Shown here in pieces: positions 1 through 64,000 of a stretch of 64,000 bases of DNA. Numbering within the stretch: position 1 is the first letter of the stretch; each line of letters begins with the position of its first letter. This stretch comes from an uncultured bacterium (GTDB taxonomy: Bacteria > Actinomycetota > Acidimicrobiia > Spongiisociales > UBA5794), in assembly GCA_963801165.1 (NCBI GenBank), contig CAWDDT010000001.1:1917-65916 (forward strand), written 5' to 3'. The position numbers were made by a program, and so were the translations under genes. A model generated the notes under the pieces. That model saw nothing but the letters and a program-made list of their open reading frames with translations, did no database searches and had not been told where the DNA came from.

Positions 1-633
1 GACTGCCGGGAAGAAGATCGCAAACAGCACCCAGAATCCGGGCCCGCCTGCAGGTTGACCCCACTTGCCGGACAACGCGCCGGCGTGGAGGTTGGAAACC
101 GCGCCGACGTAGAACGACACAAGAGCGGCGGCCAGCAGTGCCATGACTACGAACTGGAACTTGCTTGCTGCGTCGGCACCGAGCCAGGCGAGGACGAACA
201 GCGCGAGAACCGCTCCGGCGGCGATGAGTTGAACCGGGAGGGCGCCGTCCAAATTGGCGATAGCGGCGATCGCTTCACCAAACCCGATCGCATAGAACGC
301 AATGGATACCGATTGGGCTAGGAAGAGCACTATCCCGATAGCGCCGCCGAACTCGATGCCGAGCGTCCGAGAGATCAGGTAGTAGTCCCCGCCTCCTCGC
401 ACCTCGATATTCGTTGAGATGGCGGCGAGCGAGATGCTGGTGAGGCTGGTAACGGCCGTCGCCAGTCCGATCATGAGCAGAGCGTTGCGAAGGCCGCCGT
501 TGCCTACGACATAGCCGAGGCGGAGAAAGAGAATGATGCCGAGGATTGTCAGGATCGAGGGTGTGAACACCCCCACGAAGGTCCCCAGGGTGCCATTGCT
601 CGCTTTGGGATCCACCCCGCCAACTCCGATCAT
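1..633 (-). CDS. Cation-chloride cotransporter (SLC12/CCC)-like permease of the APC superfamily, N-terminal 211 codons; the C-terminus lies beyond the window start
   Basis: Absent from the ORF track because it is truncated. Hand translation of the reverse strand from ATG (complement of 631-633) gives MIGVGGVDPKASNGTLGTFVGVFTPSILTILGIILFLRLGYVVGNGGL...VRGGGDYYLISRTLGIEFGGAIGIVLFLAQSVSIAFYAIGF, open to position 1. GTxxGVFxPxxLxILGxILFLRLGxVVG and GGxYYxISRxLG are TM1/TM3 hallmarks of CCC transporters. Confidence 0.75.
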   Translation of the reverse strand, partial: MIGVGGVDPKASNGTLGTFVGVFTPSILTILGIILFLRLGYVVGNGGLRNALLMIGLATAVTSLTSISLAAISTNIEVRGGGDYYLISRTLGIEFGGAIGIVLFLAQSVSIAFYAIGFGEAIAAIANLDGALPVQLIAAGAVLALFVLAWLGADAASKFQFVVMALLAAALVSFYVGAVSNLHAGALSGKWGQPAGGPGFWVLFAIFFPAV

Positions 634-1088
634 GCCAGCTCGAGCGAGAACGTCACCTCGCCGGGTCCCACGCCAGCGACTGGGCAGCAATGGTAGCGAG
701 AATCGTGACACGCGCCGGCTCCGTTCGGTTTACGTGCTGGTGTTACAGCGCATGGATCTACGGCCGGATGTGGTGATCGGAGCCCTGAGGGGGCCGGCGT
801 CAAGGCCGGCGAGTGGACCGCACGGCCAATCGCCGTATCATGAAGTGACGGAGGATCGTCTGTTCCGCTCGGTATCGGCCTGTCGGCGCTCGACCGGTGT
901 TTTCACAGATGTTCTTCGTCACTGAGCCGGAGGCCGATGCAGACGAACCGAGTGGTGCGGCAAGTACATCTCAACGGCGTCGAGCGCTATGGGCGGGGGT
1001 GCGCGTCGGGGCCTGCTGATGAGGAGCCAAATGATGAGTTGGAGGTGTCCCGTGACCGAGGAAAACGAATAGTTGTGGGTGGTCTCGA

Positions 1089-2132
1089 GTGAGAATCGCA
1101 TTCGTCGTCAACGATCTGGCAACCGAAGAGGCTGGTTACACAACTACACGCCTTGGTGTGGCTGCCACGAACCGCGGATGGGAGGCATGGATAATTGGCG
1201 TTGGCGATCTTGCTTACGATCCGGATGAGCACATCAAGGCAACCGCACGACGAGTGCCCAGGACCCGATACAAGACAGGAAAGGCCTATCTGGCCGATCT
1301 CCAGGGCAAGACCGCGATCGAAGAGCGGGTCACCATCGACGATCTTGACATTCTGATGCTGCGCAACGACCCGTCCACGGAAATTGGAAAACGGGAATGG
1401 GCCAGGACTGCAGCTGTGGACTTCGGTCGTGTTGCGCTGCGTCACGGTGTGATCGTTCTCAACGATCCAAATGGTCTCGGCAAGGCGCAGAACAAGATGT
1501 ATTTCCAGACCTTCCCCGAGGAAGTGCGACCGTTGACGCTGATTACCCGTAGCCGTGCCGAGCTCAGGTCATTCGTTGATGACCGCGGGACGGTTGTGCT
1601 GAAGCCGCTCCAGGGCTCGGGTGGCCAGGGTGTGTTCCTGGTACGTCGCGATGACGTTTCCAATCTGAATCAAATCATCGACGCCGTCAACCGCGACGGA
1701 TATGTTGTTGCCCAGGAGTACCTGACGCGAGCTACAGAAGGCGACACTCGGCTGTTCCTGATGAACGGGCAACCGCTGCGTCACCGCGGGCGCTACGCAG
1801 CGTTTCGGCGGGTTCGCTCGGGTGGAGACATGCGCTCGAACCTTCATGCCGGAGGCAAACTGGCCAAAGCTGTTCTCGACGATGATGCGTTCCGTCTCGC
1901 CGAAGTGGTCCGGCCCAAGCTGGTCCAGGATGGGATGTTCCTCGTTGGTCTCGACATCGTCGGCGACAAGCTCATGGAGATCAACGTATTCACCCCCGGC
2001 GGTCTCGGCTCGGCACAGAGGCTCGAGGGTGTCAACTTCACTGAGGCGGTGCTCGACGCGCTGGAGCGCAAGGTCGCCTACATGGGCTTCTATCAACGGA
2101 AGTTCGACAATCGGGAGATGGCAACACTGTGA
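1089..2132 (+). CDS. ATP-grasp ligase, glutathione synthetase / RimK-like
   Basis: 347-aa ORF with a GTG start. It has KPLQGSGGQGVFLV (Gly-rich ATP-grasp loop) and LVGLDIVGDKLMEINVFTPGG (metal/ATP E-x-N motif), and the overall layout of prokaryotic GshB-type ligases. The stop overlaps the next start (GTGA). Confidence 0.8.
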   Translation: MRIAFVVNDLATEEAGYTTTRLGVAATNRGWEAWIIGVGDLAYDPDEHIKATARRVPRTRYKTGKAYLADLQGKTAIEERVTIDDLDILMLRNDPSTEIGKREWARTAAVDFGRVALRHGVIVLNDPNGLGKAQNKMYFQTFPEEVRPLTLITRSRAELRSFVDDRGTVVLKPLQGSGGQGVFLVRRDDVSNLNQIIDAVNRDGYVVAQEYLTRATEGDTRLFLMNGQPLRHRGRYAAFRRVRSGGDMRSNLHAGGKLAKAVLDDDAFRLAEVVRPKLVQDGMFLVGLDIVGDKLMEINVFTPGGLGSAQRLEGVNFTEAVLDALERKVAYMGFYQRKFDNREMATL

Positions 2133-2920
2133 CGGGGCACAAGTGGCAGATCAATCGCGGCGAGGGCCGGGTGGTTGCAGCCGCAATTCACGCTGGGCAC
2201 AGTCTTCGGCCGGAGATCGAGGGACGGACCGCGCTCGACGACGCAACCAGATTGCGTGAAGAAGATCCCTTCACGGATCAATGGCTCTCGATAGCGGGAA
2301 CGACAGTCGCCGTGTCCATGTCGAGGTTTGAGATCGACTTGAATCGGCCTCGGGAGTCGGCGGTCTACATGAAGAACAGCGATGCATGGGACCTCCAGCT
2401 CTGGACAGAGGTGCCACCGCCTGACCTGGTCGAGCGTTTGCTCCAGGACTATGACCTCTTCTATAAGGAATTGGCCGAGACGTGCGATGAGGTTGCGGCA
2501 CGTCATGATCGGTTCGTGGTCCTCGACCTGCACTCGTACAACCATCGCCGGCTGGGGCCAGATGCACCCGTAGACTCACCCGCCGACAATCCGGAAATCA
2601 ACGTCGGCACCGGTTCGGTTGACCGCGCTGTCTGGGGGGATGTCGTCGATTCATTTTGCCAGGCGCTCGCTTCGTATCCTTTTGACGGAGGCCACCTCGA
2701 CGTGCGCGAGAACGTCCGATTCAGAGGCGGGCACATGAGTCGTTGGATCAACGAGCGCTACGCCGGCCGGGGTTGTTGCCTGGCGATCGAGGTCAAGAAG
2801 ATCTACATGGACGAATGGACCGGCCAACCCCAGGAGGCCGTGATCGTGAATATCGGCGATGCCCTGATCGCAGCGACGGAGGCGGTTGTCGAATCGCTTA
2901 GTCAAGCGGCTAGTCAGTGA
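2129..2920 (+). CDS. N-formylglutamate amidohydrolase (FGase) family hydrolase
   Basis: 263-aa ORF translationally coupled to the ATP-grasp gene. AAIHAGHSLRPE, FEIDLNRPRE, VVLDLHSYN and INVGTGS segments resemble the FGase family (PF05013) pattern. Recognised by eye only. Confidence 0.7.
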   Translation: MTGHKWQINRGEGRVVAAAIHAGHSLRPEIEGRTALDDATRLREEDPFTDQWLSIAGTTVAVSMSRFEIDLNRPRESAVYMKNSDAWDLQLWTEVPPPDLVERLLQDYDLFYKELAETCDEVAARHDRFVVLDLHSYNHRRLGPDAPVDSPADNPEINVGTGSVDRAVWGDVVDSFCQALASYPFDGGHLDVRENVRFRGGHMSRWINERYAGRGCCLAIEVKKIYMDEWTGQPQEAVIVNIGDALIAATEAVVESLSQAASQ

Positions 2921-4805
2921 GCGACCTCAGGTCGCTCAGACCCTTCAGGCGCTCGAGTCGATAGTGCGTATCAGGATCATCGAGATAAGCCGGACGTAGC
3001 GGCGGCGTGGTCAAGACACCACGCCGCTGGAGCTCCTCTATAACGGCAACGTGGTTCACCGCGATCTTGCCGACGAGGAGAGTGTCCAGGCGACCACCCT
3101 CGGCAAGGTAGGTGACCACGCGCTGCAGACCGCGGAGATAGATGGCATCCTTGACGAGCCCCCCGCCGCGATGGACTCGCGTTGCGATCTGGAAGGCCGC
3201 TGTTTGCGAGAACCCGTAGTCATCTACGAGCAGCCGGTAGGTGTCGATGAACTCCGCCCCGCTCACCACCGAGTGCGCAGCCACCACCCGGGCGGCGATG
3301 ACTCGCAGGCGCGCCGGGGTTAGGCCGGCGACCAGGTACTCGGCGAGAACCGCGAGTCCTTCTTGGAGTTCATCGTGGCCGGCAAGGCCGGTGGCCAGCA
3401 ATCGGAGACGCTGTGCCGCGCCGTTCCAGTAGGTGACGATATGGGTGCCTACCTCGTGCTGGATGAGGGCTTCGACGCGTCTTATCGGAATTCTCATCCC
3501 CGAGGCCACGAGCAGGCGTCCGTTCGAGACCATCAACGAGGTGATGTCGTCGCGCAGTTCCACTGTTGCCCCGATTGTGGGATCGACCGTCCGGTATCGA
3601 TCGACCTCTAGCTGCGCCGCCGCCGCAAAAGACTTCGCATCCATGACCCGGCGGGCACCTTCGCCCTTTGCCCTCGGCAGCGTGTCTAGCAGGAGGGTGG
3701 CCTCAGCAAGCATGGCTGGATCGATGTCGCCGTACAGTGCGGCGCCGGTGTGCACAAACCGCGGGGTTTGGCGATCGCTCAGCAAATCCAATTCGAGGGA
3801 GAGCTCGCGTTGCTTCTCCCGGAAGATTGCCGCGAGCGTGAGATCCTCGACCCGGTCAATTGGGGCGCTATAAAGCGCTCGCTTCAGATCGACCGGGTCC
3901 ACATCGAGGGGCCGGTAGCGGAACAACGGTGGTGATGACGCCTTCCGCCTCACAAACGATCGGAAGGCCCCGGTGGCGTTCACAGGTGTCACGAGCAGCA
4001 GTAGGTCGAACGCAGAAGCAACCCGGGCGAGCTGACGATCTACGTCTGTGACCGCCTTGACGAGGGCGCGGCGCCCTAACGACTGATAATGACGGGGTCG
4101 GTGCGTCGTCTGATGGACTGCAAACTCGTAGGCCGATCGCTGTATTGCCCTCGACAGTTGGCGGTGCAGCGATCGAGCGATGACCGGGAAGATATCTCCC
4201 GTGTCTCGGTTGCGAAATACCGGCCGGACCTCAACGCCGATCTGGTGGACTGATGAAGTAGCCCTCCCCAGCGATTGCGAAAGCCGGGGGAGACCGGGAG
4301 GCGACATGCGGCCGCCGGCAACGACATCGACTTCGCCGGATCGGCCGTGGATACGTGTTCCGCCGAGACTCGATACCAGACGCGCAACGCTCTCGGATTC
4401 TGCATCACGGCGCGCCACGACAACGCGAAACTGTGGGCGCCGCGCCTCGCCGGCGTCGGAAAGGCCGCCGTCCTCGTCTGGTCCGCTCCACAACTCCATC
4501 AGAAGGAACGAACCGAACTCGGCGACCAATTTGGCGGATACCGCTTCCGCCAAAGCCGCAACCTTGCGCTGGTGTTTGCGGTGTCTTGGGGCAATCAGGT
4601 AGGAGGCCTCGCCCTTGACGAAGCTGGCCATCCCCGGATCTGGTCGGCCGGGAGGGGGCCTATAGACCACAAGAAAGGGCAACTGTCTGTCGATGTGAAT
4701 GCGACCACCATCCGGGAGCGTTCGGCGCACCGGTTTGTTCGCGGCGACTCGGAGCCCGACCTGGGCGATGAGATTATCGGTGATGGAGGTAGGGGGCCGC
4801 GGCAA
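2910..4805 (-). CDS. DUF1704 / MATCAP-like metallocarboxypeptidase-family protein (QEGLA-motif protein)
   Basis: 631-aa ORF with a TTG start preceded by GGAG. It contains HEVGTH (HExxxH, ~3441-3458) followed by DELQEGLAVLAEY (QEGLA, 3351-3365) and the N-terminal IHIDRQLPFLVVYR segment typical of this family. Its 3' end overlaps the convergent FGase gene by 11 nt. Confidence 0.85.
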   Translation of the reverse strand: MPRPPTSITDNLIAQVGLRVAANKPVRRTLPDGGRIHIDRQLPFLVVYRPPPGRPDPGMASFVKGEASYLIAPRHRKHQRKVAALAEAVSAKLVAEFGSFLLMELWSGPDEDGGLSDAGEARRPQFRVVVARRDAESESVARLVSSLGGTRIHGRSGEVDVVAGGRMSPPGLPRLSQSLGRATSSVHQIGVEVRPVFRNRDTGDIFPVIARSLHRQLSRAIQRSAYEFAVHQTTHRPRHYQSLGRRALVKAVTDVDRQLARVASAFDLLLLVTPVNATGAFRSFVRRKASSPPLFRYRPLDVDPVDLKRALYSAPIDRVEDLTLAAIFREKQRELSLELDLLSDRQTPRFVHTGAALYGDIDPAMLAEATLLLDTLPRAKGEGARRVMDAKSFAAAAQLEVDRYRTVDPTIGATVELRDDITSLMVSNGRLLVASGMRIPIRRVEALIQHEVGTHIVTYWNGAAQRLRLLATGLAGHDELQEGLAVLAEYLVAGLTPARLRVIAARVVAAHSVVSGAEFIDTYRLLVDDYGFSQTAAFQIATRVHRGGGLVKDAIYLRGLQRVVTYLAEGGRLDTLLVGKIAVNHVAVIEELQRRGVLTTPPLRPAYLDDPDTHYRLERLKGLSDLRSLTD

Positions 4806-4992
4806 GTCTTCTCCGGAGCGACTGCGGCATGATGTTACTGGTCTCCCATCAGATGCCGGGTTCCGCAGTCAGCGCGATTTCCCCCAGCACCGGGCCGTGC
4901 GAGCAGCCGGGACGAAGGCCTGCGCCGAGCGACGATACGCAGGTCCGCGAATGTGCGCCTAGCACCCTGCTCGCCATGAGATCCTGCCCTGT

Positions 4993-6630
4993 CTACGAAG
5001 TTTCCTTTCCGGGGCGGGGCGCCCTGTCCGGTGGGTCCTCCTCGATAGGGATGACAGTCGCAGCGTCCACGGGCAACTTGCCCCGTAGCGTCGTGCCGTG
5101 TCCCGGTGTGCTCTCGATCGTGAGCTTGCCCCCGTGTGCCCCGAGACGGTCTCGCATATTGACGAAGCCATGGCTCTCGTCGACCAGGCCGGGATCGAAA
5201 CCGGCTCCGTCGTCGCTGATCTCGAAGACCAGGTAATCCGCGGCCTCAGCCACCCGCACAATGACCTCGGCGCCCGGTCCGGCGTGTTTGGCGGCATTCT
5301 GCATGGCCTCGAGACAGCAGAAGTAAACCGCAGCTTCGATGCCGCGGTCGAAGCGACGATCGGTCTGGATGTCCGCCCTGGTGGGCATCGTGGACCGGTC
5401 GGCTGCCCGTCGCAGTGCCTCGCCGAGCCCCATGTCCCGGAGTAACGGTGGATAGATGCCATGCGCCAGTTCCCGCATCTCCTCGACCGTTTCCTCAACC
5501 TCGTTGCCCAGATCGTCGAGGAGCCGTCCGAGTGTGTCCGGATCACCGGTCTTCAGCTTGGCGAGTTGGAGCTTGACTGCGAGTGCGACCAGCCGTTGTT
5601 GGGCACCGTCGTGCAGGTCACGTTCGATCTTCCGCCGGGACTCGTCGGCCGCCGTGACGATCCTGGCCCTCGATTCCTGAAGTAACCGGTTCTTGGTCCG
5701 CAGCTCCTCCAGCGACTCCTGCAGCGCCGAGTCGAGGTGGACGTTGTGGAGTGCCAGGCCGACCTGACGGGCGAGGTCGGCGAGAAGGCTGTCGTCGTCG
5801 ATTGCGAAGACTCCCGCGTTGTCTTGCCTGGCGACGACGATGAGCCCGAGCAGGTTGCCCAGGTGGGTGATGGGTGCCACCCGCATGTGGATGTCGTCAG
5901 GTGATCCGAATGCTTCCAGCAGCGTGGGTAGCCACATCGACGCCCACGATGTCCCTGAGACCCTTGCTCCGGCGACCGCGGCGAACTCCGCACCGGCGAG
6001 CGTGATCCGTCCCGGACCATGATCCGGGACCGAGGTAGCGCGGTCGAGCCTTCCATCTTCCCCGGTCCAAACCTCTGCACCGAGCGGCGCCATCGTTTCT
6101 CTGAGCGTCTCGGCGAGCTGGAGAAGCAGTTCGTCCATAGGTACCGACCGGGTCATCCGCGCCCCGAAGTTCTGAAGAGCTGCGGCCGCCGACGGTCGCA
6201 CCGGCCCTGCGGCGGAGCGAGTGGCGCTACGCAACCGGGTGCGGACCGGGCCGGCGAGCGCTAAGGCAGCGCCACCGGCGACCATCGACAGCCCGAGCAC
6301 CCGATGCTCTGAGCCGTTGACGTCTTCGCCGAGCCCAACGACGACCACGAGGTACACGGCGAGCACCATTCCCACTAGGCCGCCGATCGTGACTGTGGCA
6401 CGCAGCACCGGCGCTGCCGCCCTCCGCAGCGGCCGTACCCACACGGCGAGAGCGGGGATCGCGATGGCGAAGGAACCGACCGCCCACCAGGAGCCCAGCC
6501 GGTGTGGCGCGTCGACGAGGACATGGAGCGCCCACAGGCTGAACGCCGTAACCACGGCGACGACGATTGCCCACAGCGTCCACAACACCAGGTCGCGTTG
6601 CGGCGTGTTGACGGTGGCGGGTGCAGTCAT
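4993..6630 (-). CDS. Membrane sensor histidine kinase, TM - GAF - HisKA_3 - HATPase_c (NarL-partner type)
   Basis: 545 aa with an N-terminal hydrophobic region of about 4 TM segments and a GAF-like middle. The H-box is ERDLHDGAQQRLVAL, followed by N/G boxes (CCLEAMQNAAKHAG, ISDDGAGF, HGGKLTIESTPGHGT). Confidence 0.85.
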   Translation of the reverse strand: MTAPATVNTPQRDLVLWTLWAIVVAVVTAFSLWALHVLVDAPHRLGSWWAVGSFAIAIPALAVWVRPLRRAAAPVLRATVTIGGLVGMVLAVYLVVVVGLGEDVNGSEHRVLGLSMVAGGAALALAGPVRTRLRSATRSAAGPVRPSAAAALQNFGARMTRSVPMDELLLQLAETLRETMAPLGAEVWTGEDGRLDRATSVPDHGPGRITLAGAEFAAVAGARVSGTSWASMWLPTLLEAFGSPDDIHMRVAPITHLGNLLGLIVVARQDNAGVFAIDDDSLLADLARQVGLALHNVHLDSALQESLEELRTKNRLLQESRARIVTAADESRRKIERDLHDGAQQRLVALAVKLQLAKLKTGDPDTLGRLLDDLGNEVEETVEEMRELAHGIYPPLLRDMGLGEALRRAADRSTMPTRADIQTDRRFDRGIEAAVYFCCLEAMQNAAKHAGPGAEVIVRVAEAADYLVFEISDDGAGFDPGLVDESHGFVNMRDRLGAHGGKLTIESTPGHGTTLRGKLPVDAATVIPIEEDPPDRAPRPGKETS

Positions 6631-6637
6631 CGGTCAC

Positions 6638-9022
6638 TCATTCGGCCCGGAGCACCTGTGCCAATTGGAGGTGGGCGGCCCGCCGGGACGGAGTGACCGC
6701 AAGCAGGTTGACCGCAACGAGTACCAGAGGCACGACCACTGCCAACAGGAGCAGCTCACCGGGGGCGAGATACAGAAGCGGGGTTCGCTCGGCCACATAC
6801 CTCCAGAAAATACGTCCGAGGGCGACGCCGAGGGGAATCCCGGCAATGAGGCCGACAAGGCCGACGATTGTCGCCTGGGTGGTCACGATGAGCCGTGACT
6901 GGCGTCGGTCCATTCCGACCGCCCGCAGCACGGCAAGGTCATGGCTGCGACGCCGGACCGCGGTGGTCAATGCGTGCCCGACCGCACCGAGGGCGAGCAC
7001 GACAAGGAACGCCGCCAGGAAGATCGGCATCGCCCGCACCTCACGCAGTTCTGCGACCTGTGTCGGGATCTGCGGTGTGTCGAGTGGGAGCCCGAGGCCG
7101 GCGATCCGTTCACTTGCGGCCGCAAAGTCTGCACCGTCACGCAGGTCGACGAGCACGAAATGGAACTTGTGCCCGTCAAAAAGTGTGTGATAGGCGTCGG
7201 CGGTTACCCACCCGCCTGAGTCGTAGTCATTGTGCGGTCCGGCGGGGACGAAAGCGATTCCAGAGACCGTTAGCTCACGAGTTCCCAGCGTGCCCGTGAA
7301 TAGAGCGGTATCGCCGACGTCGATTCCGGCGGCTTTGGCAGTGGTCGGAGCCAGCGCGACCTCGTTCTTCCCGGTTGGGGAGTGGCCCCGGGTGAAGACG
7401 AGATCGATTGGCTGATTCACGGGGTCGATGGCGAACAACGATGCCGCGACGTCGTTGACCTGGGCCACATCCATCGGTGTGTCGTTTACGGCCACTACAT
7501 CGGGGTCGGCTTCGACCGCAGGCAGGATCGTCTGAGCATCGGCGAAATCGAAGCCGTTGTATCCGACAAAGCCACCGGCCTCGTAGGTGATCCCGAACCT
7601 CTGCAGATTGTCGACGGCGTCATTGATCCCGTTCGCCAATGTGAATGCGGCGAGCACTCCGAGAACTCCGATTGTGGCACCAAACAGGGCGGGCCTCACC
7701 GGGATCGTGTGACGGCCTCGGCCGGGCTCGAGTGCGAAGCGGGCTCCGACGACAACGGGCACCGGCATGCCCACACGACCGGCTCCGGCCGCGACTGCCG
7801 ACCGGCGTGGGGCAGGCGCGGTGATGAGCCGTCGCATTGTGCCGAAGGCGAGGGCCGCGCCGCCGCCGGTTGTAAGCACCATGGTCGCGACGAAGCCGAC
7901 GCCTACAGCAACGACGTCCGCGTTCCCACCGGGCGCGGGTTCCAGGTACGCGGCGGTCCCAATGGGGAACCACCGCGAGGCGACTACCGCAGCGACCGCG
8001 CCCACAGCCCACCCGGCGAACGCGGCGAAGGTTGGGCCAAGGACAACGGCCGTGCGGGTTTCCCCGGGTGTCATGCCCACCGCACGCAGCGGCTCGAGGT
8101 CGCCGAGTGTCGAGCTGACATGGCGTACCACCGCCTGGCCGACGATGAACAGGGCGGCAACCGCTGCGGCGAGGGCAAAGACACTGAGGCTGCCGGCCTC
8201 GAACCCGGCGACGCTCCGACTGTGATTCTCCCCCTCGCTGAGATCCCACACGTCGATGTCGGAGCGACCAGTTATTCTGGCAAGGTCGGCTTTGAATCGA
8301 GGGATGTCGGCTGCGCCGCCCTCGAGGCGGATCAACGCGTTTACATAGCCGGTGTCGCCTTCGGCTCCGAGGAAGTTGTCCTCGTGTGCGGAGAACAGCC
8401 CGGGGGACGGGATGACCGCACCGGCATCCTCACCTACTTTGTCCGCGAACCAGTACGAGCGGATCGCGCCGACGATGGTGGCCGGGATGGTCGGGCCTTC
8501 TGGTTCTCCGGTGTCGCCGGTCAGCGAGACATCGATCTGCTCGGGAGTGTACAGATGCAGTGTCACGGAGTCTCCGACCTGCATACCGAAATAGGCGAGG
8601 AACTGAGGGGTCACGACAACCTCATCGTCACGACTCGAATCGGGGAGTCGCCCCTCGAGCACGACCGGCCGCTCGATGGTGTCGAATGCCTCGTCGTCTG
8701 TCGACGGGAACCAGGTGCCGATCGTAACCGGCGAAGAGATGCCGTCGATCTCGTAGTAGGTGACCGCAAAGCCGGTGAGGGCGGTCACCTCGGGAAGCGC
8801 GCGGACGGCATCCCAGTCGAAGTCGGGCTCGTTGGGGAGTGCCACCACGTCGGCGGGCAGGGTGCGAGCCAGCAACCGGTCGAGGGCGGTATCGCCCCGC
8901 CGGGCTCCGGCCAGGGCGGTCATGACCGTCCCGGACGCAAACGCCACGAGGAGCGCCAGCACCAGCAGCGACCGCCAACGGTGCCGCAGATCGAGGCGGA
9001 ACCATGTCCATACCGCCGTCAT
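6638..9022 (-). CDS. ABC transporter permease with two FtsX-like domains (MacB/YbbP type)
   Basis: 794 aa. Two blocks of about 4 TM helices are separated by large extracytoplasmic regions. Repeated motifs RAVGMTPGETR and LRAVGMDRRQ are typical of FtsX domains. The ATG overlaps the upstream ATPase stop (ATGA). Confidence 0.85.
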   Translation of the reverse strand: MTAVWTWFRLDLRHRWRSLLVLALLVAFASGTVMTALAGARRGDTALDRLLARTLPADVVALPNEPDFDWDAVRALPEVTALTGFAVTYYEIDGISSPVTIGTWFPSTDDEAFDTIERPVVLEGRLPDSSRDDEVVVTPQFLAYFGMQVGDSVTLHLYTPEQIDVSLTGDTGEPEGPTIPATIVGAIRSYWFADKVGEDAGAVIPSPGLFSAHEDNFLGAEGDTGYVNALIRLEGGAADIPRFKADLARITGRSDIDVWDLSEGENHSRSVAGFEAGSLSVFALAAAVAALFIVGQAVVRHVSSTLGDLEPLRAVGMTPGETRTAVVLGPTFAAFAGWAVGAVAAVVASRWFPIGTAAYLEPAPGGNADVVAVGVGFVATMVLTTGGGAALAFGTMRRLITAPAPRRSAVAAGAGRVGMPVPVVVGARFALEPGRGRHTIPVRPALFGATIGVLGVLAAFTLANGINDAVDNLQRFGITYEAGGFVGYNGFDFADAQTILPAVEADPDVVAVNDTPMDVAQVNDVAASLFAIDPVNQPIDLVFTRGHSPTGKNEVALAPTTAKAAGIDVGDTALFTGTLGTRELTVSGIAFVPAGPHNDYDSGGWVTADAYHTLFDGHKFHFVLVDLRDGADFAAASERIAGLGLPLDTPQIPTQVAELREVRAMPIFLAAFLVVLALGAVGHALTTAVRRRSHDLAVLRAVGMDRRQSRLIVTTQATIVGLVGLIAGIPLGVALGRIFWRYVAERTPLLYLAPGELLLLAVVVPLVLVAVNLLAVTPSRRAAHLQLAQVLRAE

Positions 9023-9723
9023 CGGATTTCTCTCACCTTGTCTGCCGTGACTGTTTTGTCCGCGACCCGGCCGTCGGACATCTGCACGACCCGGGAGGCT
9101 CCGGCAGCGACATCTCTGGAGTGGGTCACCATCAGGATCGTCTGCCCATCGCGGTGCAGTCGTCGGAACAGCTCGAGGATCTCGGTGCCGCCCTCGCTGT
9201 CGAGCGCACCGGTGGGCTCGTCGGCGAGGAGCACGGTCGGCTCGTTGACCAACGCACGGGCAATGGCCAGACGTTGGCGTTGACCGCCGGACAACGATGC
9301 AGGCAGCTGTTCGGTTCGATCGCCGAGGCCGAGGAGATCCAGCAGATCACGGGCTCGGGATTCTGCCGAACGGCGGTTCATCCCACCGAGCATTGCCGCG
9401 AGTGCGATGTTATCCAGGGCCGACATACCTTCAAGCAGGTTGAAGAATTGAAAGACGATCCCGACGTGGCGCCGGCGGAATTCCGCCAACCAGCGCTCGT
9501 CACGCCCGGTGACCGTGAGGTCGTCCACGATGACCTCGCCCTCGTCGGCTGTTTCGAGACCGGCGAAGATGTTGAGCAATGTGGACTTGCCGCACCCCGA
9601 CGGTCCCATGAGGGCCACAAACTCGCCGTGGCCCACTTCGAGATCGACGCCGCGCAGGGCTCGAACGGGCGCCAGCTCCGCCGCAAACGTGCGGCGTACC
9701 CCCGTAGCACTCAACGCACTCAC
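9019..9723 (-). CDS. ABC transporter ATP-binding protein (MacB/LolD type)
   Basis: Walker A GPSGCGKST, signature LSGGQRQRLAIARAL and Walker B LLADEPTGALD. I place the start at GTG 9723, preceded by GAGGAGGAA, rather than at the track TTG at 9831. Confidence 0.9.
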   Translation of the reverse strand: MSALSATGVRRTFAAELAPVRALRGVDLEVGHGEFVALMGPSGCGKSTLLNIFAGLETADEGEVIVDDLTVTGRDERWLAEFRRRHVGIVFQFFNLLEGMSALDNIALAAMLGGMNRRSAESRARDLLDLLGLGDRTEQLPASLSGGQRQRLAIARALVNEPTVLLADEPTGALDSEGGTEILELFRRLHRDGQTILMVTHSRDVAAGASRVVQMSDGRVADKTVTADKVREIR

Positions 9724-9858
9724 GAATTCCTCCTCGAGCAGAACCGACCGACAGCCGGATCGCAGCCCTGGATCATCGTGCGCACAGTCCGCGATCGCAA
9801 GCGTCGGGGCGATGGGCCGGCCGGGCGACAAAGATGGGATGTCCTGGTCATGGCGGGG

Positions 9859-10851
9859 TCAACGCTCCTCACGGCGGTGATCCGCTGCGATCGCAGCCAG
9901 GGTGACCGGGTCGGCGGTGACGGCCCGTTGCACCGCGACCCGGGCTGCGGTCCGGGCTCGCACGGTGGCGGATCGAACGCCGCCCTCGAGGATCGAGCGC
10001 TCGCCGACGATGGCGCCGGGACCAACCTCGGCCACCGTCTCCCCGTCGACATCGACGTCGAAGACTCCGTCGATGACCAGGTACAGCTCGTCACCAGGCT
10101 CGTTCTGGACCGTGATTGTCTCGCCGGCTGCCACCTTGCGGAACTTCGGTTTCGATCGCATCAGGTCCTTGGAGAACTCCCGCTCCACCGGGCTGGCGAC
10201 CTCGGCCACGAGCGGAACGTGCTCCACGCCGTGCCACGGCGATCGCGCGTGATCGTGGATCCGGGTCCAGGTCTTCCAGTCGGTAGTCGCCGTCTTCAAC
10301 GCGAGATCCCCGTTGCCGTCGTAGACCCACTGCCGCGGGAACGGGGAGGACCCCGAGAGCTCGAACACGGGTGTCCCAGTCGCCGCGATGTCGAGGGTGA
10401 GGGTCGACCACGCAGTCGGTCCGCTGATCCGCAGGAAGGGTGGTCGGTCGATCCGGCGCGGTAATGGTGCTCCCGTTCGGCCCCCGGCGGTCTGGGTGAA
10501 CCGGGCTCGCCCGTTTGCGACGACGGGAGGCTGCTGCAGGACGGGGTAGGCGACGCCCGGGAAGGTGATCTTGAGCGGACCGAGATGGGCAGTCGTCGAT
10601 CCTACGATTCCTGTCCCTGAATAGCCGGCGTCGACGATATCGCCGTCTTCGACGTCGATCCATGCCGAGAGACGGTTAGCGAAGCGGATGGCATCGTTCT
10701 CCACGAGTTGCGCAAGAACGTCGCGGTCGATGTGATCAGGCGGTGGTGGGTCGTAGTGGCCGACTCCCATGTCGATCGGGAGCCGTACCATCCCCTCGAT
10801 CGCTTCCGATGGGATCCAACCGAGCGATGTGACCGTCGATTCGTATCGCAT
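9859..10851 (-). CDS. Cyclic-nucleotide-binding domain protein with an unassigned ~230-aa N-terminal domain
   Basis: 330 aa. The C-terminal ~100 aa show the cNMP-binding fold signature (GDELYLVIDG...GPGAIVGERSILEGGVRSATVRA, with GE...RSAT). I could not assign the N-terminal part (MRYESTVTSLGWIPSEAIEG...) to any family. Confidence 0.75.
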   Translation of the reverse strand: MRYESTVTSLGWIPSEAIEGMVRLPIDMGVGHYDPPPPDHIDRDVLAQLVENDAIRFANRLSAWIDVEDGDIVDAGYSGTGIVGSTTAHLGPLKITFPGVAYPVLQQPPVVANGRARFTQTAGGRTGAPLPRRIDRPPFLRISGPTAWSTLTLDIAATGTPVFELSGSSPFPRQWVYDGNGDLALKTATTDWKTWTRIHDHARSPWHGVEHVPLVAEVASPVEREFSKDLMRSKPKFRKVAAGETITVQNEPGDELYLVIDGVFDVDVDGETVAEVGPGAIVGERSILEGGVRSATVRARTAARVAVQRAVTADPVTLAAIAADHRREER

Positions 10852-11000
10852 TGTTCCTCCTCCGGCATCCGTTACGGAACCACTGTTCCGGACGGACGGT
10901 CTGTGGTCCAGGGTGCGAGCAGGCCAATCGGGGTATGGGAAACCCCACCCCGGATCAACCGGTTCACCCGCTGGCGGCCGGCTGATCGTTTGCGCACCAT

Positions 11001-12311
11001 GTGGGCATGACCATCTCGGTGTTCCTGGCCGACGACAACCTCCTCGTGCGGGAGGGCGTAGGCGCGCTCATCGCGCTCGCACCCGACATCGAGGTGGTCG
11101 GCCTGGCCGGCGACTTCGACAGCCTCGTCGACGGGGCAACCGCCGTTGCTCCACAGGTCGTTGTCACCGACATCCGGATGCCACCCGACTTCATGCGTGA
11201 AGGCATCGAAGCCGCCAAGATCGTGCGCAAGACGCATCCGGGGACAGGGATCGTGATCCTGTCCCAGTACGACGATCCCGAATACGCGGTGGCGCTCCTG
11301 TCTGAAGGCGCTGCCGGATATGCGTATCTCCTCAAGGACCGGATCGCCAAAGGCGACCAGCTGGTCAGGGCGATCCGCGAGGTCGCCACGGGCGGCTCGA
11401 TGCTCGATCCGAAGATCGTGGAGGCACTCACCCGTCCGGTGAGCCGGGATGGCCTCCTCGATGCCGACGAAGAGCGTCTGCTGACTCATATAGCCGAAGG
11501 GACACCGATCAAGGGGATTGCGGCCGGGATGAGGACGACTGCGGCCGATGTGGATGCGCGTATCGAGGCGCTCTTTGTGAAGCTTGCCGGGGGTGTTTCG
11601 TCGGGGAGCCATGCTGCGGTCGAGCAACTCCGCAGGCTGCAGCGGGCGATCGCCGTCCGCGAGGAACAGGGTGAGGAACTGTCCCGGCTCCTACCAGGAG
11701 GCATCGCAGCCAGGCTTAAACAAGGTGGTCACCGGATAGGAGATACCGAAGAGCTCGAGGTCACGGTGCTCATGTCGGACATTCGCGGGTATTCGGGCAT
11801 CGCAGAGCGAGCCGCTCCCACCGCGCTCGCCGGGCAGCTCAATCGCCATCGTGCTGAGATGAACCGGGCGATCCTGGCGCATGGCGGTACGGTGATGCAG
11901 TTCGTCGGTGACGCGGTTATGGCGGTCTTCGGAGCGCCCGACCCTGCCGCGGATCACGCCGAGAGCGCCGTCGCGGCAGCCATCGACATGCACATAGCGC
12001 AGGCCCGGGTCAATGCCGAATGGCAGGTGGAGGGCCTCGACGAATTCGAGCTCGGCATCGGGGTGTCGAGCGGCCCGGTCGCAGCTGCGCTCCTAGGCTC
12101 TGAGGAGCGCGTCGAGTACACCCTGGTCGGAGACACCGTGAACCTGGCGCAGCGGCTCCAGCAATGGGGCGACCCGGGTGAGACAATCCTCAGTGAAGCG
12201 ACTCACGCCGGTCTCAGGACTCCACCCGAGTGCGATGCGATCGAGCCGGCTTTGGTGAAGGGTCGCCAGTCGCCGATTGGCGCCTATCGGTTTCCGCCAC
12301 GGGTTCGGTGA
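11001..12311 (+). CDS. Response regulator (REC) - degenerate LuxR-type HTH - class III adenylate/guanylate cyclase fusion
   Basis: 436 aa. REC: FLADDN...VVVTDIRMPP...AYLLKDR. HTH-like: ERLLTHIAEGTPIKGIAAGMRTTAADVDARIEALFVKL. Cyclase: VLMSDIRGYS, FVGDAVMAVFGAP, LVGDTVNLAQRLQ. Confidence 0.85.
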   Translation: MGMTISVFLADDNLLVREGVGALIALAPDIEVVGLAGDFDSLVDGATAVAPQVVVTDIRMPPDFMREGIEAAKIVRKTHPGTGIVILSQYDDPEYAVALLSEGAAGYAYLLKDRIAKGDQLVRAIREVATGGSMLDPKIVEALTRPVSRDGLLDADEERLLTHIAEGTPIKGIAAGMRTTAADVDARIEALFVKLAGGVSSGSHAAVEQLRRLQRAIAVREEQGEELSRLLPGGIAARLKQGGHRIGDTEELEVTVLMSDIRGYSGIAERAAPTALAGQLNRHRAEMNRAILAHGGTVMQFVGDAVMAVFGAPDPAADHAESAVAAAIDMHIAQARVNAEWQVEGLDEFELGIGVSSGPVAAALLGSEERVEYTLVGDTVNLAQRLQQWGDPGETILSEATHAGLRTPPECDAIEPALVKGRQSPIGAYRFPPRVR

Positions 12312-12345
12312 GTGATGTCTCGCCGACTTGCCGCTGACGCAGCCG

Positions 12346-12729
12346 TCAGTCCCCCCAGGATCCGGACAACGCGGCGAGGCTCCCGGGCCCGAACTCGGAC
12401 TTCGATATGAAGGCGACCGCCCCGGCCGCTAGCGCCGGCCCGCCATACTCCTTTGCGTGGTGCGTCGACAAGACGATTACCCGGATGCCGCTGCCGTTTG
12501 CCGTGAGCCGCCGGGTAGCCTCGAGACCATCGATACCCGGCATCTGGACGTCCATCAGCACGAGGTCCGGCGCCAACTCGTCTGCGAGGGCGAGACCCGA
12601 TTCGCCGTCGTGCGCCTCGCCGACGATCTCGAAACCGTCCATGAGGTCCACAACCATGCGCAGGGCGGCGCGAAACGGCTCCTGGTCGTCAACGATGAGA
12701 ACCCGGATCGGCTGCTTCGGAGTGGTCAC
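12346..12729 (-). CDS. Stand-alone receiver-domain response regulator (CheY-like)
   Basis: 127 aa: IRVLIVDDQEPFR...DLVLMDVQMPGIDG...AFISKS. No output domain. Confidence 0.85.
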   Translation of the reverse strand: MTTPKQPIRVLIVDDQEPFRAALRMVVDLMDGFEIVGEAHDGESGLALADELAPDLVLMDVQMPGIDGLEATRRLTANGSGIRVIVLSTHHAKEYGGPALAAGAVAFISKSEFGPGSLAALSGSWGD

Positions 12730-12802
12730 GAGGATATCGTCACCCGTGGGCGATTCGTGTGAAAGGAAGCGGCCATGCGTCTCTCGGTGGGGTTTTCCAT
12801 AC

Positions 12803-13465
12803 CTACCCCTGCTCGGCGAGGTGCATCATCACGGCGAGGACCCGGCGATTGGTGCTGCTCTCGGGGATGAGGTCGAGCTTTGTGAAGATCGAGTTGATGT
12901 GCTTCTCGACGGCGCCCTGCGACAGATAGAGCGTATCGGCTATCGCGGAATTGCTCTTGCCGGTTGCCAGTTCGGCCATCACCTCGGATTCCCGCGGGCT
13001 GAGACGGTGGAGCTTGGACTCCTTGCGCTTGAGACGAGCGTCGACGAGTGCATCGACGACCTTGGGGTCGATCATCGAGCCGCCGTTGCAGACGGAATGG
13101 ATGGCGTTTTCCAACTGGCCGATGTCGGCGACGCGTTCCTTGAGGAGGTAGGCGAGACCGGCGGATCCGCCATCGAGGAGGCCGAGGGCGTACTGCGGCT
13201 CCACGTACTGGGAAAGGACTACCACGCCCACTTCAGGATGTGCTGCCCTGATGTGTCTGGCTGCCCGGATGCCCTCGTCCGTCCTGGTGGGCGGCATGCG
13301 GATATCGGTGATCACGACGTCGGGGGGAGATGCGGCGACAACCTCGACGAGCTCGTCGTAATTTTCGGCGACGCCCAGGATCTCGTAACCGGCAGCCTCG
13401 AGGAGCATTCGCACCCCCTCGCGGACGATGAAGCTGTCTTCCGCGAGCACGATTGTCGTCGTCAC
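12803..13465 (-). CDS. NarL/LuxR-family response regulator (REC + HTH)
   Basis: REC: IVLAEDSFIVREG...VVITDIRMPP...AYLLKERV. LuxR HTH: LSPRESEVMAELATGKSNSAIADTLYLSQGAVEKHINSIFTKL. The start is set at GTG 13465, at the REC domain boundary; the track ORF extends to 13582. Confidence 0.85.
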   Translation of the reverse strand: MTTTIVLAEDSFIVREGVRMLLEAAGYEILGVAENYDELVEVVAASPPDVVITDIRMPPTRTDEGIRAARHIRAAHPEVGVVVLSQYVEPQYALGLLDGGSAGLAYLLKERVADIGQLENAIHSVCNGGSMIDPKVVDALVDARLKRKESKLHRLSPRESEVMAELATGKSNSAIADTLYLSQGAVEKHINSIFTKLDLIPESSTNRRVLAVMMHLAEQG

Positions 13466-13605
13466 GGGCCATACGATAGACCGACGACATCCGGGAAGGG
13501 TTGCGGTCAAAGGGCCGGGTCGGGCACGTCGCCGGCTCGGCGTCGGATCGAGCAGCCCGCCCATGGGCACGCTCGCCGTCACTGGTCGGACGAGGGCCTA
13601 CCGGC

Positions 13606-14433
13606 ATGCGCGTGACGATGCTCGGCACCCGCGGGTCGATACCCACACCGGGGGCGCGGTTCGTCAGGTACGGCGGCAACACGTCATGCGTCGCTGTTTC
13701 TCGGGACGGGGAGATGCCCGCGATCCTGCTTGATGCCGGATCTGGCCTGGCGACCGCCGGCCCACTGTTTGGGGAGGAGCCTTTCCGGGGGTCGATTCTT
13801 CTCGGCCACCTGCATTGGGATCACGTCTACGGGCTTCCGTTCTTTGCGGCCGGGGACCACACGGGCGCCCGTGTGCGGGTGCACCTCCCGGCTCAGGGTG
13901 ACCCGTACGAGGCGCTCGCACGTTTTCTCTCCCCGCCGGCGTTCCCGATTGACGTGGGAGGGTTGCGCGGCGACTGGCAGGTGATCGGCCTCGAGCCGGG
14001 GGCCTTCGAAGCGGATGGTTTCGAGCTGCTCGCCGCCGACATACCTCACAAGGGCGGCAGGACCTTTGGGTACCGCATCGAGGATGGGACTACGTCAATC
14101 GCGTACTTGTCGGATCACAGCCCGACGGACCTCGGCATGGGGCCGGACGGCATCGGCGAGTACCACGAAGCTGCTCTGGCGCTCGCCGCCGGTGTCGACC
14201 TCCTGATCCACGATTCTCAGTACACACCCGGGGAACTCGTCGAGAAGATCGATTGGGGTCACTGTTCCTACCGCTACCCGATCGAGCTAGCGCGCCGGGC
14301 GGGTGCGCGGCACACGATGTTGTTCCACCACGATCCCGGCCACGACGACGAGACACTCGACGCTATAGCCGGCCTCATCCACGGAGAGCGCGGTGTCTCG
14401 CTCGCCGTCGAGGGGACCGTGGTCGATCTCTAG
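13606..14433 (+). CDS. MBL-fold metallo-hydrolase
   Basis: MRVTMLGTRGSIPTPG...GGNTSCV...LLGHLHWDHVYGLPFF (HxHxDH motif)...LIHDSQY...LFHHDP. Internal ATG at 13606 chosen as the start. Confidence 0.8.
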   Translation: MRVTMLGTRGSIPTPGARFVRYGGNTSCVAVSRDGEMPAILLDAGSGLATAGPLFGEEPFRGSILLGHLHWDHVYGLPFFAAGDHTGARVRVHLPAQGDPYEALARFLSPPAFPIDVGGLRGDWQVIGLEPGAFEADGFELLAADIPHKGGRTFGYRIEDGTTSIAYLSDHSPTDLGMGPDGIGEYHEAALALAAGVDLLIHDSQYTPGELVEKIDWGHCSYRYPIELARRAGARHTMLFHHDPGHDDETLDAIAGLIHGERGVSLAVEGTVVDL

Positions 14434-14509
14434 CGCAATCGAATCGCGGAATCGGATGCGGGCGTCGGCCGATTCGACCCGGTAGTCTCGTCGAACTCAG
14501 TGAGGAGAT

Positions 14510-14887
14510 TTGGGAATGGACGGACCAGAGAAGGTCAGCGAGCGGCTGGTGTCATTGCTGAATGCGGGAGATATCGACGCCGTCGTAGCGCTCTACGAGG
14601 ACGATGCGGTGTTTGCGGACCTCGACGGGGCGGTCCGGGGGCCCGACGCCGTTCGCTTCGCACACAAGGAATTCGCGGAGTCGGGCTACGTTCTGGCATT
14701 GGATCGCCCTGTCGCATTCGAAGCCGGCGACATCGCCCTTGTTCACTGGTCCTGGACGGTCACACGTCCGGATGGCTCTTTGATCGAGGGTGTCAGCGCC
14801 GAGGTGTTGCGGCGACAGCCCGACGGGCAATGGAAGTATGTTATCGACAATTCGGACGGGTCTGCGGTGCTGGGACGCGGCAAGTAG
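14510..14887 (+). CDS. SnoaL-like / NTF2-fold (DUF4440-type) small protein
   Basis: 125 aa: LLNAGDIDAVVALYEDDAVFADLDG...WSWTV...RRQPDGQWKYVIDN, the pattern typical of NTF2-like proteins. Confidence 0.65.
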   Translation: MGMDGPEKVSERLVSLLNAGDIDAVVALYEDDAVFADLDGAVRGPDAVRFAHKEFAESGYVLALDRPVAFEAGDIALVHWSWTVTRPDGSLIEGVSAEVLRRQPDGQWKYVIDNSDGSAVLGRGK

Positions 14888-14905
14888 TCCCGACGGCAGG
14901 ACGAG

Positions 14906-16303
14906 TCATCCGAGATCTCGAACCGCAGCTCGCGCTGCGTGGTAGCCGCACATACCATGCACCCCCGCACCGGGTGGAGTCACGGACGAACATAGATAGA
15001 CCCGCTCCCCAAGCCGATAGTGGCGCGAGGCCCCGAGCCCCAAGAACCGTCCTGTCGTGAGCGCTCCACCCGCGATATTGCCGCCGACGTAGTTGGGGTT
15101 GTATGCCTCAAAGGCCGAAGTGCCCATTGTGTGCCGTGCGAGGATGTGGCCCCGGAAGCGCGGTGCAAAGCGTTCGATCTGTGTTTCGATTGCATCGGTC
15201 ATGTCGACGGTTGAGCCCGACGGCACGTGGCAATACCCCCAGAGTGTGTGACTACCCGCAGGGGCCCGATCCGGATCGAACAGCGACTGTTGGGCAACGA
15301 CCACGAAGGGGCGTCGCGGATGCTCGCCGCGTTGGACCTGACGCTCCGATGCAGCGATCTCTGCGAAAGTACCACCGACGTGGACCGTTCCCGCGGTAGC
15401 GCTGTGGTCGTCCCGCCACGGTACCGGGGCATCGAGGGCCCAATCGACCTTGAACACACCCGGCCCGGACCGCCACGACCGTAGGCGGCGACGCGTAGCG
15501 GTGCTGAAGCCGGCACCGGCGATCTCCAACGCGGCCGGCGGCATTACATCGAGCATGATGAGGGCACCACGGGGTAGTTCGTCGATGGATCTCACCATCC
15601 TTCCCGTTTCGATCTCTCCACCGGAAGCGACGATGGCTCGGGCCATGAGCTCAGAGATGCGCTGGGAACCGCCCCGTACGAGGGGCCACCCCGCACTGTG
15701 CACAGTTGTCGCAAAGGTCCCGGCCACTGCCCCGGTGAACGGCGCGGACATCGAAGCAATCGAGTGAGCGGCGAGCCCGGCAACGATTCCCCTGGCCTCC
15801 GGCGTGCGGAAGATCTTTGCGAGCACAATGGCCGGCACGGCGCCGAGGACGGCGAGCCTACCCAGGGCGAGCATATCCCCGGGGACCGGTCGAATGGGCC
15901 CAAGCACACGTTCAACCAGGGCATCCGACCGTTCCACCATGGGACCGATGAGCCGCCTGTAGGTCGGCCCATCCGCGCCGAGACCCTGTGCGGTCGCGTC
16001 CAGGTCGTGGTACAGCACTCCGACCCTTCCACCGTCGAGGGGATGGGTCACCGGCACGGTTGGGTGTATCCAATCGATTGGGTCGAGGGATTGGAAGAAT
16101 GGTGACGCCGCGCCAAAGGGATGGATGGCAGAGCACACGTCATGGACGAATCCCGGAAGGGTGAGCTCGGCGCTCCGGGTGCCTCCGCCGATTGAATCGG
16201 AGCTTTCGACCACGAGCACACGAAAGCCCGCCCGGGTGAGCTCGACCGCTGCGGCCAACCCATTCGGTCCCGAACCGACAACCACCGCATCGAAGTCTCC
16301 CAT
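14906..16303 (-). CDS. Phytoene-desaturase-family (CrtI-like) NAD(P)/FAD-dependent oxidoreductase
   Basis: The start is set at the internal ATG giving MGDFDAVVVGSGPNGLAAAVELTRAGFRVLVVES (Rossmann GxGxxG). The C-terminal VYLCSSVTPPGAGVHGMCG is typical of the family. Confidence 0.8.
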   Translation of the reverse strand: MGDFDAVVVGSGPNGLAAAVELTRAGFRVLVVESSDSIGGGTRSAELTLPGFVHDVCSAIHPFGAASPFFQSLDPIDWIHPTVPVTHPLDGGRVGVLYHDLDATAQGLGADGPTYRRLIGPMVERSDALVERVLGPIRPVPGDMLALGRLAVLGAVPAIVLAKIFRTPEARGIVAGLAAHSIASMSAPFTGAVAGTFATTVHSAGWPLVRGGSQRISELMARAIVASGGEIETGRMVRSIDELPRGALIMLDVMPPAALEIAGAGFSTATRRRLRSWRSGPGVFKVDWALDAPVPWRDDHSATAGTVHVGGTFAEIAASERQVQRGEHPRRPFVVVAQQSLFDPDRAPAGSHTLWGYCHVPSGSTVDMTDAIETQIERFAPRFRGHILARHTMGTSAFEAYNPNYVGGNIAGGALTTGRFLGLGASRHYRLGERVYLCSSVTPPGAGVHGMCGYHAARAAVRDLG

Positions 16304-16454
16304 GCCACCGATTCTGGCACCGCCCGTCCGCTCTCGAGACGTGTAGCTGGCAGCGTCGACTCGCACCCTGTCCGGCTGGACTCGCCGGGTGGTCGCCTTC
16401 GCATAATCTCAGAGTTGACTGAGTCGTGTTTCGTCGGAATCGCCCGTTGGCGTG

Positions 16455-17591
16455 TTACATCGCAAACGTGTGCGATGCCGCCATCGAGACACCGAGATCA
16501 CGCCAAGCCTCGGTGTTTTCGCCGTAGGTCAGGCACGCCCGTCGCAGCACCGCAACTGCGTCGACCTCATCGGGATCGAGCCGTCGCGGTGCGATACGGA
16601 CGAGTTGGCGAGCCGCCGCCTCCACATCGTGTGGCAACGAGCTCCACGGCGCCGCCGCCTGCTCGGGAACCGTCGCGTCAGGCGTGACCGCGGCGGCCAC
16701 TACGAGGAGCGGCGCCACAACGGCCGGAACACCGCCGGCTTTGAAGGTCCGCAGTATCCGGTCAACGTATGCGGTGAGAAGCGTGCTCGACCAGCGGTCG
16801 AGCGGCCGGCCCACGCCGCGACCATGCAACGAGCGCCATTGCCGGGGGAGCCGTTCGCCGACGACGGTCCTCGCGTGCGACCAGCCGCGGGAGGTGGCGG
16901 CTCGTTCCCGGACGCTAATCCGCTTGCCCTTCATCCTCCTCCGGTAGCGGGCAGCGAACCGCCCCGAGAACCACGGGTTGAGCTGGAGCGATGCCGTTAA
17001 CTCGCGCGGGAGTCGCTGTTTGGTGTGGAGGATGGTGTGCAGCGCCTCCTCCGCCAGCGGCACGGAAACCGTAACGCCGCCGAGACCCGGCAGCATCTCT
17101 CGCCAACCGGGAGAGGTGGCGACCACCGGGGCATTGGCGGTGATCCATCTCAGGACGGGCGCCCGACCCAGCGCCATCGTCGCTGCGGTGTGGAGCGCCG
17201 CCCTGTCTTGCGGATCATCGACCGGGTGGGCGCGGCGCACGAGGCGGTCGACAAAGGGGGGATCCGTGTCGGCCGCAAGAGCCGCACAGCGGGCGGCGGC
17301 TAGGGAGTCCAACGGAACGACATCCGCACGAGTGGCGGATATCGGCCCGCTGATGGAGATCCCGGCCTGCCAGAGCACGCGGATGAAGCCGGTCGACATA
17401 TCCGGTGCGGTGGCGATGAGTGTGCCTACCGCGGCCGACGGAATCTCCCATAACGTTGCTGAGTAGTCCGGCACCGAGCATCCTCTTTCTGGACCCGCGT
17501 CGACATTACTCGGTGCCTTTTTGACCGGCATACCAACGCGAACGCACATTCGGTAGCGACCAGGACAGGCGCTGGTACTTTCACCGGCCAT
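16455..17591 (-). CDS. Hypothetical protein, no recognisable domain (start uncertain; GTG at 17474 preceded by AGAGGA is an alternative)
   Basis: 378-codon open frame in GC-rich DNA with mostly G/C third positions; the opposite-strand ORFs are Arg/Pro-rich shadows. No motif recognised. Confidence 0.5.
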
Positions 17592-17611
17592 CCCATCGAT
17601 CCCGGGCCGGC

Positions 17612-17639
17612 GTCACCCTGGCAAAACTGCGAGGGTGAC
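17612..17639. promoter_or_regulatory. Perfect 8-bp inverted repeat GTCACCCT-N12-AGGGTGAC in the fumarase upstream region
   Basis: Read directly from the sequence, 71 nt upstream of the fumA ATG (17710). Function unknown (operator or 5'-UTR hairpin). Confidence 0.3.
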
Positions 17640-17709
17640 TCGCTCGGATCGGGCAGCCCCGTGCGCCGCCGTTCTCGTAGGATGGGTGGTAGCTGTTTCG
17701 AGGAGCGCT

Positions 17710-19329
17710 ATGCCTGACTTTCATTACGAGCCGATGTTCCAGCTGGGTGCCGACGAGACCGAGTACCGCCCACTCGACGCCGAAGGATTGGTCGACAAGA
17801 CGGGTGTGGGAGACCGGGAGGTCCTGGTGATCGATCCGCGGGCGCTCCGGCTGCTTGCGGCGGAGGCGGTGCGCGACGTGTCGCACCTTTTCCGGGCGAG
17901 CCACCTGGCGCAGCTGCGGGCGATCCTTGACGATCCCGAAGCGTCCGACAATGACCGGTTCGTTGCTCTCGAGATGCTGAAGAACGCCAACGTCGCCTCG
18001 GCGATGGTGCTTCCTTCGTGCCAGGACACCGGTACGGCGATCGTGCACGGCCACAAGGGTGAGAACGTGTACACGGGTGCCGACGATGCCGAGTGGCTGT
18101 CGCACGGCGTATTCGACACCTACACGGGCACCAACCTGCGCTATTCGCAGATGGCGCCGCTGTCGATGTTCGAGGAGCGCAACACGGGATCGAACCTGCC
18201 TGCACAGATCGAGATCGAGTCGGTGCCCGGCGACGAGTACGAATTTCAGTTCGTCACCAAGGGCGGGGGATCGGCCAACAAGACGTTCCTGTTCCAGAAG
18301 ACCAAAGCGGTACTCAACCCGGAGGCGCTGACCGCGTTCGTCGACGAGGCGATCCGCTCGCTCGGTACGGCGGCGTGCCCTCCCTACCACCTGGCCTTCG
18401 TCGTCGGGGGGACTTCGGCGGAGCTGACGTTGAAGACGGTGAAGCTGGCCAGCACGAAGTACTACGACACGCTGCCCACGACCGGCAACGAGCACGGCCG
18501 GGCCTTTCGTGATCTCGAATGGGAGGAGCGGATCCACGAGTTGACCCGGCTGACCGGAATCGGCGCCCAATTCGGCGGCAAGTACTTCTGCCACGACGTC
18601 CGGGTGATCAGACTCCCACGCCACGGCGCTTCGTGTCCGGTCGGTATCGGCGTCTCCTGCTCTGCCGACCGTCAGATCAAGGCCAAGATCACCCGCCAGG
18701 GGGTCTTCCTCGAAGCTCTCGAGCGCGACCCCGCCCGTTTCCTGCCCGATCCCGACGCCGTTGCCGAGCCGACGCCGGCCGTGCGGGTCGATCTCAACCA
18801 GCCCATGAGCGGCATCCGGGCCGAGCTGACCAAGCACCCGGTCGGGACCCGGCTGGCGCTGACCGGCACGATCGTCGTCGCCCGCGACATCGCCCACGCC
18901 AAGATCGCCGAGCGTCTCGACGCCGGTGAGGGCATGCCGCAGTACCTGCAAGACCACATCGTCTACTACGCCGGACCGGCCAAGACCCCCGAAGGCTACG
19001 CATCGGGGTCGTTCGGGCCGACGACCGCGGGGCGGATGGATCCGTACGTCGATCGGTTCCAGAGCGAGGGAGGCAGCCTCGTGATGCTGGCGAAGGGCAA
19101 CCGCTCCAAACAGGTCACCGACGCGTGTGCGGCGCACGGCGGTTTCTACCTAGGGTCCATTGGTGGGCCGGCGGCGATTCTCGCCAAAGAGCGCATACGC
19201 TCCGTCGAGGTCCTCGAGTACCCCGAGCTGGGGATGGAGGCCGTGTGGCGCATCGAGGTCGAGGACTTCCCGGCATTCATCGTTGTCGACGACAAAGGCA
19301 ACGACTTTTACGCCAAGTTCATGAAGTAG
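17710..19329 (+). CDS. fumA: Class I (Fe-S dependent) fumarate hydratase
   Basis: [13 protein letters not shown]...[11 protein letters not shown]...[11 protein letters not shown]...[25 protein letters not shown]...GKGNRS. This is the fused alpha/beta class I fumarase layout, about 540 aa. Start at the internal ATG 17710. Confidence 0.9.
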
Positions 19330-19349
19330 CACCGCCATGCAGGGCGCGC

Positions 19350-20318
19350 TCAGAGGTCCCGCCGGGCGTCCCACGATTCGCTGACCCGCCGGCCAGTCAC
19401 TGGGTCGTGCACAACGACGATGAGCCGATGGTCGTGGTAGGGGACTTCGACGCTCACGCCGGCCGGACCGTCCGGCACGCGAATGTGGGCGACACCCACG
19501 CCGCCGACCAGCCACATTCCTCCGCCCTCGACGCTGATTCCCGAGGCGCCGCGGGTCTCACCCACATTGGCCAACTGGTCCGCGCCATTTCCAGCTTCCC
19601 GGTTCCGGCTTGCCCTAGCGGGTGTGGTGGGGGAGGACGACCTCGGCCGCCACCTGCTCGATGGCCGGGAAGAGAAAGCGGATGACACCAACGGCGAGAG
19701 CGTCCCCACCAACTCGGCGGTGACAAAGCCGGGCACCGATGAGGGTTGTATGCCGGTGAAGGTATCGGAGAACATCCGGGCGACGGTTACGGCCGGGTTG
19801 GCGAAGCTTGTCGACGAGGTGAAGTAATAGGCGCCTGCTATGTAGCCACCGACGGCGAAGGCGACCACGGGTCCCCGCCCAGCCCGGACCAGGCCGAAGA
19901 TCACCAGAAGCAGGCCTAGGGTGGCCACCGCCTCGGCCAGCCACAGGTTGGCGCCCGATCGCGCCGTGGTCGACCAGGCAACGGCGGGCAGGTCGAACAT
20001 GAGGTTGGCGACCACGACGCCCGTGATCCCTCCCGCGACCTGAGCGCCGATGTAGCCGGCGGCCTCTCCGCCCGGCAAGCCGCCGAAGGCGCGATCGGCG
20101 AGCGTTACCGCCGGGTTGAGATGCGCCCCCGACACCCAGCCCAGGGCGAGGATGATCGCGGTGAGTGCACCGGCAGTCGCCAGCGCGTTCTGGAGGAGCT
20201 GGAGGCCCGGGTCGACAGACAGGTTCTCGGCCGTGATGCCGGAACCGACTACGGCGGCGAGGAGGAAGGCGGTTCCGATGAACTCGGCCGCCATCCGTCG
20301 GGCAAGGCCCTGGTTCAC
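19350..20318 (-). CDS. MIP/aquaporin-family channel (ars-associated), apparently frameshifted near 19704-19707; the corrected product would end at 19615
   Basis: Two NPA boxes (HLNPAVTLA, FANPAVTVA). After ...SVPGFVTAELVG the frame becomes low-complexity (SSRPSSRWRPRSSS). The adjacent frame continues with a canonical aquaporin C-terminus, DALAVGVIRFLFPAIEQ...* (track ORF 19615-19944). Confidence 0.75.
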   Translation of the reverse strand: MNQGLARRMAAEFIGTAFLLAAVVGSGITAENLSVDPGLQLLQNALATAGALTAIILALGWVSGAHLNPAVTLADRAFGGLPGGEAAGYIGAQVAGGITGVVVANLMFDLPAVAWSTTARSGANLWLAEAVATLGLLLVIFGLVRAGRGPVVAFAVGGYIAGAYYFTSSTSFANPAVTVARMFSDTFTGIQPSSVPGFVTAELVGTLSPLVSSAFSSRPSSRWRPRSSSPTTPARASRNREAGNGADQLANVGETRGASGISVEGGGMWLVGGVGVAHIRVPDGPAGVSVEVPYHDHRLIVVVHDPVTGRRVSESWDARRDL

Positions 20319-20965
20319 GTGCGGGCGGGGACGTCGAGCTCAGCCATCAGGATGCGCACCCTGGAGCGGATCTCGTCGCGGACCTCACGCACCACCTCGA
20401 TTGGCTGGCCCGCCGGATCGGTGAGCTCCCAATCCTCGTACCGCTTGCCGGGGAACACCGGGCAGGCATCGCCGCACCCCATCGTGATCACCACATCGGC
20501 GGCTCGCACAACCTCATCGGTCCAGGGACGGGGGAACTCGGAGGCGATGTCGATGCCCACCTCGGCCATGGCGGCCACGGCAGTCTGGTTGACCTCAGAC
20601 CCGGGCTCGGATCCTCCCGAGAACACGTCTACGCTCTCGCCCGCCAGGTGGCGGAGCCACCCGGATGCCATCTGGGAGCGGCCGGCGTTGTGCACGCACA
20701 AGAAGAGCACGGCGGGCTTCTCGACGGTGACGAGACCCTCGACACGGGCCAGAGCGCGCAGCCGGTCGCGGGCAAAGCGCTCGATCAGCATCGGCAGCCA
20801 GGTATTCACCCGGGCCCGACCCTCGAGATCATGCTGAGACTCGCTCATGAACCGCTCGATGGTCTCCACCGAGAACGTGCCGGCAAACTCGCTCTTCAGC
20901 CGCTCCGCGGCCTGCGCCACCATCATTCGTTGCTCAACGGTCATCGCAGATGCCTGCTCGTTCAT
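20315..20965 (-). CDS. arsC: Arsenate reductase, low-molecular-weight phosphatase type, with an N-terminal helical extension
   Basis: VLFLCVHNAGRSQMA (CX5R P-loop)...ITMGCGDACP...DPAG. It carries an ~85-aa N-terminal extension. Stop and start overlap the neighbouring genes. Confidence 0.85.
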   Translation of the reverse strand: MNEQASAMTVEQRMMVAQAAERLKSEFAGTFSVETIERFMSESQHDLEGRARVNTWLPMLIERFARDRLRALARVEGLVTVEKPAVLFLCVHNAGRSQMASGWLRHLAGESVDVFSGGSEPGSEVNQTAVAAMAEVGIDIASEFPRPWTDEVVRAADVVITMGCGDACPVFPGKRYEDWELTDPAGQPIEVVREVRDEIRSRVRILMAELDVPART

Positions 20966-21618
20966 TGCTCCGCCTCTCTGTTCAGCGTGCGGATCCGATC
21001 ACGGATCCTCTTGAGTGTCATGTCGAAAGTCTCCGCAGTGGGCTCGGCGACCGGGTCGGGGGTAGACCAGTGCCACCAGCGATCGCCGGGCGTGAGCTCC
21101 TCGTGGGCTCGATCGCAGACCGTGACCACCCACGCCGGCTCGATGCCGATCTCGTCGAGAGACCGGGGGACCGCCGAGCTCAGATCCAGCCCGGAGCGGG
21201 ATGCAGCCACGACCGCGCCCGGGTGTACCCGGTCTGCGGGATGTGTCCCTGCGCTCATCGCCGGTGCCCCTGTCTCCTGCTCCCACACCACGGCCGCCAG
21301 CTGCGAACGCGCCGAGTTGTGGGTACAGACGAACAGGACCGGTCCTTGCGGCAGGGTGGCGCCGACACCAATCTCGCGCAATGACTCGTGACGCAATCGC
21401 ACGTAGCGACGGCGTCGGTCACCCGAGGAGGTGACCCGCTCGATGAGCGAGGCCGCCTCGAGCACATCGAGATGATGCGCCAGCAGATTCGAAGGCAAGT
21501 GGTGGTGTTGTGACAGCTCCTGGGGCGACCGGTCGGATGCGACGAGGTCATCAATGATCGACAGCCGCACCGGATCCCCGAGCGCCGAATGGCGTTTGGC
21601 ACGTTCAGCTACATCCAT
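20962..21618 (-). CDS. ArsR-type HTH regulator fused to an LMW-phosphatase-type ArsC domain
   Basis: HSALGDPVRLSIIDDLVASDRSPQELSQHHHLPSNLLAHHLDVLEAASLIERV (ArsR/SmtB wHTH) followed by VLFVCTHNSARSQLAA (CX5R). Start set at the internal ATG 21618. Confidence 0.8.
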   Translation of the reverse strand: MDVAERAKRHSALGDPVRLSIIDDLVASDRSPQELSQHHHLPSNLLAHHLDVLEAASLIERVTSSGDRRRRYVRLRHESLREIGVGATLPQGPVLFVCTHNSARSQLAAVVWEQETGAPAMSAGTHPADRVHPGAVVAASRSGLDLSSAVPRSLDEIGIEPAWVVTVCDRAHEELTPGDRWWHWSTPDPVAEPTAETFDMTLKRIRDRIRTLNREAEQ

Positions 21619-21631
21619 GCTCGGGACCCTA

Positions 21632-21668
21632 TCTCTCAAGAAATAATGAGTCAAGAGATTTTGAGAGA
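21632..21668. promoter_or_regulatory. AT-rich inverted repeat TCTCTCAA-N21-TTGAGAGA in the ars / membrane-protein divergent promoter region (candidate ArsR operator)
   Basis: Perfect 8-bp arms read from the sequence. It lies in the only markedly AT-rich stretch here, 14 nt upstream of the ArsR-ArsC start. Confidence 0.4.
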
Positions 21669-21768
21669 ATTGAATCGGATCCCTGGGCCGGGAGGCCTGA
21701 GTTAGTGACAAACGGCTCTATCAAGTGCGTGTCGCCGGGTGGATGTTCGCGGTGAAAAGGAGGGCCGA

Positions 21769-22266
21769 ATGTCAACGCCCACAACGGTCAATGAGGAGTT
21801 CGGTCACACCTCCCAAAGAAGGCACCCGGGGAGTGTGCTCGCGCTGCTTGTGTTGCTCGGCCTGCTCGCCGCCGGGGCGATCCAGGGCGGGATCGCTTTG
21901 GTCCGTGATCCGCTGACTCCGCTCGGGATGACCACCGAGTTTCTGGCGAAGGCCCCGATCGACGATTACACCTTGCCGGGCTGGTTCCTGCTCGGTATCG
22001 CCGCGGCGTCACTTATCACGCTCGCCGGCCTGATGCTCCCCTGGCGCTGGCGCTGGGCTGCGAGAATCGAGCGCGTTGTCGGTCATCGGTGGCCCTGGTT
22101 GGGCGCCGTTGCCACCGGAGGCGTGCTGTTGACGTTCGAGATCATCGAGCTTTTTGTCGTACCGTTCCAGCCGATCATGCATCCATTGCTGATCGCAATC
22201 GCACTCGCACTGGTGGTGCTTCCGCTCACGCCATCAGCTAGCGCACGTCTTCGAATCGATGGCTGA
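21769..22266 (+). CDS. Hypothetical membrane protein (about 4 TM)
   Basis: ATG 21769 is preceded by AGGAGG at 21758-21763. Hydrophobic segments include VLALLVLLGLLAAGAIQGGIAL, WFLLGIAAASLITLAGLML, LGAVATGGVLLTFEII and LLIAIALALVVLPL. Confidence 0.6.
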   Translation: MSTPTTVNEEFGHTSQRRHPGSVLALLVLLGLLAAGAIQGGIALVRDPLTPLGMTTEFLAKAPIDDYTLPGWFLLGIAAASLITLAGLMLPWRWRWAARIERVVGHRWPWLGAVATGGVLLTFEIIELFVVPFQPIMHPLLIAIALALVVLPLTPSASARLRIDG

Positions 22267-22395
22267 GCACGAGGAAACGCGGGCGCAACAGCTGAGATTG
22301 CGGACAGGTTTCCTCCGCAGCCAATGACATAATCACACCCATGGAATGGGTTTGTACGCGTGCTGCGGTGGCACGAGACCTGAGATCGGGGCGCA

Positions 22396-23016
22396 ATGCA
22401 TGACGAGCCGGTGACCATCGACGCTCCGGTGAGGGTGGTCCCCGCCAACGAGGCGACGTGGGAGGACATCCAGACCGTCTTCGGGGTGCGCGGCTATGCG
22501 GCGCGTTGCCAATGCCAGTACTTCAAGACGCCCAACAAGGACTTTCGATCGGCCTCCGTGGCGGAACGGGCCTTCCGGCTCCGGCAGCAGACAGATTGCG
22601 GATACCCGGACTCAGACACAACGAGCGGTCTGGTTGGCTATCGGGGAGCGGAGCCGGTTGGCTGGTGCGCCGTCGAGCCGCGGTCCGCCTATCCGCGGTT
22701 GAAATACGCACGGGTCCCATGGTCCGGTCGTGAGGAAGACAAAGATGACGTCTCGGTCTGGGCAGTCACGTGCTTCATGGTGCGGGTCGGGTTCCGTCGC
22801 CAGGGCATCAGCCGCGCCCTGGCTCGGGCCACGGTTGACTTCGCCCGGGAACGAGGTGCCCGGTCGCTCGAGGCGTACCCGATGATCGTCCATCCCGGGG
22901 AAGAGCTGACCTGGGGCGAGCTCTTTGTGGGAAGCCGCAGCATCTTCGGCGATGCGGGTTTCACCGAGGTCACCAAACCGACGGACCGCCGGGTCGTGAT
23001 GCGGATCGACTTCTGA
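22396..23016 (+). CDS. GNAT-family N-acetyltransferase
   Basis: 206 aa. The VRVGFRRQGISRALARATVDFARERGARSLEAYP segment matches the acetyl-CoA-binding motif A (R/Q-x-x-G-x-G/A). Confidence 0.75.
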   Translation: MHDEPVTIDAPVRVVPANEATWEDIQTVFGVRGYAARCQCQYFKTPNKDFRSASVAERAFRLRQQTDCGYPDSDTTSGLVGYRGAEPVGWCAVEPRSAYPRLKYARVPWSGREEDKDDVSVWAVTCFMVRVGFRRQGISRALARATVDFARERGARSLEAYPMIVHPGEELTWGELFVGSRSIFGDAGFTEVTKPTDRRVVMRIDF

Positions 23017-23064
23017 TTGGCCGACAACGTGGGCGCCGCCAGGGTGGCACCCACGTACTTTTCG

Positions 23065-24180
23065 CTACTCGCTCGTCGAGAAGCGGTAGATCGTTGTCGT
23101 CTTGTATACGTCACCCTGCCGGAGCACGGTCGAGGGGAACGTGGGCTGGTTGGGCGAGTCGGGATAGTGCTGTGTTTCGAGCGCTAACCCGTCACCCTGC
23201 CGGTACGTGTGCCCGCTGGTCCCAATGCGCGTGCCGTCGAGGGAGTTCCCGGCGTAGAACTGGATGCCGGGCTCCGTTGTCAGCACAGTGAGCACCCGCC
23301 CCGAGGCGGGGTCCTTCACCTGTGCCGCCATCTCGAGGTGCGTGTACGTATCGTCGTTGCGATCCAGTACCCAGTTGTGGTCATAGCCGTGGCTGAACAC
23401 CAGCTGCTCGAACGAGCCGTCGCGGTTGCGGTCTCCGATGGCTGTGAAGTGCCGGAAATCCATTGGAGTTCGCGCGACCGGATCGATGCTCCCCGTCGGG
23501 ATCTGTGTTGTGTCGACAGGCGTGTAGCTGTCGCCGTTGATCTTGAGTAGGTGGTTATCGATCGTCCCGGTGCCTTCGCCGCCGAGATTCCAGTACGCGT
23601 GGTTGGTGAGGTTCACGACCGTCGGCTTGTTGGTCATGGCCTCGTAGTCGATGCGGATGTCGTGGCTGGTCAACGTATAGGTCACCCCGGTGGTCAGCTC
23701 GCCGGGATAGCCCTGGTCACCGTCGGGGCTGACGTAGGCCAGGTGCAGCCCCACCGAATCCCCTGTTTGGAACGGTTCCGCCACCCAGATCTGCTTGTCG
23801 AAACCCTTGTCACCACCATGCAGGCTGTTTGGGGGATTGTTGATGGGCAACGTGTACACAACTCCGTCGACCGTGAACACGCCGAGTGCGATCCGGTTGG
23901 CATACCTTCCGGCGATGCAACCGAAGTACGGGCTCATGCCGACGTAGTCCTGCAAGTTGTCAAACCCGAGGGCGACGTTGGCAGCATTGCCCCAACGGTC
24001 GGGGACCTCGATTGTCTGCAAGATCCCTCCATAGGTCAGGATCTGGATCCGCAGATCACCGTTGGTCAGCGTATATCGGTCGACCGTGTGGCCGTCGACG
24101 ACCCCGAACGGCTCACTCGCGATGCTCGGTCTCATGTCGGGCCTCCCCGCGTCGGCGCTCACCGCACCCGTCATCACCAC
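23065..24180 (-). CDS. galM: Aldose 1-epimerase (galactose mutarotase)
   Basis: LTNGDLRIQILTYGGIL...GRYANRIA...NNPPNSLHGG..GF...TNHAYWNL...FSHGYDHNW...PGIQFYAGN...ALETQHYPDSPN are mutarotase family motifs. Start uncertain; see finding. Confidence 0.85.
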   Translation of the reverse strand: MVMTGAVSADAGRPDMRPSIASEPFGVVDGHTVDRYTLTNGDLRIQILTYGGILQTIEVPDRWGNAANVALGFDNLQDYVGMSPYFGCIAGRYANRIALGVFTVDGVVYTLPINNPPNSLHGGDKGFDKQIWVAEPFQTGDSVGLHLAYVSPDGDQGYPGELTTGVTYTLTSHDIRIDYEAMTNKPTVVNLTNHAYWNLGGEGTGTIDNHLLKINGDSYTPVDTTQIPTGSIDPVARTPMDFRHFTAIGDRNRDGSFEQLVFSHGYDHNWVLDRNDDTYTHLEMAAQVKDPASGRVLTVLTTEPGIQFYAGNSLDGTRIGTSGHTYRQGDGLALETQHYPDSPNQPTFPSTVLRQGDVYKTTTIYRFSTSE

Positions 24181-24252
24181 GGCAATGACCGATGCGACGA
24201 TCAGTACGTGCCACAGACTAGATCTACGATCGCTGTGGCCTCGAAAGCGCGG

Positions 24253-25773
24253 CTATCTCTCGAGGTAGCCGTCGCGGATCACCCGGCGCAACGTCTTGCC
24301 GGCGACACTGAGCGGGAACTGCTCCAGCACCACGATCTCGCGGATCTTCTGGAAGCGAGCGTTGACCCGCTCGTTCGCCCAGTCCCGGATCGCCTCCGCC
24401 GAGGCCGGCGAGGCGGGATCGAGCCGCACCGCCGCGACGGGCGCCTCACCCCAGCGATCGTCCGGAACGCCGAACACGGCGACGTCGGTGACTGCGGGGT
24501 GTTGGATGACAACCTCCTCGATGTCGCGCGGGTACACGTTGACACCGCCGGAAATGATCAGATCCTTCTTGCGGTCGACGAGGAACAGGAAACCGTCGTC
24601 GTCGACGTAGCCCAGGTCGCCGCTGTACAGCCAGCCATCATTGATGGCTTTGGCGGTGAGGTCGGGTCGCTTGTAGTAGCCGGGCATGGTGACCGGTCCC
24701 CGGCCGACGATCTCACCGACCTCACCGGGCGGCAGATCCTTGCCGTCGTTGTCGACGATGCGCATCTCGTAGAGCGGTGGGGGAATCCCGACTGAACCAG
24801 GCTTCCTGGGGAAGTCGTCCCGATCGAGGATGGTGATGAAACCCTCGGTCAGCCCGTACAGCTCGTAGAAACGGTGGGGGAGTCTGCGGTCTAGCTCCTC
24901 CTTGTGCTCGAGATGCAGCGGGGCGCCGACCGAGCAGATCATTTCGAGATCTGGCAGATAGGTCTCGTGGAAATCGGGCTCGGCGAGCAGGGCGATGATC
25001 TGCGACGGCACCGTCATGATGTGAGTGACCTTCTCCTCCGCCATGAGGTCGATCATCTTGCCGGCGTCGAACGACGGCATCAGCACATAGGTGCAGCCGA
25101 CATAGAAGGCCGGCATCAATGTCAGGAAGGCTCCGTTGAAGACGAGCGACCCGGAGTGCAGGATCACGCTCTCGGGCTTGATCCGGTACGAGGCGGTGAA
25201 ACCCGTGCAATAGGCCATGCGGATGTAGTGGTCGTGGACGATGCCCTTCGGCTCGCCGGTCGTGCCCGAGCTATAGATGATGTTGTAGGGGTCCTCGTCA
25301 CGGATCTCGACCGGAGGCGGCTCGTCCGGCGAGGCAGCCGCCGTCAGGGCGTGATAGTCGCGGTAGCCCGGGGTACCGGGGGCATCGGTGACGATGAACC
25401 GATCGTCGGGGACATCGAGACGGTCACGCACCGCATCGAAGTGGGCGATCATCTTGCGCATAGTCACCACCGCGGTGGCGTCGGCGTCGTTGACCAGCGT
25501 CACCAGCCCGTCGCCGCGCAACAGCGGGCTCAGGGGGACGACGACCATACCGGTCTTGGCCACAGCCTGGTAGATCTCCAGCAATTCGAGCGAGTTGTCC
25601 AACACAACGGCGATCTTGTCGTCCTTGCCGAGACCGAGCCCGAGCAACGCGTTTGCCAGTCGGTTCACCCCTGCGTTGAACTCGAGATGGGTGAGCCTCC
25701 GGCCCTCGAAAATCACTGCCGTGTGGTGGGTGCGGTACCGGGCGTGGCGAGCGGCGAGTGTATTTATTGGCAT
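24253..25773 (-). CDS. AMP-dependent acyl-CoA synthetase/ligase (ANL superfamily)
   Basis: [13 protein letters not shown] (A3 motif), [45 protein letters not shown]. Confidence 0.9.
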
Positions 25774-25835
25774 CGTCCATTCCTCCTTCAGGTCACCGGT
25801 TTGTACGTCTTGCTCGGGAGTTCCATGATGGGCAG

Positions 25836-26621
25836 ATGCAGGAGACCAGCTTCACAACCGTTCTCACGCAGGCGCAATTCGACGAGTACGCCAGGCTCTC
25901 CGGCGACGACAACCCGATCCACGTTGACCCCGGTTTTGCAACAGGTACGAGGTTCGGCCGTACGGTCGCACACGGGATGTTCCTGTTCGGGATGTTGCAG
26001 GCGGCCCACGCCCGTTACCGCAGCGGTCCCGTCTCGCCGACCGGTGTGGAGCTCATGTTCCGGGCGCCGACCTACACCGACGATCCCGTTTCGTTCACCA
26101 TCGCTCCTGTTGAGCCGGGTCGGTTCGAGGAGACGGTCCGGTCGAGCAACGGGGAGGTGACGGTGAGCGGGTCCTCCCGGTTCGGTGCTCGCAACGACGC
26201 ACCATCCGATCAACCCGTGCTCGAGGAGTCGGCCGGATACAAAGGTCTCGAGGTGGGGATGAGCGCCACAAGGAGCAGGGCGTTCACGATTGACGATGTC
26301 GCCGCCTACCTGCGTCTCGTGGACGACCCCAACCCCCGGTTCTCCGGGCCGGAACCTGAGCTGCCGCCTGCACTGCTGGCCGGAACCGTGTCCTGCATCC
26401 TCGGGGTCGATCTGCCGGGACGGGGAACCAATTGGCTCAAACAGCAATACGCTTTTCACCGCTCTGTGATCGTGCCCGTCGAAGTGACTACCACCGTGAC
26501 GGTCACCAGGATCCGCTCCGACAAAGGGCTTATCAACCTCGAATCGAGCACCACCGGCGCTGGCGGCGTTCTCGTATCCGGCAAGACCCTCGTTCTCGCG
26601 GTCGACACGGATCCCCGGTAG
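25836..26621 (+). CDS. MaoC-like (R)-specific enoyl-CoA hydratase, double hot-dog
   Basis: FDEYARLSGDDNPIHVDPGFATGTRFGRTVAHGM, plus a second, degenerate repeat (VAAYLRLVDDPNPRF). Start at the internal ATG 25836. Confidence 0.75.
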   Translation: MQETSFTTVLTQAQFDEYARLSGDDNPIHVDPGFATGTRFGRTVAHGMFLFGMLQAAHARYRSGPVSPTGVELMFRAPTYTDDPVSFTIAPVEPGRFEETVRSSNGEVTVSGSSRFGARNDAPSDQPVLEESAGYKGLEVGMSATRSRAFTIDDVAAYLRLVDDPNPRFSGPEPELPPALLAGTVSCILGVDLPGRGTNWLKQQYAFHRSVIVPVEVTTTVTVTRIRSDKGLINLESSTTGAGGVLVSGKTLVLAVDTDPR

Positions 26622-26629
26622 CCGCAACC

Positions 26630-27376
26630 TCATACGGCTTCTCCGAGGAAAGCCGCCATCCCCGCCCGGGCCTCCGCCGTGAGGAACTGCTGGACAAACG
26701 CCGATCGCTCATCCTCGAGGCGGGCGGCGATCACGTCGACGTCTCGGGAGAGCAGACGCTTGATGCTGGCCGTCGAACCCTGCTTCATCGCCGCGATCTC
26801 GCTTGCCAGCGTGACCGCCCGATCGCGGATTGTCTCTGCGGGCAACACGTCGGAGGCGAGTCCCCAGTCGACTGTTTCCTCAGCCGTGATCGATTCGTTG
26901 CGAAGCAGGATCAGGGCCGTCCGTTTCTCTCCAATCAGGTCGGGAAGGAGGGCGGTCCAGCCGCCGTCCGGAGAGAAACCGACCTCCGAGTACCACGGTG
27001 TGATCGTCACCCCGGGACTCACCAGGACCACGTCGGACGCCAGCAGGAGCCCGAGCGACCCGCCGGTGACGATGCCGTGTACCGCAGTGACGATCGGCTG
27101 GGGCAGGCGCATCATGGCCAGCATCGCCCGGTTCAACAGGCCCACAACCTCGCGGGCGTACCGTTCGGGTTCGGCCGCATCGAAGAATGCGCGAACATCG
27201 CCCCCCGTCGAGAACGAGCGTCCCTCTGCCGTCAGCACGACGACGCGAGCGTCGTTCCCCACATCGCCGAAGGCCGCCAGTAGGTCTTCGAGCAACTCGG
27301 GAACGAGGCTGTTGTGCCGCTCCGGGCGGCTCAGCGTGACGGTTGCGATATGGCCCGTCGCCGTGGTCTTGATCAA
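26630..27376 (-). CDS. Enoyl-CoA hydratase/isomerase (crotonase) family
   Basis: TVTLSRPERHNSL...VVVLTAEGRSFSTGGDV...AVHGIVTGGSLGLLLASD. Confidence 0.85.
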   Translation of the reverse strand: MIKTTATGHIATVTLSRPERHNSLVPELLEDLLAAFGDVGNDARVVVLTAEGRSFSTGGDVRAFFDAAEPERYAREVVGLLNRAMLAMMRLPQPIVTAVHGIVTGGSLGLLLASDVVLVSPGVTITPWYSEVGFSPDGGWTALLPDLIGEKRTALILLRNESITAEETVDWGLASDVLPAETIRDRAVTLASEIAAMKQGSTASIKRLLSRDVDVIAARLEDERSAFVQQFLTAEARAGMAAFLGEAV

Positions 27377-28890
27377 CTCGACGGCCCTGTGACTGGTGCG
27401 ATGCCCTCACGAAGCTCACGTTTGAGGACCTTGCCGGCGGCGTTGCGGGGTAGCACGGAGGTCACTGACACGCGCTTGGGGATCTTGTAGCGCGCCAGCT
27501 TGCCCTGGCAGAATCCGAGCAGCTCGTCCTGGTCGAACCCATCCGGGTCGCGGGGCACGACGACGGCCACCCCGATCTCGCCCCAGCGCTCGTCGGGGAC
27601 ACCGATCACCGCGACGTCGAGAACGTTCGGGTGATGGAAGAGCACCTGCTCCACCTCGGCCGGGTACACGTTCTCGCCACCCGAGATGAACATGTCCTTC
27701 CACCGGTCGACGATGTACACGTAACCGTCCGCATCGACGCGGGCGGCATCACCGGTGTGCAGCCATCCGTTCGTGAAGGACGCCTCGTTGGCCTCGGGCC
27801 GCTCCCAGTATCCCGGGGTTACGTTCGGGCCGCTCACCCACAGCTCGCCGATCGCGTCGGTGTCCGCATCGACACCGTCCTCGTCGACGACCCGTATCCG
27901 GGTGTGCAAGGTCGGCTTGCCCACAGACCCCGCCTTGGCGAGGGCGTGGGCCTCGTCGGTGAGGAACACGGTCGGGCTGGTCTCGGTGAGACCCATCCCT
28001 TGCCGGATGACAACACCTCGGGCGGCGTAGCGCTCGAGAAGCGCCACCGGCATCGGCGCACCGCCACAGGCCCAGGATTGAACCTTGCCGAGGTCGGCTG
28101 TCTCCCAGCCAGGATGTTCGGCGAGGAACTGGTAGATCGCGGGCACGCCGAAGAAGTGCGTAACCTCCCCGCTCTCCAGCCACCACAGCACCCTCCCGGG
28201 GTCGAACTCGGCAAGGTTGATCGAACGAGCGCCGAGATGGAGGCACGGGGTCGTGTACAAGTTCAGCCCACCGGCGTGGAAGGTGGGCAGCACGTTGAGG
28301 TTTGTCGATTTCGACGTGAGACCGACGGCGTGGCCGATGTTGATGGCGTTCCAGAAGAACATCCCGTGAGTGCAGACGGCGCCCTTGGGATGGCCCGTCG
28401 TGCCCGAGGTGTACAGGATCGCCCACGGGTCGTCGTGGGTTGCGGCGACAGGCCCGACCGCGGTGGGATCGCTGGCCGCCTTGGCCGCCTCGAACTCGTC
28501 ACCGAGAGCGAGCCTGATAGGTGTGTCCAACTCGTTCGCAGCTTCGGCGAATTCCGGGGCGTAGATGAGAACCAGGGGACGGCAATCCGAGACGATGAAC
28601 TGGAGCTCGGGAACGGCGAGCCGCCAGTTGAGCGGGACGAGGACGGCGGTTAGCTTGGCGCAGGCGAACAGCGCCTCGAACGTGTCGGTGGTATTGCCGG
28701 AGAGAAACGCCACCCGGTCGCCCACCCCGACGCCGTTGCGGGCGAGCCAGGCAGCCAGACGTCTGCTCCGGTCCTCGAGATCGACGTAGGTCAGGGTGAG
28801 GTCACGCCCGTCGTCGATCAGAGCGACGGACTCCGGGCTGAGATCCGCATGGTGGCCGATCCAGTCGAAGGCCGGGACCGGTGCTGGCAT
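27373..28890 (-). CDS. AMP-dependent acyl-CoA synthetase/ligase
   Basis: ILYTSGTTGHPKG, QGMGLTE, TGDAARVDADGYVYIVDRWKDMFISGGENVYP, GKVLKREL. The stop overlaps the crotonase start. Confidence 0.9.
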   Translation of the reverse strand: MPAPVPAFDWIGHHADLSPESVALIDDGRDLTLTYVDLEDRSRRLAAWLARNGVGVGDRVAFLSGNTTDTFEALFACAKLTAVLVPLNWRLAVPELQFIVSDCRPLVLIYAPEFAEAANELDTPIRLALGDEFEAAKAASDPTAVGPVAATHDDPWAILYTSGTTGHPKGAVCTHGMFFWNAINIGHAVGLTSKSTNLNVLPTFHAGGLNLYTTPCLHLGARSINLAEFDPGRVLWWLESGEVTHFFGVPAIYQFLAEHPGWETADLGKVQSWACGGAPMPVALLERYAARGVVIRQGMGLTETSPTVFLTDEAHALAKAGSVGKPTLHTRIRVVDEDGVDADTDAIGELWVSGPNVTPGYWERPEANEASFTNGWLHTGDAARVDADGYVYIVDRWKDMFISGGENVYPAEVEQVLFHHPNVLDVAVIGVPDERWGEIGVAVVVPRDPDGFDQDELLGFCQGKLARYKIPKRVSVTSVLPRNAAGKVLKRELREGIAPVTGPSS

Positions 28891-28902
28891 GAGAGCCTCC
28901 TA

Positions 28903-29991
28903 TCAATCGGATGCGGGTGATTCCTCTCTGTCCCCGGTCGCCAGACGCAGGAGCCGGTTCCGCCCCTCCCTGAGGCGCAGAGATCGCACGCGCCACGTGC
29001 CGACGATCCCGTACGGCAGGTACAAGACGATGGCCACGTAGGCGACACCGATCAACAGCGCCGAGGTGCCCCCGAACCAGCGATCGAGGTAGTACTCGAG
29101 AAGACGGAAGACGGCGGCGCCGACGACCGCGCCACTGATCGTTCCCAGCCCGCCGATGAGGACGACGAGCAGTGCGGTCACCATCCACCCCAGCGAGGCG
29201 ACATTAGGGGTGATGATGGGCTCGTGGATGGCATGGAGTACACCGGCCAGGGACGCCGTCACCGAGCCGACCGCGAGCGCCAGCACCTTGAACCAGAACG
29301 TGTTGTATCCCAGCATCAACGCCCGGTCCTCGTTCTCCCTGATGGCGGTGAGCACCTTCCCGGCGGGGGAGTCCACGATCCGGGTGAACACCAGGTAGGT
29401 GACCACGACGAGAGCCAGCGACGCCAGGTACAGCAGGAATCGCTCGTTGGTTGTGTCGAGGAACCACACAGGAGCCGGCACACCCTGTAGACCGATCTCT
29501 GCGCCCGCCCACTTCTGGAGGTCGCTCGACTGGATGACGATCCAGAACACCGACGCAAACCCGAGGGTCACCAGCGCATACGCGATCCCGCGTACCCGGG
29601 GGAGCACAACGGCAAAGAGCAGTGCCTGGAGCACGGCGGCCACCAGCACCACCAGCAGGGCGATGATCCAGTTCAGCTCGAATGTCTTCAGCGCGATCCC
29701 GAAGGTGTATGCGCCGACGGCGAAGAACATGGCGTGGCCAAACGACAGCAAACCGGTGATGCCGAGGATGAGGTCGTAGCTGATGGCGTAGAGGGCGAGG
29801 ATGAAGATCTCGATGGCGAGACCCTGGAGGAACCGGGCGTTCCCCTGGTCGTTGTTGATCACGGCACTGACGCCTGCGCCGTCGACCAGGATCGACACGA
29901 GGAATGGGAACAGCACCATCAGCCCGGTGACGATCAGCAATCCGCGGCGGCGGACCCACCAGCGCTGCCGGGTGCCCGGGAGCCCCGTCAT
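28903..29991 (-). CDS. Branched-chain-amino-acid-type (HAAT family) ABC permease, LivM-like
   Basis: 362 aa and multi-TM, with the LILGITGLLSFGHAMFFAVGAY motif of the LivM/BraE family. Confidence 0.85.
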   Translation of the reverse strand: MTGLPGTRQRWWVRRRGLLIVTGLMVLFPFLVSILVDGAGVSAVINNDQGNARFLQGLAIEIFILALYAISYDLILGITGLLSFGHAMFFAVGAYTFGIALKTFELNWIIALLVVLVAAVLQALLFAVVLPRVRGIAYALVTLGFASVFWIVIQSSDLQKWAGAEIGLQGVPAPVWFLDTTNERFLLYLASLALVVVTYLVFTRIVDSPAGKVLTAIRENEDRALMLGYNTFWFKVLALAVGSVTASLAGVLHAIHEPIITPNVASLGWMVTALLVVLIGGLGTISGAVVGAAVFRLLEYYLDRWFGGTSALLIGVAYVAIVLYLPYGIVGTWRVRSLRLREGRNRLLRLATGDREESPASD

Positions 29992-31607
29992 CGCTCAGCC
30001 CTTCCGAAGAGACCTGTGGGCAACACCAGAAGGATGACGACCATGAGCAAGATGGCGGCGGCCGGGACCAGTGTCGGGGAGGGTTTGAACGGTTCGGTCA
30101 TGAAGGGCAGGTTGATGCCGCTCTGGCCGTAGCGAATGATTATCTGTTGGAGCAACCCGACGAGCACCGCACCGGCTGCCGCACCGGGGAAGCTGGTCAG
30201 CCCGCCGACTGCGAGCGCCACGATCGCCGACAGCAGGAATGTGGCGCCCATACCCGGGTTCAGGCCGATCGACGGTGCGGCCAGGACTCCACCGAGGGCG
30301 GCGAGCGCCGATCCCATGGCGAATACGGTGGTGAAGACGCGGCGGACGTTGATGCCGAGAGCCTGCACCATCTCGGGGTCCTGGACACCCGCACGGATCA
30401 CCATGCCGATCCTGGTCCTCTTCAGCAGCGTCGTCACCCCGACGAGCACGATGATCCCGACCACGATCACGAAGCCCTCGTTGTACACCCGCAACCGGGT
30501 GCCGAACAGATCGACGGTGGAGCAGCCGCTGAAGAATCCCCCGATGCCCTGACCGGGGCATCCGGCGCCGGTTCCGTCGAACGCAGCGGGACGGGCCATG
30601 GTGAAGGAGGGACGACCCCAGACGTCTCTGACTATCTCGACGATGATGAAGCCGACACCAAGGGTGATCATCAGCTGGTAGATGGGCCGGTCGTAGAGCG
30701 GCCGGATCAGCACCACCTCGATGAGGGCACCAACCACGGCTCCGACCACCACCGAGATCACCAACGCCAATAGGAACCGCCAGGTCGTGCTCAGGCCGAA
30801 CACCCAGTCGTTGAGCGGGCCCTTCACCAGATGGAGCACGATGGCGGCAGCAATCATCCCGGCTAGCCCGAGGACATGGGAGCGCCGGAGCGGCGTGTGG
30901 TCGGCAGGCTGGCTGCGAACCATGCTGAAGCCGCACGCCAGGGCGGCTCCGCCTGCCAGCACGACGAGTATCGCGACGATTGCGGGCCAACCGAACGAGT
31001 CGGCCGGCAAGGGGGCCAGCGTGCCCAGGCCGATCTGCACGGACAGGTTGGCAGGGCTGCGCGTGAAATCGTCGGGGCTCCAGATGACCAGCGGGAACTT
31101 GGTGACGCCCACGAGAACGGCGCCGGCACCGGCGAGCAGCAGACCCCAGCGGATGGGGCGTCGCCATCGAACCCGCCCGATACGCGCGGCCAATCGCTGC
31201 CACCCGGGTAGTACCGCAAACGGCGCCGCCACTATTAGGAGCGGAACCAGCACGTCGACGACGGTGTCGAAGCGGGTGTAGACCGTCCATCCCACGTATG
31301 CACCCAGCATGAACAGCTCACCGTGCGCCAGGTTGAGAACGTCCATCAAGCCGAAGATCAAGGAGAGACCCGAAGCCACCAGGAATGTGATCGCTCCCAC
31401 CGAAAGGCCCTGCATGACGGTGGAGAACCAATCGCCGGCGTCGATCCCCGCCATCGCGGCCAGGAACAGGAACAGCAGCACCGCCAGCACCGTGACCCGC
31501 GCCCGGTTCTCCCTCAGCCATTCGGAGCGGCGTGCCGCCCTGCTGTCGCCGGTTGCCGTCGTGGCCGTCATCGGCTCACCCGCCATCGACGAAGCGGGCA
31601 GCGGCAA
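29988..31607 (-). CDS. HAAT-family ABC permease, LivH-like, with a large internal hydrophobic insertion
   Basis: 539 aa. LIFGLMDVLNLAHGELFMLGAY (LivH signature) and LIRPLYDRP...GVGFII are separated by about 190 aa rather than the usual about 50 (by-eye estimate). Confidence 0.8.
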   Translation of the reverse strand: MPLPASSMAGEPMTATTATGDSRAARRSEWLRENRARVTVLAVLLFLFLAAMAGIDAGDWFSTVMQGLSVGAITFLVASGLSLIFGLMDVLNLAHGELFMLGAYVGWTVYTRFDTVVDVLVPLLIVAAPFAVLPGWQRLAARIGRVRWRRPIRWGLLLAGAGAVLVGVTKFPLVIWSPDDFTRSPANLSVQIGLGTLAPLPADSFGWPAIVAILVVLAGGAALACGFSMVRSQPADHTPLRRSHVLGLAGMIAAAIVLHLVKGPLNDWVFGLSTTWRFLLALVISVVVGAVVGALIEVVLIRPLYDRPIYQLMITLGVGFIIVEIVRDVWGRPSFTMARPAAFDGTGAGCPGQGIGGFFSGCSTVDLFGTRLRVYNEGFVIVVGIIVLVGVTTLLKRTRIGMVIRAGVQDPEMVQALGINVRRVFTTVFAMGSALAALGGVLAAPSIGLNPGMGATFLLSAIVALAVGGLTSFPGAAAGAVLVGLLQQIIIRYGQSGINLPFMTEPFKPSPTLVPAAAILLMVVILLVLPTGLFGRAER

Positions 31608-31616
31608 CTGTGAAGC

Positions 31617-32318
31617 TCATCCCGCACCGAGGTACCTCCTGACGGTCTCGTGATCGTCGACGAGGTCGCTCATGGCGCCCGTCTGTACGCTGCGACCCTC
31701 CTCGACGATGGTGTAGTGGTCGGCCAGCCTGCTGGCGACGATGAAGTTCTGCTCGACGAGCAGCACCGTTAGGTGGGAGGAGAGTTGTCGGATGGCCTCC
31801 ATCATCTGCTCGATGATCACGGGCGCCAGACCCTCGCTCGGCTCGTCGATGAGAAGGAGCCGGTTGTCGGGTACGAGCGATCGCGCCACCGCCAGCATCT
31901 GCTGCTGACCACCCGACAGGTTGGTGCCGGGCAGCCGGATCAGCCGTTTGAGATCGGGGAACAGCCCGAAGATCAGCTCCTCCTTGCGGGCCAGGTCACC
32001 CTTGCTGCGCTCGGCGATGCGGAGGTTCTCGCCGACGCTGAGGTCGGAGAAGATCGCCCGGTGCTCCGGCACGTAACCGACGCCGAGATTGGCGATGTCG
32101 AAGCTGCGCATCCCCGTGATGTCTTCATCGGCGAACCGCACCGACCCGGAGCGGGGCGGCGTCAAGCCGAGGATGGTCTTTAGTGTGGTCGTTTTGCCGG
32201 CGCCGTTGCGGCCGAGCAACGCGACGATGTCGCCTTCGGGCACGTCGAGGGACACTCCCTCGAGAATGTGGAACTGGCCGATGAATGTGTGTACGTCGTT
32301 GACCTCGAGGAGGCTCAC
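31617..32318 (-). CDS. HAAT-family ABC ATP-binding protein, LivF-like
   Basis: GRNGAGKTT, LSGGQQQMLAVARSL, LLLIDEPSEGLAP. Confidence 0.9.
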   Translation of the reverse strand: MSLLEVNDVHTFIGQFHILEGVSLDVPEGDIVALLGRNGAGKTTTLKTILGLTPPRSGSVRFADEDITGMRSFDIANLGVGYVPEHRAIFSDLSVGENLRIAERSKGDLARKEELIFGLFPDLKRLIRLPGTNLSGGQQQMLAVARSLVPDNRLLLIDEPSEGLAPVIIEQMMEAIRQLSSHLTVLLVEQNFIVASRLADHYTIVEEGRSVQTGAMSDLVDDHETVRRYLGAG

Positions 32319-33088
32319 GATGTCCCTCCCGCCTCGCGGTAGAGGTCACCCAGATAGGCCGTCTGCACCCTCTCGTCGGCGGAGATGTCGGCAGGCGTTC
32401 CCTCTGCCAGCAGTGAGCCCTGGTGCATCACCGTGATCCGATCCGACACCGACATGACGACGTTCATGTTGTGTTCGACGAGCACGACCGTCTTGTCCCC
32501 GGCCGACTGGATCTCCTGAACGAGTTGCATCAGCTCCGGCACCTGCTCGGCGGCCATCCCGGCGGTTGGCTCGTCGAGCATCAAGACCCGGGGGTCGGGA
32601 GCGAGGATCATCCCCAGCTCGAGTTTCCGTTGATCACCGTGGGGCAGGGTTCTGGCCGGGGCCTGGGCGCGGCCGGTGAGACCGACCTGCTCCAGGACCT
32701 CGGCGGCTCGAGCGGCCGGTTCGGTCAACCGGAGGTGTGAGCGGAAGAGCTGATAATTCCCGCGGCCCATCGCCTGGGCGGCGAGCCGGACGTTCTCGAA
32801 CACCGTCAGGTTGGGGAAGATGTTGGTGATCTGGAACGAACGCCCGATGCCGCGATGGATGGTGCGGTGTACCGGGAGATCGGTGATGTCGTCTCCCTGG
32901 TAGAAAACCCGTCCCGACGTCGGCGCCAGGGTCCCGCTCACGAGATTGAAAAATGTTGTCTTGCCGGCTCCGTTGGGGCCGATGATCGAGTGCAGCGAGC
33001 CCTCTTCGATGGCGACACTGACGTCGTCTACCGCCACCAATGCACCGAACTCGCGGCGCAGGTTCACCGTCTCGAGGATCGCGGTCAC
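32315..33088 (-). CDS. HAAT-family ABC ATP-binding protein, LivG-like
   Basis: GPNGAGKTTFFN, LPHGDQRKLELGMIL, VLMLDEPTAGM. Confidence 0.9.
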   Translation of the reverse strand: MTAILETVNLRREFGALVAVDDVSVAIEEGSLHSIIGPNGAGKTTFFNLVSGTLAPTSGRVFYQGDDITDLPVHRTIHRGIGRSFQITNIFPNLTVFENVRLAAQAMGRGNYQLFRSHLRLTEPAARAAEVLEQVGLTGRAQAPARTLPHGDQRKLELGMILAPDPRVLMLDEPTAGMAAEQVPELMQLVQEIQSAGDKTVVLVEHNMNVVMSVSDRITVMHQGSLLAEGTPADISADERVQTAYLGDLYREAGGTS

Positions 33089-33114
33089 AGCTCCTCCATG
33101 CCGTTTTCTCGATT

Positions 33115-33147
33115 ACGAGGGGGGGTGGGCGGGCCCACCCCCCTCGT
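33115..33147 (-). promoter_or_regulatory. Strong GC-rich intercistronic hairpin between the binding-protein gene and livG-like gene
   Basis: ACGAGGGGGGGTGGGC / GCCCACCCCCCTCGT arms (one-G bulge) read from the sequence. No U-tract follows on the transcribed strand, so it is more likely an mRNA-stabilising or attenuating stem than a full terminator. Confidence 0.45.
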
Positions 33148-33160
33148 GTGTTTCAGTCTC

Positions 33161-34573
33161 TCAGTTGCCGCTCAGACTGCCCACGGGCAGGCTGCCGCAG
33201 CGGCTCGTGTAGTCACCCTCGAGCAGACACGGCGGCTCGGGGCGCACCGTGGCGACGTTCTCGAAGAACTTGAACTCGGGGTCGTCCAGGTTCGTCAGCT
33301 TGACGATGTACATGTCCTGGAGCGCTACGTGGTCCTCGGGCCGGATGTCAATCGTGCCCTTGGGGCCTTCGAAGCTCATGCCTTCCATCACACCGCGCAG
33401 GCTGTCGGCGTCTGCCGCTCCGCCCGTCGCCTTCAGCGCCTCAACGACCATGATCGCCGCGTTCATGCCGTCGGCGTCGAACAGGTCGGGGAAAGCACCC
33501 TCGTCCTTTGCCGCGGCAACGAGATAATCGTTGATCGCGTTATTGGGGGCGGTGTAGTGGTAGATGATTGTCGACGTGGTACCAATGGCGTTGCCGAAGA
33601 ACGCCGGCAGGACCACGTTGTCGACAAACGGCGATCCGAGCACTGTGTTGTCGTCGATAACGCTGAGGTCGATGGCTGCCTGGAGCAGCGGCACGAACCC
33701 ACCGCCTGCCCAGGTGACCAGGAAGGCATTGGCGTCGGTGTTGGCGAGCGGCTGCAGGTACGTCGTGAAGTCCGTGGTATCGGCCGGGGCGAAAATGTCG
33801 TCGGCCAGGAACTCTCCGCCGTAGAACGTGCACGAGTCCCGGTATGCCTGAGCACCTCCGTATCCGAACGAGTAGTCGGGGGCAATCTGTACGAACGTCT
33901 TGTAGCCGTCGTTGTTGACGAACTGGTCACAAATGGCCATGCCGTCCTGGTAGTTCTCCCGGCTGACCCGGAACGTGTTCGGGTTGAAGTCCTTGCCGGT
34001 GAGATCGTTGGCCGCCGCAGGCGCCGCGATCAGAATGACGTTGTTGTCCATCGCCAATGACTGCAGGCCGGCCGTGGATCCGGAGCTAACCGTGCCGACG
34101 ATGATGTCGGCGCCGTTGACCTCGATCAGCTCGCGGCCGATCGTGGCGGTGGTGTCCGCGTCACCCTTGTCGTCGCGGTAGATCACGTGGATCTCGCAGT
34201 TGTCGACCATGTACGTCTGTTCGGTGCCGTCTTGTACGCCTGCCTGGACATCGCTGCCGGTGGCATAGGCGAACCCGATGGGCACGGACCGCATCATGTG
34301 GGCACCGTAGATGGCGAGCGCCCCCGACATGTCGGTGATGACACCGACCGTCACAGGCTCTGCACAGGTGACACCCTCGGCCATGGCGGTGGTCTCGGTC
34401 ATAGCCGTCGTCTCGGTCATTGCTGTCGTCGTGGTCGCCGCGGTGGTCTCCGTCGCAGCCTGGGTTGTGCCCGGGGCTGCGGTGGTTGTCGTAGCCGCGT
34501 CGTCACCACCGCACGCGGTGGCGAGCATCGCCACCACCGCCAGCAGCAACAGCAGCTTGATAGCTTTCCTCAT
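33161..34573 (-). CDS. ABC substrate-binding lipoprotein (LivK/Peripla_BP_6-like) with a Thr/Ala-rich linker
   Basis: Lipobox MRKAIKLLLLLAVVAMLATACGG, then TTTTAAPGTTQAATETTAATTTTAMTETTAMTETTAMAEG, then a type I periplasmic-binding-fold body. Confidence 0.85.
   Translation of the reverse strand: MRKAIKLLLLLAVVAMLATACGGDDAATTTTAAPGTTQAATETTAATTTTAMTETTAMTETTAMAEGVTCAEPVTVGVITDMSGALAIYGAHMMRSVPIGFAYATGSDVQAGVQDGTEQTYMVDNCEIHVIYRDDKGDADTTATIGRELIEVNGADIIVGTVSSGSTAGLQSLAMDNNVILIAAPAAANDLTGKDFNPNTFRVSRENYQDGMAICDQFVNNDGYKTFVQIAPDYSFGYGGAQAYRDSCTFYGGEFLADDIFAPADTTDFTTYLQPLANTDANAFLVTWAGGGFVPLLQAAIDLSVIDDNTVLGSPFVDNVVLPAFFGNAIGTTSTIIYHYTAPNNAINDYLVAAAKDEGAFPDLFDADGMNAAIMVVEALKATGGAADADSLRGVMEGMSFEGPKGTIDIRPEDHVALQDMYIVKLTNLDDPEFKFFENVATVRPEPPCLLEGDYTSRCGSLPVGSLSGN
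34392..34427. repeat. 18-bp tandem duplication (16/18 identical) encoding TAMTET/TAMTET in the binding-protein linker
   Basis: GTCTCGGTCATAGCCGTC / GTCTCGGTCATTGCTGTC read directly from the plus strand. Confidence 0.8.
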
Positions 34574-34601
34574 CTGTTCCTCCTCCGTCTTCTTCTCTTA
34601 C

Positions 34602-35660
34602 TCAGTTGTTCCCGAGGAATGCTTGGAGCACCTCGTCGAACTCTTCCGGTTTGTCGATGAACGGCACATGGCCGCACCCCTCCATCACGATCTCCTCGTA
34701 GGTCCCCCCGGCGCCGGCATAGCGCTCGAGGGTGGCCCGAATCTGATCGAGCATTGGCTGTGGCGGGAAAACGTCGGTCCCGGGGTAGCCGGGGATGAGC
34801 CCGGTCGGGCCGAGAGTTGCGATGTCCGCGGCTGCGGCGTTCGATACCGCCACGTCGTTCTCGCCGCGCAGCCATAGGATCTGTGGTTTCGGGTCCGCCG
34901 TCGCGATAGCAGCAGGGTCGGTCCCGTACTTGCACGAGATGGCGTTGTTCGGCCCCCAGACCCCGGGTGCCACGTACGGCCAGTTCGGTGACGGCGTCAC
35001 GTCGCCGGGGTAGGCGTCGTCACCGAGGTGGATCTGGAGAACGCTGGCGACGTACTCGTCCTCGCGCCGGGGCGGCTCAACCCACGTGCGTGCCCGGAAC
35101 ACCGCCCGGGGCGAGAACGGGGTGTCTGCGGTCGTGTCGCCTTCCCGGATCGCTACGACGAACTTGGGATGGATCAACCCGCCGCCGCCTCCTGCGTAGT
35201 CGTCGTAGCAGGGCGTTCCGGCGACGTCCTTGGTGCCGCCGAAGCCGTATGGTGAGCCGGGGCACACCTGAGCCACCTTGCCGAGCCGGTCCGGGTAGTT
35301 GGCGATCAGCCACCAGACAACGTTGCCTCCGAGCGAGCTTGCCACCATGTGGGCCCGGTCATAGCCGTAATTGTCGAGCAGGGCGATCAGGTCGTCACCC
35401 CAATCTCCCATCCCCCGGGTGGCGTCGATCTTCGCCGACGTGTCGGCTTCGCCGAATCCACGCAGATCGGGAGCGATCGCCCGGAACCCGGAGGGGAGAG
35501 TGACCATATTGTCCTCCCACCAGGTGGCCGATGAATGGTTGCCGTGCAGGAAGATCACCGGTGTCCCGTCGTCCGGCCCGGCGGTGAGCACTCTGGTTGT
35601 GATGCGTGGGGTGGTCACTGTTGTGGCGGTGACGCCGGCGACGGTTGGGATCTTCGTCAT
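34602..35660 (-). CDS. Alpha/beta-fold hydrolase
   Basis: Start at the internal ATG 35660, which forms an ATGA overlap with the upstream gene. PVIFLHGNHSS (oxyanion region), MVASSLGG (nucleophile elbow), GCGHVPF (catalytic His region). Confidence 0.8.
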   Translation of the reverse strand: MTKIPTVAGVTATTVTTPRITTRVLTAGPDDGTPVIFLHGNHSSATWWEDNMVTLPSGFRAIAPDLRGFGEADTSAKIDATRGMGDWGDDLIALLDNYGYDRAHMVASSLGGNVVWWLIANYPDRLGKVAQVCPGSPYGFGGTKDVAGTPCYDDYAGGGGGLIHPKFVVAIREGDTTADTPFSPRAVFRARTWVEPPRREDEYVASVLQIHLGDDAYPGDVTPSPNWPYVAPGVWGPNNAISCKYGTDPAAIATADPKPQILWLRGENDVAVSNAAAADIATLGPTGLIPGYPGTDVFPPQPMLDQIRATLERYAGAGGTYEEIVMEGCGHVPFIDKPEEFDEVLQAFLGNN

Positions 35661-37195
35661 GTCGTTTCTCCTCCCGCCAGTAGCTTCTTGTCGATTTTTC
35701 CGATCGCGGTCTTGGGGATCTCGGGGAGCACGACCACCGTTCTCGGGAGCTTGTATTTGGCGAGGCGCTCCCCGAGGAACGCCAGAAACGCGGGCTCGTC
35801 GAACTCTGATCCGGCTTCGAGCACGAGGAATGCCTTGCCGACCTCGCCCCACACCTCGTGGGGAGCGCCGACCAGGGCGGCTTCGGCGATGCCCGGGTAG
35901 GCGAGCATCACCGACTCGACCTCGGCCGGGTAAACGTTCTCCCCACCGGTGATGAACATGTCCTTGGAGCGGCCCTTGATGAAGAAGAGGCCTTCGTCGT
36001 CCTCGACGGCGAGATCACCCGTCCACAGCCAGCCGTCCTTGATCGTCGCTGCGGTGGCTTCGGGTCGCCTCCAATAGCCGGGTGTCACGTGGGGACCGCG
36101 GATCAGCAACTCGCCCGGCTCGTTGCGGGGAACCCGGTTCCCGTCCTCATCGACCACCCTCATGTCGATGTGGAAGATCGGGTAGCCAACGGAGGTCGGC
36201 TTCTCCCGGATCCTCTCCTCGGGCAGCCAGAAGTTGTTGCCCGCCGCTTCGGTGAGCCCGTAGCCCATCTTGAAGTCGACGCCCTTGGCCCAGAATTTCT
36301 CCATGATCGGCAACGGGCACGGCGCCCCACCCGAGATGACCAGCGCCATGTTCGAGAAGTCGGCCGTCTCCCAGCGGGGATGGGCCTGCATCATCTGATA
36401 CATCGTGGGCACGGCAACGTAGTGAGTGATCCCGCCTTTCTCGATGAGATCGAAGCTCTCGTCGATGTCGAATCCCTGGCACAGGATCGAAACACCACCA
36501 ACGTGCACCAGTGGCACCATGAAGATGTTGGGGCCGCCGATGTGGAAGAAGGGGAGTTGTATCGGGGCGACATGGTCGGCGGTGATTCCCCAGGAAGTGA
36601 TGGTGTTGACCGAGTTCCAGGTGACGTTGCCGTGGGTGAGGATGGCCCCCTTGGGGAGACCGGTCGTGCCGCCGGTGTAGTAGATGCCCCAGATGTCGTC
36701 GAGCCCGAGATCCGGCCGGTCGTCGAGGAGGGCAGGCATGGTGTCACGCTCGGCGAATGACCGGTCGCCCGCAGCGGGCTCTCCGAGTGCCACTACGTGC
36801 TCAACCGCGGTGAGGGACGACCGCAGCTCGTCAGTCCGGGCCTTCCAATCGTCGCTGTAGACGAAGACGGTCGGCTCGGCGTCGGCCACGATCTGTCGCA
36901 GTTCGTGGACTGTGAGCCGCCAGTTGAGGTTGTGCAGGATGCACCCGATCTTGCCGGCGGCCCAGAAGAGATCGACATACTCGGGGCAGTTCGAGGCGTA
37001 TACCGATACCCGGTCGCCCTTGGAGACGCCGAGAGAGCGCAGATAGTTGGCGGTCCGGTTGACCCGGTCGTTCCACGCACGGTAGGTGATCTCGGAGCCA
37101 CCGAGACCGTCGATCAACGCCACCCGATCGGGGGTGAGCCGGGATCTCTTGTCCAGCCAATCCGTTGTGTAGTGGGAGGTCTGTGCGTAGCTCAT
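35657..37195 (-). CDS. AMP-dependent acyl-CoA synthetase/ligase
   Basis: IYYTGGTTGLPKG, MGYGLTE, TGDLAVEDDEGLFFIKGRSKDMFITGGENVYP, GKIDKK. The start at ATG 37195 overlaps the KAS III-like stop. Confidence 0.9.
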   Translation of the reverse strand: MSYAQTSHYTTDWLDKRSRLTPDRVALIDGLGGSEITYRAWNDRVNRTANYLRSLGVSKGDRVSVYASNCPEYVDLFWAAGKIGCILHNLNWRLTVHELRQIVADAEPTVFVYSDDWKARTDELRSSLTAVEHVVALGEPAAGDRSFAERDTMPALLDDRPDLGLDDIWGIYYTGGTTGLPKGAILTHGNVTWNSVNTITSWGITADHVAPIQLPFFHIGGPNIFMVPLVHVGGVSILCQGFDIDESFDLIEKGGITHYVAVPTMYQMMQAHPRWETADFSNMALVISGGAPCPLPIMEKFWAKGVDFKMGYGLTEAAGNNFWLPEERIREKPTSVGYPIFHIDMRVVDEDGNRVPRNEPGELLIRGPHVTPGYWRRPEATAATIKDGWLWTGDLAVEDDEGLFFIKGRSKDMFITGGENVYPAEVESVMLAYPGIAEAALVGAPHEVWGEVGKAFLVLEAGSEFDEPAFLAFLGERLAKYKLPRTVVVLPEIPKTAIGKIDKKLLAGGETT

Positions 37196-38238
37196 TGCCC
37201 CGCCCCCCACCGGACGACACCGGCTCCCCACACGTAGCCGATCCCGGCGCCGACGATGACCATCAGATCACCGGGCTTCAGCTTGCCGGTTCGCTGCCCC
37301 TCGATCATCGAGATGATGGAGTCCTGCTCGCCGATGTGCCCGATGTCACCCAGGTAGCACGACTGTTCCTCGGTGAGACCGAGCAGTCCGAGTATCTCCC
37401 GGTGCGCCGACGGTTTGACGAGCAGCATGTTGAGGTAGTCGAGGTCGTCACGGGTATACGGCGAACCGTCGGCCTTGGTCCCGGATTTGCGTAGTGCCTC
37501 GTCAACGCAGTGCATCCAGTTGTCGATGGACACCTCGTTGAGCCGGCCCTTCATTGCTTCCGGCTCGACCAGATCGAACTTGAATAATCCGGCGGCGACC
37601 GCGGCGTCAGTCGGATGCTGGATGGTTCCGCTGGCGGGCACGACGACGTGGCGGCTCATGGACCCATCCGACATCAAGTGGGTGCCAAGAACGTGGTTCT
37701 CCGGCCAGTCGCGCTTGACGATCATTGCGCCGGCTCCGGCGCCGATGTTGAACAGGAACGACGTACGCACGTTGGTGTGGTCGATGAAGTTGCCGATGAC
37801 GTAGCCGCCCCCGATCAGGATCGTGTTGATCCCGGGGTCTTCGAGCATCAGCGACCGGGCGAGCTTCAATGCGGCGATCGTCGTGGCACATCGCATGTGC
37901 ATATCCATGCCCCACGCCCGGGTGGCGCCGACCTGGTAGGCGAGGTCGATGCCGGCGGTCCACAGGCTGTATTCCTTCCACTCCTCCGTTGTGCACAGGA
38001 CGACGTCGATCTCCTGGGGGTCGATGCCGGCGTTCTCGATGGCCTGCCGCGCAGCTTCTGCGGCCATCATGTTGGGGTGGACACCCGGCTTGGGGATGTG
38101 CTTGTGGTTGATGCCCAGCTTCTCCTTGACCACCCACAGAGGCATCCCGCTCTGCTCGGCGATCTCGTCGGCGGACATCACCGTGTCGGGTAGGTACATC
38201 CCGGTAGAGACGATCCCCATCGTCAGACCGTCGCTCAT
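37192..38238 (-). CDS. KAS III (FabH)-like thiolase-superfamily enzyme, non-canonical motifs
   Basis: GIVSTGMYLPDTVMSADEIAE..., active-site-like Cys in DMHMRCATTIAAL, C-terminal GDLMVIVGAGIGYVWGAGVVRW. The start at ATG 38238 overlaps the TetR stop. Confidence 0.7.
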   Translation of the reverse strand: MSDGLTMGIVSTGMYLPDTVMSADEIAEQSGMPLWVVKEKLGINHKHIPKPGVHPNMMAAEAARQAIENAGIDPQEIDVVLCTTEEWKEYSLWTAGIDLAYQVGATRAWGMDMHMRCATTIAALKLARSLMLEDPGINTILIGGGYVIGNFIDHTNVRTSFLFNIGAGAGAMIVKRDWPENHVLGTHLMSDGSMSRHVVVPASGTIQHPTDAAVAAGLFKFDLVEPEAMKGRLNEVSIDNWMHCVDEALRKSGTKADGSPYTRDDLDYLNMLLVKPSAHREILGLLGLTEEQSCYLGDIGHIGEQDSIISMIEGQRTGKLKPGDLMVIVGAGIGYVWGAGVVRWGAGQ

Positions 38239-38849
38239 CGTCCCTTCCCCGGGCTGAGGGCGCACGAGAGGAAGGTCATGATCTCGTCGAGCACTTCTTC
38301 GGGCGGCATCCGTCTCTCCCATTGCACGTAGCGGGCGCCGATGAGCTCGGCGACGCCCATCAGTACCCAGGCGAGGGTCTCGGCAGATACGTCCGTTGTG
38401 ATCTGGCCTTCGCCCTGGGCCTTGTCGAGACCGCGCGCATACCCTTCGGCGAGCGTTTGGTAGTGCCAGCGGTGCGAATCCGGATCGACGAACTCCGACT
38501 CGCGCACGATCCGGTACAGCGGCCGATGCTTGACCACGAACTCGAAGAAAGTCTTGAAACCAACCAGCTCGACCTCGACGCGGTTGTCGAGATCAGCGAC
38601 CGCTTCCGAAATGGCGCGTCGCAGGTTGTGGTTGAGGACGTGGACCAGCTCTATGAACGCGGCCTTCTTGTCCGGGAAGTAGACATAGAACGTCCCCTGG
38701 GCAACGCCGGCGCGTCGGGTGATCTCGGCGATCGAGGCGCGCTCGTAGCTGCTCTCACCAAAGACGTCCTCCGCCGCGTCGAGAATCGCCTGCCTGGTGG
38801 CACGCCCCTTCGCCGTCGGGGGAGTTTGCTGACGGGTTAAGTCCGTCAT
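38235..38849 (-). CDS. TetR/AcrR-family transcriptional regulator
   Basis: GRATRQAILDAAEDVFGESSYERASIAEITRRAGVAQGTFYVYFPDKKA, the canonical TetR N-terminal HTH. Confidence 0.9.
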   Translation of the reverse strand: MTDLTRQQTPPTAKGRATRQAILDAAEDVFGESSYERASIAEITRRAGVAQGTFYVYFPDKKAAFIELVHVLNHNLRRAISEAVADLDNRVEVELVGFKTFFEFVVKHRPLYRIVRESEFVDPDSHRWHYQTLAEGYARGLDKAQGEGQITTDVSAETLAWVLMGVAELIGARYVQWERRMPPEEVLDEIMTFLSCALSPGKGR

Positions 38850-38876
38850 TCCCGTTCGGTTCTCCTCCGCACTCCC

Positions 38877-38907
38877 AAAACCGAATACTGATTCAGTATT
38901 CAGTTTT
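38877..38907. promoter_or_regulatory. 31-bp palindrome AAAACCGAATACTGA-T-TCAGTATTCAGTTTT, candidate TetR operator
   Basis: The central 9+1+9 (38883-38901) is perfect and the outer arms carry one mismatch. It lies 28 nt upstream of the TetR start, in the divergent region with the panE-like gene. Confidence 0.55.
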
Positions 38908-38985
38908 CATAGTACGTACGAGTCACATGGTTTGGCAACCGGTTTCTCGTCCGGACGCACCCGGGCTCGGTGCGATACTCGTTGG

Positions 38986-39957
38986 ATGCGATTCGTGGTC
39001 TATGGAGCCGGTGCGGTGGGCGGTGTGGTTGGCGCCCAACTCCACCGGGCCGGGCATGACGTCACGCTGGTCGCCCGGGGTGACCACTACCGGGCAATCC
39101 GCGACCGTGGGTTGGTCTTTGCAAGTCCGGTTGAGCGGCTGACCCTCGAGATGCCGGTCGTTGCCGACATTGCCGCGGCCGGTGTCGAGCCCGACGTCGT
39201 TGTGCTGATGGCCGTCAAGTCGCAGAGCACGCTGCAGTGCTCGCTCGACTTGCGTCGGGTTGCGCCTGTGTCGACGCCGGTCGTTTGTCTGCAGAACGGC
39301 GTCGAAAACGAACCCACTGTGATGCGTTTCTTCAGCAACGTCTACGGTGTCCCGGTGATGTGCCCTGCGGTTCATCTCGAGCCGGGTGTCGTCGAGGCCA
39401 ACTCGTGGCCGGTCACCGGCATCCTCGACATCGGCCGCTTTCCGGTCGGGACCGACGAGACTGCAATCGCGGTGGCCGCCGCCTTCAGTTCTGCGACTTT
39501 CGTTTCGGAGGTGCGTCCCGACATCATGGCGTGGAAACACCGGAAGCTGATGATGAATATCGGCAATGCCGTTCAGGCGATCTGTGGACCCGGGGCGGTA
39601 GACGGGCGAATACTGGAGATGGCCACCGCCGAAGCCGGGCTGGTTCTGGCGGCGGCGGGAGTTGCCGTCATCCCGGTCGATGAAGATCGGCAACGTCGCG
39701 GCCATCTCGTACGGGTCGCCCCGGTCGCCGGGCGCCGTCGCCCGGGTGGGTCATCCTGGCAGAGCCTGGAGCGGCACGCCGGATCGATCGAGACGGACTA
39801 TCTCAACGGCTACATCGTGCTCCTCGGGCGGCTCCACAATGTCCCCACTCCGGTGAATGCCCTGCTCCAGAGACTGGCCGCCGAGATGGCCGCGGCCGGC
39901 GCTGCACCGGCCACGATCGATGAGGATGATTTCCTGGCGATGCTCGAAGACGGCTGA
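38986..39957 (+). CDS. panE: 2-dehydropantoate 2-reductase (ketopantoate reductase) family
   Basis: MRFVVYGAGAVGGVVGAQLHRAGHDVTLVARG (Rossmann)...CLQNGV...KLMMNIGNA...SSWQSLERH...ETDYLNGYIV. Start at the internal ATG 38986. Confidence 0.8.
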   Translation: MRFVVYGAGAVGGVVGAQLHRAGHDVTLVARGDHYRAIRDRGLVFASPVERLTLEMPVVADIAAAGVEPDVVVLMAVKSQSTLQCSLDLRRVAPVSTPVVCLQNGVENEPTVMRFFSNVYGVPVMCPAVHLEPGVVEANSWPVTGILDIGRFPVGTDETAIAVAAAFSSATFVSEVRPDIMAWKHRKLMMNIGNAVQAICGPGAVDGRILEMATAEAGLVLAAAGVAVIPVDEDRQRRGHLVRVAPVAGRRRPGGSSWQSLERHAGSIETDYLNGYIVLLGRLHNVPTPVNALLQRLAAEMAAAGAAPATIDEDDFLAMLEDG

Positions 39958-39985
39958 GCGGCTGACCGCTTGCATCCGACGCAAT

Positions 39986-41299
39986 TCAGCGAGCGGGGTC
40001 GGTATCTTCCCGCTCGTGGAGGACAACGGCGCGGCGATGGGACAACCACAAGGCCTCCGCACCGATGGCGGCTGCGACACCGCCGACGAGCAGCATGACT
40101 GCGAGCGGTTGGTCACCGATCGTGTCGGCGACAAGAACGACGAGCGAGAAAAGGCAACCGGTGATGCCCGCGCCGCTGAGCAGCCGGCTCGCTCCGATCT
40201 GCTTTCCTTGTTTGAACGCGGACGCGTTTGCGGCTGCGAAGACGATGAGGAATATCGAGCTTGCCAGAGCCGAGATCTCGGTGACGTCGAGGGTATTGGC
40301 TAGGACCAGCGAGATCCCGGCGGTGATGAGCAGCCCAACCGGCTCTGACCAGACTCTGCGCTCCAGCGCCGGTGGCAGCTCGCCCTCTCGCGCTATTGCG
40401 AAGCTGAGCCGGGCCGCCCCGTACAGGGTCGCGTTGATCGCTGAGAGCGTCGCCAGCACGGCCGAGATTGCGACCAGGACGAAACCCGCGCTACCCAGTC
40501 CGGGTTTGGCCGCCTCGCCCAGCGCGAAGTCGGCGGCCGCCACGATGCGGTCGGGTGCCAATGAGCCCACGGTGATGGCTGCGATGCCGACGTAGAGGAG
40601 TATCACGACACCAACCGACAAGTAGAAGGCGCGGGGGAGCGTCAGTCGTGGCTCCCGGATGTCTTGGGCTGTGTTGGCGATGAGCTCGAATCCCTCGTAC
40701 GCCACGAATACGAGCATGCCCGCGGCCACGATTCCCGGTACGGACGGCCAGGTGGCGACCGACAACCGGGAACCGGTGACTGTCGTCGCCCCGACCGCAC
40801 CGACGACCACGAGCACCGCCAGTTTCACCACAACGACTGCGGTCTCGGTCCTCGCCACGATCTCGGCGCTCAGGAGATTCAGCCCGGTCGGCACGATGAT
40901 GGCGAGGCTGATTAGACCATGCCGCGCCCACTGTGACACGTCGCCGCTCGTGGAGAAGAAGGTGGCCGCATAGCTGGCAAAGGCGACGGCGTACAGCGAT
41001 AGCGTCACCAGATAACCGAACCAGAGCAGGTTGTTGAGGGCACCGGTGAGAACGCCGACGCCAAATGCTTTGTCGATAAAGACCACGCTGCCACCGCGGC
41101 TGGGGTAGGCGACCGACAGCCTGGCATAGGAAGTCGCGGTCAGCAGGGCCACGGCACCGGAGATGGCAAAGGCGAGAGGAGCGGCGCCTCCGGCTCTGGT
41201 GGCGACCACACCAAGTACGGCGAAGATGCCGCCGCCGACCATGCCACCGATCCCGATGGCGGCGGCACCCCACAGACCAAGGGACCGCCCGGTGCTCAC
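39986..41299 (-). CDS. APC-family amino acid/polyamine permease
   Basis: 437 aa, about 12 TM, GGMVGGGIFAVLG near the N-terminus. The GTG start overlaps the zwf stop (GTGA). Confidence 0.8.
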   Translation of the reverse strand: MSTGRSLGLWGAAAIGIGGMVGGGIFAVLGVVATRAGGAAPLAFAISGAVALLTATSYARLSVAYPSRGGSVVFIDKAFGVGVLTGALNNLLWFGYLVTLSLYAVAFASYAATFFSTSGDVSQWARHGLISLAIIVPTGLNLLSAEIVARTETAVVVVKLAVLVVVGAVGATTVTGSRLSVATWPSVPGIVAAGMLVFVAYEGFELIANTAQDIREPRLTLPRAFYLSVGVVILLYVGIAAITVGSLAPDRIVAAADFALGEAAKPGLGSAGFVLVAISAVLATLSAINATLYGAARLSFAIAREGELPPALERRVWSEPVGLLITAGISLVLANTLDVTEISALASSIFLIVFAAANASAFKQGKQIGASRLLSGAGITGCLFSLVVLVADTIGDQPLAVMLLVGGVAAAIGAEALWLSHRRAVVLHEREDTDPAR

Positions 41300-42633
41300 T
41301 GGTCGCCGGTACTCGGTCCTGCGGAGCCGACCGGGTAAACGATGGGGTCCTCGGCCGGGTCTGTGATGTTATCGACGATCCGCCACGCTTCCTCGACTGC
41401 GTCTTGACGTGCGAACTGGGTCCTGTCGCCGGTGAGCGCGTCGTATAGGACACGCTCGTAGGCCAGCGGGATCCTGCCAAAGACCTGGTCGTAGTCGACC
41501 GTGAGCGGGGTGGTGGCGAGGTGGAGACCGATGCCTGGGAGCTTGGTCTGCACGACGAGATCGACGCCGTCGCTCGGTCCGATGCGAAAGACGAGCCGGT
41601 TCGGCTCGGGGAGCTCGGGATCGGGATCGAACGGGAGCGGAGGGGACGCCCGGAATACCACCTCCGCTTTGGTGATCGTGGTGTCGAGCGCCTTGCCGGC
41701 TGAGATCAGGAACGGGACGCCGTACCAGCGCGGCGTGTTTATCGCCAGCGAGAACGAGGCGAACGTTGCCGTCCTCGAGTTGGGAGCGACGTGGGCGACG
41801 TCCCGATATCCCGAATACTGCCCGTAGACCATATCGTCCTGGGATAGGGTCGCTATCGCCCGCAGCACCTTGACCCGCTCGTCGGCGTAGGCATCCGGGG
41901 CCGGGGTGACGGGCGCTTCCATAGTCAGCAGTGAGACGATCTGGAGGACATGGTTCTGCACGACGTCACGAACCACTCCGAGCGAGTCGTATAGCGCTCC
42001 TCGTCCGTCGACGCCGAATGATTCGGACATCGTGATCTCGACCCGGTCGACGAAGTGCCGGTTCCAGATCGCGTCGATGATCGGGTTTGCGTAACGGAAC
42101 GTGAGGAGGTTCTCGACCGGCTCCTTGCCGAGGAAGTGGTCGATCCGATAGATGCTCGATTCGGCGGTGAGACCGTTGAGGAAGGAGTTCAGCTCCCGCG
42201 CCGACGTCAGGTCGCGCCCGAAAGGCTTCTCAACGAGCAGTCTCCCGCTCTCGAGCAGACCTACCTTGGACAGACTTCCAATAACCGTTTCGAACAGCGA
42301 AGGTGGAATCGCCATGTAGTGGAGGCATGAACCATCGCCGACGGCTTCGGCGAGTCGGTCGAATGTTGCCGTGTCGCTGTAGTTGCCTGCGACATATTGG
42401 AGCCGGGAAGTGAGCCGCCGGAGTATTTCGCCGTCGGCGTCGGCCACGGCGTCACGAGCGGACTGGGTGACGTGCTCGGCCAGCCGGGCGTCGGTCCAGT
42501 CGTCGAGCGCAACCCCGATGATCCGCTGGCTGAGGCATTGGCGCTCCTCGAGCCGGTATAGGGCGGGGAAGAGCAGTTTCCTGGCCAGGTCGCCCGTGGC
42601 GCCGAACAGGACGATGGTGTCGACTGTGGTCAT
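41296..42633 (-). CDS. zwf: Glucose-6-phosphate dehydrogenase
   Basis: Start at the internal ATG 42633: MTTVDTIVLFGATGDLARKLLFPALYRL. Signature YRIDHFLGKE, then NHVLQI. Confidence 0.9.
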   Translation of the reverse strand: MTTVDTIVLFGATGDLARKLLFPALYRLEERQCLSQRIIGVALDDWTDARLAEHVTQSARDAVADADGEILRRLTSRLQYVAGNYSDTATFDRLAEAVGDGSCLHYMAIPPSLFETVIGSLSKVGLLESGRLLVEKPFGRDLTSARELNSFLNGLTAESSIYRIDHFLGKEPVENLLTFRYANPIIDAIWNRHFVDRVEITMSESFGVDGRGALYDSLGVVRDVVQNHVLQIVSLLTMEAPVTPAPDAYADERVKVLRAIATLSQDDMVYGQYSGYRDVAHVAPNSRTATFASFSLAINTPRWYGVPFLISAGKALDTTITKAEVVFRASPPLPFDPDPELPEPNRLVFRIGPSDGVDLVVQTKLPGIGLHLATTPLTVDYDQVFGRIPLAYERVLYDALTGDRTQFARQDAVEEAWRIVDNITDPAEDPIVYPVGSAGPSTGDQ

Positions 42634-42637
42634 CTGG

Positions 42638-45025
42638 TCAACCTCCACTCCCTTCGAGTATCTCGATCTGATAGTCGGTTCCGCTCCAAGTATCGCCGCG
42701 ACGGATCGTGAAGACGAGCGTGCCGGTGGCGGGAAGCGATGAGGCAGGGAAGTCCACGTAGTGCATGCCGATGCCACTGTCGTTCGTCGCCGTATCGGTC
42801 GTCGTGCGCCAGTGGTCCAGGGACCAGTGGACCGTCGCCGGCTCCGTGAGCTCGATCCGAAGGGGCACACCCGTCTCGATGCGGGTGATCTTGTGGTTTG
42901 CCCGCCAGAAGCGGCGGGCGGCCGCAACCGGATCAGGCTCGTGTCCCTGCACGACGGACGGTAGGTCGAAGATCTTGCCGTCCGCTACCGACCGGAGCAG
43001 CTTGAGGTATTCGGCGTGAGCCCATACGAGAGGGCGGGCCGATCCGGTTGCCATTCCGTACACGAGCTCGCGCTCCGGGATGTCGGGACCGTCCCAGACC
43101 TGCTCCGGGATGAGCCCGCTCGGCTGGGCCATTGCCTCCAAGGTGGCGATCAGCTCCCGGGCAGCGGCGACACGGCCGGCCGCCAGCTCGTAGTGGGCAC
43201 GCTCGCCCGTCAGCAACGGCCACACCCGGCCGATGCCCGTCCCGTCGAATGGCCGGCCATCGGGGTGCTCGCCGTAGCCGTCTCCCGTGTATCGGCGCCA
43301 GCCGGGCCCGAACGGAAAGCTCTCCTGGAGAGTGGCGTCGATGACCTTGATCGTGTTGATGATGTGCGGATCGTCGGGCGACCGGATCCCGAATCGGACC
43401 AGGGCGAGAGCGTCCGGGCTCACCACAGCGTCGGCCGGGGCGAGGTTCCGACCAGCAGGCCGGTTCTTGATGTTGACCCACCCGTCCACCGGCGCCTCGA
43501 CGTTGTCGGCAGCTCCGATGCGTACGTAGTACCCGTCGACGCCGGCTTCGGCGCTGAGCTTGGTGTCGCGGGCGTAGCACCACGTCTCGATGTGGGCGTC
43601 CCAGCAATCGGCCGTTTCCCGCAAATAACGAGCCGCGGCCGATTCGCCGCGGCGGTCGGCCATCTCGGCGGCGAGGAGAAGGGCGGCGATCTCGGTGGCG
43701 AGAGTGAACGGCGAGTATCCGCCGTCTTCCTCCCAGCGGTCCTGTCCCGTCACCGGCCCGTTGGCGGCTACATATGCGGCGGCGGCTCGCACCATCGGCC
43801 AGTAGGCGTCGCGGGCGCCGGGTGCATCCAGTGCGCCGGCGGTGCGGGCGATATCGACGAGCAGGATGGGCAGTGCCGTCTCGTCGATCTGGATTCCGCC
43901 CCAGTACGGCGAGCCGTCGAGCCACATGTTCTGCGCCCAGTGACCATCGGCCTCCTGAGTGGCGCGGAGGTAGGAGAGGGCGCGCAAGCCCTCTTCCACA
44001 GCGCCGATTGCGAACAAGGCCCCGGCCGTCTCGACATGGTCCCGCGGCCAGACCAGGTGGTAGCCACCGAGATCCTGGTCGCCCTTCGAGCTGCCCCACG
44101 GCACCGACAGAGAGGCGATCGATGCACCGGGCAATGTAGTTGCCTCGTGCGTGGCCAGGACCAGAGCGCTGGCTCTCACCACCGCCCGGTCGGACGGCAG
44201 CCGGATGCTGGTGTTCCATTCATCCCATTGCGATCGGTACAGATCGAGTGCGGCCGGAAAGCCGTCGCGTAGGGACGAAATCACATGGTGAGCCGCCTCA
44301 GCCGGGGTTCGTCCAAACCCGAGCGCGGCCGTGAACACACCCTCGCACCCTTCGAGATCGGGCTGGAGCGAGATCGCCACGTTGCCGTTGTCGGCGAGAT
44401 CCCATCGCTTCGTGAATGCACGGTTTGTGCTGAGATCCTGCCAGGCATCGGAGATTCCTACGTATCCCACCGAGCGGCCGAGCACGGGTGCGTCGACGGC
44501 GATGGCCAGGGCAATGTCGTCGCGCTGGGCGAACACCACTGGAGTTCCCTTGTGGGTGTCCACCCACGCGGTGTTGCCGGCCCCCTGATTGCCGAGGTGC
44601 GGCGCCACCAGGAACACGAGTGTGTGGTCGCCTGCAGCCGAATCGACGGCGTCGTATGTGACGTCGATCAAGACAACGGGTCTTATCGGATCGGTCACGT
44701 AGCGTTGCGTGATCTCGAAGGAGCCGCCGGGGTCGGTGAATTCGACGTCGAAGGCGGGGACGCCGGGAGCAACCGATCTGATGCTGTGAGAGCAATCGCG
44801 CTTCGGGTCGACGAAGCGGCCGTCGGGGGTGACTACGAGAAACTGGGCGTCGCGGATCGCCGCTTTGTCGAGGCGCGGGTAATACACTTCGTTGAGAATC
44901 CCGTGGCTGAGGGTGAACCATACGGGGCTGGCCGCAGAGTGCGCAGTGCCCACGGCCTCCTTGGCGCTGGAGGTCCAGCGCGCCTCTATGCCAGGAGCTC
45001 CCGGTGCGGTCGTCCGGCCTTCCAT
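42638..45025 (-). CDS. Glycoside hydrolase family 15 (glucoamylase/glucodextranase-like)
   Basis: About 795 aa. The N-terminal beta-sandwich starts APGAPGIEARWTSSAKEAVGTA. The catalytic (alpha/alpha)6 region includes YHLVWPRDHVE, DGHWAQNMWLDG, RWEEDGGYSPFTLA and LIPEQVWD. ATG 45025 is preceded by GGGAGGGG. Confidence 0.85.
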   Translation of the reverse strand: MEGRTTAPGAPGIEARWTSSAKEAVGTAHSAASPVWFTLSHGILNEVYYPRLDKAAIRDAQFLVVTPDGRFVDPKRDCSHSIRSVAPGVPAFDVEFTDPGGSFEITQRYVTDPIRPVVLIDVTYDAVDSAAGDHTLVFLVAPHLGNQGAGNTAWVDTHKGTPVVFAQRDDIALAIAVDAPVLGRSVGYVGISDAWQDLSTNRAFTKRWDLADNGNVAISLQPDLEGCEGVFTAALGFGRTPAEAAHHVISSLRDGFPAALDLYRSQWDEWNTSIRLPSDRAVVRASALVLATHEATTLPGASIASLSVPWGSSKGDQDLGGYHLVWPRDHVETAGALFAIGAVEEGLRALSYLRATQEADGHWAQNMWLDGSPYWGGIQIDETALPILLVDIARTAGALDAPGARDAYWPMVRAAAAYVAANGPVTGQDRWEEDGGYSPFTLATEIAALLLAAEMADRRGESAAARYLRETADCWDAHIETWCYARDTKLSAEAGVDGYYVRIGAADNVEAPVDGWVNIKNRPAGRNLAPADAVVSPDALALVRFGIRSPDDPHIINTIKVIDATLQESFPFGPGWRRYTGDGYGEHPDGRPFDGTGIGRVWPLLTGERAHYELAAGRVAAARELIATLEAMAQPSGLIPEQVWDGPDIPERELVYGMATGSARPLVWAHAEYLKLLRSVADGKIFDLPSVVQGHEPDPVAAARRFWRANHKITRIETGVPLRIELTEPATVHWSLDHWRTTTDTATNDSGIGMHYVDFPASSLPATGTLVFTIRRGDTWSGTDYQIEILEGSGG

Positions 45026-45067
45026 CACCGACCCCTCCCTGTGTTGTTGCCGACCCGGCGGCTTGTC

Positions 45068-45097
45068 GTGTGATTCATCGTGGTGTGATTCATCGTC
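45068..45097. repeat. 15-bp tandem direct repeat x2 (GTGTGATTCATCGTG / GTGTGATTCATCGTC) upstream of the GH15 gene
   Basis: Read directly from the sequence, 43-72 nt upstream of the preferred GH15 start. Confidence 0.8.
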
Positions 45098-45258
45098 GCG
45101 CTCCAATTCACTCCAGATATCGCAACGATTCTGGGCGGGCTAGATGAGCTTTGCATGAGATCCTGGCACCTCGAAGCGTCGGTCGATGGCGTCGGCGTCG
45201 TAATGGATGGCGAGCGGCGAGAATGGCCGGACAACATCGAGCATACGGAGAAAGGCTC

Positions 45259-46311
45259 ATGAGCGATACGGGAAACGATTCCGGGACAGGTTCACAGTCG
45301 ATGGAGATCGGGATGATCGGTCTGGGAAGGATGGGCTCCAACCTGGCCAGGCGCTTGACCCAGGCGGGCCACCGCTGTGTCGCATACGACGTCAACCCGG
45401 AGGCGGCCGCCGCCCTCGAGGACGCGGGTGTGACGGGTGCGGCCACCGTCGAGAAGCTGGTCGCCGCTTTGAGCGCACCACGGGCGATCTGGGTAATGAT
45501 CCCGGCCGCATACGTGCAGTCCGTCGTCGCCGAGCTATCCGGTCTGCTCGATCCCGGCGACGTCATCATCGACGGCGGCAACAGCAACTACAGGGACGAT
45601 ATCGCCCGTCACCGCAGCCTGCAGCAGGCAGGTATCGGTTTTGTCGACTGTGGCACCAGCGGGGGCGTCTGGGGTTTGGAGCGCGGGTACAGCCTGATGA
45701 TCGGTGGTGACCCCGAGTATGTGCAGCGGCTCGACCCGATATTCAAAGCGATCGCACCCGGGCGCGAGTCGGCACCTGCAACCCCGGGGAGAACCGCCGA
45801 TTCGGGAACTGCCCCCGACGGGTATCACCACTGCGGTCCGGCGGGTGCCGGGCACTTCGTCAAGATGGTCCACAACGGTGTTGAGTACGGGATGATGTCC
45901 GCTATCGCCGAGGGTCTCTCGATCATCAAGGGTGCCGGGATCGGGCTCAAGCAGCAGGCCCACGACGCAGAGACGACACCGCTGCGGGACCCGGATGCGT
46001 ACCGCTACGAGATCGATATCCCCGAAGTGGCCGAGGTATGGCGACGCGGCACCGTGATTTCATCATGGCTCATCGATCTCGTCGCCGACGCCCTGGCAAG
46101 AGACGGCGAGCTCACCGGGTTCGAAGGCCGGGTGTCGGACAGCGGCGAGGGACGGTGGACGGCGATCGCGGCGATCGAGGAAGGTATCCCGGCGCCGGTC
46201 ATCACCACTGCCCTGCAGGAGCGCTTTGCGTCACGGGACGCCGACCTCTTTACGGATCGCGTTCTCTCGGCCATGCGCAGCGAGTTTGGCGGACACGCGG
46301 AGAAATCCTAG
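45259..46311 (+). CDS. gnd: 6-phosphogluconate dehydrogenase (decarboxylating), short Gnd-like form
   Basis: IGMIGLGRMGSNLARRL...IIDGGNSNY...FVDCGTSGGVWG...GAGHFVKMVHNGVEYGMM. ATG 45259 is preceded by GGAGAAAGG. Confidence 0.85.
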   Translation: MSDTGNDSGTGSQSMEIGMIGLGRMGSNLARRLTQAGHRCVAYDVNPEAAAALEDAGVTGAATVEKLVAALSAPRAIWVMIPAAYVQSVVAELSGLLDPGDVIIDGGNSNYRDDIARHRSLQQAGIGFVDCGTSGGVWGLERGYSLMIGGDPEYVQRLDPIFKAIAPGRESAPATPGRTADSGTAPDGYHHCGPAGAGHFVKMVHNGVEYGMMSAIAEGLSIIKGAGIGLKQQAHDAETTPLRDPDAYRYEIDIPEVAEVWRRGTVISSWLIDLVADALARDGELTGFEGRVSDSGEGRWTAIAAIEEGIPAPVITTALQERFASRDADLFTDRVLSAMRSEFGGHAEKS

Positions 46312-46373
46312 GTCTGTCGACATCCCAAATCGGCCACAGGCATCGCAAGCTCGTGGAGGGCGGCAAATCGAGA

Positions 46374-46402
46374 CCGGCCGCGGTGCGCCTATCCGCGGCC
46401 GG
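46374..46402. terminator. Perfect 10-bp GC hairpin (CCGGCCGCGG-N9-CCGCGGCCGG) between convergent gnd and peroxiredoxin genes
   Basis: Read directly from the sequence. It sits between the two stop codons (46311 and 46437). There is no clear U-tract, which is common in high-GC genomes. Confidence 0.45.
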
Positions 46403-46436
46403 AATCGAGGCGTCGGCACGCGCCCGGTTGTAGCTG

Positions 46437-47048
46437 TTAGCCCTTCTCCATGGTCGGGTTCCAAATCTCCCAAACCCTGCCGACCAGGTCGGGGCCGGGG
46501 GTGAGGGTGACGTCGCCGGGTTCCCACCCGGCCGGGGTCGCCCGGGCTCCACCGCTTTCCCTCACCAGCTGAAACGCCTTGATCTGGCGGATGGTCTCCG
46601 CGATGCGCCGCCCGACCGGTGGCGTGAGCACCTCCATAGCCTGGATGACGCCGTCGGGGTCGATGATGAACCGCCCCCGTAGCTCGATACCCTGTTTCTC
46701 GTCCCAGACACCGTACGCCCGGCCGATGTTTCCGGCCTGATCCGAGACCATGGGGAACGGGACTCCGCCGTCGACCATCTTGGTCAGCTCGTTCTCGTTC
46801 CACATCTTGTGGACGAAGTGGCTGTCGACACTCACCGACATGACATCGACACCGAGAGCCTGAAGCTCTGAATACTTGTCGGCGACCGCCGACACTTCAG
46901 TCGCTCAGACGAAGGTGAAGTCACCCGGGTAGAAACACAGCAACACCCATTTGCCGGCGTGATCCGACAAAGAGACCTGGGTGAAGCCGTCGTTGTGATA
47001 GGCAGGCGCGGTGAAGTCGGGCGCCTTCTGCCCAACGGTAGCGGTCAA
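46437..47048 (-). CDS. Peroxiredoxin (Prx1/AhpC-type) with in-frame TGA (46905-46907) at the peroxidatic Cys position: probable selenocysteine-containing peroxiredoxin
   Basis: Track ORFs 46905-47147 and 46437-46895 are in the same frame, separated only by TGA. Together they read ...[15 protein letters not shown]-[TGA][14 protein letters not shown]...[34 protein letters not shown], against the canonical FYPxDFTFVCPTE. The preferred start is TTG 47048, preceded by GGGAGG; ATG 47147 is the alternative. Confidence 0.7.
46878..46893 (-). promoter_or_regulatory. Candidate bacterial SECIS hairpin: GUCGGC-GGUC-GCCGAC, starting 11 nt after the UGA
   Basis: RNA reads UGA GCG ACU GAA GU[GUCGGC GGUC GCCGAC]AAG. 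The stem is 6 bp (7 with the flanking U-A). The apical GGUC loop places G/U at +22/+23 from the U of UGA. Confidence 0.55.
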
Positions 47049-47242
47049 TTTGGCCTCCCTGGGCGATTGGTCGGACGGTTGTGGAGATAGTTCGGGATCT
47101 TCCCCGACAACGCCCGTCACGCGGGCGCAACCGAGTTGATCTGCCATCGCTCCTCTCCCATGCTCGGGCCGACGTGAGTCTAACTCACAGTCGAACGCTG
47201 CTGATTTCTTGGAAGGTCGGGGTCGTCAGAACAGCTCGGTGT

Positions 47243-48280
47243 ATGGTGCAGCCGATGGTCAAGAGAAGTCAGCGTTTGAAGGTGCTCAAGGCGAGGATCG
47301 AGGGGTACACCGGGGCCTTCTACATGTGGCTGGCATTGGCCGCGGCCATATTCGTCATGGTTGAGGCAGGTCTCCGTCTGGCCGGTGAGAAGACCTACCC
47401 GGTCAGTGAGTCTCTGTGGTTGATGGAGGTTGCGGTTGCCGGGTGGGCGATCCAGGCGTACAGAGGTCCATTCTCGAGGCTTCTTGCGGACTTCGTGCAG
47501 CTGACCCGTCTCCACCGATCGAGCGATGCCGGGCCGGGAGACAATGACGCTGATTCGGTTGCGCGATACGTCGCTTGTTCAACCGACGCCGCGTTCTCGT
47601 TGTGGAGCCCGTTGCCGATGGCACTCATCGTCGGGGTGGGACTGGGGTGGGCGGCCACGCTCTGGTCCCTCGGGTCGCCGTTCAACCGGTCGCTAACCGG
47701 ATGGCTGTCGTATCTGTTCTTCATACCGATGGTGGTGACAGGCATGTGGGGCTCCGCATGTGTGGTGCGTGTGCTCCGAGCGTTTCAGGATGCTGCGTCG
47801 CACGGTCTGGACACGTATTTCTCGTCGTCGAAGAATCCGACACTTGTGGCAATGGAGCAGCGATGGTCGTCATATGGCGTGGTCATCGCTCTCGTCTACT
47901 TCCTGGTTCTCGGTGCTCTGTGGCTCGGCCCCTTCGCGCTGAGCATGATGCCTCTCCCGATTTGGCTCTCGGTGCTGGCGACGATCCCGCTGCTCTGGTG
48001 GCTGGCCGGAGGTTTCCAGCTCCACACCTACCTGGCGGAGATCAAGCGGTCCAATCTCGGCAAGGCGGCGGCGAGAGTAACCCAGCTCTCGAACGCATTA
48101 CGCGACGATTCTTCGGGTGATGAGTTGATGAGCCTCAGCATTGCGCTAGACATAGAGGCACGAGTGGACGAGATGGATGAGTGGCCCGCAGGGTTTGACC
48201 TCAGAGGCTTTCTGGTTGCCGCGACACCGATTGCAGCGCAGACCCTCGTCGTCCTCGCCGGGTGGGACATCGTGTCCTGA
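47243..48280 (+). CDS. Hypothetical polytopic membrane protein
   Basis: About 345 aa from the internal ATG 47243, with several hydrophobic segments (FYMWLALAAAIFVMV, LWLMEVAVAGWAI, LPMALIVGVGLGWAATLW, YLFFIPMVVTGMWGSACVV, VVIALVYFLVLGALWLGPF, IWLSVLATIPLLWWLAGGF). No family recognised. Confidence 0.55.
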   Translation: MVQPMVKRSQRLKVLKARIEGYTGAFYMWLALAAAIFVMVEAGLRLAGEKTYPVSESLWLMEVAVAGWAIQAYRGPFSRLLADFVQLTRLHRSSDAGPGDNDADSVARYVACSTDAAFSLWSPLPMALIVGVGLGWAATLWSLGSPFNRSLTGWLSYLFFIPMVVTGMWGSACVVRVLRAFQDAASHGLDTYFSSSKNPTLVAMEQRWSSYGVVIALVYFLVLGALWLGPFALSMMPLPIWLSVLATIPLLWWLAGGFQLHTYLAEIKRSNLGKAAARVTQLSNALRDDSSGDELMSLSIALDIEARVDEMDEWPAGFDLRGFLVAATPIAAQTLVVLAGWDIVS

Positions 48281-48348
48281 CTGCGAGCGCTGTGTCCTGA
48301 CGTGGTGTCCGGCCACGCTGGGACCTAGCACGCCGATACACTTGCTCG

Positions 48349-49212
48349 ATGGATTTCGAGCTGCTCAGCGATATTGTCCAGTTCCGGGATCGGACGCGAA
48401 CACTGCTCGCCGATGAGGCGCGCAACAACCTGATACTGGGGATACTCGGTCACATCATCGAGACGCCGGACGCATACGAGGTCGTTCGGATGATGGTGGT
48501 GACCGACGGCGATGTCGTGACGGCATGTGGGTTGATCACGACGCCACCACAGAATCTGATCCTCGCGGACACCATCTCCGACGAGGCTCTGGCGGTGCTC
48601 GCGGACCGGGTTGCCGGTGCGGAGATCGATGTTCCGCGGGTGATCGGTATAAGACCCACGGTGGACCGGTTTGTGGATTGTTGGCGACTGCGCACCGGTC
48701 AGGATGCCGAGCCGGAGATGGGTCAGGGAGTGTTCGCTTTGCGGGAGGTGACGCCGCCGCCGCCGGTCACGGGGCGCATGCGCCGTGCCGACGTGGGAGA
48801 TTTCGATACCGTGCTGCGATGGTCGAGAGCGTTCGCCGCAGAGGCGCTGCCCGACGACCCGACAGACGACACTCGTTTGCAGCGCTCTGTGCTGCGGCGG
48901 CTCGAGGGCGAGGTTGCTGCCGGGACTCGTCTCTGGGAGGTGGACGGCATACCAGTTTCGATGAGCTCGCACACCGGCCCTACCGGATCGGGGATTCGCG
49001 TGAATGCCGTCTATACGCCGCCCGAGCACCGTCGCAACGGGTACGCGTCTGCGCTCGTTGCGACGCACTCACAGGAGCTTCTCGATAGCGGCTACGCCTT
49101 CTGCTTCCTTTACACGGATTTGGCCAACCCGACGTCCAACAAGATCTACCAGGCCGTCGGGTACGACCACGTGGCCGAGTCCGCCGTGTTCCGGTTCAAT
49201 CGAGCCACTTGA
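48349..49212 (+). CDS. GNAT-family N-acetyltransferase (two-domain)
   Basis: C-terminal VNAVYTPPEHRRNGYASALVATHSQELLDSGYAFCFLYTDLANPTSNKIYQAVGY is a classic GNAT motif A/B. Confidence 0.75.
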   Translation: MDFELLSDIVQFRDRTRTLLADEARNNLILGILGHIIETPDAYEVVRMMVVTDGDVVTACGLITTPPQNLILADTISDEALAVLADRVAGAEIDVPRVIGIRPTVDRFVDCWRLRTGQDAEPEMGQGVFALREVTPPPPVTGRMRRADVGDFDTVLRWSRAFAAEALPDDPTDDTRLQRSVLRRLEGEVAAGTRLWEVDGIPVSMSSHTGPTGSGIRVNAVYTPPEHRRNGYASALVATHSQELLDSGYAFCFLYTDLANPTSNKIYQAVGYDHVAESAVFRFNRAT

Positions 49213-50098
49213 TCCATACGTTGCGCTGGAACATTCTCCTGAAGCCGATCGCCAGGTAGAAAGGGTGGTCCGACCCCACCCACGCCACCCCGGCGCCCGC
49301 TGCCTGTACCCGACGCAACGACTCGAATACACACCCCCGCGCCAGACCGAGCTTGCGGTAGTCGGGGTCGGTGGCGACCGGCTCTATGTAGGCGAAGCCG
49401 TTCTCGGGGACGTGCCAGATACCTGCATATGACGCGTATGAATCGTCCGGGGCGACGGCAACGATCGTGTGCTCGGGTCGAAAGTTGGGGGCGGACTGTG
49501 CTATCGGAGGCCGGTTGAGGTCCTCGTCGGGGATATCGCCCTCGTGGTCGAAGCCACGCCACATGCACATGTTGATCTTGCGGTTGTCGTTCTCGTCGGC
49601 GAGGCTCTGGATGCGGAATCCCGGAGGCACGGGCGTCTCCGGGATCGGTCTCGTCAGGTCGTAACTCGAGTATCCGTTGTGGTATTCGGCATGCCGCTCG
49701 TAACCGAACGACGTGGCAAGTTGCTCCAGTTCGGTGTCGTACTCGCTGATGAACAAGCCGATGATTCGTCGCCCCAGCATGATCGATGGACCACCAAAGT
49801 GCTTGTCGGCGTGGACGAGCATTTCGGGGAGGATGTAGTCGTAGCCGGGGGCCCGCTGGAAATGCACGAATGTCGTGCCATCTTCGGGATGCGCCAGACC
49901 GACGATCCTGCCGCCATCTTCGAAAACGAGAATGAGGTCGAGTGGCACCCTCTCGATGTAGGGGTGGTGGTGCATGTACTCCCAGCGTGGTTGCATCCAG
50001 TTGAGGAGTCGGTCGCCGGGCCGGTAGACGTCGATGAAGAACCGGCTGACGGCTTCGTAGTCGCGGTCCCCGTCGTAGGGGCGCGCAATGGCGGTCAT
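49196..50098 (-). CDS. GNAT-family N-acetyltransferase
   Basis: IEPVATDPDYRKLGLARGCVFESLRRVQAAGAGVAWVGS (motif A). Start at the internal ATG 50098. Its 3' end overlaps the convergent GNAT gene by 17 nt. Confidence 0.7.
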   Translation of the reverse strand: MTAIARPYDGDRDYEAVSRFFIDVYRPGDRLLNWMQPRWEYMHHHPYIERVPLDLILVFEDGGRIVGLAHPEDGTTFVHFQRAPGYDYILPEMLVHADKHFGGPSIMLGRRIIGLFISEYDTELEQLATSFGYERHAEYHNGYSSYDLTRPIPETPVPPGFRIQSLADENDNRKINMCMWRGFDHEGDIPDEDLNRPPIAQSAPNFRPEHTIVAVAPDDSYASYAGIWHVPENGFAYIEPVATDPDYRKLGLARGCVFESLRRVQAAGAGVAWVGSDHPFYLAIGFRRMFQRNVWIKWLD

Positions 50099-50183
50099 GG
50101 GTGCTCCGAGGTTATTCCACATTCTCTCGCGACCCGCGGGCTATTCACTCGCGACCCGGGTTGTCGATCGGGCGCGTGGTGAA

Positions 50184-50522
50184 TCAGGCCTCCCCCTGCA
50201 GCTTCCGGATGAGGTCGTCGACAACGGCGTTGCCGACAGTCTCGCCATAGCGCTCGTCGAGAATGGTGCGCATCTTGGCGATGACCTCGTCGCGCTCCTG
50301 ACTGTCGGTGCGGGTCGAGGCATCGATCACCTCCGCCCCGTCGATCCAGGGTTTGGCATCCGACGACCACGGCATCAAGATGAGCCACGACCAGATGGTC
50401 TTCGAGTTACCGACGCCCGTTTTGCGTACCAGTCCTACGCACGAATACGGCAGGGATACCCATCCCATGCGGTTGAGACCATCACGCCCGTCTGGCATCC
50501 CGGCTGCGTCTCGTTCCGACAT
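50184..50522 (-). CDS. Hypothetical small protein (start uncertain: ATG at 50522, 50534 or 50549)
   Basis: The open frame encodes MSERDAAGMPDGRDGLNRMGWVSLPYSCVGLVRKTGVGNSKTIWSWLILMPW...ERDEVIAKMRTILDERYGETVGNAVVDDLIRKLQGEA. No family recognised. Confidence 0.45.
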   Translation of the reverse strand: MSERDAAGMPDGRDGLNRMGWVSLPYSCVGLVRKTGVGNSKTIWSWLILMPWSSDAKPWIDGAEVIDASTRTDSQERDEVIAKMRTILDERYGETVGNAVVDDLIRKLQGEA

Positions 50523-50530
50523 CTCACTCC

Positions 50531-50560
50531 TCATATCTTTGCCGGTCATATCTTTGCCGG
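50531..50560. repeat. Perfect 15-bp tandem duplication TCATATCTTTGCCGG x2 in the divergent region upstream of otsA
   Basis: Read directly from the sequence, 63-92 nt upstream of the otsA GTG. Each copy carries an in-frame ATG for the opposite-strand small ORF. Confidence 0.85.
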
Positions 50561-50622
50561 CACCATACCGCGGCAACCGGCGTCGGCTAACCGCAATGCG
50601 TTAGGCTCACCCAAGGAGATGT

Positions 50623-51996
50623 GTGGTGACCCGGCGAATAGTTGTAGTTGCGAACAGGCTTCCCGTCTCGTGGGACGGGAAAGGATGGGTGACCAGTCCC
50701 GGCGGACTGGTACGCGCCCTGGAACCGGTCCTGCGAAGGGCCAACGGATCATGGGTGGGGTGGTCGGGTAACACGGGCGAGCCACCCGAGCCGTTTGAGC
50801 ACGACGGTATCAGCCAGCGCCCGGTTTCTCTCTCCGAAGAGGAGTTGGAGAGCTTCTACTACGGCTTCTGCAACAGCGCTTTGTGGCCCCTGTATCACGA
50901 TGCCGTTGTGTCGCCGCAATTTCATCGCCATCACTGGCGGCCTTATCGCCGGGTCAACGAGCGGTACGCCCGGGTGGCGGCCGAGACGCTCCATCAGGGA
51001 GACATCGCCTGGATCCAGGATTACCAGCTGCAGCTCGTTCCGGGAATGCTGCGCACCATCCGCAGCGACGTCACGATTGGCTTCTATCTCCACATTCCGT
51101 TCCCCCCGATCGAGCTGTTCTCGCGGCTGCCTTGGCGAGAGGAAGTCATCGCAGGAATGTTGGGTTCAGACGTACTGGCGTTCCAAACGAGCGCCAGTGT
51201 GCAGAACTTCGCCCGCGCCGCCCGCAAATTTGGCAAGGCCGAGTCCGTGGGCAGGCGAGAGCTGGAGTGGAACGGGCGGGTGATAAAGCTGCAACGAGCG
51301 CCCATCGCAATCGACACCGACCAGTTCGAGCGGCTGGCCCGCTCCGAGGCCGTCCAGGAACGCGCCGCCGAGCTGAGGCGCGAGCTCGGCGATGTCGAAC
51401 ACGTGATCCTCGGCGTAGACCGGCTCGACTACACCAAGGGGATCGATCTTCGGCTGAAATCGTTTGCGGGCTTGCTCGACCAAAGCCGCGAGCATCCCCG
51501 CCGCTTTGCCTATGTCCAGGTGGCGGTGCCGAGCCGGGAAAGCGTGCCCGCATACCAGGATCTACGCTCCGAGATCGAGCAGCTCGTCGGGCATATCAAC
51601 GGCACCTACGGTGAGGCCGGCTGGGCGCCCGTGTCTTACCTATATCGCAGCCTGGCCATCGAAGAGCTGGTTGCGTACTACGTCACTGCCGATGTGATGT
51701 TGGTGACGCCGCTGCGGGACGGCATGAACCTCGTGGCCAAAGAGTATGTCGCCTGCCGGCGCGGGAACCCCGGCGTGCTTGTGCTCAGCGAGTTTGCCGG
51801 CGCCGCCGAGCAGCTGCGGTCCGCGGTGATCGTCAACCCGTACGACGTCGATGGTGTCACCGACGCGATGCGCCGGGCGACCGGGATGAACTACGGCGAA
51901 GCCAGGATCCGTATGCAGCGATTGCGGCGGACGGTGCAGCGAGAGGACGTATTCAAGTGGGCGAGCGACTGTCTCGCCGAGCTCGAGGCGTTCTGA
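50623..51996 (+). CDS. otsA: Alpha,alpha-trehalose-phosphate synthase (GT20)
   Basis: [10 protein letters not shown]...GGLV.AL...WVGW...[15 protein letters not shown]...[11 protein letters not shown]...FYLHIPFPP...[12 protein letters not shown]...[14 protein letters not shown]...[14 protein letters not shown] lies upstream of the GTG start. Confidence 0.9.
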
Positions 51997-52030
51997 GCCC
52001 TACCGGGCGCCGGCACCCCGGTGACGGCAG

Positions 52031-55000
52031 TCACTCCGACCGGATCAGGTGGAGGGCTCCCCTGAGGGCGATCGGTATCCAATCGGGCCGGTGAATCAGC
52101 TCCCAATGGACTTCGCGCAATGCCTTGGCGAGCTCGAAGGCGGCGAGCAGCGCCTCGATGCTCTCGTCCTCGGTGGGAAGGACCGCCGAGAACGTTGCCG
52201 CGTCCACATACGAGCGAACGAAGCGCTCTCCGAGGATGCGATACCAAAGCTCGGCGTGCGCCACGCTGTCTGGCTTGTCGATGCTGCGGGCGGCGGCCAG
52301 TGAGGCGTAGCCCAGCGATCGGAGCATCTCGGCGACGTCGCGTAGCGGGGGCGCCTTGAGCCGGCGCTCGCTGATCGGCCGGGTGTGGTCGCCGCTCAAG
52401 TCCAGCACGTAGAACTCGCCTTCGATCATGCGTAGCTCGTCCAGCCGGAAGTTGCCGTGGATCCTGATGCGCCGCCCCGACGGCGGCACATGTCTCACGC
52501 GGTTGATGATCTCCAGCATCGTCGCTTGTCCGGCAACAAGGGTCTCGAGATCGGTTCTCACCGCCTCGGGTGCGTTTCCAACCCTGGCGCCGATCGCATT
52601 GAGCTCTTGTTTTACGCCCGCTCGCAACGACTGGTAGAGAGACCGCTGGTACAGGGTGGTCACCGGCTCGGGACGCAGCTCAGGCTCCTCGGTCTGGGTG
52701 GCGAGCGCCTGGTGGAACTCGGCGGTCATCACACCCAGGCTCGTGGCGTAGGCGAGTGACGTCTCGAGCGCCTCGGTGACATCCCCGGCGGTGAGGGTAT
52801 CGCCGCTCAGCCAATGGCCCGCAGGTATCTCGCCCGGTGGCGGCGCATCCCCGATCTGATCCAGATGGGTCAGGCACAGATCGAGGAACACGGTCCATGC
52901 CGTCAGCTCCGGGTCGAGGTTCTTCTGCATCATGCCGAGGCTGAAGCTGTCCCCCGACTCGTACTCGAGTGCTCCGTACACCGGTGCCAGGTTCGCGAAG
53001 CTGGTGCGCTCGGTCAGGTAGCGGCGCAGCTCGAGATCGGGGTGAACACCCGGTTCGATCGTCCTGAACAGTTTCAGAGTCAGGTCGGGGCCGTACTTAA
53101 CGAAGGACTCGCCCTGTGCGGTCTGTTGCAACCGCGGTGTGGCTGCACCGGCGAGCTCGATGTCTGCGGCCCGTGTATGGCTCCAGACGGCGCCGGTGCG
53201 CCCCAGCAGCTCCCTCCCCTCGACGATCGCCTGGTAGAGGGCATTGCAGAAGTCGGGGTCATAGAGCGCATCGACCAGCACCCCCGGCCCTTCGCCGTGT
53301 TCCACGAAGGCGACGATCGCTTCCTCAGGAAGAGCCGACTCGCCCGCGAGATGAAAGCTCAGCGGCATCAGGTACCGTCGAGGTGGTCCCGACACGAACT
53401 CGATGTCGAGCAAGATGATCCACCCGGCGGTACCGCCTTGCTCTCCGCCGATCGGGATCGCATCGAACGTGGTGGCGTTGAGAACGCGCCGCCCCCGATC
53501 GTTGTACCAGACCTGTCCCTCGGCGTACCCGGCCAGATGTCTGGCAAAAGGGTGGTCGCTGCCGAAGAGGTCGGCGATGGGACCATCGACCGTGAACCGG
53601 TTCCGCTCACCGGCGTCGGCGTCGTCAGTGTGGATAATGAGCCAGTAGTAGCCGAAAGGGCCGAGCGTGAGCAGGTAGGGCAGCTCACCGATTCTGGGGA
53701 ACTCGGTGTGACCTAGCAGCTCGATGAGGTGTGAGCCCGCGTAGTCGTGGAGATCGAGCTCGACGAACTGGGCATGGCGGCTGAGGTTGGCCACGATGAG
53801 CATCGTCTCGCCTTCGCCCTCCCTGATGAAGGTGAGCACCTGGTCGTTGGCCGGATGGAGGAATCTGATCGATCCGCGCCCGAACACGGGATGGCGACGG
53901 CGACGGCGAATCATCCGCCGAACCCACCACAGCAGCGAGTTCGGGTTGGCGTGTTCGGCTTCCACGTTCACTGTCTCGTAGTGGTATTGCGGGTCCACAA
54001 CCACCGGCAGGTAGAGCGACTGCGGGTTCGCAGACGAGAACCCGGCGTTGCGATCGTTGCTCCACTGCATCGGGGTGCGGACGCCTTCCCGGTCGGCAAG
54101 GAAGATGTTGTCCCCCATGCCGATCTCGTCGCCGTAGTAGAGGGCGGGCGTTCCCGGCAGGGAGAGGAGCAAGCTCATCAGCAATTCGAGCCGGCGCCGA
54201 TCGTTCTCGAGCAACGGCGCGAGCCGCCGCCGGATACCGAGATTGAGCCGGGCGCGGCGGTCGGGCGAGTAGGCCCGCCACATGAGGTCGCGCTCCTCCT
54301 CGGAGACCATCTCCAGTGTCAGCTCGTCGTGGTTGCGGAGGAACGTGGCCCACTGTGCCGTCTCCGGGATCGGTGGGGTCTGCTCGAGGATGTCGATGAT
54401 GGGAATCCGAGAAGCGCGTTCCAGCGCCAGATAGAGACGGGGCATCAGCGGGAAGTGGAACGACATGTGGCACTCGTCGCCGTTACCGAAGTAGGCGACC
54501 GCGTCTTCGGGCCACTGATTCGCCTCTGCAAGCAGCATGCGGTCGCCGTACTTGTCGTCGATGTGGGCCCGTAGCCGGCGCAGCTCATCGTGAGTCTCGG
54601 GGAGATTCTCCCCATTGGTGCCCTCCCGCTCATGGAGGTAGGGGATGGCATCGAGTCGTAGCCCGTCGACACCCATGTCCAGCCAGTAGTCAAGGACCTC
54701 GAGAACGCCCTTGCGTACCGCCGGGTTGTTCCAATTGAGGTCCGGCTGGTGGGAGAAGAACCGGTGCCAGTAGTAGGCCTTGGCAACGGGGTCCCAGGCC
54801 CAATTGGACGTCTCGGTGTCCTGGAAGATGATGCGGACATCCTGGTAGCGATCAGTGGTGTCATTCCACACGTAGAAGTCGCGTTCGGGTGTCCCGGGCT
54901 CGGATCGCCTGGCCCGTTGGAACCAGGGATGCTGGTCTGAGGTGTGGTTGATGACCAGCTCGGTAATGACGTACATGCCCCGGGCATGGGCTTCGGCGAG

Positions 55001-55279
55001 GAAGTGCCGGAAGTCGTCGATGGTGCCGTAGCTGGGGTGCACGTCGTAGTAGTCGGCAATGTCGTAGCCGTCGTCGCGCAGCGGCGAAGGATAGAAGGGG
55101 AGCAGCCAGATGGCATTGACCCCGAGCTGCTGTAGGTAGTCGAGCCGGCTGGTGAGGCCGGTGAAGTCGCCGATGCCGTCCCCGTTGGAGTCGGAGAAGG
55201 CGCGCACGTGCACCTCGTAGATGACGGCGTCCCGGTACCAGCCCGGGGGACGGTTGATTTGATCGGCTGCCATTCGCAA
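52031..55279 (-). CDS. treS: Trehalose synthase (maltose alpha-D-glucosyltransferase) fused to a maltokinase domain
   Basis: 1082 aa. The N-terminal GH13 TreS reads [29 protein letters not shown]...[26 protein letters not shown]...[11 protein letters not shown]...[11 protein letters not shown]. The C-terminal ~450 aa is the maltokinase (Mak/Pep2)-like region, including [12 protein letters not shown]. Confidence 0.85.
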
Positions 55280-55369
55280 AGACTAGGGCGAGGGCCGAAG
55301 CGCGTGTCGAGGGCGCATGCCGCATCCCGATCCGGACTAGGTTTGGGGGCGCGACGAAAGGAGACCGTG

Positions 55370-56947
55370 GTGTTGCAGCTGAACGGGATCGATCTGAAGA
55401 ACGTCGGGGAAGTACACCACAATCTCGCCACTCCGGCGCTCTACGAGGAGGCCATCCGGCGGGGCGAGGCGAGGATTGGTCATCTCGGGCCCCTCGTCGT
55501 CAGCACCGGTAAGTACACCGGCCGGTCGGCCAACGACAAGTTCGTCGTTCGGGAGCCATTCACTCAGGACATCATCTGGTGGGGCAAGATAAACAAGCCG
55601 TTCGATCCGGTTGACTTCGACAAGGTTCTCTACGGTCTCCGTTCGTACCTGCAGAACAAGGATATCTTCGTACAGGACGGGTACGCCGGTGCGGATCCGA
55701 AATACCGTATCAACGTGCGAGTCATCAGCGAGCATGCCTGGCACAGCCTTTTTGCCCGCAACATGTTCATCCGTGAGTTCGACCCCGAGGTGATCGCCTC
55801 GTTCGAGCCCGACTACACGGTGATTCACTGCCCGAACTTCCAGGCCGATCCGCAGCAGGAGCACACTGCCAGCGAAGCCTTTGTCTTGCTCAATCTCGAC
55901 CAGCGACTGGTAGTCATCGGGGGCACCAGTTATGCGGGCGAGATCAAGAAGTCGATCTTCACAGTGATGAATTACCTCATGCCGATCAGGGGTGTGCTCA
56001 GCCTTCACTCGTCGGCCAACGTTGGATCGCAAGGAGACGCGGCTGTCTTCTTTGGTCTGTCGGGTACCGGCAAGACCACGTTGTCGACGGAGGCGGATCG
56101 AGCGCTCATCGGCGACGACGAACTGGGCTGGAGCGACGACGGTATCTTTAACTATGAGGGCGGGTGTTACGCCAAGATGATCCGGCTCTCGGACGAGTCC
56201 GAGCCTGAGATCTACCAAACCACGAGACGGTTCGGGACTGTGCTCGAGAACGTGACGATCGACGAGAAGACCCGCAGGCTCGACCTCTCAGAGGCAACCA
56301 CCGAGAACACGAGAGGGGCGTACCCGATCACCCATATCGACAACATCGTCGAGGGCGCGATGGCCGGTCACCCCAAGAACATCTTCATGTTGACGGCCGA
56401 CGCATTCGGGGTGCTGCCGCCGATTGCCAAGCTCGACCGGGAGCAGGCGAAATATCACTTCATTTCCGGGTACACGGCCAAGGTCGCCGGCACAGAGCGG
56501 GGCGTCAAGGAGCCCCAGGCAACGTTCTCCGCGTGTTTCGGCGCACCGTTCATGCCCTTGCATCCAACGGTATACGCCGACCTTCTCGGCAAGAAGATCG
56601 CCGAGCACGAGGTGAGCGTGTGGTTGGTTAACACCGGCTGGACGGGCGGACCGTACGGAGTGGGGGAGCGACTCAAGATCGCACATTCCCGTGCGGTGAT
56701 CGCGGCCGCGCTGAGCGGCGTTCTCGACAAGGGCGGATTCACGAAGGACCCGGTGTTCGGCTTTGCCGTACCCGACGAGTGTCCCGGCGTTCCCACCGAG
56801 CTCCTCACCCCGCGCAGGACCTGGAGCGACCCGTCCGAATACGACTCGAAAGCAGCTCATCTCGCAGATCTGTTCCGCGAGAACTTCCGGGAGTTCGTCG
56901 AGATGGCCGGGGCTGAGCTGGAGGCGGCAGGCCCGGTGACACACTGA
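55370..56947 (+). CDS. pckA: Phosphoenolpyruvate carboxykinase (ATP)
   Basis: GKYTGRSANDKF...GTSYAGEIKKS...FFGLSGTGKTTLS (kinase-1a)...IGDDE..W...GGCYAK...NTGWTGG. GTG 55370 follows AAGGAG (55358-55363); the exact start may shift by +/-3 nt. Confidence 0.9.
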   Translation: MLQLNGIDLKNVGEVHHNLATPALYEEAIRRGEARIGHLGPLVVSTGKYTGRSANDKFVVREPFTQDIIWWGKINKPFDPVDFDKVLYGLRSYLQNKDIFVQDGYAGADPKYRINVRVISEHAWHSLFARNMFIREFDPEVIASFEPDYTVIHCPNFQADPQQEHTASEAFVLLNLDQRLVVIGGTSYAGEIKKSIFTVMNYLMPIRGVLSLHSSANVGSQGDAAVFFGLSGTGKTTLSTEADRALIGDDELGWSDDGIFNYEGGCYAKMIRLSDESEPEIYQTTRRFGTVLENVTIDEKTRRLDLSEATTENTRGAYPITHIDNIVEGAMAGHPKNIFMLTADAFGVLPPIAKLDREQAKYHFISGYTAKVAGTERGVKEPQATFSACFGAPFMPLHPTVYADLLGKKIAEHEVSVWLVNTGWTGGPYGVGERLKIAHSRAVIAAALSGVLDKGGFTKDPVFGFAVPDECPGVPTELLTPRRTWSDPSEYDSKAAHLADLFRENFREFVEMAGAELEAAGPVTH

Positions 56948-56958
56948 GCTGTCGATAG

Positions 56959-58455
56959 ATGGGAACCTTCGCAGAGTACGAATCGTACGATGCCGTCGGG
57001 CTCGCCGAGCTGCTGGAACGCGGCGAGGCCACCTCATCCGAGCTCATAGAAGCGGCGATCGAACGGGCCGAGGACCTCAACCCAAAACTGAACGCGGTCA
57101 TCGCCGGGCACTACGAGAGGGCACGACGACAGGCCGCTGCCGATAGCCAGCCCGGGCCGTTTCACGGCGTCCCGTTTCTCACCAAGGACCTCGCCGCCGT
57201 CGAGGGTGATGTAGTCAGCTTCGGCTCGGTCTTCTTCCGCAACTTCCGCTCTCCGGTCACCGACGAGTTTCAATCACGCATCGAACGGGCTGGTCTGATT
57301 TCGATTGGTAGGACCAACTCTCCGGAGTTCGGCTTGCTGCCCACGACCGAGCCGGCCCTGTACGGACCGGCGCACAATCCGTGGGCTCTCGATCGTTCCA
57401 CAGGCGGCTCGAGCGGCGGATCCGCGGCAGCAACTGCCGCCGGGATCGTGCCCATGGCTCACGCCAGCGACGGCGGCGGCTCGATACGGATACCGGCCTC
57501 AGCGTGCGGGGTGTTCGGCCTCAAGACGACGCGGGGGAGGGTTCCCCGCTATCCGGAGTCACCCGCCGACTATCTCTCGGTCGAGCTCGGCGTCAGCCGA
57601 TCAGTGCGTGACCTCGCCGTCCTTCTCGACGTCACACACGGGGCCGTACCGGGTGCGGAGTACCGGGTACCGCCGCCCGAGCAGACGTTTGCCTCCGCTC
57701 TGGGCGAGGTGCCGGAGCCGCGGAGAATCGCGGTCATGACAACGGACTTCCGCGGCAAGACGACATCACCGGAATGCCGCGATGCGGTGGCCGCCACCGG
57801 TGCCGTCCTCGCCGATCTGGGCCATGAGGTCGAGGAAGCTGCACCGGCCATCGATGGGCAATCGATGGCCGAAGCATTCCTCGTTGTGTGGGAGTCGCTC
57901 GCCGAGTCGATCTTCACGACGATTCTCGCGGAGGTGGGGAAGCGACGCTCGGGGGCGCTCCTGACCCGGCTACTGGGCGACTGGCGTGCCATGAAGTTCA
58001 TCGCCTGGGTAGACAAGAGAAAGGGCCGCAAGGACTCGTTCGAGCCGTTCACCTGGGGCCTGGCGAAGCGGTCCCGACGGAGAACGCCCGCCGACCTCGC
58101 CGCTGCACGCGTCGAGCTGCAAAGGGTGTCGTACCAGGTTGGCGAGTTCTTCGAGACGTACGACTCGTTGTTGACCCCGGTCCTGGGCGGTCCACCCGTG
58201 GCTCTGGGTGGGATCGACCAGACGGGGGAGTGGGACGCGCTCATAGAGCAGCTCATCGACTATGTCGCCTTTACCCCGATTGCCAACTTCACCGGTTTCC
58301 CGGCGATGTCCGTGCCCACCTACTGGGCACCTTCCGGGTTGCCGATAGGGACGCACTTCATGGGCAGGTTCGGTGATGAGCGCGGCTTGTTCGCGCTGGC
58401 GGGTCAGTTGGAACGGGCGATGCCGTGGTTCGACCGGAGGCCCGCTATCGGCTGA
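56959..58455 (+). CDS. Amidase-signature (AS) family amidase
   Basis: GVPFLTKD...[45 protein letters not shown], the canonical AS signature with the Ser-cisSer-Lys region. Confidence 0.85.
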
Positions 58456-58954
58456 GGCGGATGTAGGCCGCCCCGAGCGCCACGTAGTGATCGACACCTT
58501 CGCTCTGCCGGGCGATCTCCTCCTCGGTGAGCTCTCGCACCGGCTTGGCGGGGATCCCCATCGCCAGTGTCCAGGGCGGGATGGTCTTGCCCTCGGTGAG
58601 GATGGCGCCGGCCGCCAGCCAGGATCCTTCGCCCATTGTCGCACCGTTGAGCACCCGGGCGCCGATCCCGACCAGGCAATGTGCACCGACCCTGGCGCCG
58701 TGCACGACCGCAGCGTGCCCGACCGTGACCCGTTTCCCGATGATCGTCGGCAGCCCCTCATCGACGTGTACGACGCAGTTGTCCTGGATGTTCGTTTCGG
58801 CCCCGACGTGCACCTGATCGAGTTCGGCTCGGATCACGGTCCCGAACATGATGACCGCGCGGTGGGCTACGACGATGTTGCCATGGAGCACCGCGGTGGG
58901 TGCGATGTACGCCGTCGGGTCTATCTCCGCGTCGGCAATAGCGATGTCCCGCAT
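58445..58954 (-). CDS. Gamma-carbonic-anhydrase-like / hexapeptide-repeat (LbH) protein
   Basis: 169 aa: YIAPTAVLHGNIVV...IRAE...VHVGAETNIQDNCVVH...IGKRVTVGHAAVVHGARVGAHCLVGIGA, a left-handed beta-helix repeat pattern. Confidence 0.8.
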   Translation of the reverse strand: MRDIAIADAEIDPTAYIAPTAVLHGNIVVAHRAVIMFGTVIRAELDQVHVGAETNIQDNCVVHVDEGLPTIIGKRVTVGHAAVVHGARVGAHCLVGIGARVLNGATMGEGSWLAAGAILTEGKTIPPWTLAMGIPAKPVRELTEEEIARQSEGVDHYVALGAAYIRLSR

Positions 58955-59001
58955 CTGATCTCCTCGCTCGCGGGGTCTTCAGGACGAGATGCGTTACCGG
59001 A

Positions 59002-59460
59002 TCAGCGGTGCTCTTCGACAATCGGAGCGGGTAGATCGCCCTCGCGCAACTTGGCGTCGTCTGCGGCAATCCGTGCCAGTGTCGCGCCTTCGAGCTGCTT
59101 GGTGAACGCCTCCTTGGCGGCCATCCACACCCAGTGGATGGCACAGGCGCGATCCCAATGACAGGGTCCACTGTCGAGGGCACACGCCGGCGCGTCGTTG
59201 TTGCCCTCGAGGGCAACAATGATGTCATTGAGCGTGATGGTCTCCGGGTCCTTGGCGAGCGTATACCCGCCGGTGCGACCCGGCTGCGACGTGACCAGGT
59301 CGGCGCGACCCAGTTCCTGCAGAACCTGACGCAAGAACCCGACGGGAATATCCATGTCTTTGGAGATAGCCGGAGCTGCCTGACCTTGCGGATAGCTCTG
59401 TGCCAGGTTGATCAGAGCCCGGACTCCATAGTCGGTGCGACGCGTCGGAACGATCTTCAT
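59002..59460 (-). CDS. Rrf2-family transcriptional regulator
   Basis: MKIVPTRRTDYGVRALINLA...ISKDMDIPVGFLRQVLQELGRADLVTSQPGRTGGYTLAK, followed by a C-terminal Cys cluster (CALDSGPCHWDRAC). Confidence 0.85.
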   Translation of the reverse strand: MKIVPTRRTDYGVRALINLAQSYPQGQAAPAISKDMDIPVGFLRQVLQELGRADLVTSQPGRTGGYTLAKDPETITLNDIIVALEGNNDAPACALDSGPCHWDRACAIHWVWMAAKEAFTKQLEGATLARIAADDAKLREGDLPAPIVEEHR

Positions 59461-59517
59461 GCCCGAAAGTGTAGGTCAAATCGCGAGTCGATGGGTACAG
59501 GTTCTTGTCGCGGCCGC

Positions 59518-60552
59518 TCAGGCGACGCCGGACCAGTCGAGGATCACCTTGGCGCATCTACCCGTCCGCATCGTTGCGAACGCTTCCTCGTACTCGTCTG
59601 CGCGGAACTCATGGGTGATGACCGGTGAAACGTCGAGACCCGAGTGCAGCATCGCCGTCATCAGGTACCAGGTCTCGAACATGCGTCGTCCGTAGATGCC
59701 TCTCATGGTCAGACCCTTGAAGATGATCGTATTCCAATCCATCGGTGCGTCTTCCGGTGGGATGCCGAGCAATGCAACAGACGCCCCATGGTTCATCGTC
59801 TCGAGCATCTCATGCAGAGCGCTGCGCACCCCCGACATCTCCATTCCGATGTCGAAGCCTTCGGTCATCCCGAGCTGTGTCATCGCCTCGCGTAATGACG
59901 TCTGATTGGTGTTGAGGGCGAGATCGGCGCCCATATTCGCCGCGATATCCAGGCGATAGTCGTTGACATCGGTGATGACGACATAGCGGGAACCTGCGTG
60001 ACGGGCGATTGCGGCCGCCATCATCCCGATGGGGCCGGCACCGGTGATGAGTACGTCCTCGCCCACGAGATCGAACGACAACGCGGTGTGGGTGGCGTTG
60101 CCGAGAGGGTCGAGGATGGTGGCTATCCGATCCGGTATTTCGTCTGGTACGGGGAAGGCATTGAACGCCGGGATCGTTAGGTATTCGGCGAATGCACCTG
60201 GCCGATTCACCCCGACGCCGACCGTGTTGCGGCAAAACTGCCTCCTTCCGGCGCGACAATTGCGGCAGTGGCCACATGTGACGTGGCCCTCACCGGACAC
60301 CCGCTGGCCGATTGTGAAGCCCTGGACCTCGGAGCCGATGGCATCGATGACGCCGACAAACTCGTGACCCACCTGCATCCCGATCGGTATCGTCTGCTGA
60401 GCCCAGGCATCCCAGTTGACGATGTGAAGGTCGGTGCCGCACACCGCGGTCTTGCTGATCTTGATCCGGACATCGTTGTGCCCGACGTCCGGTATCGGGA
60501 GGTCCTCCATCCAGATACCCGGCTCGTCCGTGGCTTTGACCAGGGCCTTCAC
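59518..60552 (-). CDS. tdh: L-threonine 3-dehydrogenase (Zn-dependent MDR)
   Basis: MKALVK...ICGTDLHI-like ([12 protein letters not shown])...GHEFVG...[16 protein letters not shown]...[11 protein letters not shown]. Overlaps the kbl stop. Confidence 0.85.
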
Positions 60553-61739
60553 GCCACCACCCCCAACTCGCGTCCGACCTCGGAGAATGCCGCCACGGCG
60601 TGATCGATGTGCTCGTTCGTGTGCGCCGCCGACATCTGGGTGCGGATCCTTGCCTCGCCGCGAGGGACGACCGGGAACGAGAAGCCGATGACGTAGATGC
60701 CCCTCTCGAGCAGCCGGTCGGCCATCTCGGTCGCCAGCCTGGCGTCTCCGAGCATCACAGGGATGATTGGATGGTCCGCTCCGGCCAGGGTGAACCCTGC
60801 TGCGGTCATCCCGGCCCGAAATCGCTCCGAGTTTTCTCGCAGCCGGGTCCTCAGCTCGTCGGAGCTACGGAGCAGATCGAGCGCGGTGAGCGATGTGGCG
60901 GCGATCATGGGGGCCAGCGAGTTCGAGAAGAGATAGGGGCGGGATCGCTGGCGCAGCCAGGTAACGATCTCCTTGTGTCCCGCGGTGTAGCCGCCGGAGG
61001 CTCCGCCCAGTGCCTTGCCCAGGGTGCCGGTGATGATGTCAACCCGGCCGATCACATTGCAGTACTCCGGGGTACCCCGCCCGCCGGCGCCGACGAAGCC
61101 GACGGCATGGGAGTCGTCCACCATGACCATTGCCCCGTACTGGTCGGCGAGGTCACATATGGCCGACAGGTTGGCGATTGTGCCCTCCATCGAGAACACG
61201 CCATCGGTGGCGATCAACACGTGCTCGGCACCGCTCACTTCCTTGAGCCGGGTCTCCAGGTCGGCCATGTCGTTGTTGGCGTACCGGTAGCGCTGCGCCT
61301 TGCACAGACGCACTCCGTCGATGATCGAGGCATGGTTGAGTGAGTCGGAGACAATGGCATCTTCCGGTCCCAGCAACGCTTCGAACAAACCGCCGTTGGC
61401 ATCGAAGCACGACGAGTAGAGGATGGTGTCCCCGGTGCCAAGGAAGTCGCTCAACTCGGCCTCGAGGCGCTTGTGTACGGTCTGGGTACCGCAGATGAAC
61501 CGCACAGATGACATCCCGTAGCCGTACTCGGTGACGGCTTCCGCCGCCGCGGCGACGAGCGCGGGATGGTTGGCCAGGCCCAGGTAGTTGTTGGCGCACA
61601 TGTTGATGACCTGCGAGCCGTCGTCGAGAGTGATCACCGCCTGCTGCGGAGATGCGATGGTCCTCTCCTCTTTGAAGAGCCCCGATTCGCGGAGCTCCTT
61701 TGTCTGTTCCCTGAGTTGCGCGAGAAATGTTGCGTCCAT
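60549..61739 (-). CDS. kbl: Glycine C-acetyltransferase (2-amino-3-ketobutyrate CoA ligase)
   Basis: [14 protein letters not shown]...HASIIDG...[11 protein letters not shown]...[14 protein letters not shown]...[15 protein letters not shown] (PLP Lys). Paired with tdh as in the classical kbl-tdh operon. Confidence 0.9.
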
Positions 61740-61759
61740 AACGCCTCCCGCGGCAAATA

Positions 61760-62737
61760 CTATCGGGTGATGACCTGGCTTTTCCTTCGGGCGGCCACGG
61801 TCTGATTCTGGTCACGGACGATCGCGTCGGGAAACTCGACATGACGATCGCGCTCGGGGTAACCGTGGGGCGTCGCCGGCGTACCGTCCGCCGTGGAGAC
61901 AGGTAGGTCGCGTGTCCCGAACACATCGAGCGGAGCAGTGGCGGTGGCTTCGTGCGGCTCTACCGGAAGACCGGGCTCTGTCGGAAGACTTACCGTGTAG
62001 AGGTTGCGTCGCATCCGCCGGGAAGTCTCGATGCCGTTGCCGAGCGCAGTGGCAAGTGCCGCAGCCAGTGCCGGGACCGCTGGTAGATCCTCACCGGCAG
62101 CGTTGTCGGACACCGTGCACAGAACCTTTGACCCGTTGCGGGCGACCACGATGTCGATCTCGGGGGAGCGTCGGTCGACGGCCGCGGCCACCAGACTCCG
62201 CACCATCACCCGGAACATGGGGGCGTTGGTCCTGGCAAGCAGGCTCGGGCCTGCTGTCGAGATGCCGCAGCCGAAGAACCGGCTGGCCACCGTTTCGATC
62301 TCGTCGCGCAGGTTGACCACCGCACCTTCAGGGTCGCGGCGGCCCGCCCGCAGACCGATCTCGATCTCGGTGTCCTCGATGAGTGCTTTCGCCTCGCGGG
62401 CGTGGGCGTCGATGAGGCGCACCTCATCCAGGGTCATGTTCGGGTCGGTGATGCCGTTGCCGAGGATGTCCCCGCTGATTTCCGCAATCCTCGTCAAGAC
62501 GGCGTCGTGGTTCCCGAGCCGGTAGCGGAACGAGTCGGTGGCCTCCCAGCCCGCTCTCTTTGCCTCAGCGAGCTGGAGCTGGAGGCTGTCGATCTGCCCA
62601 TTGTGCTTCCTCGAGAGGGCGATGCCGCAGGCTCCAAAGAGAGCGAGCCACGCAATCGTCGTCACGAGAGCCGTTGCGGTGTGTCCAAGATCCATGCGAG
62701 ATAGATCGGCGATAAGCCGGAAATCCTGCAGAATCAA
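61760..62737 (-). CDS. Hypothetical membrane-anchored protein with a degenerate histidine-kinase-like C-terminal half
   Basis: One TM ([22 protein letters not shown]), then a coiled-coil-like [10 protein letters not shown]. An HATPase_c-like pattern has degenerate boxes ([12 protein letters not shown] in place of an N-box, VSDNAAGE in place of DxGxG, LYTVSLP at the end). Confidence 0.45.
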
Positions 62738-62819
62738 AACTCAGGTAGCTGCGCTGACTAGTGCACGGACCGGCAAACGTCTGGAGCGTTGAGCAATCCC
62801 CGGCGCCGTCGCCGAAACG

Positions 62820-63458
62820 TCAGACGATTCTGCGGTCCGACGCCCACCGGGCCAGCTCGTGGCGGCTCGATAGCTGGAGCTTGCGCAGCACCGAGGACAC
62901 GTGCGTCTCGACCGTTTTGATCGATATCGAGAGCTTCCTTGCCACCTGTTTGTAGGCCAGCCCGCGGGCGATCAGCCGCATCACCTCCTGCTCACGGGGG
63001 GTGAGCTGATCGAGCTCGGGATCGGCTGCAGGCGAGATGCCACCGCCGAACGCGTCTAGCACGAACCCGGCAAGACGCGGCGAGAACACGGCATCACCGT
63101 CGGCGATCCGTCGTACTGCATCGGCTAGCTCGTCCGGTGCGATCGACTTGGTCACATAACCGCGCGCCCCGGCCCGGATCATGGCGATCACGTCCTCGGG
63201 GGAATCGGATACCGAAAGAGCGAGGAACCGGATGTCCGGATGGGTCTTCAGCACGCTGGAGATCACCGTCACCCCTCCACCACCGGGCATATGGACGTCG
63301 ACCAGCACCACGTTGGGAGCGGTCTCGCGGATTCTGTCGATCGCGTTGTCCACGTCGCCTGCGGTACCGACGATGGGGAACTGCTCGCTGAGCTCGCTCT
63401 GCACGCCGGAGAGAAACAGCTTGTGGTCGTCCACGAGAAATAGCGTTGTCTGTGTCAT
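62820..63458 (-). CDS. NarL/LuxR-family response regulator
   Basis: LFLVDDHKLF...VVLVDVHMPGGGG...GYVTKS, plus LTPREQEVMRLIARGLAYKQVARKLSISIKTVETHVSSVLRKL. Confidence 0.9.
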   Translation of the reverse strand: MTQTTLFLVDDHKLFLSGVQSELSEQFPIVGTAGDVDNAIDRIRETAPNVVLVDVHMPGGGGVTVISSVLKTHPDIRFLALSVSDSPEDVIAMIRAGARGYVTKSIAPDELADAVRRIADGDAVFSPRLAGFVLDAFGGGISPAADPELDQLTPREQEVMRLIARGLAYKQVARKLSISIKTVETHVSSVLRKLQLSSRHELARWASDRRIV

Positions 63459-64000
63459 GGTGTCCTCGGTAGTTTCAAACGCACTTCGGTCCCTTCGCCG
63501 GGCTCGCTGATGATCTCCGATTCGCCGCCCTGACGTCTCATCCGCCCCCGTAGCGAGTTCTCGATGCCGTGATGCCCGTCCGGGATGGCCTTCGGGTCGA
63601 AGCCGCAGCCCTGATCGGTTACGAAAACTTCGACTTCGTCGTCGCGCACTTCCGCAAAGACCGATACCTTGGCGGTACCCGAGTGTTTGGCGGCGTTGGT
63701 CATTGCCTCTCCGGTGGCGGCCACCAGAGACATAGCCCGTTCCGTCACCGGCATGTCACCGACGACGACCACCTCGACCGGCACATCGTGGCGCGCCTCG
63801 ACTTCGCTGGCGGCGCTCTCCAGGGCCTGGCGAAGACCGATCGGGGCGCTGCCGTCTCTCGCTCCGTACAGCCAGCTGCGCAGATCTCGTTCCTGCGCTC
63901 GGGCCAGGGTGACCATCCTCTTCGGGTCGTCCGTCCGCTGGATGAGTGCCAATGTCTGTAACACCGAGTCATGGAGGTGGGCAGCAACCTCGGTGCGTTC
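63455..64000 (-). CDS. Sensor histidine kinase (HisKA_3 + HATPase_c), C-terminal part; the N-terminus lies beyond the window end
   Basis: The frame is open to position 64000: ERTEVAAHLHDSVLQTLALIQ (H-box)...GEAMTNAAKHSG...VTDQGCGF...GGESEIISEPGEGTEV. The stop overlaps the RR start. Confidence 0.85.
   Translation of the reverse strand, partial: ERTEVAAHLHDSVLQTLALIQRTDDPKRMVTLARAQERDLRSWLYGARDGSAPIGLRQALESAASEVEARHDVPVEVVVVGDMPVTERAMSLVAATGEAMTNAAKHSGTAKVSVFAEVRDDEVEVFVTDQGCGFDPKAIPDGHHGIENSLRGRMRRQGGESEIISEPGEGTEVRLKLPRTP

What the first reader, a model, noticed from the sequence alone, without database searches (positions are those of the whole stretch)
1..4805. Permease + ATP-grasp ligase + FGase + MATCAP-like (DUF1704/QEGLA) metallopeptidase: candidate bacterial carboxylate ligation/trimming module
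SEEN: four adjacent genes. (a) A CCC/SLC12-like permease (1-633, minus). (b) A glutathione-synthetase/RimK-type ATP-grasp ligase (1089-2132, plus). (c) An N-formylglutamate-amidohydrolase-family gene (2129-2920, plus) whose start overlaps the ligase stop (GTGA). (d) A convergent 631-aa protein (2910-4805, minus) with HEVGTH (~3441-3458) and QEGLA (3351-3365). The two convergent genes overlap by 11 nt at their 3' ends. KNOWN: the HExxxH + QEGLA family (DUF1704, PF08014) includes eukaryotic MATCAP, the tubulin C-terminal tyrosine carboxypeptidase. The enzyme that opposes it, tubulin tyrosine ligase, is an ATP-grasp ligase. RimK is an ATP-grasp enzyme that adds C-terminal Glu residues to ribosomal protein S6. 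Comparative genomics of amidoligases has predicted that ATP-grasp/FGase/peptidase neighbourhoods build or modify peptides. To my knowledge no bacterial member has a defined substrate. INFERENCE: one ligase, two hydrolases and a dedicated permease look like a self-contained add/remove cycle on a carboxylate. The target could be a protein C-terminus, a short peptide, or an amino-acid-derived solute; an osmolyte is plausible given the cation-chloride cotransporter. This is my best candidate in the window for an uncharacterised system.
Basis: partly seen in the sequence, partly recalled or inferred. Interest (0 to 1): 0.75.

Follow-up and report, generated by a model that had tools for sequence, protein, structure and literature searches.

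The report
Conserved bacterial ligase–two-hydrolase gene module
Three adjacent genes (a glutathione-synthetase-like ligase, a formylglutamate-amidohydrolase-type hydrolase and a MATCAP-type zinc carboxypeptidase) form a module kept together in more than a dozen bacterial phyla; its substrate is unknown, and it often sits next to magnesium, potassium and osmotic-release channels.

Summary
All four ORFs, both gene overlaps and the HEVGTH and QEGLA motifs are at the stated coordinates.

The core is three genes, not four. The ligase, the FGase and the 631-aa protein lie together in 72 of 75 evaluable loci, in three different gene orders.

The ligase belongs to NCBIfam subfamily NF009110 (PRK12458). 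It fails both curated GshB models.

The 631-aa protein has two domains. In Photobacterium, Methyloprofundus, Scalindua and others, an FGase domain with the family motifs intact is fused to MATCAP and overlaps the ligase gene.

The cation-chloride transporter is not a core part; even the closest relative lacks it. Even so, CCC, MscS, MgtE, CorA, CorC or CaCA genes lie within 10 kb in 26 of 91 loci. In Photobacterium damselae the ligase and fusion genes rise 38- and 27-fold at low salt.

I found no biochemical study of any bacterial member.

Best reading: ATP-dependent synthesis and two-step hydrolysis of a small acidic, probably glutamate-containing, peptide or N-acyl amino acid, tied to cation or osmotic balance. 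Tagging of a protein C-terminus remains possible.

The parts
1089..2132 (+). ATP-grasp ligase, 347 aa, NCBIfam subfamily NF009110 (PRK12458). It is GshB-like but is not a GshB equivalog.
   Evidence: NF009110 452.6 bits (cut-off 408). GshB equivalogs fail: NF003573 213 bits (cut-off 272), TIGR01380 196 bits (cut-off 299). RimK family 72.6 bits (cut-off 143). Closest solved relative is E. coli GshB 1gsa, E 3.5e-36. Conserved against it: K160, the GxGG loop, R210, R225, R233 and D273/E281/N283; R241 is Lys. Identity to homologues in other phyla is 66-93%.
2129..2920 (+). Stand-alone FGase-family amidohydrolase, 263 aa. Its start overlaps the ligase stop (GTGA).
   Evidence: PF05013 89 bits. HutG equivalog TIGR02017 scores only 30.7 bits against a cut-off of 278.75. 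All family-invariant polar residues are present: H21, H24, E44, D46, R66, D70, N72, R73, D133, H135, N138, R141, E221, K223, K224. Adjacent to the other two genes in 72 of 75 evaluable loci.
2910..4805 (-). Two-domain 631-aa protein: a degenerate FGase-like N-domain followed by a MATCAP-type gluzincin carboxypeptidase domain.
   Evidence: AlphaFold2 model with mean pLDDT 85.7. The full-length architecture is conserved in at least 80 genomes from more than 12 phyla.
4056..4805 (-). N-terminal domain, residues 1-250. Phosphorylase/peptidase-like fold, remote FGase homologue, probably not catalytic.
   Evidence: No Pfam hit. Foldseek: FGase 2q7s E 2.7e-4 (prob 1.0), plus AmiC2, PNP, DapE and M42, with TM 0.3-0.46. 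hhalign against the stand-alone FGases: probability 81.5%, E 1.1e-5, 130 columns. FGase H135 aligns to W106, D133 to E104, and E221 to a non-invariant E192; there is no HxGH motif. 662 clusters at 50% identity, in the listed hits almost always at the N-terminus of proteins of about 630 aa.
2958..3959 (-). MATCAP (PF08014, formerly DUF1704) catalytic domain, residues 283-616, with HEVGTH (nt 3441-3458) and QEGLA (nt 3351-3365).
   Evidence: PF08014 296.5 bits. TIGR02421 335.6 bits against a cut-off of 338.65. Foldseek to human MATCAP 7z5g: E 2.3e-8 to 4.3e-8 and target-normalised TM 0.65-0.68 across its chains. H450, E451, H455 and E482 are invariant in 18 homologues. The equivalent Glu residues are needed for activity in TMCP1 and TMCP2 (PMC10499314).
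1..633 (-). 5' part of a prokaryotic cation-chloride-cotransporter-type (CCC, APC fold) gene. It is a neighbour, not part of the conserved core.
   Evidence: AA_permease 68 bits. TIGR00930 135 bits over 184 residues. Full-length homologues carry the prokaryotic CCC C-terminal domains PF21554 and PF21555. Present within 10 kb in about 10 of 81 loci and absent from the closest relative L001.
634..1088 (.). Divergent intergenic region between the transporter and the ligase; presumed promoter region.
   Evidence: No Rfam match at E<=0.1. One weak sigma-70-like site at 814-841, no more than expected by chance.

Best explanation
The window carries one copy of a widespread three-enzyme module. I think the three enzymes act on one shared carboxylate substrate.

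1. The PRK12458 ATP-grasp ligase works like glutathione synthetase. It activates a terminal carboxylate as an acyl-phosphate and adds one amino acid.
2. The MATCAP-type zinc carboxypeptidase domain removes a C-terminal residue, which is the reverse direction.
3. The FGase-family amidohydrolase cleaves the remaining N-acyl-amino-acid (formylglutamate-like) amide.

The substrate is most likely a small, acidic, glutamate-containing peptide or N-acyl-glutamyl compound, comparable in kind to glutathione, NAAG or beta-citrylglutamate. Its pool would be adjusted together with intracellular cations (Mg2+, K+) and osmotic state.

In the window's lineage the FGase copy once fused to MATCAP has lost the family's His motifs. 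It probably now serves as a docking or substrate-binding domain, while a separate FGase gene supplies the activity.

Shown here: the families, intact family motifs, conserved linkage, the fusion, and the neighbourhood and expression associations.
Inferred: the chemistry, the substrate class and the physiological role.
For: Linkage:
- All three genes are present in 72 of 75 evaluable loci, in three gene orders: convergent, divergent and co-directional with 10-45-nt spacers. The loci span Acidimicrobiia, Chloroflexota, Poribacteria, Gemmatimonadota, Calditrichota, Bacteroidota, Ignavibacteria, Planctomycetota and others.
- The same operon occurs on S. meliloti pSymB and in Shinella.

Fusion:
- A roughly 660-aa protein combines an FGase domain (Pfam 54 bits; AIHHGH, EEDPFT, DIHSYN and LEVKK motifs kept) with MATCAP. 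Its gene overlaps the ligase gene by 8-17 nt in every fused-type locus with gene calls: Photobacterium damselae, Methyloprofundus, Scalindua, Thiosulfativibrio, Marinobacterium, Moritella and one unnamed metagenome assembly.

One ligase orthogroup:
- All tested module ligases hit NF009110 best and above its cut-off.

Enzyme competence:
- The GshB catalytic and lid-loop residues are kept.
- The MATCAP zinc and catalytic residues are invariant.
- The FGase family invariants are present.

Glutamate theme:
- MATCAP/TMCP enzymes also remove C-terminal Glu and shorten poly-Glu chains (PMC10499314).
- FGase releases Glu.
- From general knowledge, the GshB/RimK clade mostly handles Glu substrates.

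Ion link:
- Mg2+ transporters (MgtE, CorA, CorC) lie within 10 kb in 15 of 91 loci, mechanosensitive channels in at least 8, CCC in 9, and any of these (CaCA included) in 26.
- Seven of the 80 genome-scan loci have one immediately adjacent.
- Thiosulfativibrio has a co-directional string CorC>MgtE>DUF481>VIT1>ligase>fusion.
- In P. damselae, 'GshB' RS17020 rises 38-fold and QEGLA RS17025 rises 27-fold at 1% versus 3% NaCl (PMC10308900). The gene pair in that species was confirmed.
Against: - No substrate or product has been identified anywhere.
- No recurrent gene supplies an N-acyl or dipeptide precursor.
- MATCAP's only characterised members act on protein tails, not on small peptides.
- The very high ligase conservation (66-72% identity between phyla, against 43-50% for its two partners) would also fit a conserved macromolecular substrate.
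- The ion-transporter enrichment rests on assumed genomic copy numbers, not on a measured background.
- The RNA-seq evidence comes from one species with the fused architecture.
Confidence: 0.5

Rival explanations
1. Protein or peptide C-terminal tagging cycle. The ligase adds one or more residues (Glu, Gly or Tyr-like) to the acidic C-terminus of a conserved protein, as RimK does on ribosomal protein S6 and TTL/TTLL do on tubulin. The MATCAP domain erases the mark, and the FGase recycles or trims the released product.
For: - MATCAP/TMCP are protein C-terminal carboxypeptidases and deglutamylases that oppose ATP-grasp ligases (PMC10499314). The fold match to human MATCAP is clear.
- The ligase is unusually conserved across phyla.
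- The Arg-rich conserved N-domain could bind an acidic tail.
- RimK was co-induced 52-fold in the same Photobacterium experiment.
Against: - The ligase is much closer to GshB than to RimK (213 versus 73 bits). It keeps both GshB lid loops, including R233; in GshB these loops close over a small substrate (general knowledge).
- FGase is a small-molecule amidohydrolase family.
- No candidate substrate gene is conserved in or beside the operon, and the 10-45-nt spacers leave no room for one.
Confidence: 0.22
2. A dedicated glutathione (or gamma-Glu-Cys-X) turnover unit. The ligase is a true second glutathione synthetase, and the two hydrolases degrade glutathione or its conjugates.
For: - The GshB catalytic residues are conserved.
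- The Photobacterium orthologue also passes the NF003573 GshB cut-off, 292 against 272.
- A glutaredoxin/GST_N gene and a GGACT gene lie near the module in Marinobacterium.
- From general knowledge, glutathione gates Kef potassium efflux, which would fit the ion link.
Against: - The window ligase and most module ligases fail both GshB equivalog cut-offs.
- No gshA is linked in any locus.
- The module is common in Acidimicrobiia and Chloroflexota, which are not known as glutathione producers (general knowledge, not tested here).
- S. meliloti and vibrios carry a canonical gshB elsewhere (general knowledge).
Confidence: 0.12
3. Ordinary, functionally unrelated neighbours: a housekeeping GshB, a histidine-utilisation HutG and an unrelated peptidase that happen to lie together.
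For: [quoted passage not shown]
Against: - Linkage is conserved in 72 of 75 evaluable loci despite three rearranged orders, and an FGase-MATCAP fusion exists.
- The HutG equivalog scores 30.7 bits against a cut-off of 278.75, and the GshB equivalogs fail.
- No gene family beyond the three core genes, ABC ATPases and ion transporters recurs in the neighbour clustering, so no hut genes recur.
Confidence: 0.02

Closest known systems
Eukaryotic tubulin tyrosination and glutamylation cycle (TTL/TTLL ATP-grasp ligases against MATCAP/TMCP carboxypeptidases)
   Same: An ATP-grasp ligase is paired with a PF08014 gluzincin carboxypeptidase. The HExxxH motif plus a downstream catalytic Glu are conserved. 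The fold match to human MATCAP 7z5g has E about 2e-8 and TM 0.66. MATCAP/TMCP remove C-terminal Tyr and Glu.
   Different: The ligase is GshB-like, not TTL-like. There is no tubulin. An FGase is an obligatory third activity. The bacterial protein carries an N-terminal FGase or pseudo-FGase domain that human MATCAP lacks. The substrate is unknown and may be a small molecule.
RimK with RimB (RimABK): alpha-L-glutamate ligase on ribosomal protein S6 plus a trimming protease
   Same: A GshB/RimK-clade ATP-grasp ligase sits in one operon with a hydrolase that reverses its product. There is a link to stress and osmotic adaptation, and RimK is co-induced in Photobacterium.
   Different: TIGR00768 scores 72.6 bits against a cut-off of 143, and the S6-ligase equivalog 29 bits against 331, so both fail. 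The partner hydrolases are metallohydrolases of other folds, not a retropepsin.
Bacterial glutathione synthetase GshB (E. coli 1gsa)
   Same: It is the closest solved relative (E 3.5e-36). The domain layout is the same (GSH-S_N plus GSH-S_ATP). The ATP, Mg2+ and lid-loop residues are conserved.
   Different: The window ligase fails both curated GshB models and belongs to the separate subfamily NF009110. It is always linked to FGase and MATCAP, never to gshA.
HutG N-formylglutamate amidohydrolase (PF05013)
   Same: Pfam family membership, with the family-invariant polar residues present.
   Different: It is far below the HutG equivalog cut-off (30.7 against 278.75 bits), and no hut genes are nearby.
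Small acidic peptide systems: NAAG and beta-citrylglutamate synthetases (RIMKLA/B) with GCPII/III, and the bacterial NAGGN osmolyte cluster (ligase, amidotransferase, peptidase)
   Same: An ATP-grasp ligase makes an N-acyl-Glu-type anionic peptide and dedicated metallopeptidases degrade it. NAGGN gives an osmoadaptation context. This comparison rests on my general knowledge.
   Different: There is no orthology: TIGR03103 scores only 16.5 bits. The hydrolase folds differ, and no product has been demonstrated.
Amidoligase-peptidase neighbourhoods predicted by comparative genomics (Iyer, Abhiman, Burroughs and Aravind 2009, Mol Biosyst 5:1636)
   Same: The concept is the same: ATP-grasp ligases genomically linked to peptidases, FGase-type ones included. 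The reference is cited in PMC4431377.
   Different: The paper is not in the library, so I could not check whether this exact triad, the fusion or the pseudo-FGase domain is described there.

Membership tests
MATCAP / DUF1704 (Pfam PF08014) | Profile match above the Pfam gathering score | tested here: met
   296.5 bits against a cut-off of 27, residues 283-616.
MATCAP / DUF1704 (Pfam PF08014) | HExxxH zinc motif plus a downstream Glu (QEGLA) | tested here: met
   H450, E451, H455 and E482 are invariant in 18 homologues. E281 in TMCP1, and E329 and E364 in TMCP2, are needed for activity.
MATCAP / DUF1704 (Pfam PF08014) | Structural similarity to solved MATCAP | tested here: met
   Foldseek against 7z5g chains: E 2.3e-8 to 4.3e-8, probability 1.0, target-normalised TM 0.65-0.68. 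There is no sequence-level PDB hit.
MATCAP / DUF1704 (Pfam PF08014) | Carboxypeptidase activity on a protein C-terminal Tyr, Phe or Glu | not testable with these tools
   This needs an enzyme assay.
NCBIfam TIGR02421 (QEGLA motif protein, hypothetical equivalog) | Score above the curated cut-off | tested here: not met
   335.6 bits against 338.65, just below. The Photobacterium fusion (460 bits) and the short Pseudoalteromonas form (345 bits) both pass.
Glutathione synthetase GshB (NF003573 / TIGR01380 equivalogs) | Score above the curated equivalog cut-offs | tested here: not met
   213.3 bits against 272, and 196 bits against 299.05.
Glutathione synthetase GshB (NF003573 / TIGR01380 equivalogs) | Catalytic and lid-loop residues (K160, R210, R225, R233, D273/E281/N283) | tested here: met
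   All are conserved in the phmmer alignment to 1gsa; R241 is Lys.
Glutathione synthetase GshB (NF003573 / TIGR01380 equivalogs) | gamma-Glu-Cys plus Gly ligase activity, or gshB complementation | not testable with these tools
   This needs an experiment.
NCBIfam NF009110 (PRK12458 subfamily) | Score above the curated cut-off and best hit | tested here: met
   452.6 bits against 408. The same holds for the Photobacterium, Sinorhizobium, Shinella and Planctomycetales orthologues.
RimK family alpha-L-glutamate ligase (TIGR00768; NF007764) | Score above the curated cut-offs | tested here: not met
   72.6 bits against 143.4, and 29 bits against 331.
FGase (Pfam PF05013) | Profile match above the gathering score, with the family-invariant residues | tested here: met
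   89 bits against 28.9. Invariant H21, D46, R66, D70, N72, R73, D133, H135, E221, K223 and K224 are present.
HutG N-formylglutamate deformylase (TIGR02017 equivalog) | Score above the cut-off, and a hut-operon context | tested here: not met
   30.7 bits against 278.75. No recurrent hut genes appear among 80 loci.
FGase fold (N-terminal domain of the 631-aa protein) | Homology to FGase and retention of its His/Asp/Glu motifs | tested here: inconclusive
   There is no Pfam hit. hhalign gives probability 81.5% and E 1.1e-5 over the C-terminal half. Foldseek against 2q7s gives E 2.7e-4 but TM only about 0.4. H135 is replaced by Trp, there is no HxGH motif, and the E221 equivalent is not invariant. 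Homology is likely; catalysis is unlikely.
Prokaryotic cation-chloride cotransporter (CCC) | APC-fold membrane domain plus the CCC C-terminal domains | tested here: inconclusive
   Only 211 N-terminal residues lie in the window; TIGR00930 gives 135 bits against a full-length cut-off of 953. The full-length homologue in L050 has PF21554 and PF21555.

The most novel reading that the evidence does not exclude
The module is a bacterial post-translational (or peptide) C-terminal 'write/erase' system and the prokaryotic forerunner of the tubulin ligase/MATCAP cycle. A GshB-like ligase would add acidic residues to a conserved cellular protein, and the MATCAP-FGase pair would remove them, in response to intracellular Mg2+, K+ or osmotic state.
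Probability: 0.2. Interest if true: 0.85.

Novelty: new variant of a known kind. Interest (0 to 1): 0.6.

Why it matters
- Outside animals, ciliates and other eukaryotes, MATCAP-family enzymes are uncharacterised. Here the bacterial family turns out to be locked to an ATP-grasp ligase and an FGase across more than a dozen phyla. It occurs in tractable organisms: Sinorhizobium meliloti pSymB, Photobacterium and Vibrio.
- That makes three questions directly testable: what bacterial MATCAPs do, where the eukaryotic enzyme came from, and what the 'second glutathione synthetase' (PRK12458) really makes.
- Current database names (glutathione synthetase, N-formylglutamate amidohydrolase, flavohemoglobin expression-modulating protein) are probably misleading. 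They already propagate into papers; one RNA-seq study read the module's ligase as GshB.
- The repeated placement beside Mg2+, K+/Cl- and mechanosensitive channels hints at an unrecognised organic-anion component of cation and osmotic homeostasis.

Tried and rejected
- Riboswitch or other RNA element in the intergenic regions: no Rfam match at E<=0.1 in 1-7000. Promoter and terminator scans gave nothing above chance.
- Anti-phage defence system: no PADLOC hit for any of the three proteins.
- Phage-borne relatives: none in IMG/VR.
- A fourth conserved gene or a small precursor ORF: all-against-all clustering of ORFs from 81 loci found none, and the spacers in co-directional operons are only 10-45 nt.
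- Functional link to the window's downstream genes (HisKA_3 kinase, MacB/FtsX ABC exporter, cNMP-binding protein, receiver-cyclase): these are not conserved next to the module elsewhere.
- Sequence-level matches of the 631-aa protein or the FGase to PDB: none, even with profiles.
- Literature searches found no biochemical study. Terms tried: DUF1704, QEGLA, MATCAP with bacteria or prokaryote, COG3930, PRK12458, TIGR02421, FGase with glutathione synthetase, and pSymB with glutathione synthetase.
- The Iyer 2009 amidoligase paper could not be read.
- The S. meliloti 1021 locus tags could not be recovered because that record has no gene table here.
- The origin of the 'flavohemoglobin expression-modulating' name is, from my memory, a P. 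aeruginosa fhp-promoter transposon screen (Koskenkorva 2008). I could confirm only that the paper exists.

Full report
**1. Observation**

- Ligase, 1089-2132 (+), 347 aa.
- FGase, 2129-2920 (+), 263 aa.
- A 631-aa ORF, 2910-4805 (-).
- An open frame, 1-633 (-), that runs off the window.

The GTGA start/stop overlap at 2129-2132 and the 11-nt convergent overlap at 2910-2920 are visible in the sequence. HEVGTH (residues 450-455) and QEGLA (481-485) map to nt 3441-3458 and 3351-3365.

Pfam gives the following:
- Ligase: GSH-S_ATP 169 bits, GSH-S_N 38 bits and RimK 54 bits.
- Second gene: FGase 89 bits.
- Residues 283-616 of the 631-aa protein: MATCAP PF08014, 296.5 bits.
- Truncated ORF: AA_permease 68 bits.

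The N-terminus of the truncated ORF also matches the K-Cl cotransporter model TIGR00930. Composition (60-68% G+C) and the closest homologues point to an Acidimicrobiia-type actinobacterium.

**2. What the ligase is**

By NCBI's curated models it is not a GshB equivalog: 213 bits against a cut-off of 272, and 196 against 299. It is not a RimK either: 73 bits against 143. It is a member of subfamily NF009110 (PRK12458), at 452.6 bits against 408.

Every module-linked ligase I tested falls in the same subfamily: Photobacterium, Sinorhizobium, Shinella and a tandem pair in a Planctomycetales genome.

Its closest solved relative is E. coli GshB (1gsa, E 3.5e-36). In that alignment these residues are kept: the ATP-binding Lys (K160), the GxGG small loop, R210, R225, the lid-loop R233, and the Mg2+ ligands D273, E281 and N283. 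R241 is Lys. GshB-type acyl-phosphate chemistry is therefore a reasonable inference.

**3. The 631-aa protein has two domains**

An AlphaFold2 model (mean pLDDT 85.7) was searched against the PDB.
- The C-terminal part matches human MATCAP (7z5g, E about 2e-8, target TM 0.66).
- The N-terminal part matches N-formylglutamate amidohydrolase 2q7s and other phosphorylase/peptidase-fold proteins.

Modelled alone (pLDDT 87.6), residues 1-260 hit uridine and purine nucleoside phosphorylases, AmiC2, FGase 2q7s (E 2.7e-4), DapE and M42 peptidases, at modest TM (0.3-0.46).

A profile-profile comparison of this domain with the stand-alone FGases of the same loci gives probability 81.5% and E 1.1e-5 over 130 columns. 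In that alignment:
- The FGase motif DLHSYNH becomes E-x-W.
- No HxGH motif exists.
- The position of FGase E221 is not invariant.

I read this domain as a degenerate, probably non-catalytic FGase relative. It is family-specific: 662 clusters at 50% identity. In the listed hits it sits almost always at the N-terminus of proteins of about 630 aa; two have it further in, and the shorter hits look like fragments. Pfam does not detect it.

**4. Conservation of the gene set**

A scan of one genome per GTDB species found 373 relatives of the 631-aa protein. The best 80 loci are all of the long form and come from more than 12 phyla.

A tblastn search with the window's proteins shows the ligase and the FGase next to the MATCAP-type gene in 72 loci. 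Five others are cut by contig ends. Three (L029, L043, L069) have no FGase within 10 kb.

Three gene orders occur:
- The window's convergent order, 20 loci.
- A divergent order, 16 loci.
- A co-directional FGase>MATCAP>ligase operon with 10-45-nt spacers, 33 loci, mostly from non-actinobacterial MAGs.

The co-directional operon is also on Sinorhizobium meliloti pSymB and in Shinella. [quoted passage not shown]

The ligase is much more conserved (median 72% identity; 66-72% to the co-directional loci) than the FGase (median 53%) or the MATCAP-type protein (median 48%). Clustering of all ORFs in the loci found no fourth core gene.

**5. A fusion ties FGase to MATCAP**

In Photobacterium sp. DA100 the gene after the ligase encodes about 660 aa with Pfam FGase (54 bits) plus MATCAP (366 bits). 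Its FGase part keeps the family motifs ATAIHHGH, EEDPFT, SRYEYDLNR, YDIHSYN and LEVKK.

This fused form is widespread: Photobacterium including P. damselae, Aliivibrio, Moritella, Vibrio, Endozoicomonas, Methylococcaceae, Thiosulfativibrio, Scalindua and Leptolyngbyaceae. In all seven contexts with gene calls that I examined, the ligase gene overlaps the fusion gene by 8-17 nt and no separate FGase is present.

So an FGase with intact motifs is present either fused or as a separate gene. Where it is separate, the fused copy has decayed.

A short stand-alone QEGLA protein (426 aa) in Pseudoalteromonas has neither partner. The module is therefore a property of the long and fused subfamilies, not of all PF08014 proteins.

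**6. The permease and the ion link**

The CCC-type gene is within 10 kb in only about 10 of 81 loci, and not in the closest relative L001. It is not a core part. Its family (APC fold plus prokaryotic CCC C-terminal domains) suggests inorganic-ion cotransport rather than export of a product.

Still, it recurs in several phyla. It is sometimes immediately adjacent and co-directional: L005, L050, and behind an MscS gene in L037 and L038.

Other recurrent neighbours are MscS-type channels, MgtE, CorA, CorC/CNNM and CaCA. The census over 91 loci gives:
- Mg2+ transporters in 15 loci.
- Mechanosensitive channels in at least 8.
- CCC in 9.
- Any of these in 26.

Three striking cases:
- Thiosulfativibrio has a co-directional run CorC>MgtE>DUF481>VIT1>ligase>fusion.
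- Scalindua places MgtE, a 1241-aa MscS-family channel and glutamate dehydrogenase beside the pair.
- An unnamed metagenome assembly (L090) places MgtE and a large MscS-family channel beside the pair.

As an internal yardstick, the rare CCC family appears in as many loci as ABC ATPases, one of the commonest bacterial gene families. I did not measure a true genomic background.

Independently, in P. damselae the adjacent 'GshB' (RS17020) and QEGLA (RS17025) genes were 38- and 27-fold higher at 1% than at 3% NaCl (PMC10308900). I confirmed that this species carries the ligase-fusion pair. In V. vulnificus the pair VV2_1203/VV2_1204 is a clade-specific accessory locus (PMC3091676).

**7. Mechanism**

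Shown:
- Three enzyme families with intact family motifs.
- Obligate linkage.
- A fusion.

Inferred:
- The ligase extends a terminal carboxylate by one amino acid.
- The MATCAP domain removes a C-terminal residue.
- The FGase cleaves the remaining N-acyl-amino-acid amide.

Fusions usually join steps of one pathway, so I favour two successive hydrolytic steps that undo or degrade the ligase product.

Glutamate is the common thread. FGase releases Glu. MATCAP/TMCP enzymes remove C-terminal Glu and shorten poly-Glu chains (PMC10499314). From general knowledge, the GshB/RimK clade mostly uses Glu-containing substrates.

Several features lean towards a small acidic peptide or N-acyl-glutamyl compound:
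- The retained GshB lid loops.
- The small-molecule nature of FGase.
- The absence of any linked substrate gene.

Such a compound could act as a counter-ion or chelator for Mg2+ and K+. The comparisons with NAAG, beta-citrylglutamate, gamma-glutamyl peptides in E. coli osmoadaptation, and NAGGN come from my own knowledge.

The main rival is a protein C-terminal write/erase cycle of the RimK or TTL type. The ligase's unusual conservation and the protein-directed activity of eukaryotic MATCAP support that rival.

**8. Novelty and limits**

I found no biochemical work on any bacterial member. One review simply counts PRK12458 as GshB (PMC3462692).

The general idea of ATP-grasp ligases linked to FGase-type and other peptidases comes from Iyer et al. 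2009. I could not read that paper, so some of the linkage may already be described there.

The window's locus is one ordinary member of a widespread module. The module itself is an uncharacterised variant of the ligase-plus-peptidase theme. The pseudo-FGase domain, the FGase-MATCAP fusion and the ion-transporter association are, as far as I could check, not described.

No RNA element, defence-system signature or phage relative was found.

Noticed in passing
window 4993-12311: Downstream of the module lie a HisKA_3 histidine kinase (4993-6630, -), a MacB/FtsX-type ABC exporter (permease 6638-9022, ATPase 9019-9831, -), a cNMP-binding protein (9859-10851, -) and a receiver-domain adenylate/guanylate cyclase (11001-12311, +). 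No response regulator with a DNA-binding domain was seen next to the kinase. None of these genes is conserved beside the module in other genomes.
   Followed up: partly
L062:11896-14055 and L051:5579-7980: Two PRK12458 ligase genes lie next to the module in a Planctomycetales MAG (back to back; both above the NF009110 cut-off, 65-67% identical to the window ligase) and in a Deltaproteobacteria MAG (flanking the FGase, on opposite strands). This could mean two successive ligation steps in some lineages.
   Followed up: partly
L091:9118-9627: In Marinobacterium arenosum a GGACT / AIG2-like (gamma-glutamyl cyclotransferase family) gene directly follows the FGase-MATCAP fusion on the same strand, and a glutaredoxin/GST_N gene lies upstream. 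It is a single case, but it hints at gamma-glutamyl chemistry.
   Followed up: no
P0220 and P0235 (same 2,927,812-bp contig; L090 shows one copy): Two different FGase-MATCAP fusion proteins (about 50% identical to the Photobacterium query) are reported on contigs of identical length (2,927,812 bp), probably the same one. If so, that genome has two paralogous modules.
   Followed up: no
L083:5953-7233: Pseudoalteromonas has a short 426-aa QEGLA protein with no N-terminal domain and no adjacent ligase or FGase. It sits between a redoxin gene and a type III PLP enzyme, near an AbgT transporter and the ast genes. This is a separate, stand-alone subfamily of PF08014.
   Followed up: partly
L006, L019, L021, L033, L044 (ligase or FGase genes): The tblastn hits to the ligase or the FGase are split into two frames or pieces in several long-read MAGs. 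These are probably assembly frameshifts, but pseudogenisation is not excluded.
   Followed up: no
L085:3458-4327 and L092:4957-5820: A LysR-family regulator is encoded upstream of the ligase-fusion pair on the opposite strand: directly divergent in Moritella, with a DUF413 gene in between in Photobacterium damselae. tblastn also finds a LysR-type gene in L082 and L084. It is a candidate regulator for the low-salt induction.
   Followed up: no
window 2913-4805 (-): The 631-aa protein scores 335.6 bits against TIGR02421, 3 bits under the curated cut-off. That may explain why close relatives in public records carry different names: 'DUF1704 domain-containing', 'tyrosine/phenylalanine carboxypeptidase domain-containing' or 'QEGLA motif protein'.
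   Followed up: yes

What the first reader, a model, noticed from the sequence alone, without database searches (positions are those of the whole stretch)
9859..12311. Divergent pair: cNMP-binding protein with an unassigned N-terminal domain facing a response-regulator/cyclase fusion
SEEN: 9859-10851 (minus) encodes about 230 aa with no motif I can place, followed by an intact cyclic-nucleotide-binding domain (GERSILEGGVRSATVRA). It faces, 149 nt away, a REC + LuxR-like HTH + class III cyclase fusion (11001-12311, plus). The cNMP protein is the first gene of a co-oriented string: cNMP protein, MacB-type ATPase, FtsX permease, GAF histidine kinase. KNOWN: REC domains gate attached output domains by phosphorylation. 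CAP-family cNMP domains transduce cAMP/cGMP binding to an attached effector domain. INFERENCE: this is a compact circuit in which phosphorelay controls local synthesis of a cyclic nucleotide. The neighbouring protein reads that nucleotide, and its effector domain is of unknown type. That effector could regulate the adjacent ABC machine or be an enzyme.
Basis: partly seen in the sequence, partly recalled or inferred. Interest (0 to 1): 0.65.

Follow-up and report, generated by a model that had tools for sequence, protein, structure and literature searches.

The report
Phosphorelay-driven cyclic-nucleotide writer and its reader
Two genes facing each other encode a phosphorylation-switched cyclic-nucleotide synthase and a cyclic-nucleotide-binding protein whose large front domain resembles nothing characterised. 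The pair recurs in hundreds of mostly uncultured soil bacteria and shares one control site, so it is a real and testable signalling module with an unknown output.

Summary
Window 9859-10851(-) encodes a 330-aa soluble protein. Residues 1-~215 match no Pfam, NCBIfam, PADLOC or PDB family. Residues 238-307 are a canonical cNMP-binding (CNB) domain.

149 nt away, 11001-12311(+) encodes a response-regulator/cyclase fusion (RRcyc): REC, a NarL-type HTH remnant, then a class III cyclase. The metal-binding Asp pair and the catalytic Asn and Arg are conserved. The substrate Lys is an invariant Gln.

The pairing is conserved:
- 41 of 72 CNB-centred genome loci have the divergent pair.
- 34 of 52 cyclase-centred metagenome loci have it; 41 of 52 carry the CNB gene somewhere in the locus.

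New here:
- An 18-22-bp palindrome with flanking -10-like hexamers sits upstream of both genes, even where they are separated.
- A second copy sits upstream of a stand-alone REC gene next to a NarL regulator. The window has exactly two copies.

The module is therefore histidine kinase(s) + NarL regulator + REC + RR-cyclase + CNB protein.

The ABC/FtsX genes usually follow the cyclase and travel with the kinase. The CNB gene is usually followed by an RNase Z-like metallo-beta-lactamase hydrolase and an FAD oxidoreductase.

The N-domain's only structural neighbour is an uncharacterised Bacillus anthracis protein. Its function and the identity of the nucleotide remain unknown.

Verdict: a real, ordinary-in-logic circuit with a new effector domain.

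The parts
10207..10851 (-). N-terminal domain (aa 1-~215) of the CNB protein. Beta-rich, acidic (pI 5.75), no known family.
   Evidence: No Pfam, NCBIfam or PDB sequence hit. AF2 full-length model: pLDDT 83.6, pTM 0.84. Foldseek's only credible neighbour is 3c5p BAS0735, of unknown function (E 9e-4, TM 0.45-0.52). D34, R56, R173, Y177, K186, W12, W148 and W195 are invariant in 80 orthologues.
9859..10206 (-). Linker helix plus cNMP-binding domain (aa 216-330, and the stop codon). The phosphate-binding cassette, aa 283-297, is nt 9961-10005. The C-terminal helix ends in HRRE.
   Evidence: Pfam PF00027, E 1.7e-15. PDB hits to PKA-R, PKG and MloK1 cNMP-binding domains. Foldseek hits to CRP/GlxR/PKA cNMP-binding domains. 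Cassette conservation.
10930..10951 (.). Operator site 1: the imperfect palindrome GGGGTATGGGAAACCCCACCCC, midway between the divergent genes.
   Evidence: Conserved in 32 aligned loci. nhmmer finds it only upstream of the CNB, RR-cyclase and REC genes. No Rfam hit and no consensus RNA fold.
10910..10915 (-). -10-like hexamer CACCCT, 25.5 nt from the palindrome centre, on the CNB side.
   Evidence: C59, C61 and T64 are nearly invariant and A60 is >=70% conserved in alignment A4. The promoter role is inferred.
10967..10972 (+). Mirror -10-like hexamer CCCGCT (consensus CCCCCT), 26.5 nt from the palindrome centre, on the cyclase side.
   Evidence: A2 and G7 are nearly invariant in A4 on the opposite strand. 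Sequence read. The promoter role is inferred.
11001..12311 (+). Response-regulator/cyclase fusion. REC is aa 5-120. The NarL-type HTH remnant is aa ~150-200. The coiled coil with the LLPGGIAARL motif is aa ~205-245. The class IIIb-like cyclase is aa 250-425. The likely true start is ATG 11007.
   Evidence: D11, D12, D57, S88 and K112 are invariant. D260, D304, N381 and R385 are conserved. Q300 is invariant at the substrate-Lys position. T/S374 occupies the class IIIb Thr position.
12346..12729 (-). Stand-alone receiver (CheY-like) protein, 127 aa.
   Evidence: Pfam Response_reg, E 9e-26. Conserved next to the NarL regulator in 29 genome loci.
12786..12803 (-). Operator site 2: GGTATGGAAAACCCCACC. 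It overlaps the NarL-regulator stop codon and lies 65 nt upstream of the REC-only start.
   Evidence: One of only two matches to GGTATGGNAAACCCCACC in the 64-kb window (expected 0.08). The same position holds the element in L025, L044, L013, L038, L014, L037, L076 and L001.
12803..13465 (-). NarL/FixJ-type response regulator (REC + GerE HTH), 220 aa by the public call. It is 43% identical to the REC+HTH part of the cyclase fusion.
13618..14433 (+). Metallo-beta-lactamase-fold hydrolase (HLHWDH motif), RNase Z/ElaC/PhnP-like phosphodiesterase clade. In other genomes it directly follows the CNB gene. Candidate degrading enzyme for the nucleotide.
   Evidence: Pfam Lactamase_B_2. NCBIfam RNase Z and a weak hit to cyclic-nucleotide-degrading phosphodiesterase. 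Profile against PDB. Synteny.
14906..16366 (-). FAD-dependent oxidoreductase (amine-oxidase/CrtI-like). A frequent third gene of the CNB-MBL operon elsewhere.
   Evidence: Synteny.
9019..9831 (-). MacB/FtsE/LolD-type ABC ATPase. The public call is 234 aa, starting near 9723.
6638..9022 (-). Duplicated FtsX/MacB_PCD permease. About 8 hydrophobic segments and two large extracytoplasmic regions.
4993..6630 (-). HisKA_3 histidine kinase. Four hydrophobic segments with short loops (aa 12-129), a sub-threshold GAF-like region, then HisKA_3 + HATPase. Likely the phosphodonor.
   Evidence: Orthologues lie in the cyclase operon elsewhere.

Best explanation
This is the writer and reader pair of a two-component-controlled cyclic-mononucleotide pathway. 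It sits inside a larger conserved cluster.

Proposed sequence of events:
1. A HisKA_3 histidine kinase senses the input. Here it is a membrane-embedded, GAF-like kinase that travels with a MacB/FtsX ABC transporter. Elsewhere two large tandem kinases take its place.
2. The kinase phosphorylates NarL-type receiver domains, including Asp57 of the response-regulator/cyclase fusion.
3. That fusion is a NarL-regulator paralogue. Its HTH has probably become a structural linker. It is joined through a coiled coil to a class IIIb-like cyclase.
4. Class III cyclases are active only as dimers. Phosphorylation-driven receiver dimerisation would therefore assemble the active site and start synthesis of a cNMP. 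cAMP is most likely, but the invariant Gln at the substrate-Lys position leaves the base open.
5. The nucleotide binds the C-terminal CNB domain of the 330-aa protein encoded on the other strand.
6. Binding moves that domain's linker and C-terminal helices. This switches the N-terminal beta-rich domain, which I take to be a catalytic or small-molecule-binding module of a new family.
7. That module probably works with the metallo-beta-lactamase-fold phosphodiesterase-like hydrolase and the FAD oxidoreductase that usually follow its gene.
8. The hydrolase may instead, or also, degrade the signal.

Transcription of both genes, and of the stand-alone REC gene, is driven from activator-dependent promoters. 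Each carries the same palindrome over its -35 region. The cluster's NarL regulator most likely binds it. The same input would then both induce and activate the pathway.

Shown here: domain content, residue conservation, synteny, and the distribution of the shared DNA element.

Inferred: phosphotransfer partners, activation by dimerisation, identity of the nucleotide, binding to the CNB domain, what binds the palindrome, and what the N-domain does.
For: Domains and residues.
- REC D11, D12, D57, S88 and K112 are invariant in 42 orthologues.
- Cyclase D260, D304, N381 and R385 are conserved.
- Q300 is invariant.
- Alignments to the CyaB, CyaC and Cya2 structures place these residues.

The REC+HTH part is 43% identical to the neighbouring NarL regulator.

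CNB domain:
- Pfam and PDB hits.
- The cassette Arg is present in 75 of 81 genome loci and 37 of 38 readable metagenome loci.

Synteny:
- 41 of 72 CNB-centred loci have the divergent cyclase, mostly 150-230 bp away. These come from Acidimicrobiia, Dormibacterota, Nitriliruptorales and Aeromicrobium.
- In an independent collection, 41 of 52 cyclase-centred loci carry the CNB gene and 34 are divergent-adjacent.

Shared element:
- nhmmer hits fall only upstream of the CNB, RR-cyclase and REC-only genes, plus one ABC gene.
- This includes loci where the two genes are apart.
- The window has two exact copies (expected 0.08).
- No RNA family and no consensus fold.

N-domain:
- It is more conserved than the CNB domain (65% against 61% mean pairwise identity).
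- It has invariant polar residues across 80 orthologues.
- The conserved Gly/Arg/Pro loop at 121-145 has higher model confidence in the full-length model than in the isolated domain. This hints at contact with the CNB domain.

Operon context: the CNB gene is followed by the hydrolase in 20 of 36 metagenome loci and by the FAD oxidoreductase in 8 of 36. The hydrolase profile matches RNase Z/ElaC zinc phosphodiesterases and PhnP.

Both proteins are soluble and the kinase is membrane-embedded.
Against: - There is no biochemical evidence of any kind.
- About 28 of 72 CNB-centred loci have no cyclase within 8 kb and no conserved neighbour. Most are Gaiellaceae or Thermoleophilia.
- 11 of 52 cyclase loci have no CNB gene within reach.
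- A subgroup has Ala in place of the phosphate-binding Arg293. It makes up 22 of 57 sequences in alignment A1, including L003, L006 and L031, which still sit beside the cyclase. Canonical cNMP binding is in doubt for them.
- Gln300 in place of Lys means the product is not established.
- The N-domain has no recognisable catalytic motif. Its one structural neighbour is itself of unknown function. 'Enzyme' rests only on conservation and operon context.
- Assigning the palindrome to the NarL regulator is by analogy only.
Confidence: 0.6

Rival explanations
1. The circuit is as above, but the N-terminal domain is not an enzyme. It is a protein-binding adaptor that feeds back on the pathway. In a cNMP-dependent way it binds the histidine kinase, the RR-cyclase or the stand-alone REC protein, and so tunes phosphotransfer or cyclase activity.
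For: - The CNB gene shares a regulon with the kinase, cyclase and REC genes.
- No catalytic motif or enzyme fold was recognised.
- The stand-alone REC protein has no assigned partner.
Against: - The N-domain is very strongly conserved, with many invariant polar and aromatic residues.
- It keeps those residues in lineages where no cluster genes are nearby. This argues for a partner-independent function.
- The usual co-transcribed genes are enzymes.
Confidence: 0.15
2. One reading: the CNB protein heads an operon with the ABC ATPase, FtsX permease and kinase, and its unknown domain gates that transporter in response to the nucleotide.
For: - The genes are co-oriented and tightly spaced in the window. 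No terminator-like site lies between CNB and ABC.
- The same order occurs in L001 and L084.
- ABC/FtsX genes recur in the wider cluster.
Against: - ABC directly follows CNB in only 1 of 41 and 1 of 36 loci.
- In at least 26 of 57 metagenome loci the ABC ATPase follows the cyclase and precedes the kinase.
- Many clusters have no ABC genes at all and carry two tandem kinases instead.
- The kinase has four membrane segments and no sizeable external loop. That pattern fits a transporter acting as the kinase's co-sensor, as in Bce-type modules (from memory), and does not fit a transporter as the output.
Confidence: 0.07
3. The two genes are only co-regulated, not ligand-coupled. The CNB domain reads a nucleotide made by another cyclase, or a non-nucleotide ligand. 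The RR-cyclase product acts on other receptors.
For: - Orphan CNB genes exist without a nearby RR-cyclase.
- L004 has a different PAS-cyclase nearby and L085 has a second cyclase in the cluster.
- A subgroup lacks the cassette Arg.
- RR-cyclase loci exist without CNB.
Against: - The divergent arrangement persists across phyla, and the operator is shared.
- The canonical cassette is present in most orthologues.
- Cluster-linked sequences keep the C-terminal HRRE motif. Orphan Gaiellaceae sequences lack it. Phylogeny confounds this comparison.
Confidence: 0.12
4. The CNB protein is a cNMP-dependent transcription factor. Its N-domain is a new DNA-binding fold that recognises the intergenic palindrome, autoregulating itself and the cyclase.
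For: - The palindrome lies directly upstream of its gene, in a divergent layout typical of autoregulated regulators.
- CRP-family proteins combine a cNMP-binding domain with DNA binding.
Against: - There is no HTH, and the N-domain is acidic (pI 5.75).
- The element is absent upstream of CNB genes in 35 of the 36 loci that lack the cyclase cluster. The exception, L010, is a contig too short to judge.
- It is present upstream of the REC gene next to a bona fide GerE-HTH regulator.
Confidence: 0.04
5. A Pycsar-like anti-phage system: a cyclase makes a cyclic pyrimidine on infection, and a CNB-domain effector kills or arrests the cell.
For: - PADLOC PycC and PycTIR models hit the cyclase domain (E 3e-22) and the CNB domain (E 4e-11).
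- The unusual substrate residue Gln300 leaves pyrimidine products possible.
Against: - The hits cover only the generic domains and score no better than the general Pfam models.
- The effector has no TIR domain and no membrane segment.
- The cyclase is under two-component control and is 70-88% identical across its 120 closest database relatives.
- The cluster sits in conserved chromosomal context across phyla. That is unlike patchy, fast-evolving defence islands.
Confidence: 0.02

Closest known systems
REC-GGDEF response regulators (PleD, DgcR)
   Same: A receiver domain is fused through a helical linker to a nucleotide cyclase that works only as a dimer. Phosphorylation rearranges the dimer and switches synthesis on (PMC8041772). 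The expected logic here is the same.
   Different: The output here is a class III mononucleotide cyclase, not GGDEF. A vestigial NarL-type HTH lies between the receiver and the coiled coil. The product is a cNMP, not c-di-GMP.
Cyanobacterial CyaC and Dictyostelium ACR (receiver domains joined to class III cyclases)
   Same: Receiver domains control a class IIIb cyclase in the same polypeptide (ACR: PMC3009899; CyaC from memory). The cyclase domain aligns best to the CyaB, CyaC and Cya2 structures.
   Different: Those are large hybrid proteins with their own kinase domain. This one is a simple 434-aa regulator, a paralogue of the neighbouring NarL regulator. It has Gln in place of the substrate Lys.
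Mycobacterium tuberculosis Rv0386 cyclase
   Same: From memory (Castro et al. 2005): Gln replaces the canonical substrate Lys, and the enzyme makes cAMP with some cGMP. It also combines a class III cyclase with a LuxR-type HTH in one protein.
   Different: Rv0386 has Gln/Asn, an ATPase/TPR region and a C-terminal HTH, and no receiver domain. Here the pair is Gln/Thr(Ser) and the order is REC-HTH-cyclase. The similarity was not tested by direct alignment.
Mycobacterial cAMP-regulated acetyltransferase Pat (Rv0998 / MSMEG_5458)
   Same: One soluble polypeptide in which a CNB domain allosterically controls an attached enzyme domain. NCBIfam's Pat model gives a weak hit to the CNB domain.
   Different: In Pat the CNB domain is N-terminal and the effector is a known GNAT fold. 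Here the CNB domain is C-terminal and the effector domain has no known family.
Pycsar (PycC cyclase + cNMP-binding effector)
   Same: A two-gene logic of a class III-like cyclase plus an effector carrying a CNB domain. PADLOC models hit both generic domains.
   Different: There is no TIR or membrane effector. The cyclase is under two-component control. Both proteins are highly conserved and chromosomally syntenic, with no defence-island context.
DosR/DevR-type NarL-family regulons
   Same: A NarL-family regulator of Actinomycetota that recognises ~20-bp G/C-rich palindromes with an A/T centre, overlapping the -35 region of the promoters it activates (from memory). The element here has that form and position.
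   Different: The sequence differs (GGGGTGGGG-N3-5-CCACACCC). Binding by the cluster's regulator is untested.
BAS0735 of Bacillus anthracis (PDB 3c5p)
   Same: The only structural neighbour of the N-domain model: Foldseek probability 1.00, TM 0.45-0.52, about 15% identity.
   Different: It is itself of unknown function. The match is weak, with no sequence similarity and no CNB domain.

Membership tests
cNMP-binding domain (CAP/PKA-R type, PF00027) | Sequence match above the curated threshold | tested here: met
   57.2 bits against a cut-off of 27.5, residues 238-307. PDB hits to PKG, PKA-R and MloK1 down to E 5e-14.
cNMP-binding domain (CAP/PKA-R type, PF00027) | Phosphate-binding cassette with Gly-Glu ... 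Arg-Ser/Thr-Ala | tested here: met
   G283, E284 ... R293, S294, A295 in the window. Arg is present in 75 of 81 genome loci. A subgroup, 22 of 57 in alignment A1, has Ala.
cNMP-binding domain (CAP/PKA-R type, PF00027) | Actual binding of cAMP or cGMP | not testable with these tools
   Needs ITC, DRaCALA or a crystal soak.
CRP/FNR transcription factors | C-terminal helix-turn-helix DNA-binding domain after the cNMP-binding domain | tested here: not met
   The protein ends 20 residues after the CNB domain. There is no HTH_Crp hit. CRP matches only over the cNMP-binding part.
Class III nucleotidyl cyclase (PF00211) | Sequence match above the threshold, and the two metal-binding Asp residues | tested here: met
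   88.2 bits against a cut-off of 21.9. D260 and D304 align with the metal Asp residues of CyaB and CyaC and are conserved in 42 orthologues.
Class III nucleotidyl cyclase (PF00211) | Transition-state Asn and Arg | tested here: met
   N381 and R385 in VNLAQR are invariant.
Class III adenylyl cyclase, subclass IIIb | Substrate-specifying Lys paired with Thr | tested here: not met
   Thr/Ser374 is present, but the Lys position is Gln300, invariant in 42 orthologues. CyaB and CyaC have Lys there and the guanylyl cyclase Cya2 has Glu. The product is therefore unassigned.
NarL/FixJ response regulators | Receiver domain with acidic pocket, phospho-acceptor Asp, Ser/Thr and Lys | tested here: met
   D11, D12, D57, S88 and K112 are invariant. 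Pfam Response_reg scores 49.9 bits.
NarL/FixJ response regulators | Functional GerE/LuxR-type HTH output domain | tested here: inconclusive
   NCBIfam NarL and MctR models align to residue ~196, and the scaffold aligns with the neighbouring regulator. Pfam GerE does not reach E 0.01. The recognition helix carries conserved acidic residues D183, D185 and E189.
Pycsar anti-phage system | Effector with a cNMP-binding domain fused to a TIR or transmembrane killing domain | tested here: not met
   No TIR hit, no hydrophobic segment. The PADLOC hit covers only residues 233-305.
Pycsar anti-phage system | Cyclase that makes cCMP or cUMP | not testable with these tools
   Needs a product assay.
Metallo-beta-lactamase-fold cyclic-nucleotide phosphodiesterase (for the neighbouring hydrolase) | Match to a curated cyclic-nucleotide phosphodiesterase model | tested here: not met
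   NF041851 scores 32.7 bits against a cut-off of 400, over the first 69 profile positions only. The best relatives are RNase Z/ElaC. The HxHxDH metal motif is intact. This is a candidate only.

The most novel reading that the evidence does not exclude
The ~215-residue N-terminal domain founds a new family of cyclic-nucleotide-gated enzymes or small-molecule-handling modules. It would be the main output of a two-component -> cNMP pathway spread across uncultured soil Actinomycetota and Dormibacterota. It would work with an RNase Z-like hydrolase and an FAD oxidoreductase on a metabolite not yet linked to cNMP signalling. The writer would be a cyclase whose invariant Gln gives it an unusual nucleotide specificity.
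Probability: 0.3. Interest if true: 0.75.

Novelty: new variant of a known kind. Interest (0 to 1): 0.55.

Why it matters
Few effector types are known for bacterial cAMP/cGMP: CRP-type regulators, the Pat acetyltransferase, channels, and a few others.

This is a compact, soluble receptor family of ~330 aa. It occurs in at least 593 species and forms about 1300 clusters at 50% identity. Its output domain matches nothing characterised. It comes with an obvious dedicated writer, a candidate degrading enzyme, a likely transcriptional regulator and a defined operator.

That makes the pathway unusually testable end to end. It could add a new output class to cyclic-nucleotide signalling in lineages that are abundant in soil and barely studied.

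The REC-HTH remnant-cyclase fusion is also a clear example of a DNA-binding regulator converted into a second-messenger synthase.

Tried and rejected
N-domain searches that found nothing:
- Pfam at E<=10, NCBIfam and PADLOC.
- PDB sequence and profile searches. Only chance-level hits at E 0.3-1.7.
- Foldseek of the full-length model returned only cNMP-binding domains.
- Foldseek of the isolated domain gave one weak neighbour of unknown function in PDB and nothing in BFVD.

Literature searches for BAS0735, for 3C5P, and for the gene combination returned nothing useful.

The ORF 12407-13615(+), 402 aa with no family, is rejected as a gene. It is the antisense shadow of two receiver genes.

An RNA reading of the intergenic element is rejected:
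- No Rfam hit.
- RNAalifold finds no consensus structure.
- Single-sequence fold z-scores are only -1.8 and -2.1.
- The symmetry shifts register between loci. It is better described as paired half-sites with -10-like hexamers.

Neighbours of the CNB gene in the 36 loci without the cyclase were scanned as a set. No family recurs in more than 4 of 129 proteins, so they give no functional lead.

Odd-length N-domain proteins were scanned. Most are N-domain + CNB. The few other fusions (TrkA_N, Mpo1-like) are single cases and may be gene-calling artefacts.

An early conclusion that ABC genes are almost never in the cluster was corrected. It came from the genome set with a 55% identity cut. The metagenome set shows the ABC ATPase commonly downstream of the cyclase.

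The FAD oxidoreductase matched PDB entries only through its dinucleotide-binding motif.

Full report
**1. What is at the coordinates**

The ORF list and translations confirm two divergent genes.

Window 9859-10851(-) encodes 330 aa.
- Pfam places a cNMP-binding (CNB) domain at residues 238-307 (E 1.7e-15, above the curated threshold).
- The quoted GERSILEGGVRSATVRA is its phosphate-binding cassette.
- Residues 1-222 match nothing: no Pfam model even at E<=10, no NCBIfam model, no PDB sequence or profile.
- The protein has no hydrophobic segment. Its N-terminal part is acidic, pI 5.75.

Window 11001-12311(+) encodes 436 aa; the public call is 434 aa from ATG 11007.
- It has a receiver domain at 7-107 and a class III cyclase domain at 253-424.
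- NarL/MctR-type full-length regulator models align through residue ~196.
- Residues 4-195 are 43% identical to the NarL-type regulator encoded 500 nt further on.
- The protein is therefore a NarL-regulator paralogue with a cyclase attached.
- Pfam GerE does not score. The recognition-helix positions carry conserved acidic residues D183, D185 and E189. I therefore regard the HTH as a structural remnant, with moderate confidence.

**2. Is the cyclase alive, and is the receiver real?**

Forty-two orthologues were extracted from related loci.
- The receiver's acidic pocket (D11, D12), phospho-acceptor D57, S88 and K112 are invariant.
- Alignment to the solved cyclases CyaB (3r5g), CyaC (1wc0) and Cya2 (2w01) places D260 and D304 at the metal-binding positions. 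It places N381 and R385 at the transition-state positions. All four are conserved.
- The class IIIb Thr position holds Thr or Ser.
- The substrate-specifying Lys (Glu in the guanylyl cyclase Cya2) is an invariant Gln300.

The enzyme is not dead. Its product cannot be read from sequence. From memory, Mycobacterium tuberculosis Rv0386 also has Gln there and makes mainly cAMP with some cGMP.

The segment before the cyclase, ...EEQGEELSRLLPGGIAARLK, resembles the coiled coil plus cyclase-transducer element of class IIIa/b cyclases. This is from memory and was not tested.

**3. The family and its structure**

The CNB protein belongs to a large family of constant length.
- The best 120 database relatives are almost all ~330 aa with the same architecture.
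- At least 593 species in the genome collection encode it. They include Acidimicrobiia, Gaiellaceae/Thermoleophilia, Dormibacterota, Nitriliruptorales, an Aeromicrobium MAG and the cultured Nocardioides islandensis.
- A profile of the N-domain alone finds 1304 clusters at 50% identity. Those scanned are nearly all N-domain + CNB.
- The N-domain is more conserved than the CNB domain: 65% against 61% mean pairwise identity.
- Across 80 orthologues it keeps D34, R56, R173, Y177, K186, W12, W148 and W195 invariant. S15, Y33, N59, T86, Q120, R125, R132, H174 and D191 are nearly invariant.

AlphaFold2 gives a confident full-length model (pLDDT 83.6, pTM 0.84).
- The N-domain is a beta meander with three short helices.
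- The most conserved stretch, TAGGRTGAPLPRRIDRPP, is a loop. Its confidence is below 50 in the isolated domain and 66-76 in the full-length model. This weakly hints that it contacts the CNB domain.

Foldseek results:
- The full-length model finds only cNMP-binding domains.
- The isolated domain finds one credible neighbour, 3c5p BAS0735 of Bacillus anthracis (E 9e-4, TM 0.45-0.52). It is itself of unknown function.
- Nothing was found among viral models.

**4. Synteny, tested in both directions**

Centred on the CNB gene (80 genome loci):
- 41 of the 72 loci with enough upstream sequence have the orthologous RR-cyclase (60-90% identical), divergent and mostly 150-230 bp away. Three more have it nearby.
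- The rest, mainly Gaiellaceae and Thermoleophilia, have no cyclase within 8 kb. They also have no recurrent neighbour of any kind.

Centred on the cyclase (80 metagenome loci from an independent collection):
- 41 of 52 loci with enough upstream sequence carry the CNB gene.
- 34 of the 52 are divergent-adjacent.

The RR-cyclase family is large and very conserved. It is ~434 aa and 70-88% identical among the best 120 relatives.

**5. The real neighbourhood**

The 402-aa ORF right of the cyclase is an antisense shadow. The genes there are a stand-alone receiver, 12346-12729(-), and a NarL-type regulator, 12803-13465(-).

These two genes plus one or two HisKA_3 kinases accompany the RR-cyclase almost everywhere.

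Two layouts recur:
- RRcyc-kinase-kinase.
- RRcyc-ABC ATPase-permease-kinase. The ABC gene is next to the cyclase in at least 26 of 57 metagenome loci and 3 of 36 genome loci.

In the window, in L001 and in L084, the ABC-FtsX-kinase block sits behind the CNB gene instead. That is rare: 1 of 41 and 1 of 36 loci.

The kinase here has four hydrophobic segments with short loops and only a sub-threshold GAF-like region. The permease has two large extracytoplasmic regions. The transporter therefore looks like a partner of the kinase, possibly a co-sensor as in Bce-type modules (from memory). It does not look like a target of the CNB protein.

What usually follows the CNB gene:
- A metallo-beta-lactamase-fold hydrolase: 20 of 36 metagenome loci and 14 of 41 genome loci. 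It is sometimes start-to-stop coupled, as in L081.
- An FAD oxidoreductase: next in 8 of 36 and 5 of 41 loci.

In the window these two genes lie at 13618-14433(+) and 14906-16366(-), displaced by a rearrangement.

The hydrolase keeps the HxHxDH motif. Its closest relatives are RNase Z/ElaC zinc phosphodiesterases and PhnP. A curated cyclic-nucleotide phosphodiesterase model gives only a weak partial hit. It is a candidate degrading enzyme, no more.

**6. A shared control element**

The 149-nt spacer contains a conserved symmetric element.
- The centre is a palindrome at window 10930-10951, GGGGTATGGGAAACCCCACCCC. The consensus is GGGGTGGGG-N3-5-CCACACCC.
- About 26 nt to each side lie mirror hexamers: CACCCT toward the CNB gene and CCCGCT/CCCCCT toward the cyclase. 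Their A and T at hexamer positions 2 and 6 are the best-kept bases.

It is not a known RNA and has no consensus fold.

A profile of the element finds it only in three kinds of place:
- Upstream of CNB genes.
- Upstream of RR-cyclase genes.
- As palindrome plus one hexamer, upstream of the stand-alone REC gene, in the gap after the NarL regulator. There is also one hit upstream of an ABC gene.

It is present upstream of the cyclase where no CNB gene is adjacent (L087, L150, L156, L163). It is present upstream of the CNB gene where the cyclase is hundreds or thousands of bases away (L089, L105, L107, L132). It is absent from orphan CNB loci.

The window holds exactly two matches to GGTATGGNAAACCCCACC, at 10932-10949 and 12786-12803, against 0.08 expected.

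The geometry fits a dimeric activator. The palindrome centre lies about 38-41 nt upstream of the inferred transcript starts, and the -10 hexamers are weak. One bound dimer could drive both divergent promoters.

The NarL-type regulator of the cluster is the obvious candidate, by analogy with DosR-type boxes (from memory). This is inference. What is shown is that the CNB gene and the cyclase gene carry the same rare element whether or not they are neighbours. That is independent evidence that they work together.

**7. How it most likely works**

Kinase input leads to phosphorylation of the NarL regulator, which induces the regulon. It also leads to phosphorylation of the RR-cyclase. Receiver dimerisation then assembles the obligate-dimer cyclase, as in REC-GGDEF enzymes (PMC8041772). 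The cNMP binds the CNB domain. The invariant linker residues E223 and R224 and the conserved C-terminal HRRE helix relay the change to the N-domain.

I commit to the N-domain being a catalytic or small-molecule-binding module. The grounds are:
- Very strong conservation.
- Invariant polar residues.
- The conserved flexible Gly/Arg loop.
- Persistence in genomes without the cluster.
- Co-transcription with two enzymes.

This is the weakest step.

**8. Points against**

- Orphan readers and reader-less writers exist.
- A sizeable subgroup, 22 of 57 sequences in alignment A1, replaces the phosphate-binding Arg293 by Ala. It keeps the unusual, nearly invariant Arg285 of the GER motif and, in the loci checked, still neighbours the cyclase.
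- The product is unassigned.
- Nothing has been measured.

**9. Comparison and novelty**

The logic of a response regulator with a nucleotide-cyclase output, and of a CNB domain gating an attached domain, is well known.

New elements:
- The effector domain family.
- The REC-HTH remnant-cyclase architecture with an invariant Gln.
- The definition of the conserved cluster and its operator.

A Pycsar reading is unlikely. Only the generic domains hit. There is no TIR or membrane effector. Both proteins are strongly conserved and chromosomally syntenic.

I rate this a new variant of a known kind, of moderate-to-good interest mainly because it is so directly testable.

Noticed in passing
window 12407-13615 (+): A 402-aa ORF with no family is an antisense shadow of two real minus-strand genes: the stand-alone REC gene at 12346-12729 and the NarL regulator at 12803-13465. 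tblastn 'conservation' of this ORF in other loci mirrors those genes.
   Followed up: yes
window 10930-10951 and 12786-12803; loci L001-L167: A conserved palindrome with -10-like hexamers marks the promoters of the CNB, RR-cyclase and REC-only genes across phyla. It is probably the operator of the cluster's NarL regulator. There are two exact 18-mer copies in the window.
   Followed up: partly
A1 alignment; L003, L006, L031: A subgroup of the CNB family has Ala in place of the phosphate-binding Arg293 (motif ATATV). It still sits beside the RR-cyclase. Arg285 in the unusual GER motif is nearly invariant and might compensate.
   Followed up: partly
window 13618-14433 (+) and 14906-16366 (-); L081 10994-11842; many loci: An RNase Z-like metallo-beta-lactamase hydrolase and an amine-oxidase/CrtI-like FAD oxidoreductase usually form an operon with the CNB gene elsewhere. 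In the window they are displaced to the far side of the cluster.
   Followed up: partly
window 2910-4805 (-): A MATCAP / QEGLA-motif protein (Pfam E 3e-88; TIGR02421 at 335.6 bits, just under its 338.65 cut-off) lies directly downstream of the histidine kinase. Its relation to the cluster is unknown.
   Followed up: no
window 62877-63709 (-): A second NarL-type response regulator and the end of a HisKA_3-type kinase lie near the window's right edge. tblastn identities to the cluster proteins are 31% and 45%.
   Followed up: no
window 33120-33143 (+): A G/C-rich palindrome, GGGGGGTGGGCGGGCCCACCCCCC, loosely resembles the operator (2 mismatches to a degenerate pattern). It is probably unrelated, for example a terminator stem.
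   Followed up: no
L001 (CAVZRA010000004.1) 6542-8990: In the closest genome relative, both the CNB gene and the RR-cyclase gene appear frameshifted (split tblastn hits; the CNB reading frame stops after 69 aa). These are likely long-read assembly indels, not pseudogenes.
   Followed up: no
L085 13756-15308; L004 5287-6654: Some related loci carry a second, different class III cyclase nearby (TPR-cyclase, PAS-cyclase). This suggests wider cNMP networks in these genomes.
   Followed up: no
P0142, P0223, P0256: Rare proteins join the N-domain to other modules: an Mpo1-like dioxygenase after the CNB domain, TrkA_N before the N-domain, and a 300-aa unassigned tail. They may be gene-calling fusions or real variants.
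   Followed up: no

Follow-up and report, generated by a model that had tools for sequence, protein, structure and literature searches.

An apparent stop codon inside a peroxiredoxin gene on the reverse strand of the window (the whole stretch of DNA analysed, 64,000 nucleotides) almost certainly encodes selenocysteine (Sec). The gene is a PrxU-family selenoperoxiredoxin and so adds one more member to a family that is already curated, without being anything new in kind. It is very probably a functional prxU, whose predicted product is a thioredoxin-dependent peroxiredoxin of the Prx1/AhpC fold with a peroxidatic Sec. From the sequence and its relatives, we infer that Sec is actually inserted in this organism and that thioredoxin is the reductant of the enzyme. 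If any part of it is new biology, it would be the invariant N-terminal Cys tail and the internal start site.

Gene structure

Two open reading frames (ORF) of the reverse strand, 46905..47147(-) and 46437..46895(-), shared one frame in the window translation and were separated by a lone TGA (46905-46907), as the initial annotation had described with correct coordinates and sequence. The full-length, long-form frame (46437..47147, -) comprised 236 codons including Sec81, and by ORF calls ran from the ATG at 47147-47145 to the true stop TAA at 46439-46437, with neither frameshifts nor further stops. In the joined translation the TGA (codon 81; 46905..46907, -) occupied the final position of the PxxxTxxC/U motif (P74-G-D-F-T78-F-V-U81), which bears out its earlier placement at the peroxidatic Cys. 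The range first annotated missed the N-terminal extension because it started at an internal TTG (47048), the ORF reaching up to the ATG at 47147.

In the window sequence, a purine-rich, Shine-Dalgarno-like stretch followed by the ATG (GGGAGAGGAG; 47145..47159, -) marked the long-form start. The promoter consensus scan found no promoter, and the terminator consensus scan returned only two chance-level terminator-like sites, both inside the ORF. A GC-rich inverted repeat (CCGGCCGCGG-N9-CCGCGGCCGG; 46374..46402, -) lay 35 nt past the TAA, folded at -29.7 kcal/mol and was kept in the closest relative (L001). It was not called by the consensus terminator scan because its T-tail is weak. The repeat may be a terminator separating prxU from the convergent gene 45151..46311(+).

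Family membership

For profile scans, U was replaced by C at codon 81. The protein matched the NCBIfam equivalog NF040737 ('peroxi_PrxU') with 379.3 bits (curated cutoff 270), over residues 6-232 of 236 and profile positions 3-232 of 233. Pfam matches were AhpC-TSA (7.6e-41), Redoxin and 1-cysPrx_C, and the score for AhpC proper (TIGR03137) was 194 bits, under the cutoff of 272. The best PDB matches were AhpC/Prx1 enzymes (1we0, E = 4e-46, aligned over residues 38-225). T78, R157 and R159 were invariant in an alignment of 80 proteins (A2), and the active-site Arg was conserved.

The Sec-peroxiredoxins are an established family, founded on the PrxU of Eubacterium (Peptoclostridium) acidaminophilum (Sohling 2001, cited in PMC13188914). 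PMC13188914 and PMC9312934 list the family as characterised, with TxxU as its motif, and it ranks seventh commonest among bacterial selenoprotein families (PMC5029168).

Conservation of the UGA codon

When one genome of each GTDB species was scanned, 80 loci with 71-84% amino acid identity were obtained. The analysed set held 80 relative loci (79 from the scan plus L001; L048 was left out, as it lacked the motif), or 81 sequences with the window. The prxU loci belonged to at least five phyla, and included Chloroflexota/Anaerolineales, Acidimicrobiia and other Actinomycetota, Acidobacteriota, Gammaproteobacteria (including Thiobacillus) and NC10. TGA was present at the equivalent of codon 81 in all related loci (80/80; 81/81 with the window), and several of the TGA-bearing loci were Acidimicrobiia MAGs. 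L001, a 634-kb ENA metagenome contig (ERZ25039495:contig_70135), was 96.8% identical to window positions 36431-56867 and fully syntenic with them, and carried TGA at the same prxU codon.

Short homologues from the protein search (151-153 aa, 87-99% identity) were genes split at the TGA, and the public gene calls listed both the 152-aa fragment (P0010, P0013 and others) and the 80-aa ORF. In full-length database homologues the active-site column held W (90/112), C (20/112), G (1) or S (1). The W of one homologue (P0008; contig of 34% GC) was encoded by TGA in the DNA, and its locus failed to yield the query under code 11. The W in this column is therefore an artefact of gene calling under genetic code 4, with the TGA verified in that one case.

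SECIS hairpin

The hairpin previously proposed at 46878-46893 (GUCGGC-GGUC-GCCGAC) was found again and extended to a 7-bp stem (UGUCGGC/GCCGACA; 46877..46894, -) closed by a GGUC loop. It began 10-11 nt past the UGA. Counted from the U of that codon, the loop G/U stood at +22/+23, as claimed. A 51-nt segment folded at -21.2 kcal/mol (z = -3.2), with 2 of 200 shuffles equally stable, and the local fold of the apical hairpin had -12.0 kcal/mol. Fold energy on its own, in DNA of 64% GC, is only suggestive as evidence for a SECIS element. The comparative sequence data (UGA conservation, invariant four-fold sites and covariation) argue that the hairpin is above chance.

In the 81 sequences, codons +6 (GCG) and +7 (GTC), where the 5' arm ends and the loop lies, were invariant at their four-fold sites; comparable four-fold sites of invariant residues elsewhere in the gene had entropies of 1.5-1.9 bits. 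Codon +5 (TCG 72, TCA 7, TCC 2) covaried with codon +8 (GCC 72, GCT 7, GCG 2). The apical helix was 95.6% paired in an ungapped alignment (A1), with compensatory changes in the UGA-containing orthologues. Pair 21-30 was GC in 70, AU in 6 and CG in 2 sequences and unpaired in none, and pair 18-33 was GC in 54 and AU in 11. The observed covariation score was matched by none of 500 shuffles, and pairing dropped to 27-61% in slid controls. The GGUC loop was invariant in all 81 sequences, and the window hairpin was identical to the consensus of the 80 relatives.

More distant Sec-type genes of 32-45% GC also carried a hairpin; its offset was unchanged, and its loop was AGUU (xGUy), the G/U positions being kept. 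Fold energy was -3.4 kcal/mol for a Cys-type homologue versus -5.7 to -12.0 kcal/mol for Sec-type genes, and the Cys-type gene had no comparable hairpin. The lower stem of the minimum free energy fold of the window (CUGAA/UUCAG) was rejected as a part of the SECIS element, with 55.6% pairing across relatives. Rfam gave no matches for the whole window at the gathering threshold or for the hairpin at E<=10. This null is uninformative because Rfam is without a usable bacterial SECIS model, a point also made in a preprint (10.64898/2026.04.03.716425).

N-terminal extension, conserved Cys and internal start

All 81 sequences shared the N-terminal consensus M-A-[DE]-x-x-x-G-C-[AG]-R-[VTI]-[TS]-G, which reads G6-C7-A-R-V-T-G12 in the window (47112..47132, -; Cys7 codon 47129-47127). 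An ATG stood 6-9 codons ahead of the conserved Cys in 81/81 loci, with a Shine-Dalgarno-like motif upstream in 80/81. The G, C and R of the motif were invariant (81/81) while their third positions varied (entropy 1.6-1.9 bits). The linker that follows (26-34 residues, rich in Pro, Glu and Ser) was open in frame in 81/81 loci, and the other two frames had stops across it in 63 and 51 loci. Invariant G, C and R with free third positions, together with the open frame, show that the extension is translated and under selection as protein.

Cys7 was invariant in the 80-protein alignment. Cys71 (46935..46937, -), 10 residues N-terminal of Sec in LLCFYPGD, was C in 81/81 sequences (TGC 53, TGT 28) and invariant in alignments A2 and A3. 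No Cys occurred downstream of Sec in the 81 sequences. The usual position of the resolving Cys (EVCPAKW in 1we0) reads RATPAGW, in agreement with the initial annotation, and the C-terminal resolving Cys of 2-Cys Prx1 enzymes is absent. This part of the former '1-Cys (Sec-only)' label stands, but with Cys7 and Cys71 both invariant the label itself is doubtful. Cys7 may serve as the resolving Cys or as a redox partner and would be the leading candidate for a selenenylsulfide partner, with Cys71 as the alternative.

The N-terminal extension had no counterpart in the PDB, where matches began at residue 38. In the AlphaFold2 monomer model of a Cys-form relative (P0002), pLDDT was above 90 in the peroxiredoxin domain and below 50 in residues 1-12 and 19-36. 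With its N-terminus predicted to be disordered, the model lends no structural support to the role of Cys7. A literature search for an N-terminal resolving Cys in Sec-peroxiredoxins found no description.

At the end of the linker, an internal start codon was present in 80/81 loci (ATG 68, GTG 10, TTG 2), and GGAG stood exactly 6 nt upstream of it in 69/81, versus a background of 5.3% in the same coding sequences. In the window this candidate second start combined the Shine-Dalgarno sequence AGGGAGG with a TTG (codon 34) after a spacer of 5 nt (47046..47060, -). Gene callers began at the internal start in some relatives (such as L087). The pattern suggests a second initiation site, so that the gene would yield a long isoform of 236 aa and a short one of 203 aa. 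The N-terminal extension was truly absent from L085, a Sec-peroxiredoxin of the UPTE type, and from L086, a short gene of the Cys type.

It is conceivable, though on balance unlikely, that PrxU of the UATE type forms an undescribed mechanistic class, in which the tail Cys would resolve via Cys7-Sec81 and the internal start would add a tail-less 203-aa isoform. One ORF would then give two enzymes with different recycling chemistry. If this tail-Cys and dual-start reading were true, a SECIS that is nearly the same in five phyla would point to a selenoprotein cassette that moves horizontally, and prxU on such a cassette would work with many different SelB proteins.

Selenocysteine machinery and genomic context

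The tRNA scan of the 64-kb window found no tRNAs at all, hence no tRNA-Sec, and tblastn with SelA, SelB and SelD of L030 and with SelB and SelD of E. coli found no match in it. The genes selA, selB and selD and tRNA-Sec were not found in the 20-kb syntenic L001 locus either. The same tblastn against the 81 loci gave matches only in L030, L056 and L076. L030 had a contiguous prxU-selA-selB-tRNA-Sec-selD arrangement (proteins of 574, 453 and 555 bits, all above equivalog cutoffs), and L056 and L076 had similar sel genes beside prxU.

A scan of the window for further TGA read-through (GC3 >0.8 on both sides) returned no other selenoprotein candidate; all it gave was artefacts in antisense frames and two ABC-transporter genes that lie side by side. 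Selenoproteins had been called uncommon in high-GC actinobacterial-type genomes, but they are no particular rarity in Actinomycetota: Actinobacteria are among three phyla rich in selenoprotein families (Zhang 2006, PMC1794560), and Sec machinery has been documented for mycobacteria (PMC13449736) as well as for Actinomarina of the class Acidimicrobiia (10.64898/2026.04.03.716425).

The window annotation otherwise consisted of ordinary chromosomal genes. Those with Pfam matches included ATP-grasp and FGase genes, a histidine kinase, ABC transporters, a class I fumarase, an ars-like MIP/LMWPc cluster, acyl-CoA ligases, a Liv-type transporter, trehalose and glycogen genes, G6PD, PEPCK and an amidase. 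The class I fumarase was 88-90% identical to proteins labelled 'MAG: Acidimicrobiia bacterium' or 'MAG: Actinomycetota bacterium'.

Selection and alternative explanations

The window gene was compared by the Nei-Gojobori method with the ten relatives for which dS was finite (dS 0.5-1.6), and dN/dS was 0.07-0.21 upstream of the TGA (44 codons) and 0.06-0.17 downstream (99 codons). At dS 0.6-1.3 it was 0.06-0.12 on each side. Purifying selection acts on both TGA flanks. TGA terminated 29 of the 36 Pfam-supported window genes and TAG the other seven. TGA is an ordinary stop in the window, and this excludes the genome-wide reassignment of TGA to sense (genetic code 4 or 25) that the many database relatives translated with W at codon 81 might suggest; with that W being a gene-caller artefact, the probability of reassignment is negligible. 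Selection on both flanks, together with TGA as the usual stop, also makes it very unlikely that the gene is a pseudogene or its TGA a sequencing error, or that it encodes two fragments. A single base change in TGC or TGT would suffice to yield TGA, but all 81 independent sequences have TGA, purifying selection is strong on both halves, the downstream RNA structure is kept with compensatory changes, and the frame contains neither frameshifts nor extra stops. As for two separate products, an 80-aa peptide ending at the TGA and a 152-aa protein from GTG 46895, it is hardly probable that the public gene calls, which list both, describe real proteins: neither fragment would hold a complete thioredoxin fold or active site, GTG 46895 is Val85 of the conserved EVSAV, and the halves are always adjacent, in frame and parted only by the TGA. 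The GTG also has no Shine-Dalgarno sequence ahead of it, because the sequence there is the SECIS stem.

A functional gene whose UGA is not decoded as Sec in this organism, with the machinery recently lost, with low-level readthrough in which a near-cognate tRNA supplies Trp or Cys, or with the codon heading to TGC, would agree with the lack of sel genes and tRNA-Sec in the window and the L001 locus and with the lack of a second selenoprotein candidate in the window. However, a genome of several megabases is hardly sampled by 64 kb, and little follows from an absence there. The window keeps an intact SECIS hairpin with the consensus sequence of the 80 relatives, and the relative of 96.8% ANI and two relatives of about 75% nucleotide identity keep both TGA and hairpin with dN/dS of about 0.06, which would be unexpected after loss of the machinery. 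We regard this explanation as improbable. Decoding of the UGA as Sec in a Prx1/AhpC-type gene that is not a pseudogene, as the initial annotation had proposed, is supported by the match to the PrxU model, the TGA in every relative, the synonymous-site constraint and the covariation of the hairpin, the purifying selection and the use of TGA as the usual stop.

Proposed mechanism

During translation, the hairpin downstream of UGA-81 would bind SelB-GTP-Sec-tRNA(Sec). Sec would be delivered to the UGA in the A site instead of release factor 2, and translation would run on to the TAA at 46437. The selenolate in the PxxxTxxU/Arg active site would reduce H2O2 or organic hydroperoxides and become a selenenic acid. 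Resolution of the selenenic acid could follow two routes: formation of a selenenylsulfide with an invariant Cys (Cys7 as the leading and Cys71 as the alternative partner), or direct reduction by thioredoxin.

Significance

Pipelines of the Prodigal type split prxU into pieces of 80 and 152 aa or insert a false Trp, as in the 90 of 112 close database homologues with W, and recognition as PrxU restores a complete antioxidant enzyme. The earlier expectation that standard pipelines would give two fragments was thus right for such callers, which give 152-aa fragments or the false Trp, but not for NCBI, which has NF040737. For physiology, the gene implies selenium use by an uncultured, Acidimicrobiia-like soil or sediment lineage. 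The impact on the field is small: Sec-peroxiredoxins have been known since 2001, NCBI curates a model for them, and the UGA and the hairpin are shared by dozens of reference MAGs, some of them Acidimicrobiia.

Comparison with known systems

The window gene resembled E. acidaminophilum PrxU and the NF040737 family in its AhpC/Prx1-type fold, in the UGA-encoded Sec at the peroxidatic TxxU, in the absence of a canonical C-terminal resolving Cys and in the hairpin directly 3' of the UGA. The hosts differ, with an uncultured Actinomycetota of 64% GC, probably one of the Acidimicrobiia, for the window and an anaerobic Firmicute for E. acidaminophilum PrxU. As a UATE-subtype gene, the window prxU has an N-terminal extension of about 33 residues that holds an invariant Cys, whereas the UPTE subtype (L085) is without the extension. 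Purified E. acidaminophilum PrxU is reportedly of about 203 aa (22 kDa), a size that matches the window short form from the internal start.

AhpC and typical 2-Cys Prx1 enzymes (Amphibacillus xylanus AhpC, 1we0, and Salmonella AhpC) were the best structural relatives by sequence, and shared the PxxxTxxC motif, the conserved Arg and the C-terminal domain. They differ in having Cys at the position of the window's Sec and the resolving Cys in EVCPAKW, where the window has RATPAGW. They have neither an N-terminal Cys extension nor a Cys at -10, whereas the window protein has both.

In the SECIS element of E. coli fdhF, the loop bases G23/U24 are the contact bases of SelB and the upper part of the stem contains a bulged U. 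The window element is alike in the hairpin about 11 nt past the UGA and in the GGUC apical loop. It differs in that its loop is one nucleotide nearer to the UGA, its stem sequence is unrelated and its predicted stem is without the bulged U. SelB specificities vary between lineages.

Yeast Ahp1, a Prx5-type enzyme, has its resolving Cys (Cys31) N-terminal to the peroxidatic residue and inside the fold. If Cys7 resolves the selenenic acid, the window protein would share the N-terminal placement of the resolving Cys with Ahp1; it differs in that Ahp1 is of the Prx5 type with the Cys within the fold, whereas Cys7 of the window protein lies on a flexible, low-complexity tail.

Distribution of prxU

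The selenocysteine (Sec) insertion stem-loop (SECIS) of prxU, at +1 to +34 from the TGA, was near-identical in nucleotide sequence in Chloroflexota, Actinomycetota, Acidobacteriota, Gammaproteobacteria and NC10 (reference loci L002-L081), across which PrxU proteins shared 71-84% identity. This pattern suggests that prxU spread horizontally as a cassette, with a SECIS that would be functional with diverse SelB proteins. In gammaproteobacterial and Thiobacillus MAGs, prxU was contiguous with selA, selB, tRNA-Sec and selD (L030, positions 10001-15717; also L056 and L076), and the peroxiredoxin therefore travels with the complete Sec machinery.

The true terminator codon of prxU in the window was TAA (46437-46439, minus strand). 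Over 80 analysed loci, prxU ended in TAG (44), TAA (27) and only rarely TGA (9); TGA was the stop of 29 of the 36 genes neighboring prxU in the window. The rarity of TGA stops may reflect avoidance of a second UGA by prxU or, alternatively, may stem from a foreign origin of the gene. Between prxU and the convergent 6PGD-like gene (45151..46311) there was a GC-rich inverted repeat with a perfect 10-bp stem (CCGGCCGCGG-N9-CCGCGGCCGG; 46374-46402; -29.7 kcal/mol), also kept in the syntenic metagenome contig L001. The repeat probably serves as a terminator, although its T-tail is weak.

Products and Annotation of PrxU

The N-terminal extension and internal start of prxU (47046-47147, minus strand) were present in L001-L081 as well. 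In these UATE-type genes, the subtype to which the window gene belongs, the translated extension contained an invariant G-C-[AG]-R motif, and an internal AAGGAG followed by an ATG, GTG or TTG start was conserved at the nucleotide level. Because the extension is translated and the internal Shine-Dalgarno-like AAGGAG and start codon are conserved as nucleotides, a single UATE-type prxU ORF is suggested to yield two isoforms of ~236 and ~203 aa. No description of this extension or internal start was found in the literature searched.

Trp was spuriously placed at the Sec position in 90 of 112 close database homologues (protein matches P0001-P0120; locus L084), the result of gene callers for metagenomes adopting genetic code 4 when contigs were short; other close homologues were broken into 152-aa fragments. 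Both are a systematic annotation error for the PrxU family.

Other Genes in the Window

Divergently transcribed from prxU was a predicted membrane protein of 399 aa (47081-48280, plus strand), without a Pfam match, as was its 345-aa L001 counterpart. A MIP-family channel gene and, after it, two genes with LMWPc (ArsC-like) phosphatase domains (19350-21711, minus strand) look like an arsenic-resistance cluster; one LMWPc gene was fused to an HTH_20 (ArsR-like) domain. Mutually adjacent glutathione-synthetase-like ATP-grasp, N-formylglutamate amidohydrolase-family and MATCAP (PF08014) genes (1089-4805) look like a conserved trio. The MATCAP carboxypeptidase-domain protein had 631 aa.

Comparison with AhpC

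Cys71 (46935-46937, minus strand), ten residues ahead of Sec in LLCFYPGD, was invariant in 81/81 sequences and in 80 database proteins. Typical AhpC has Phe at the equivalent position.
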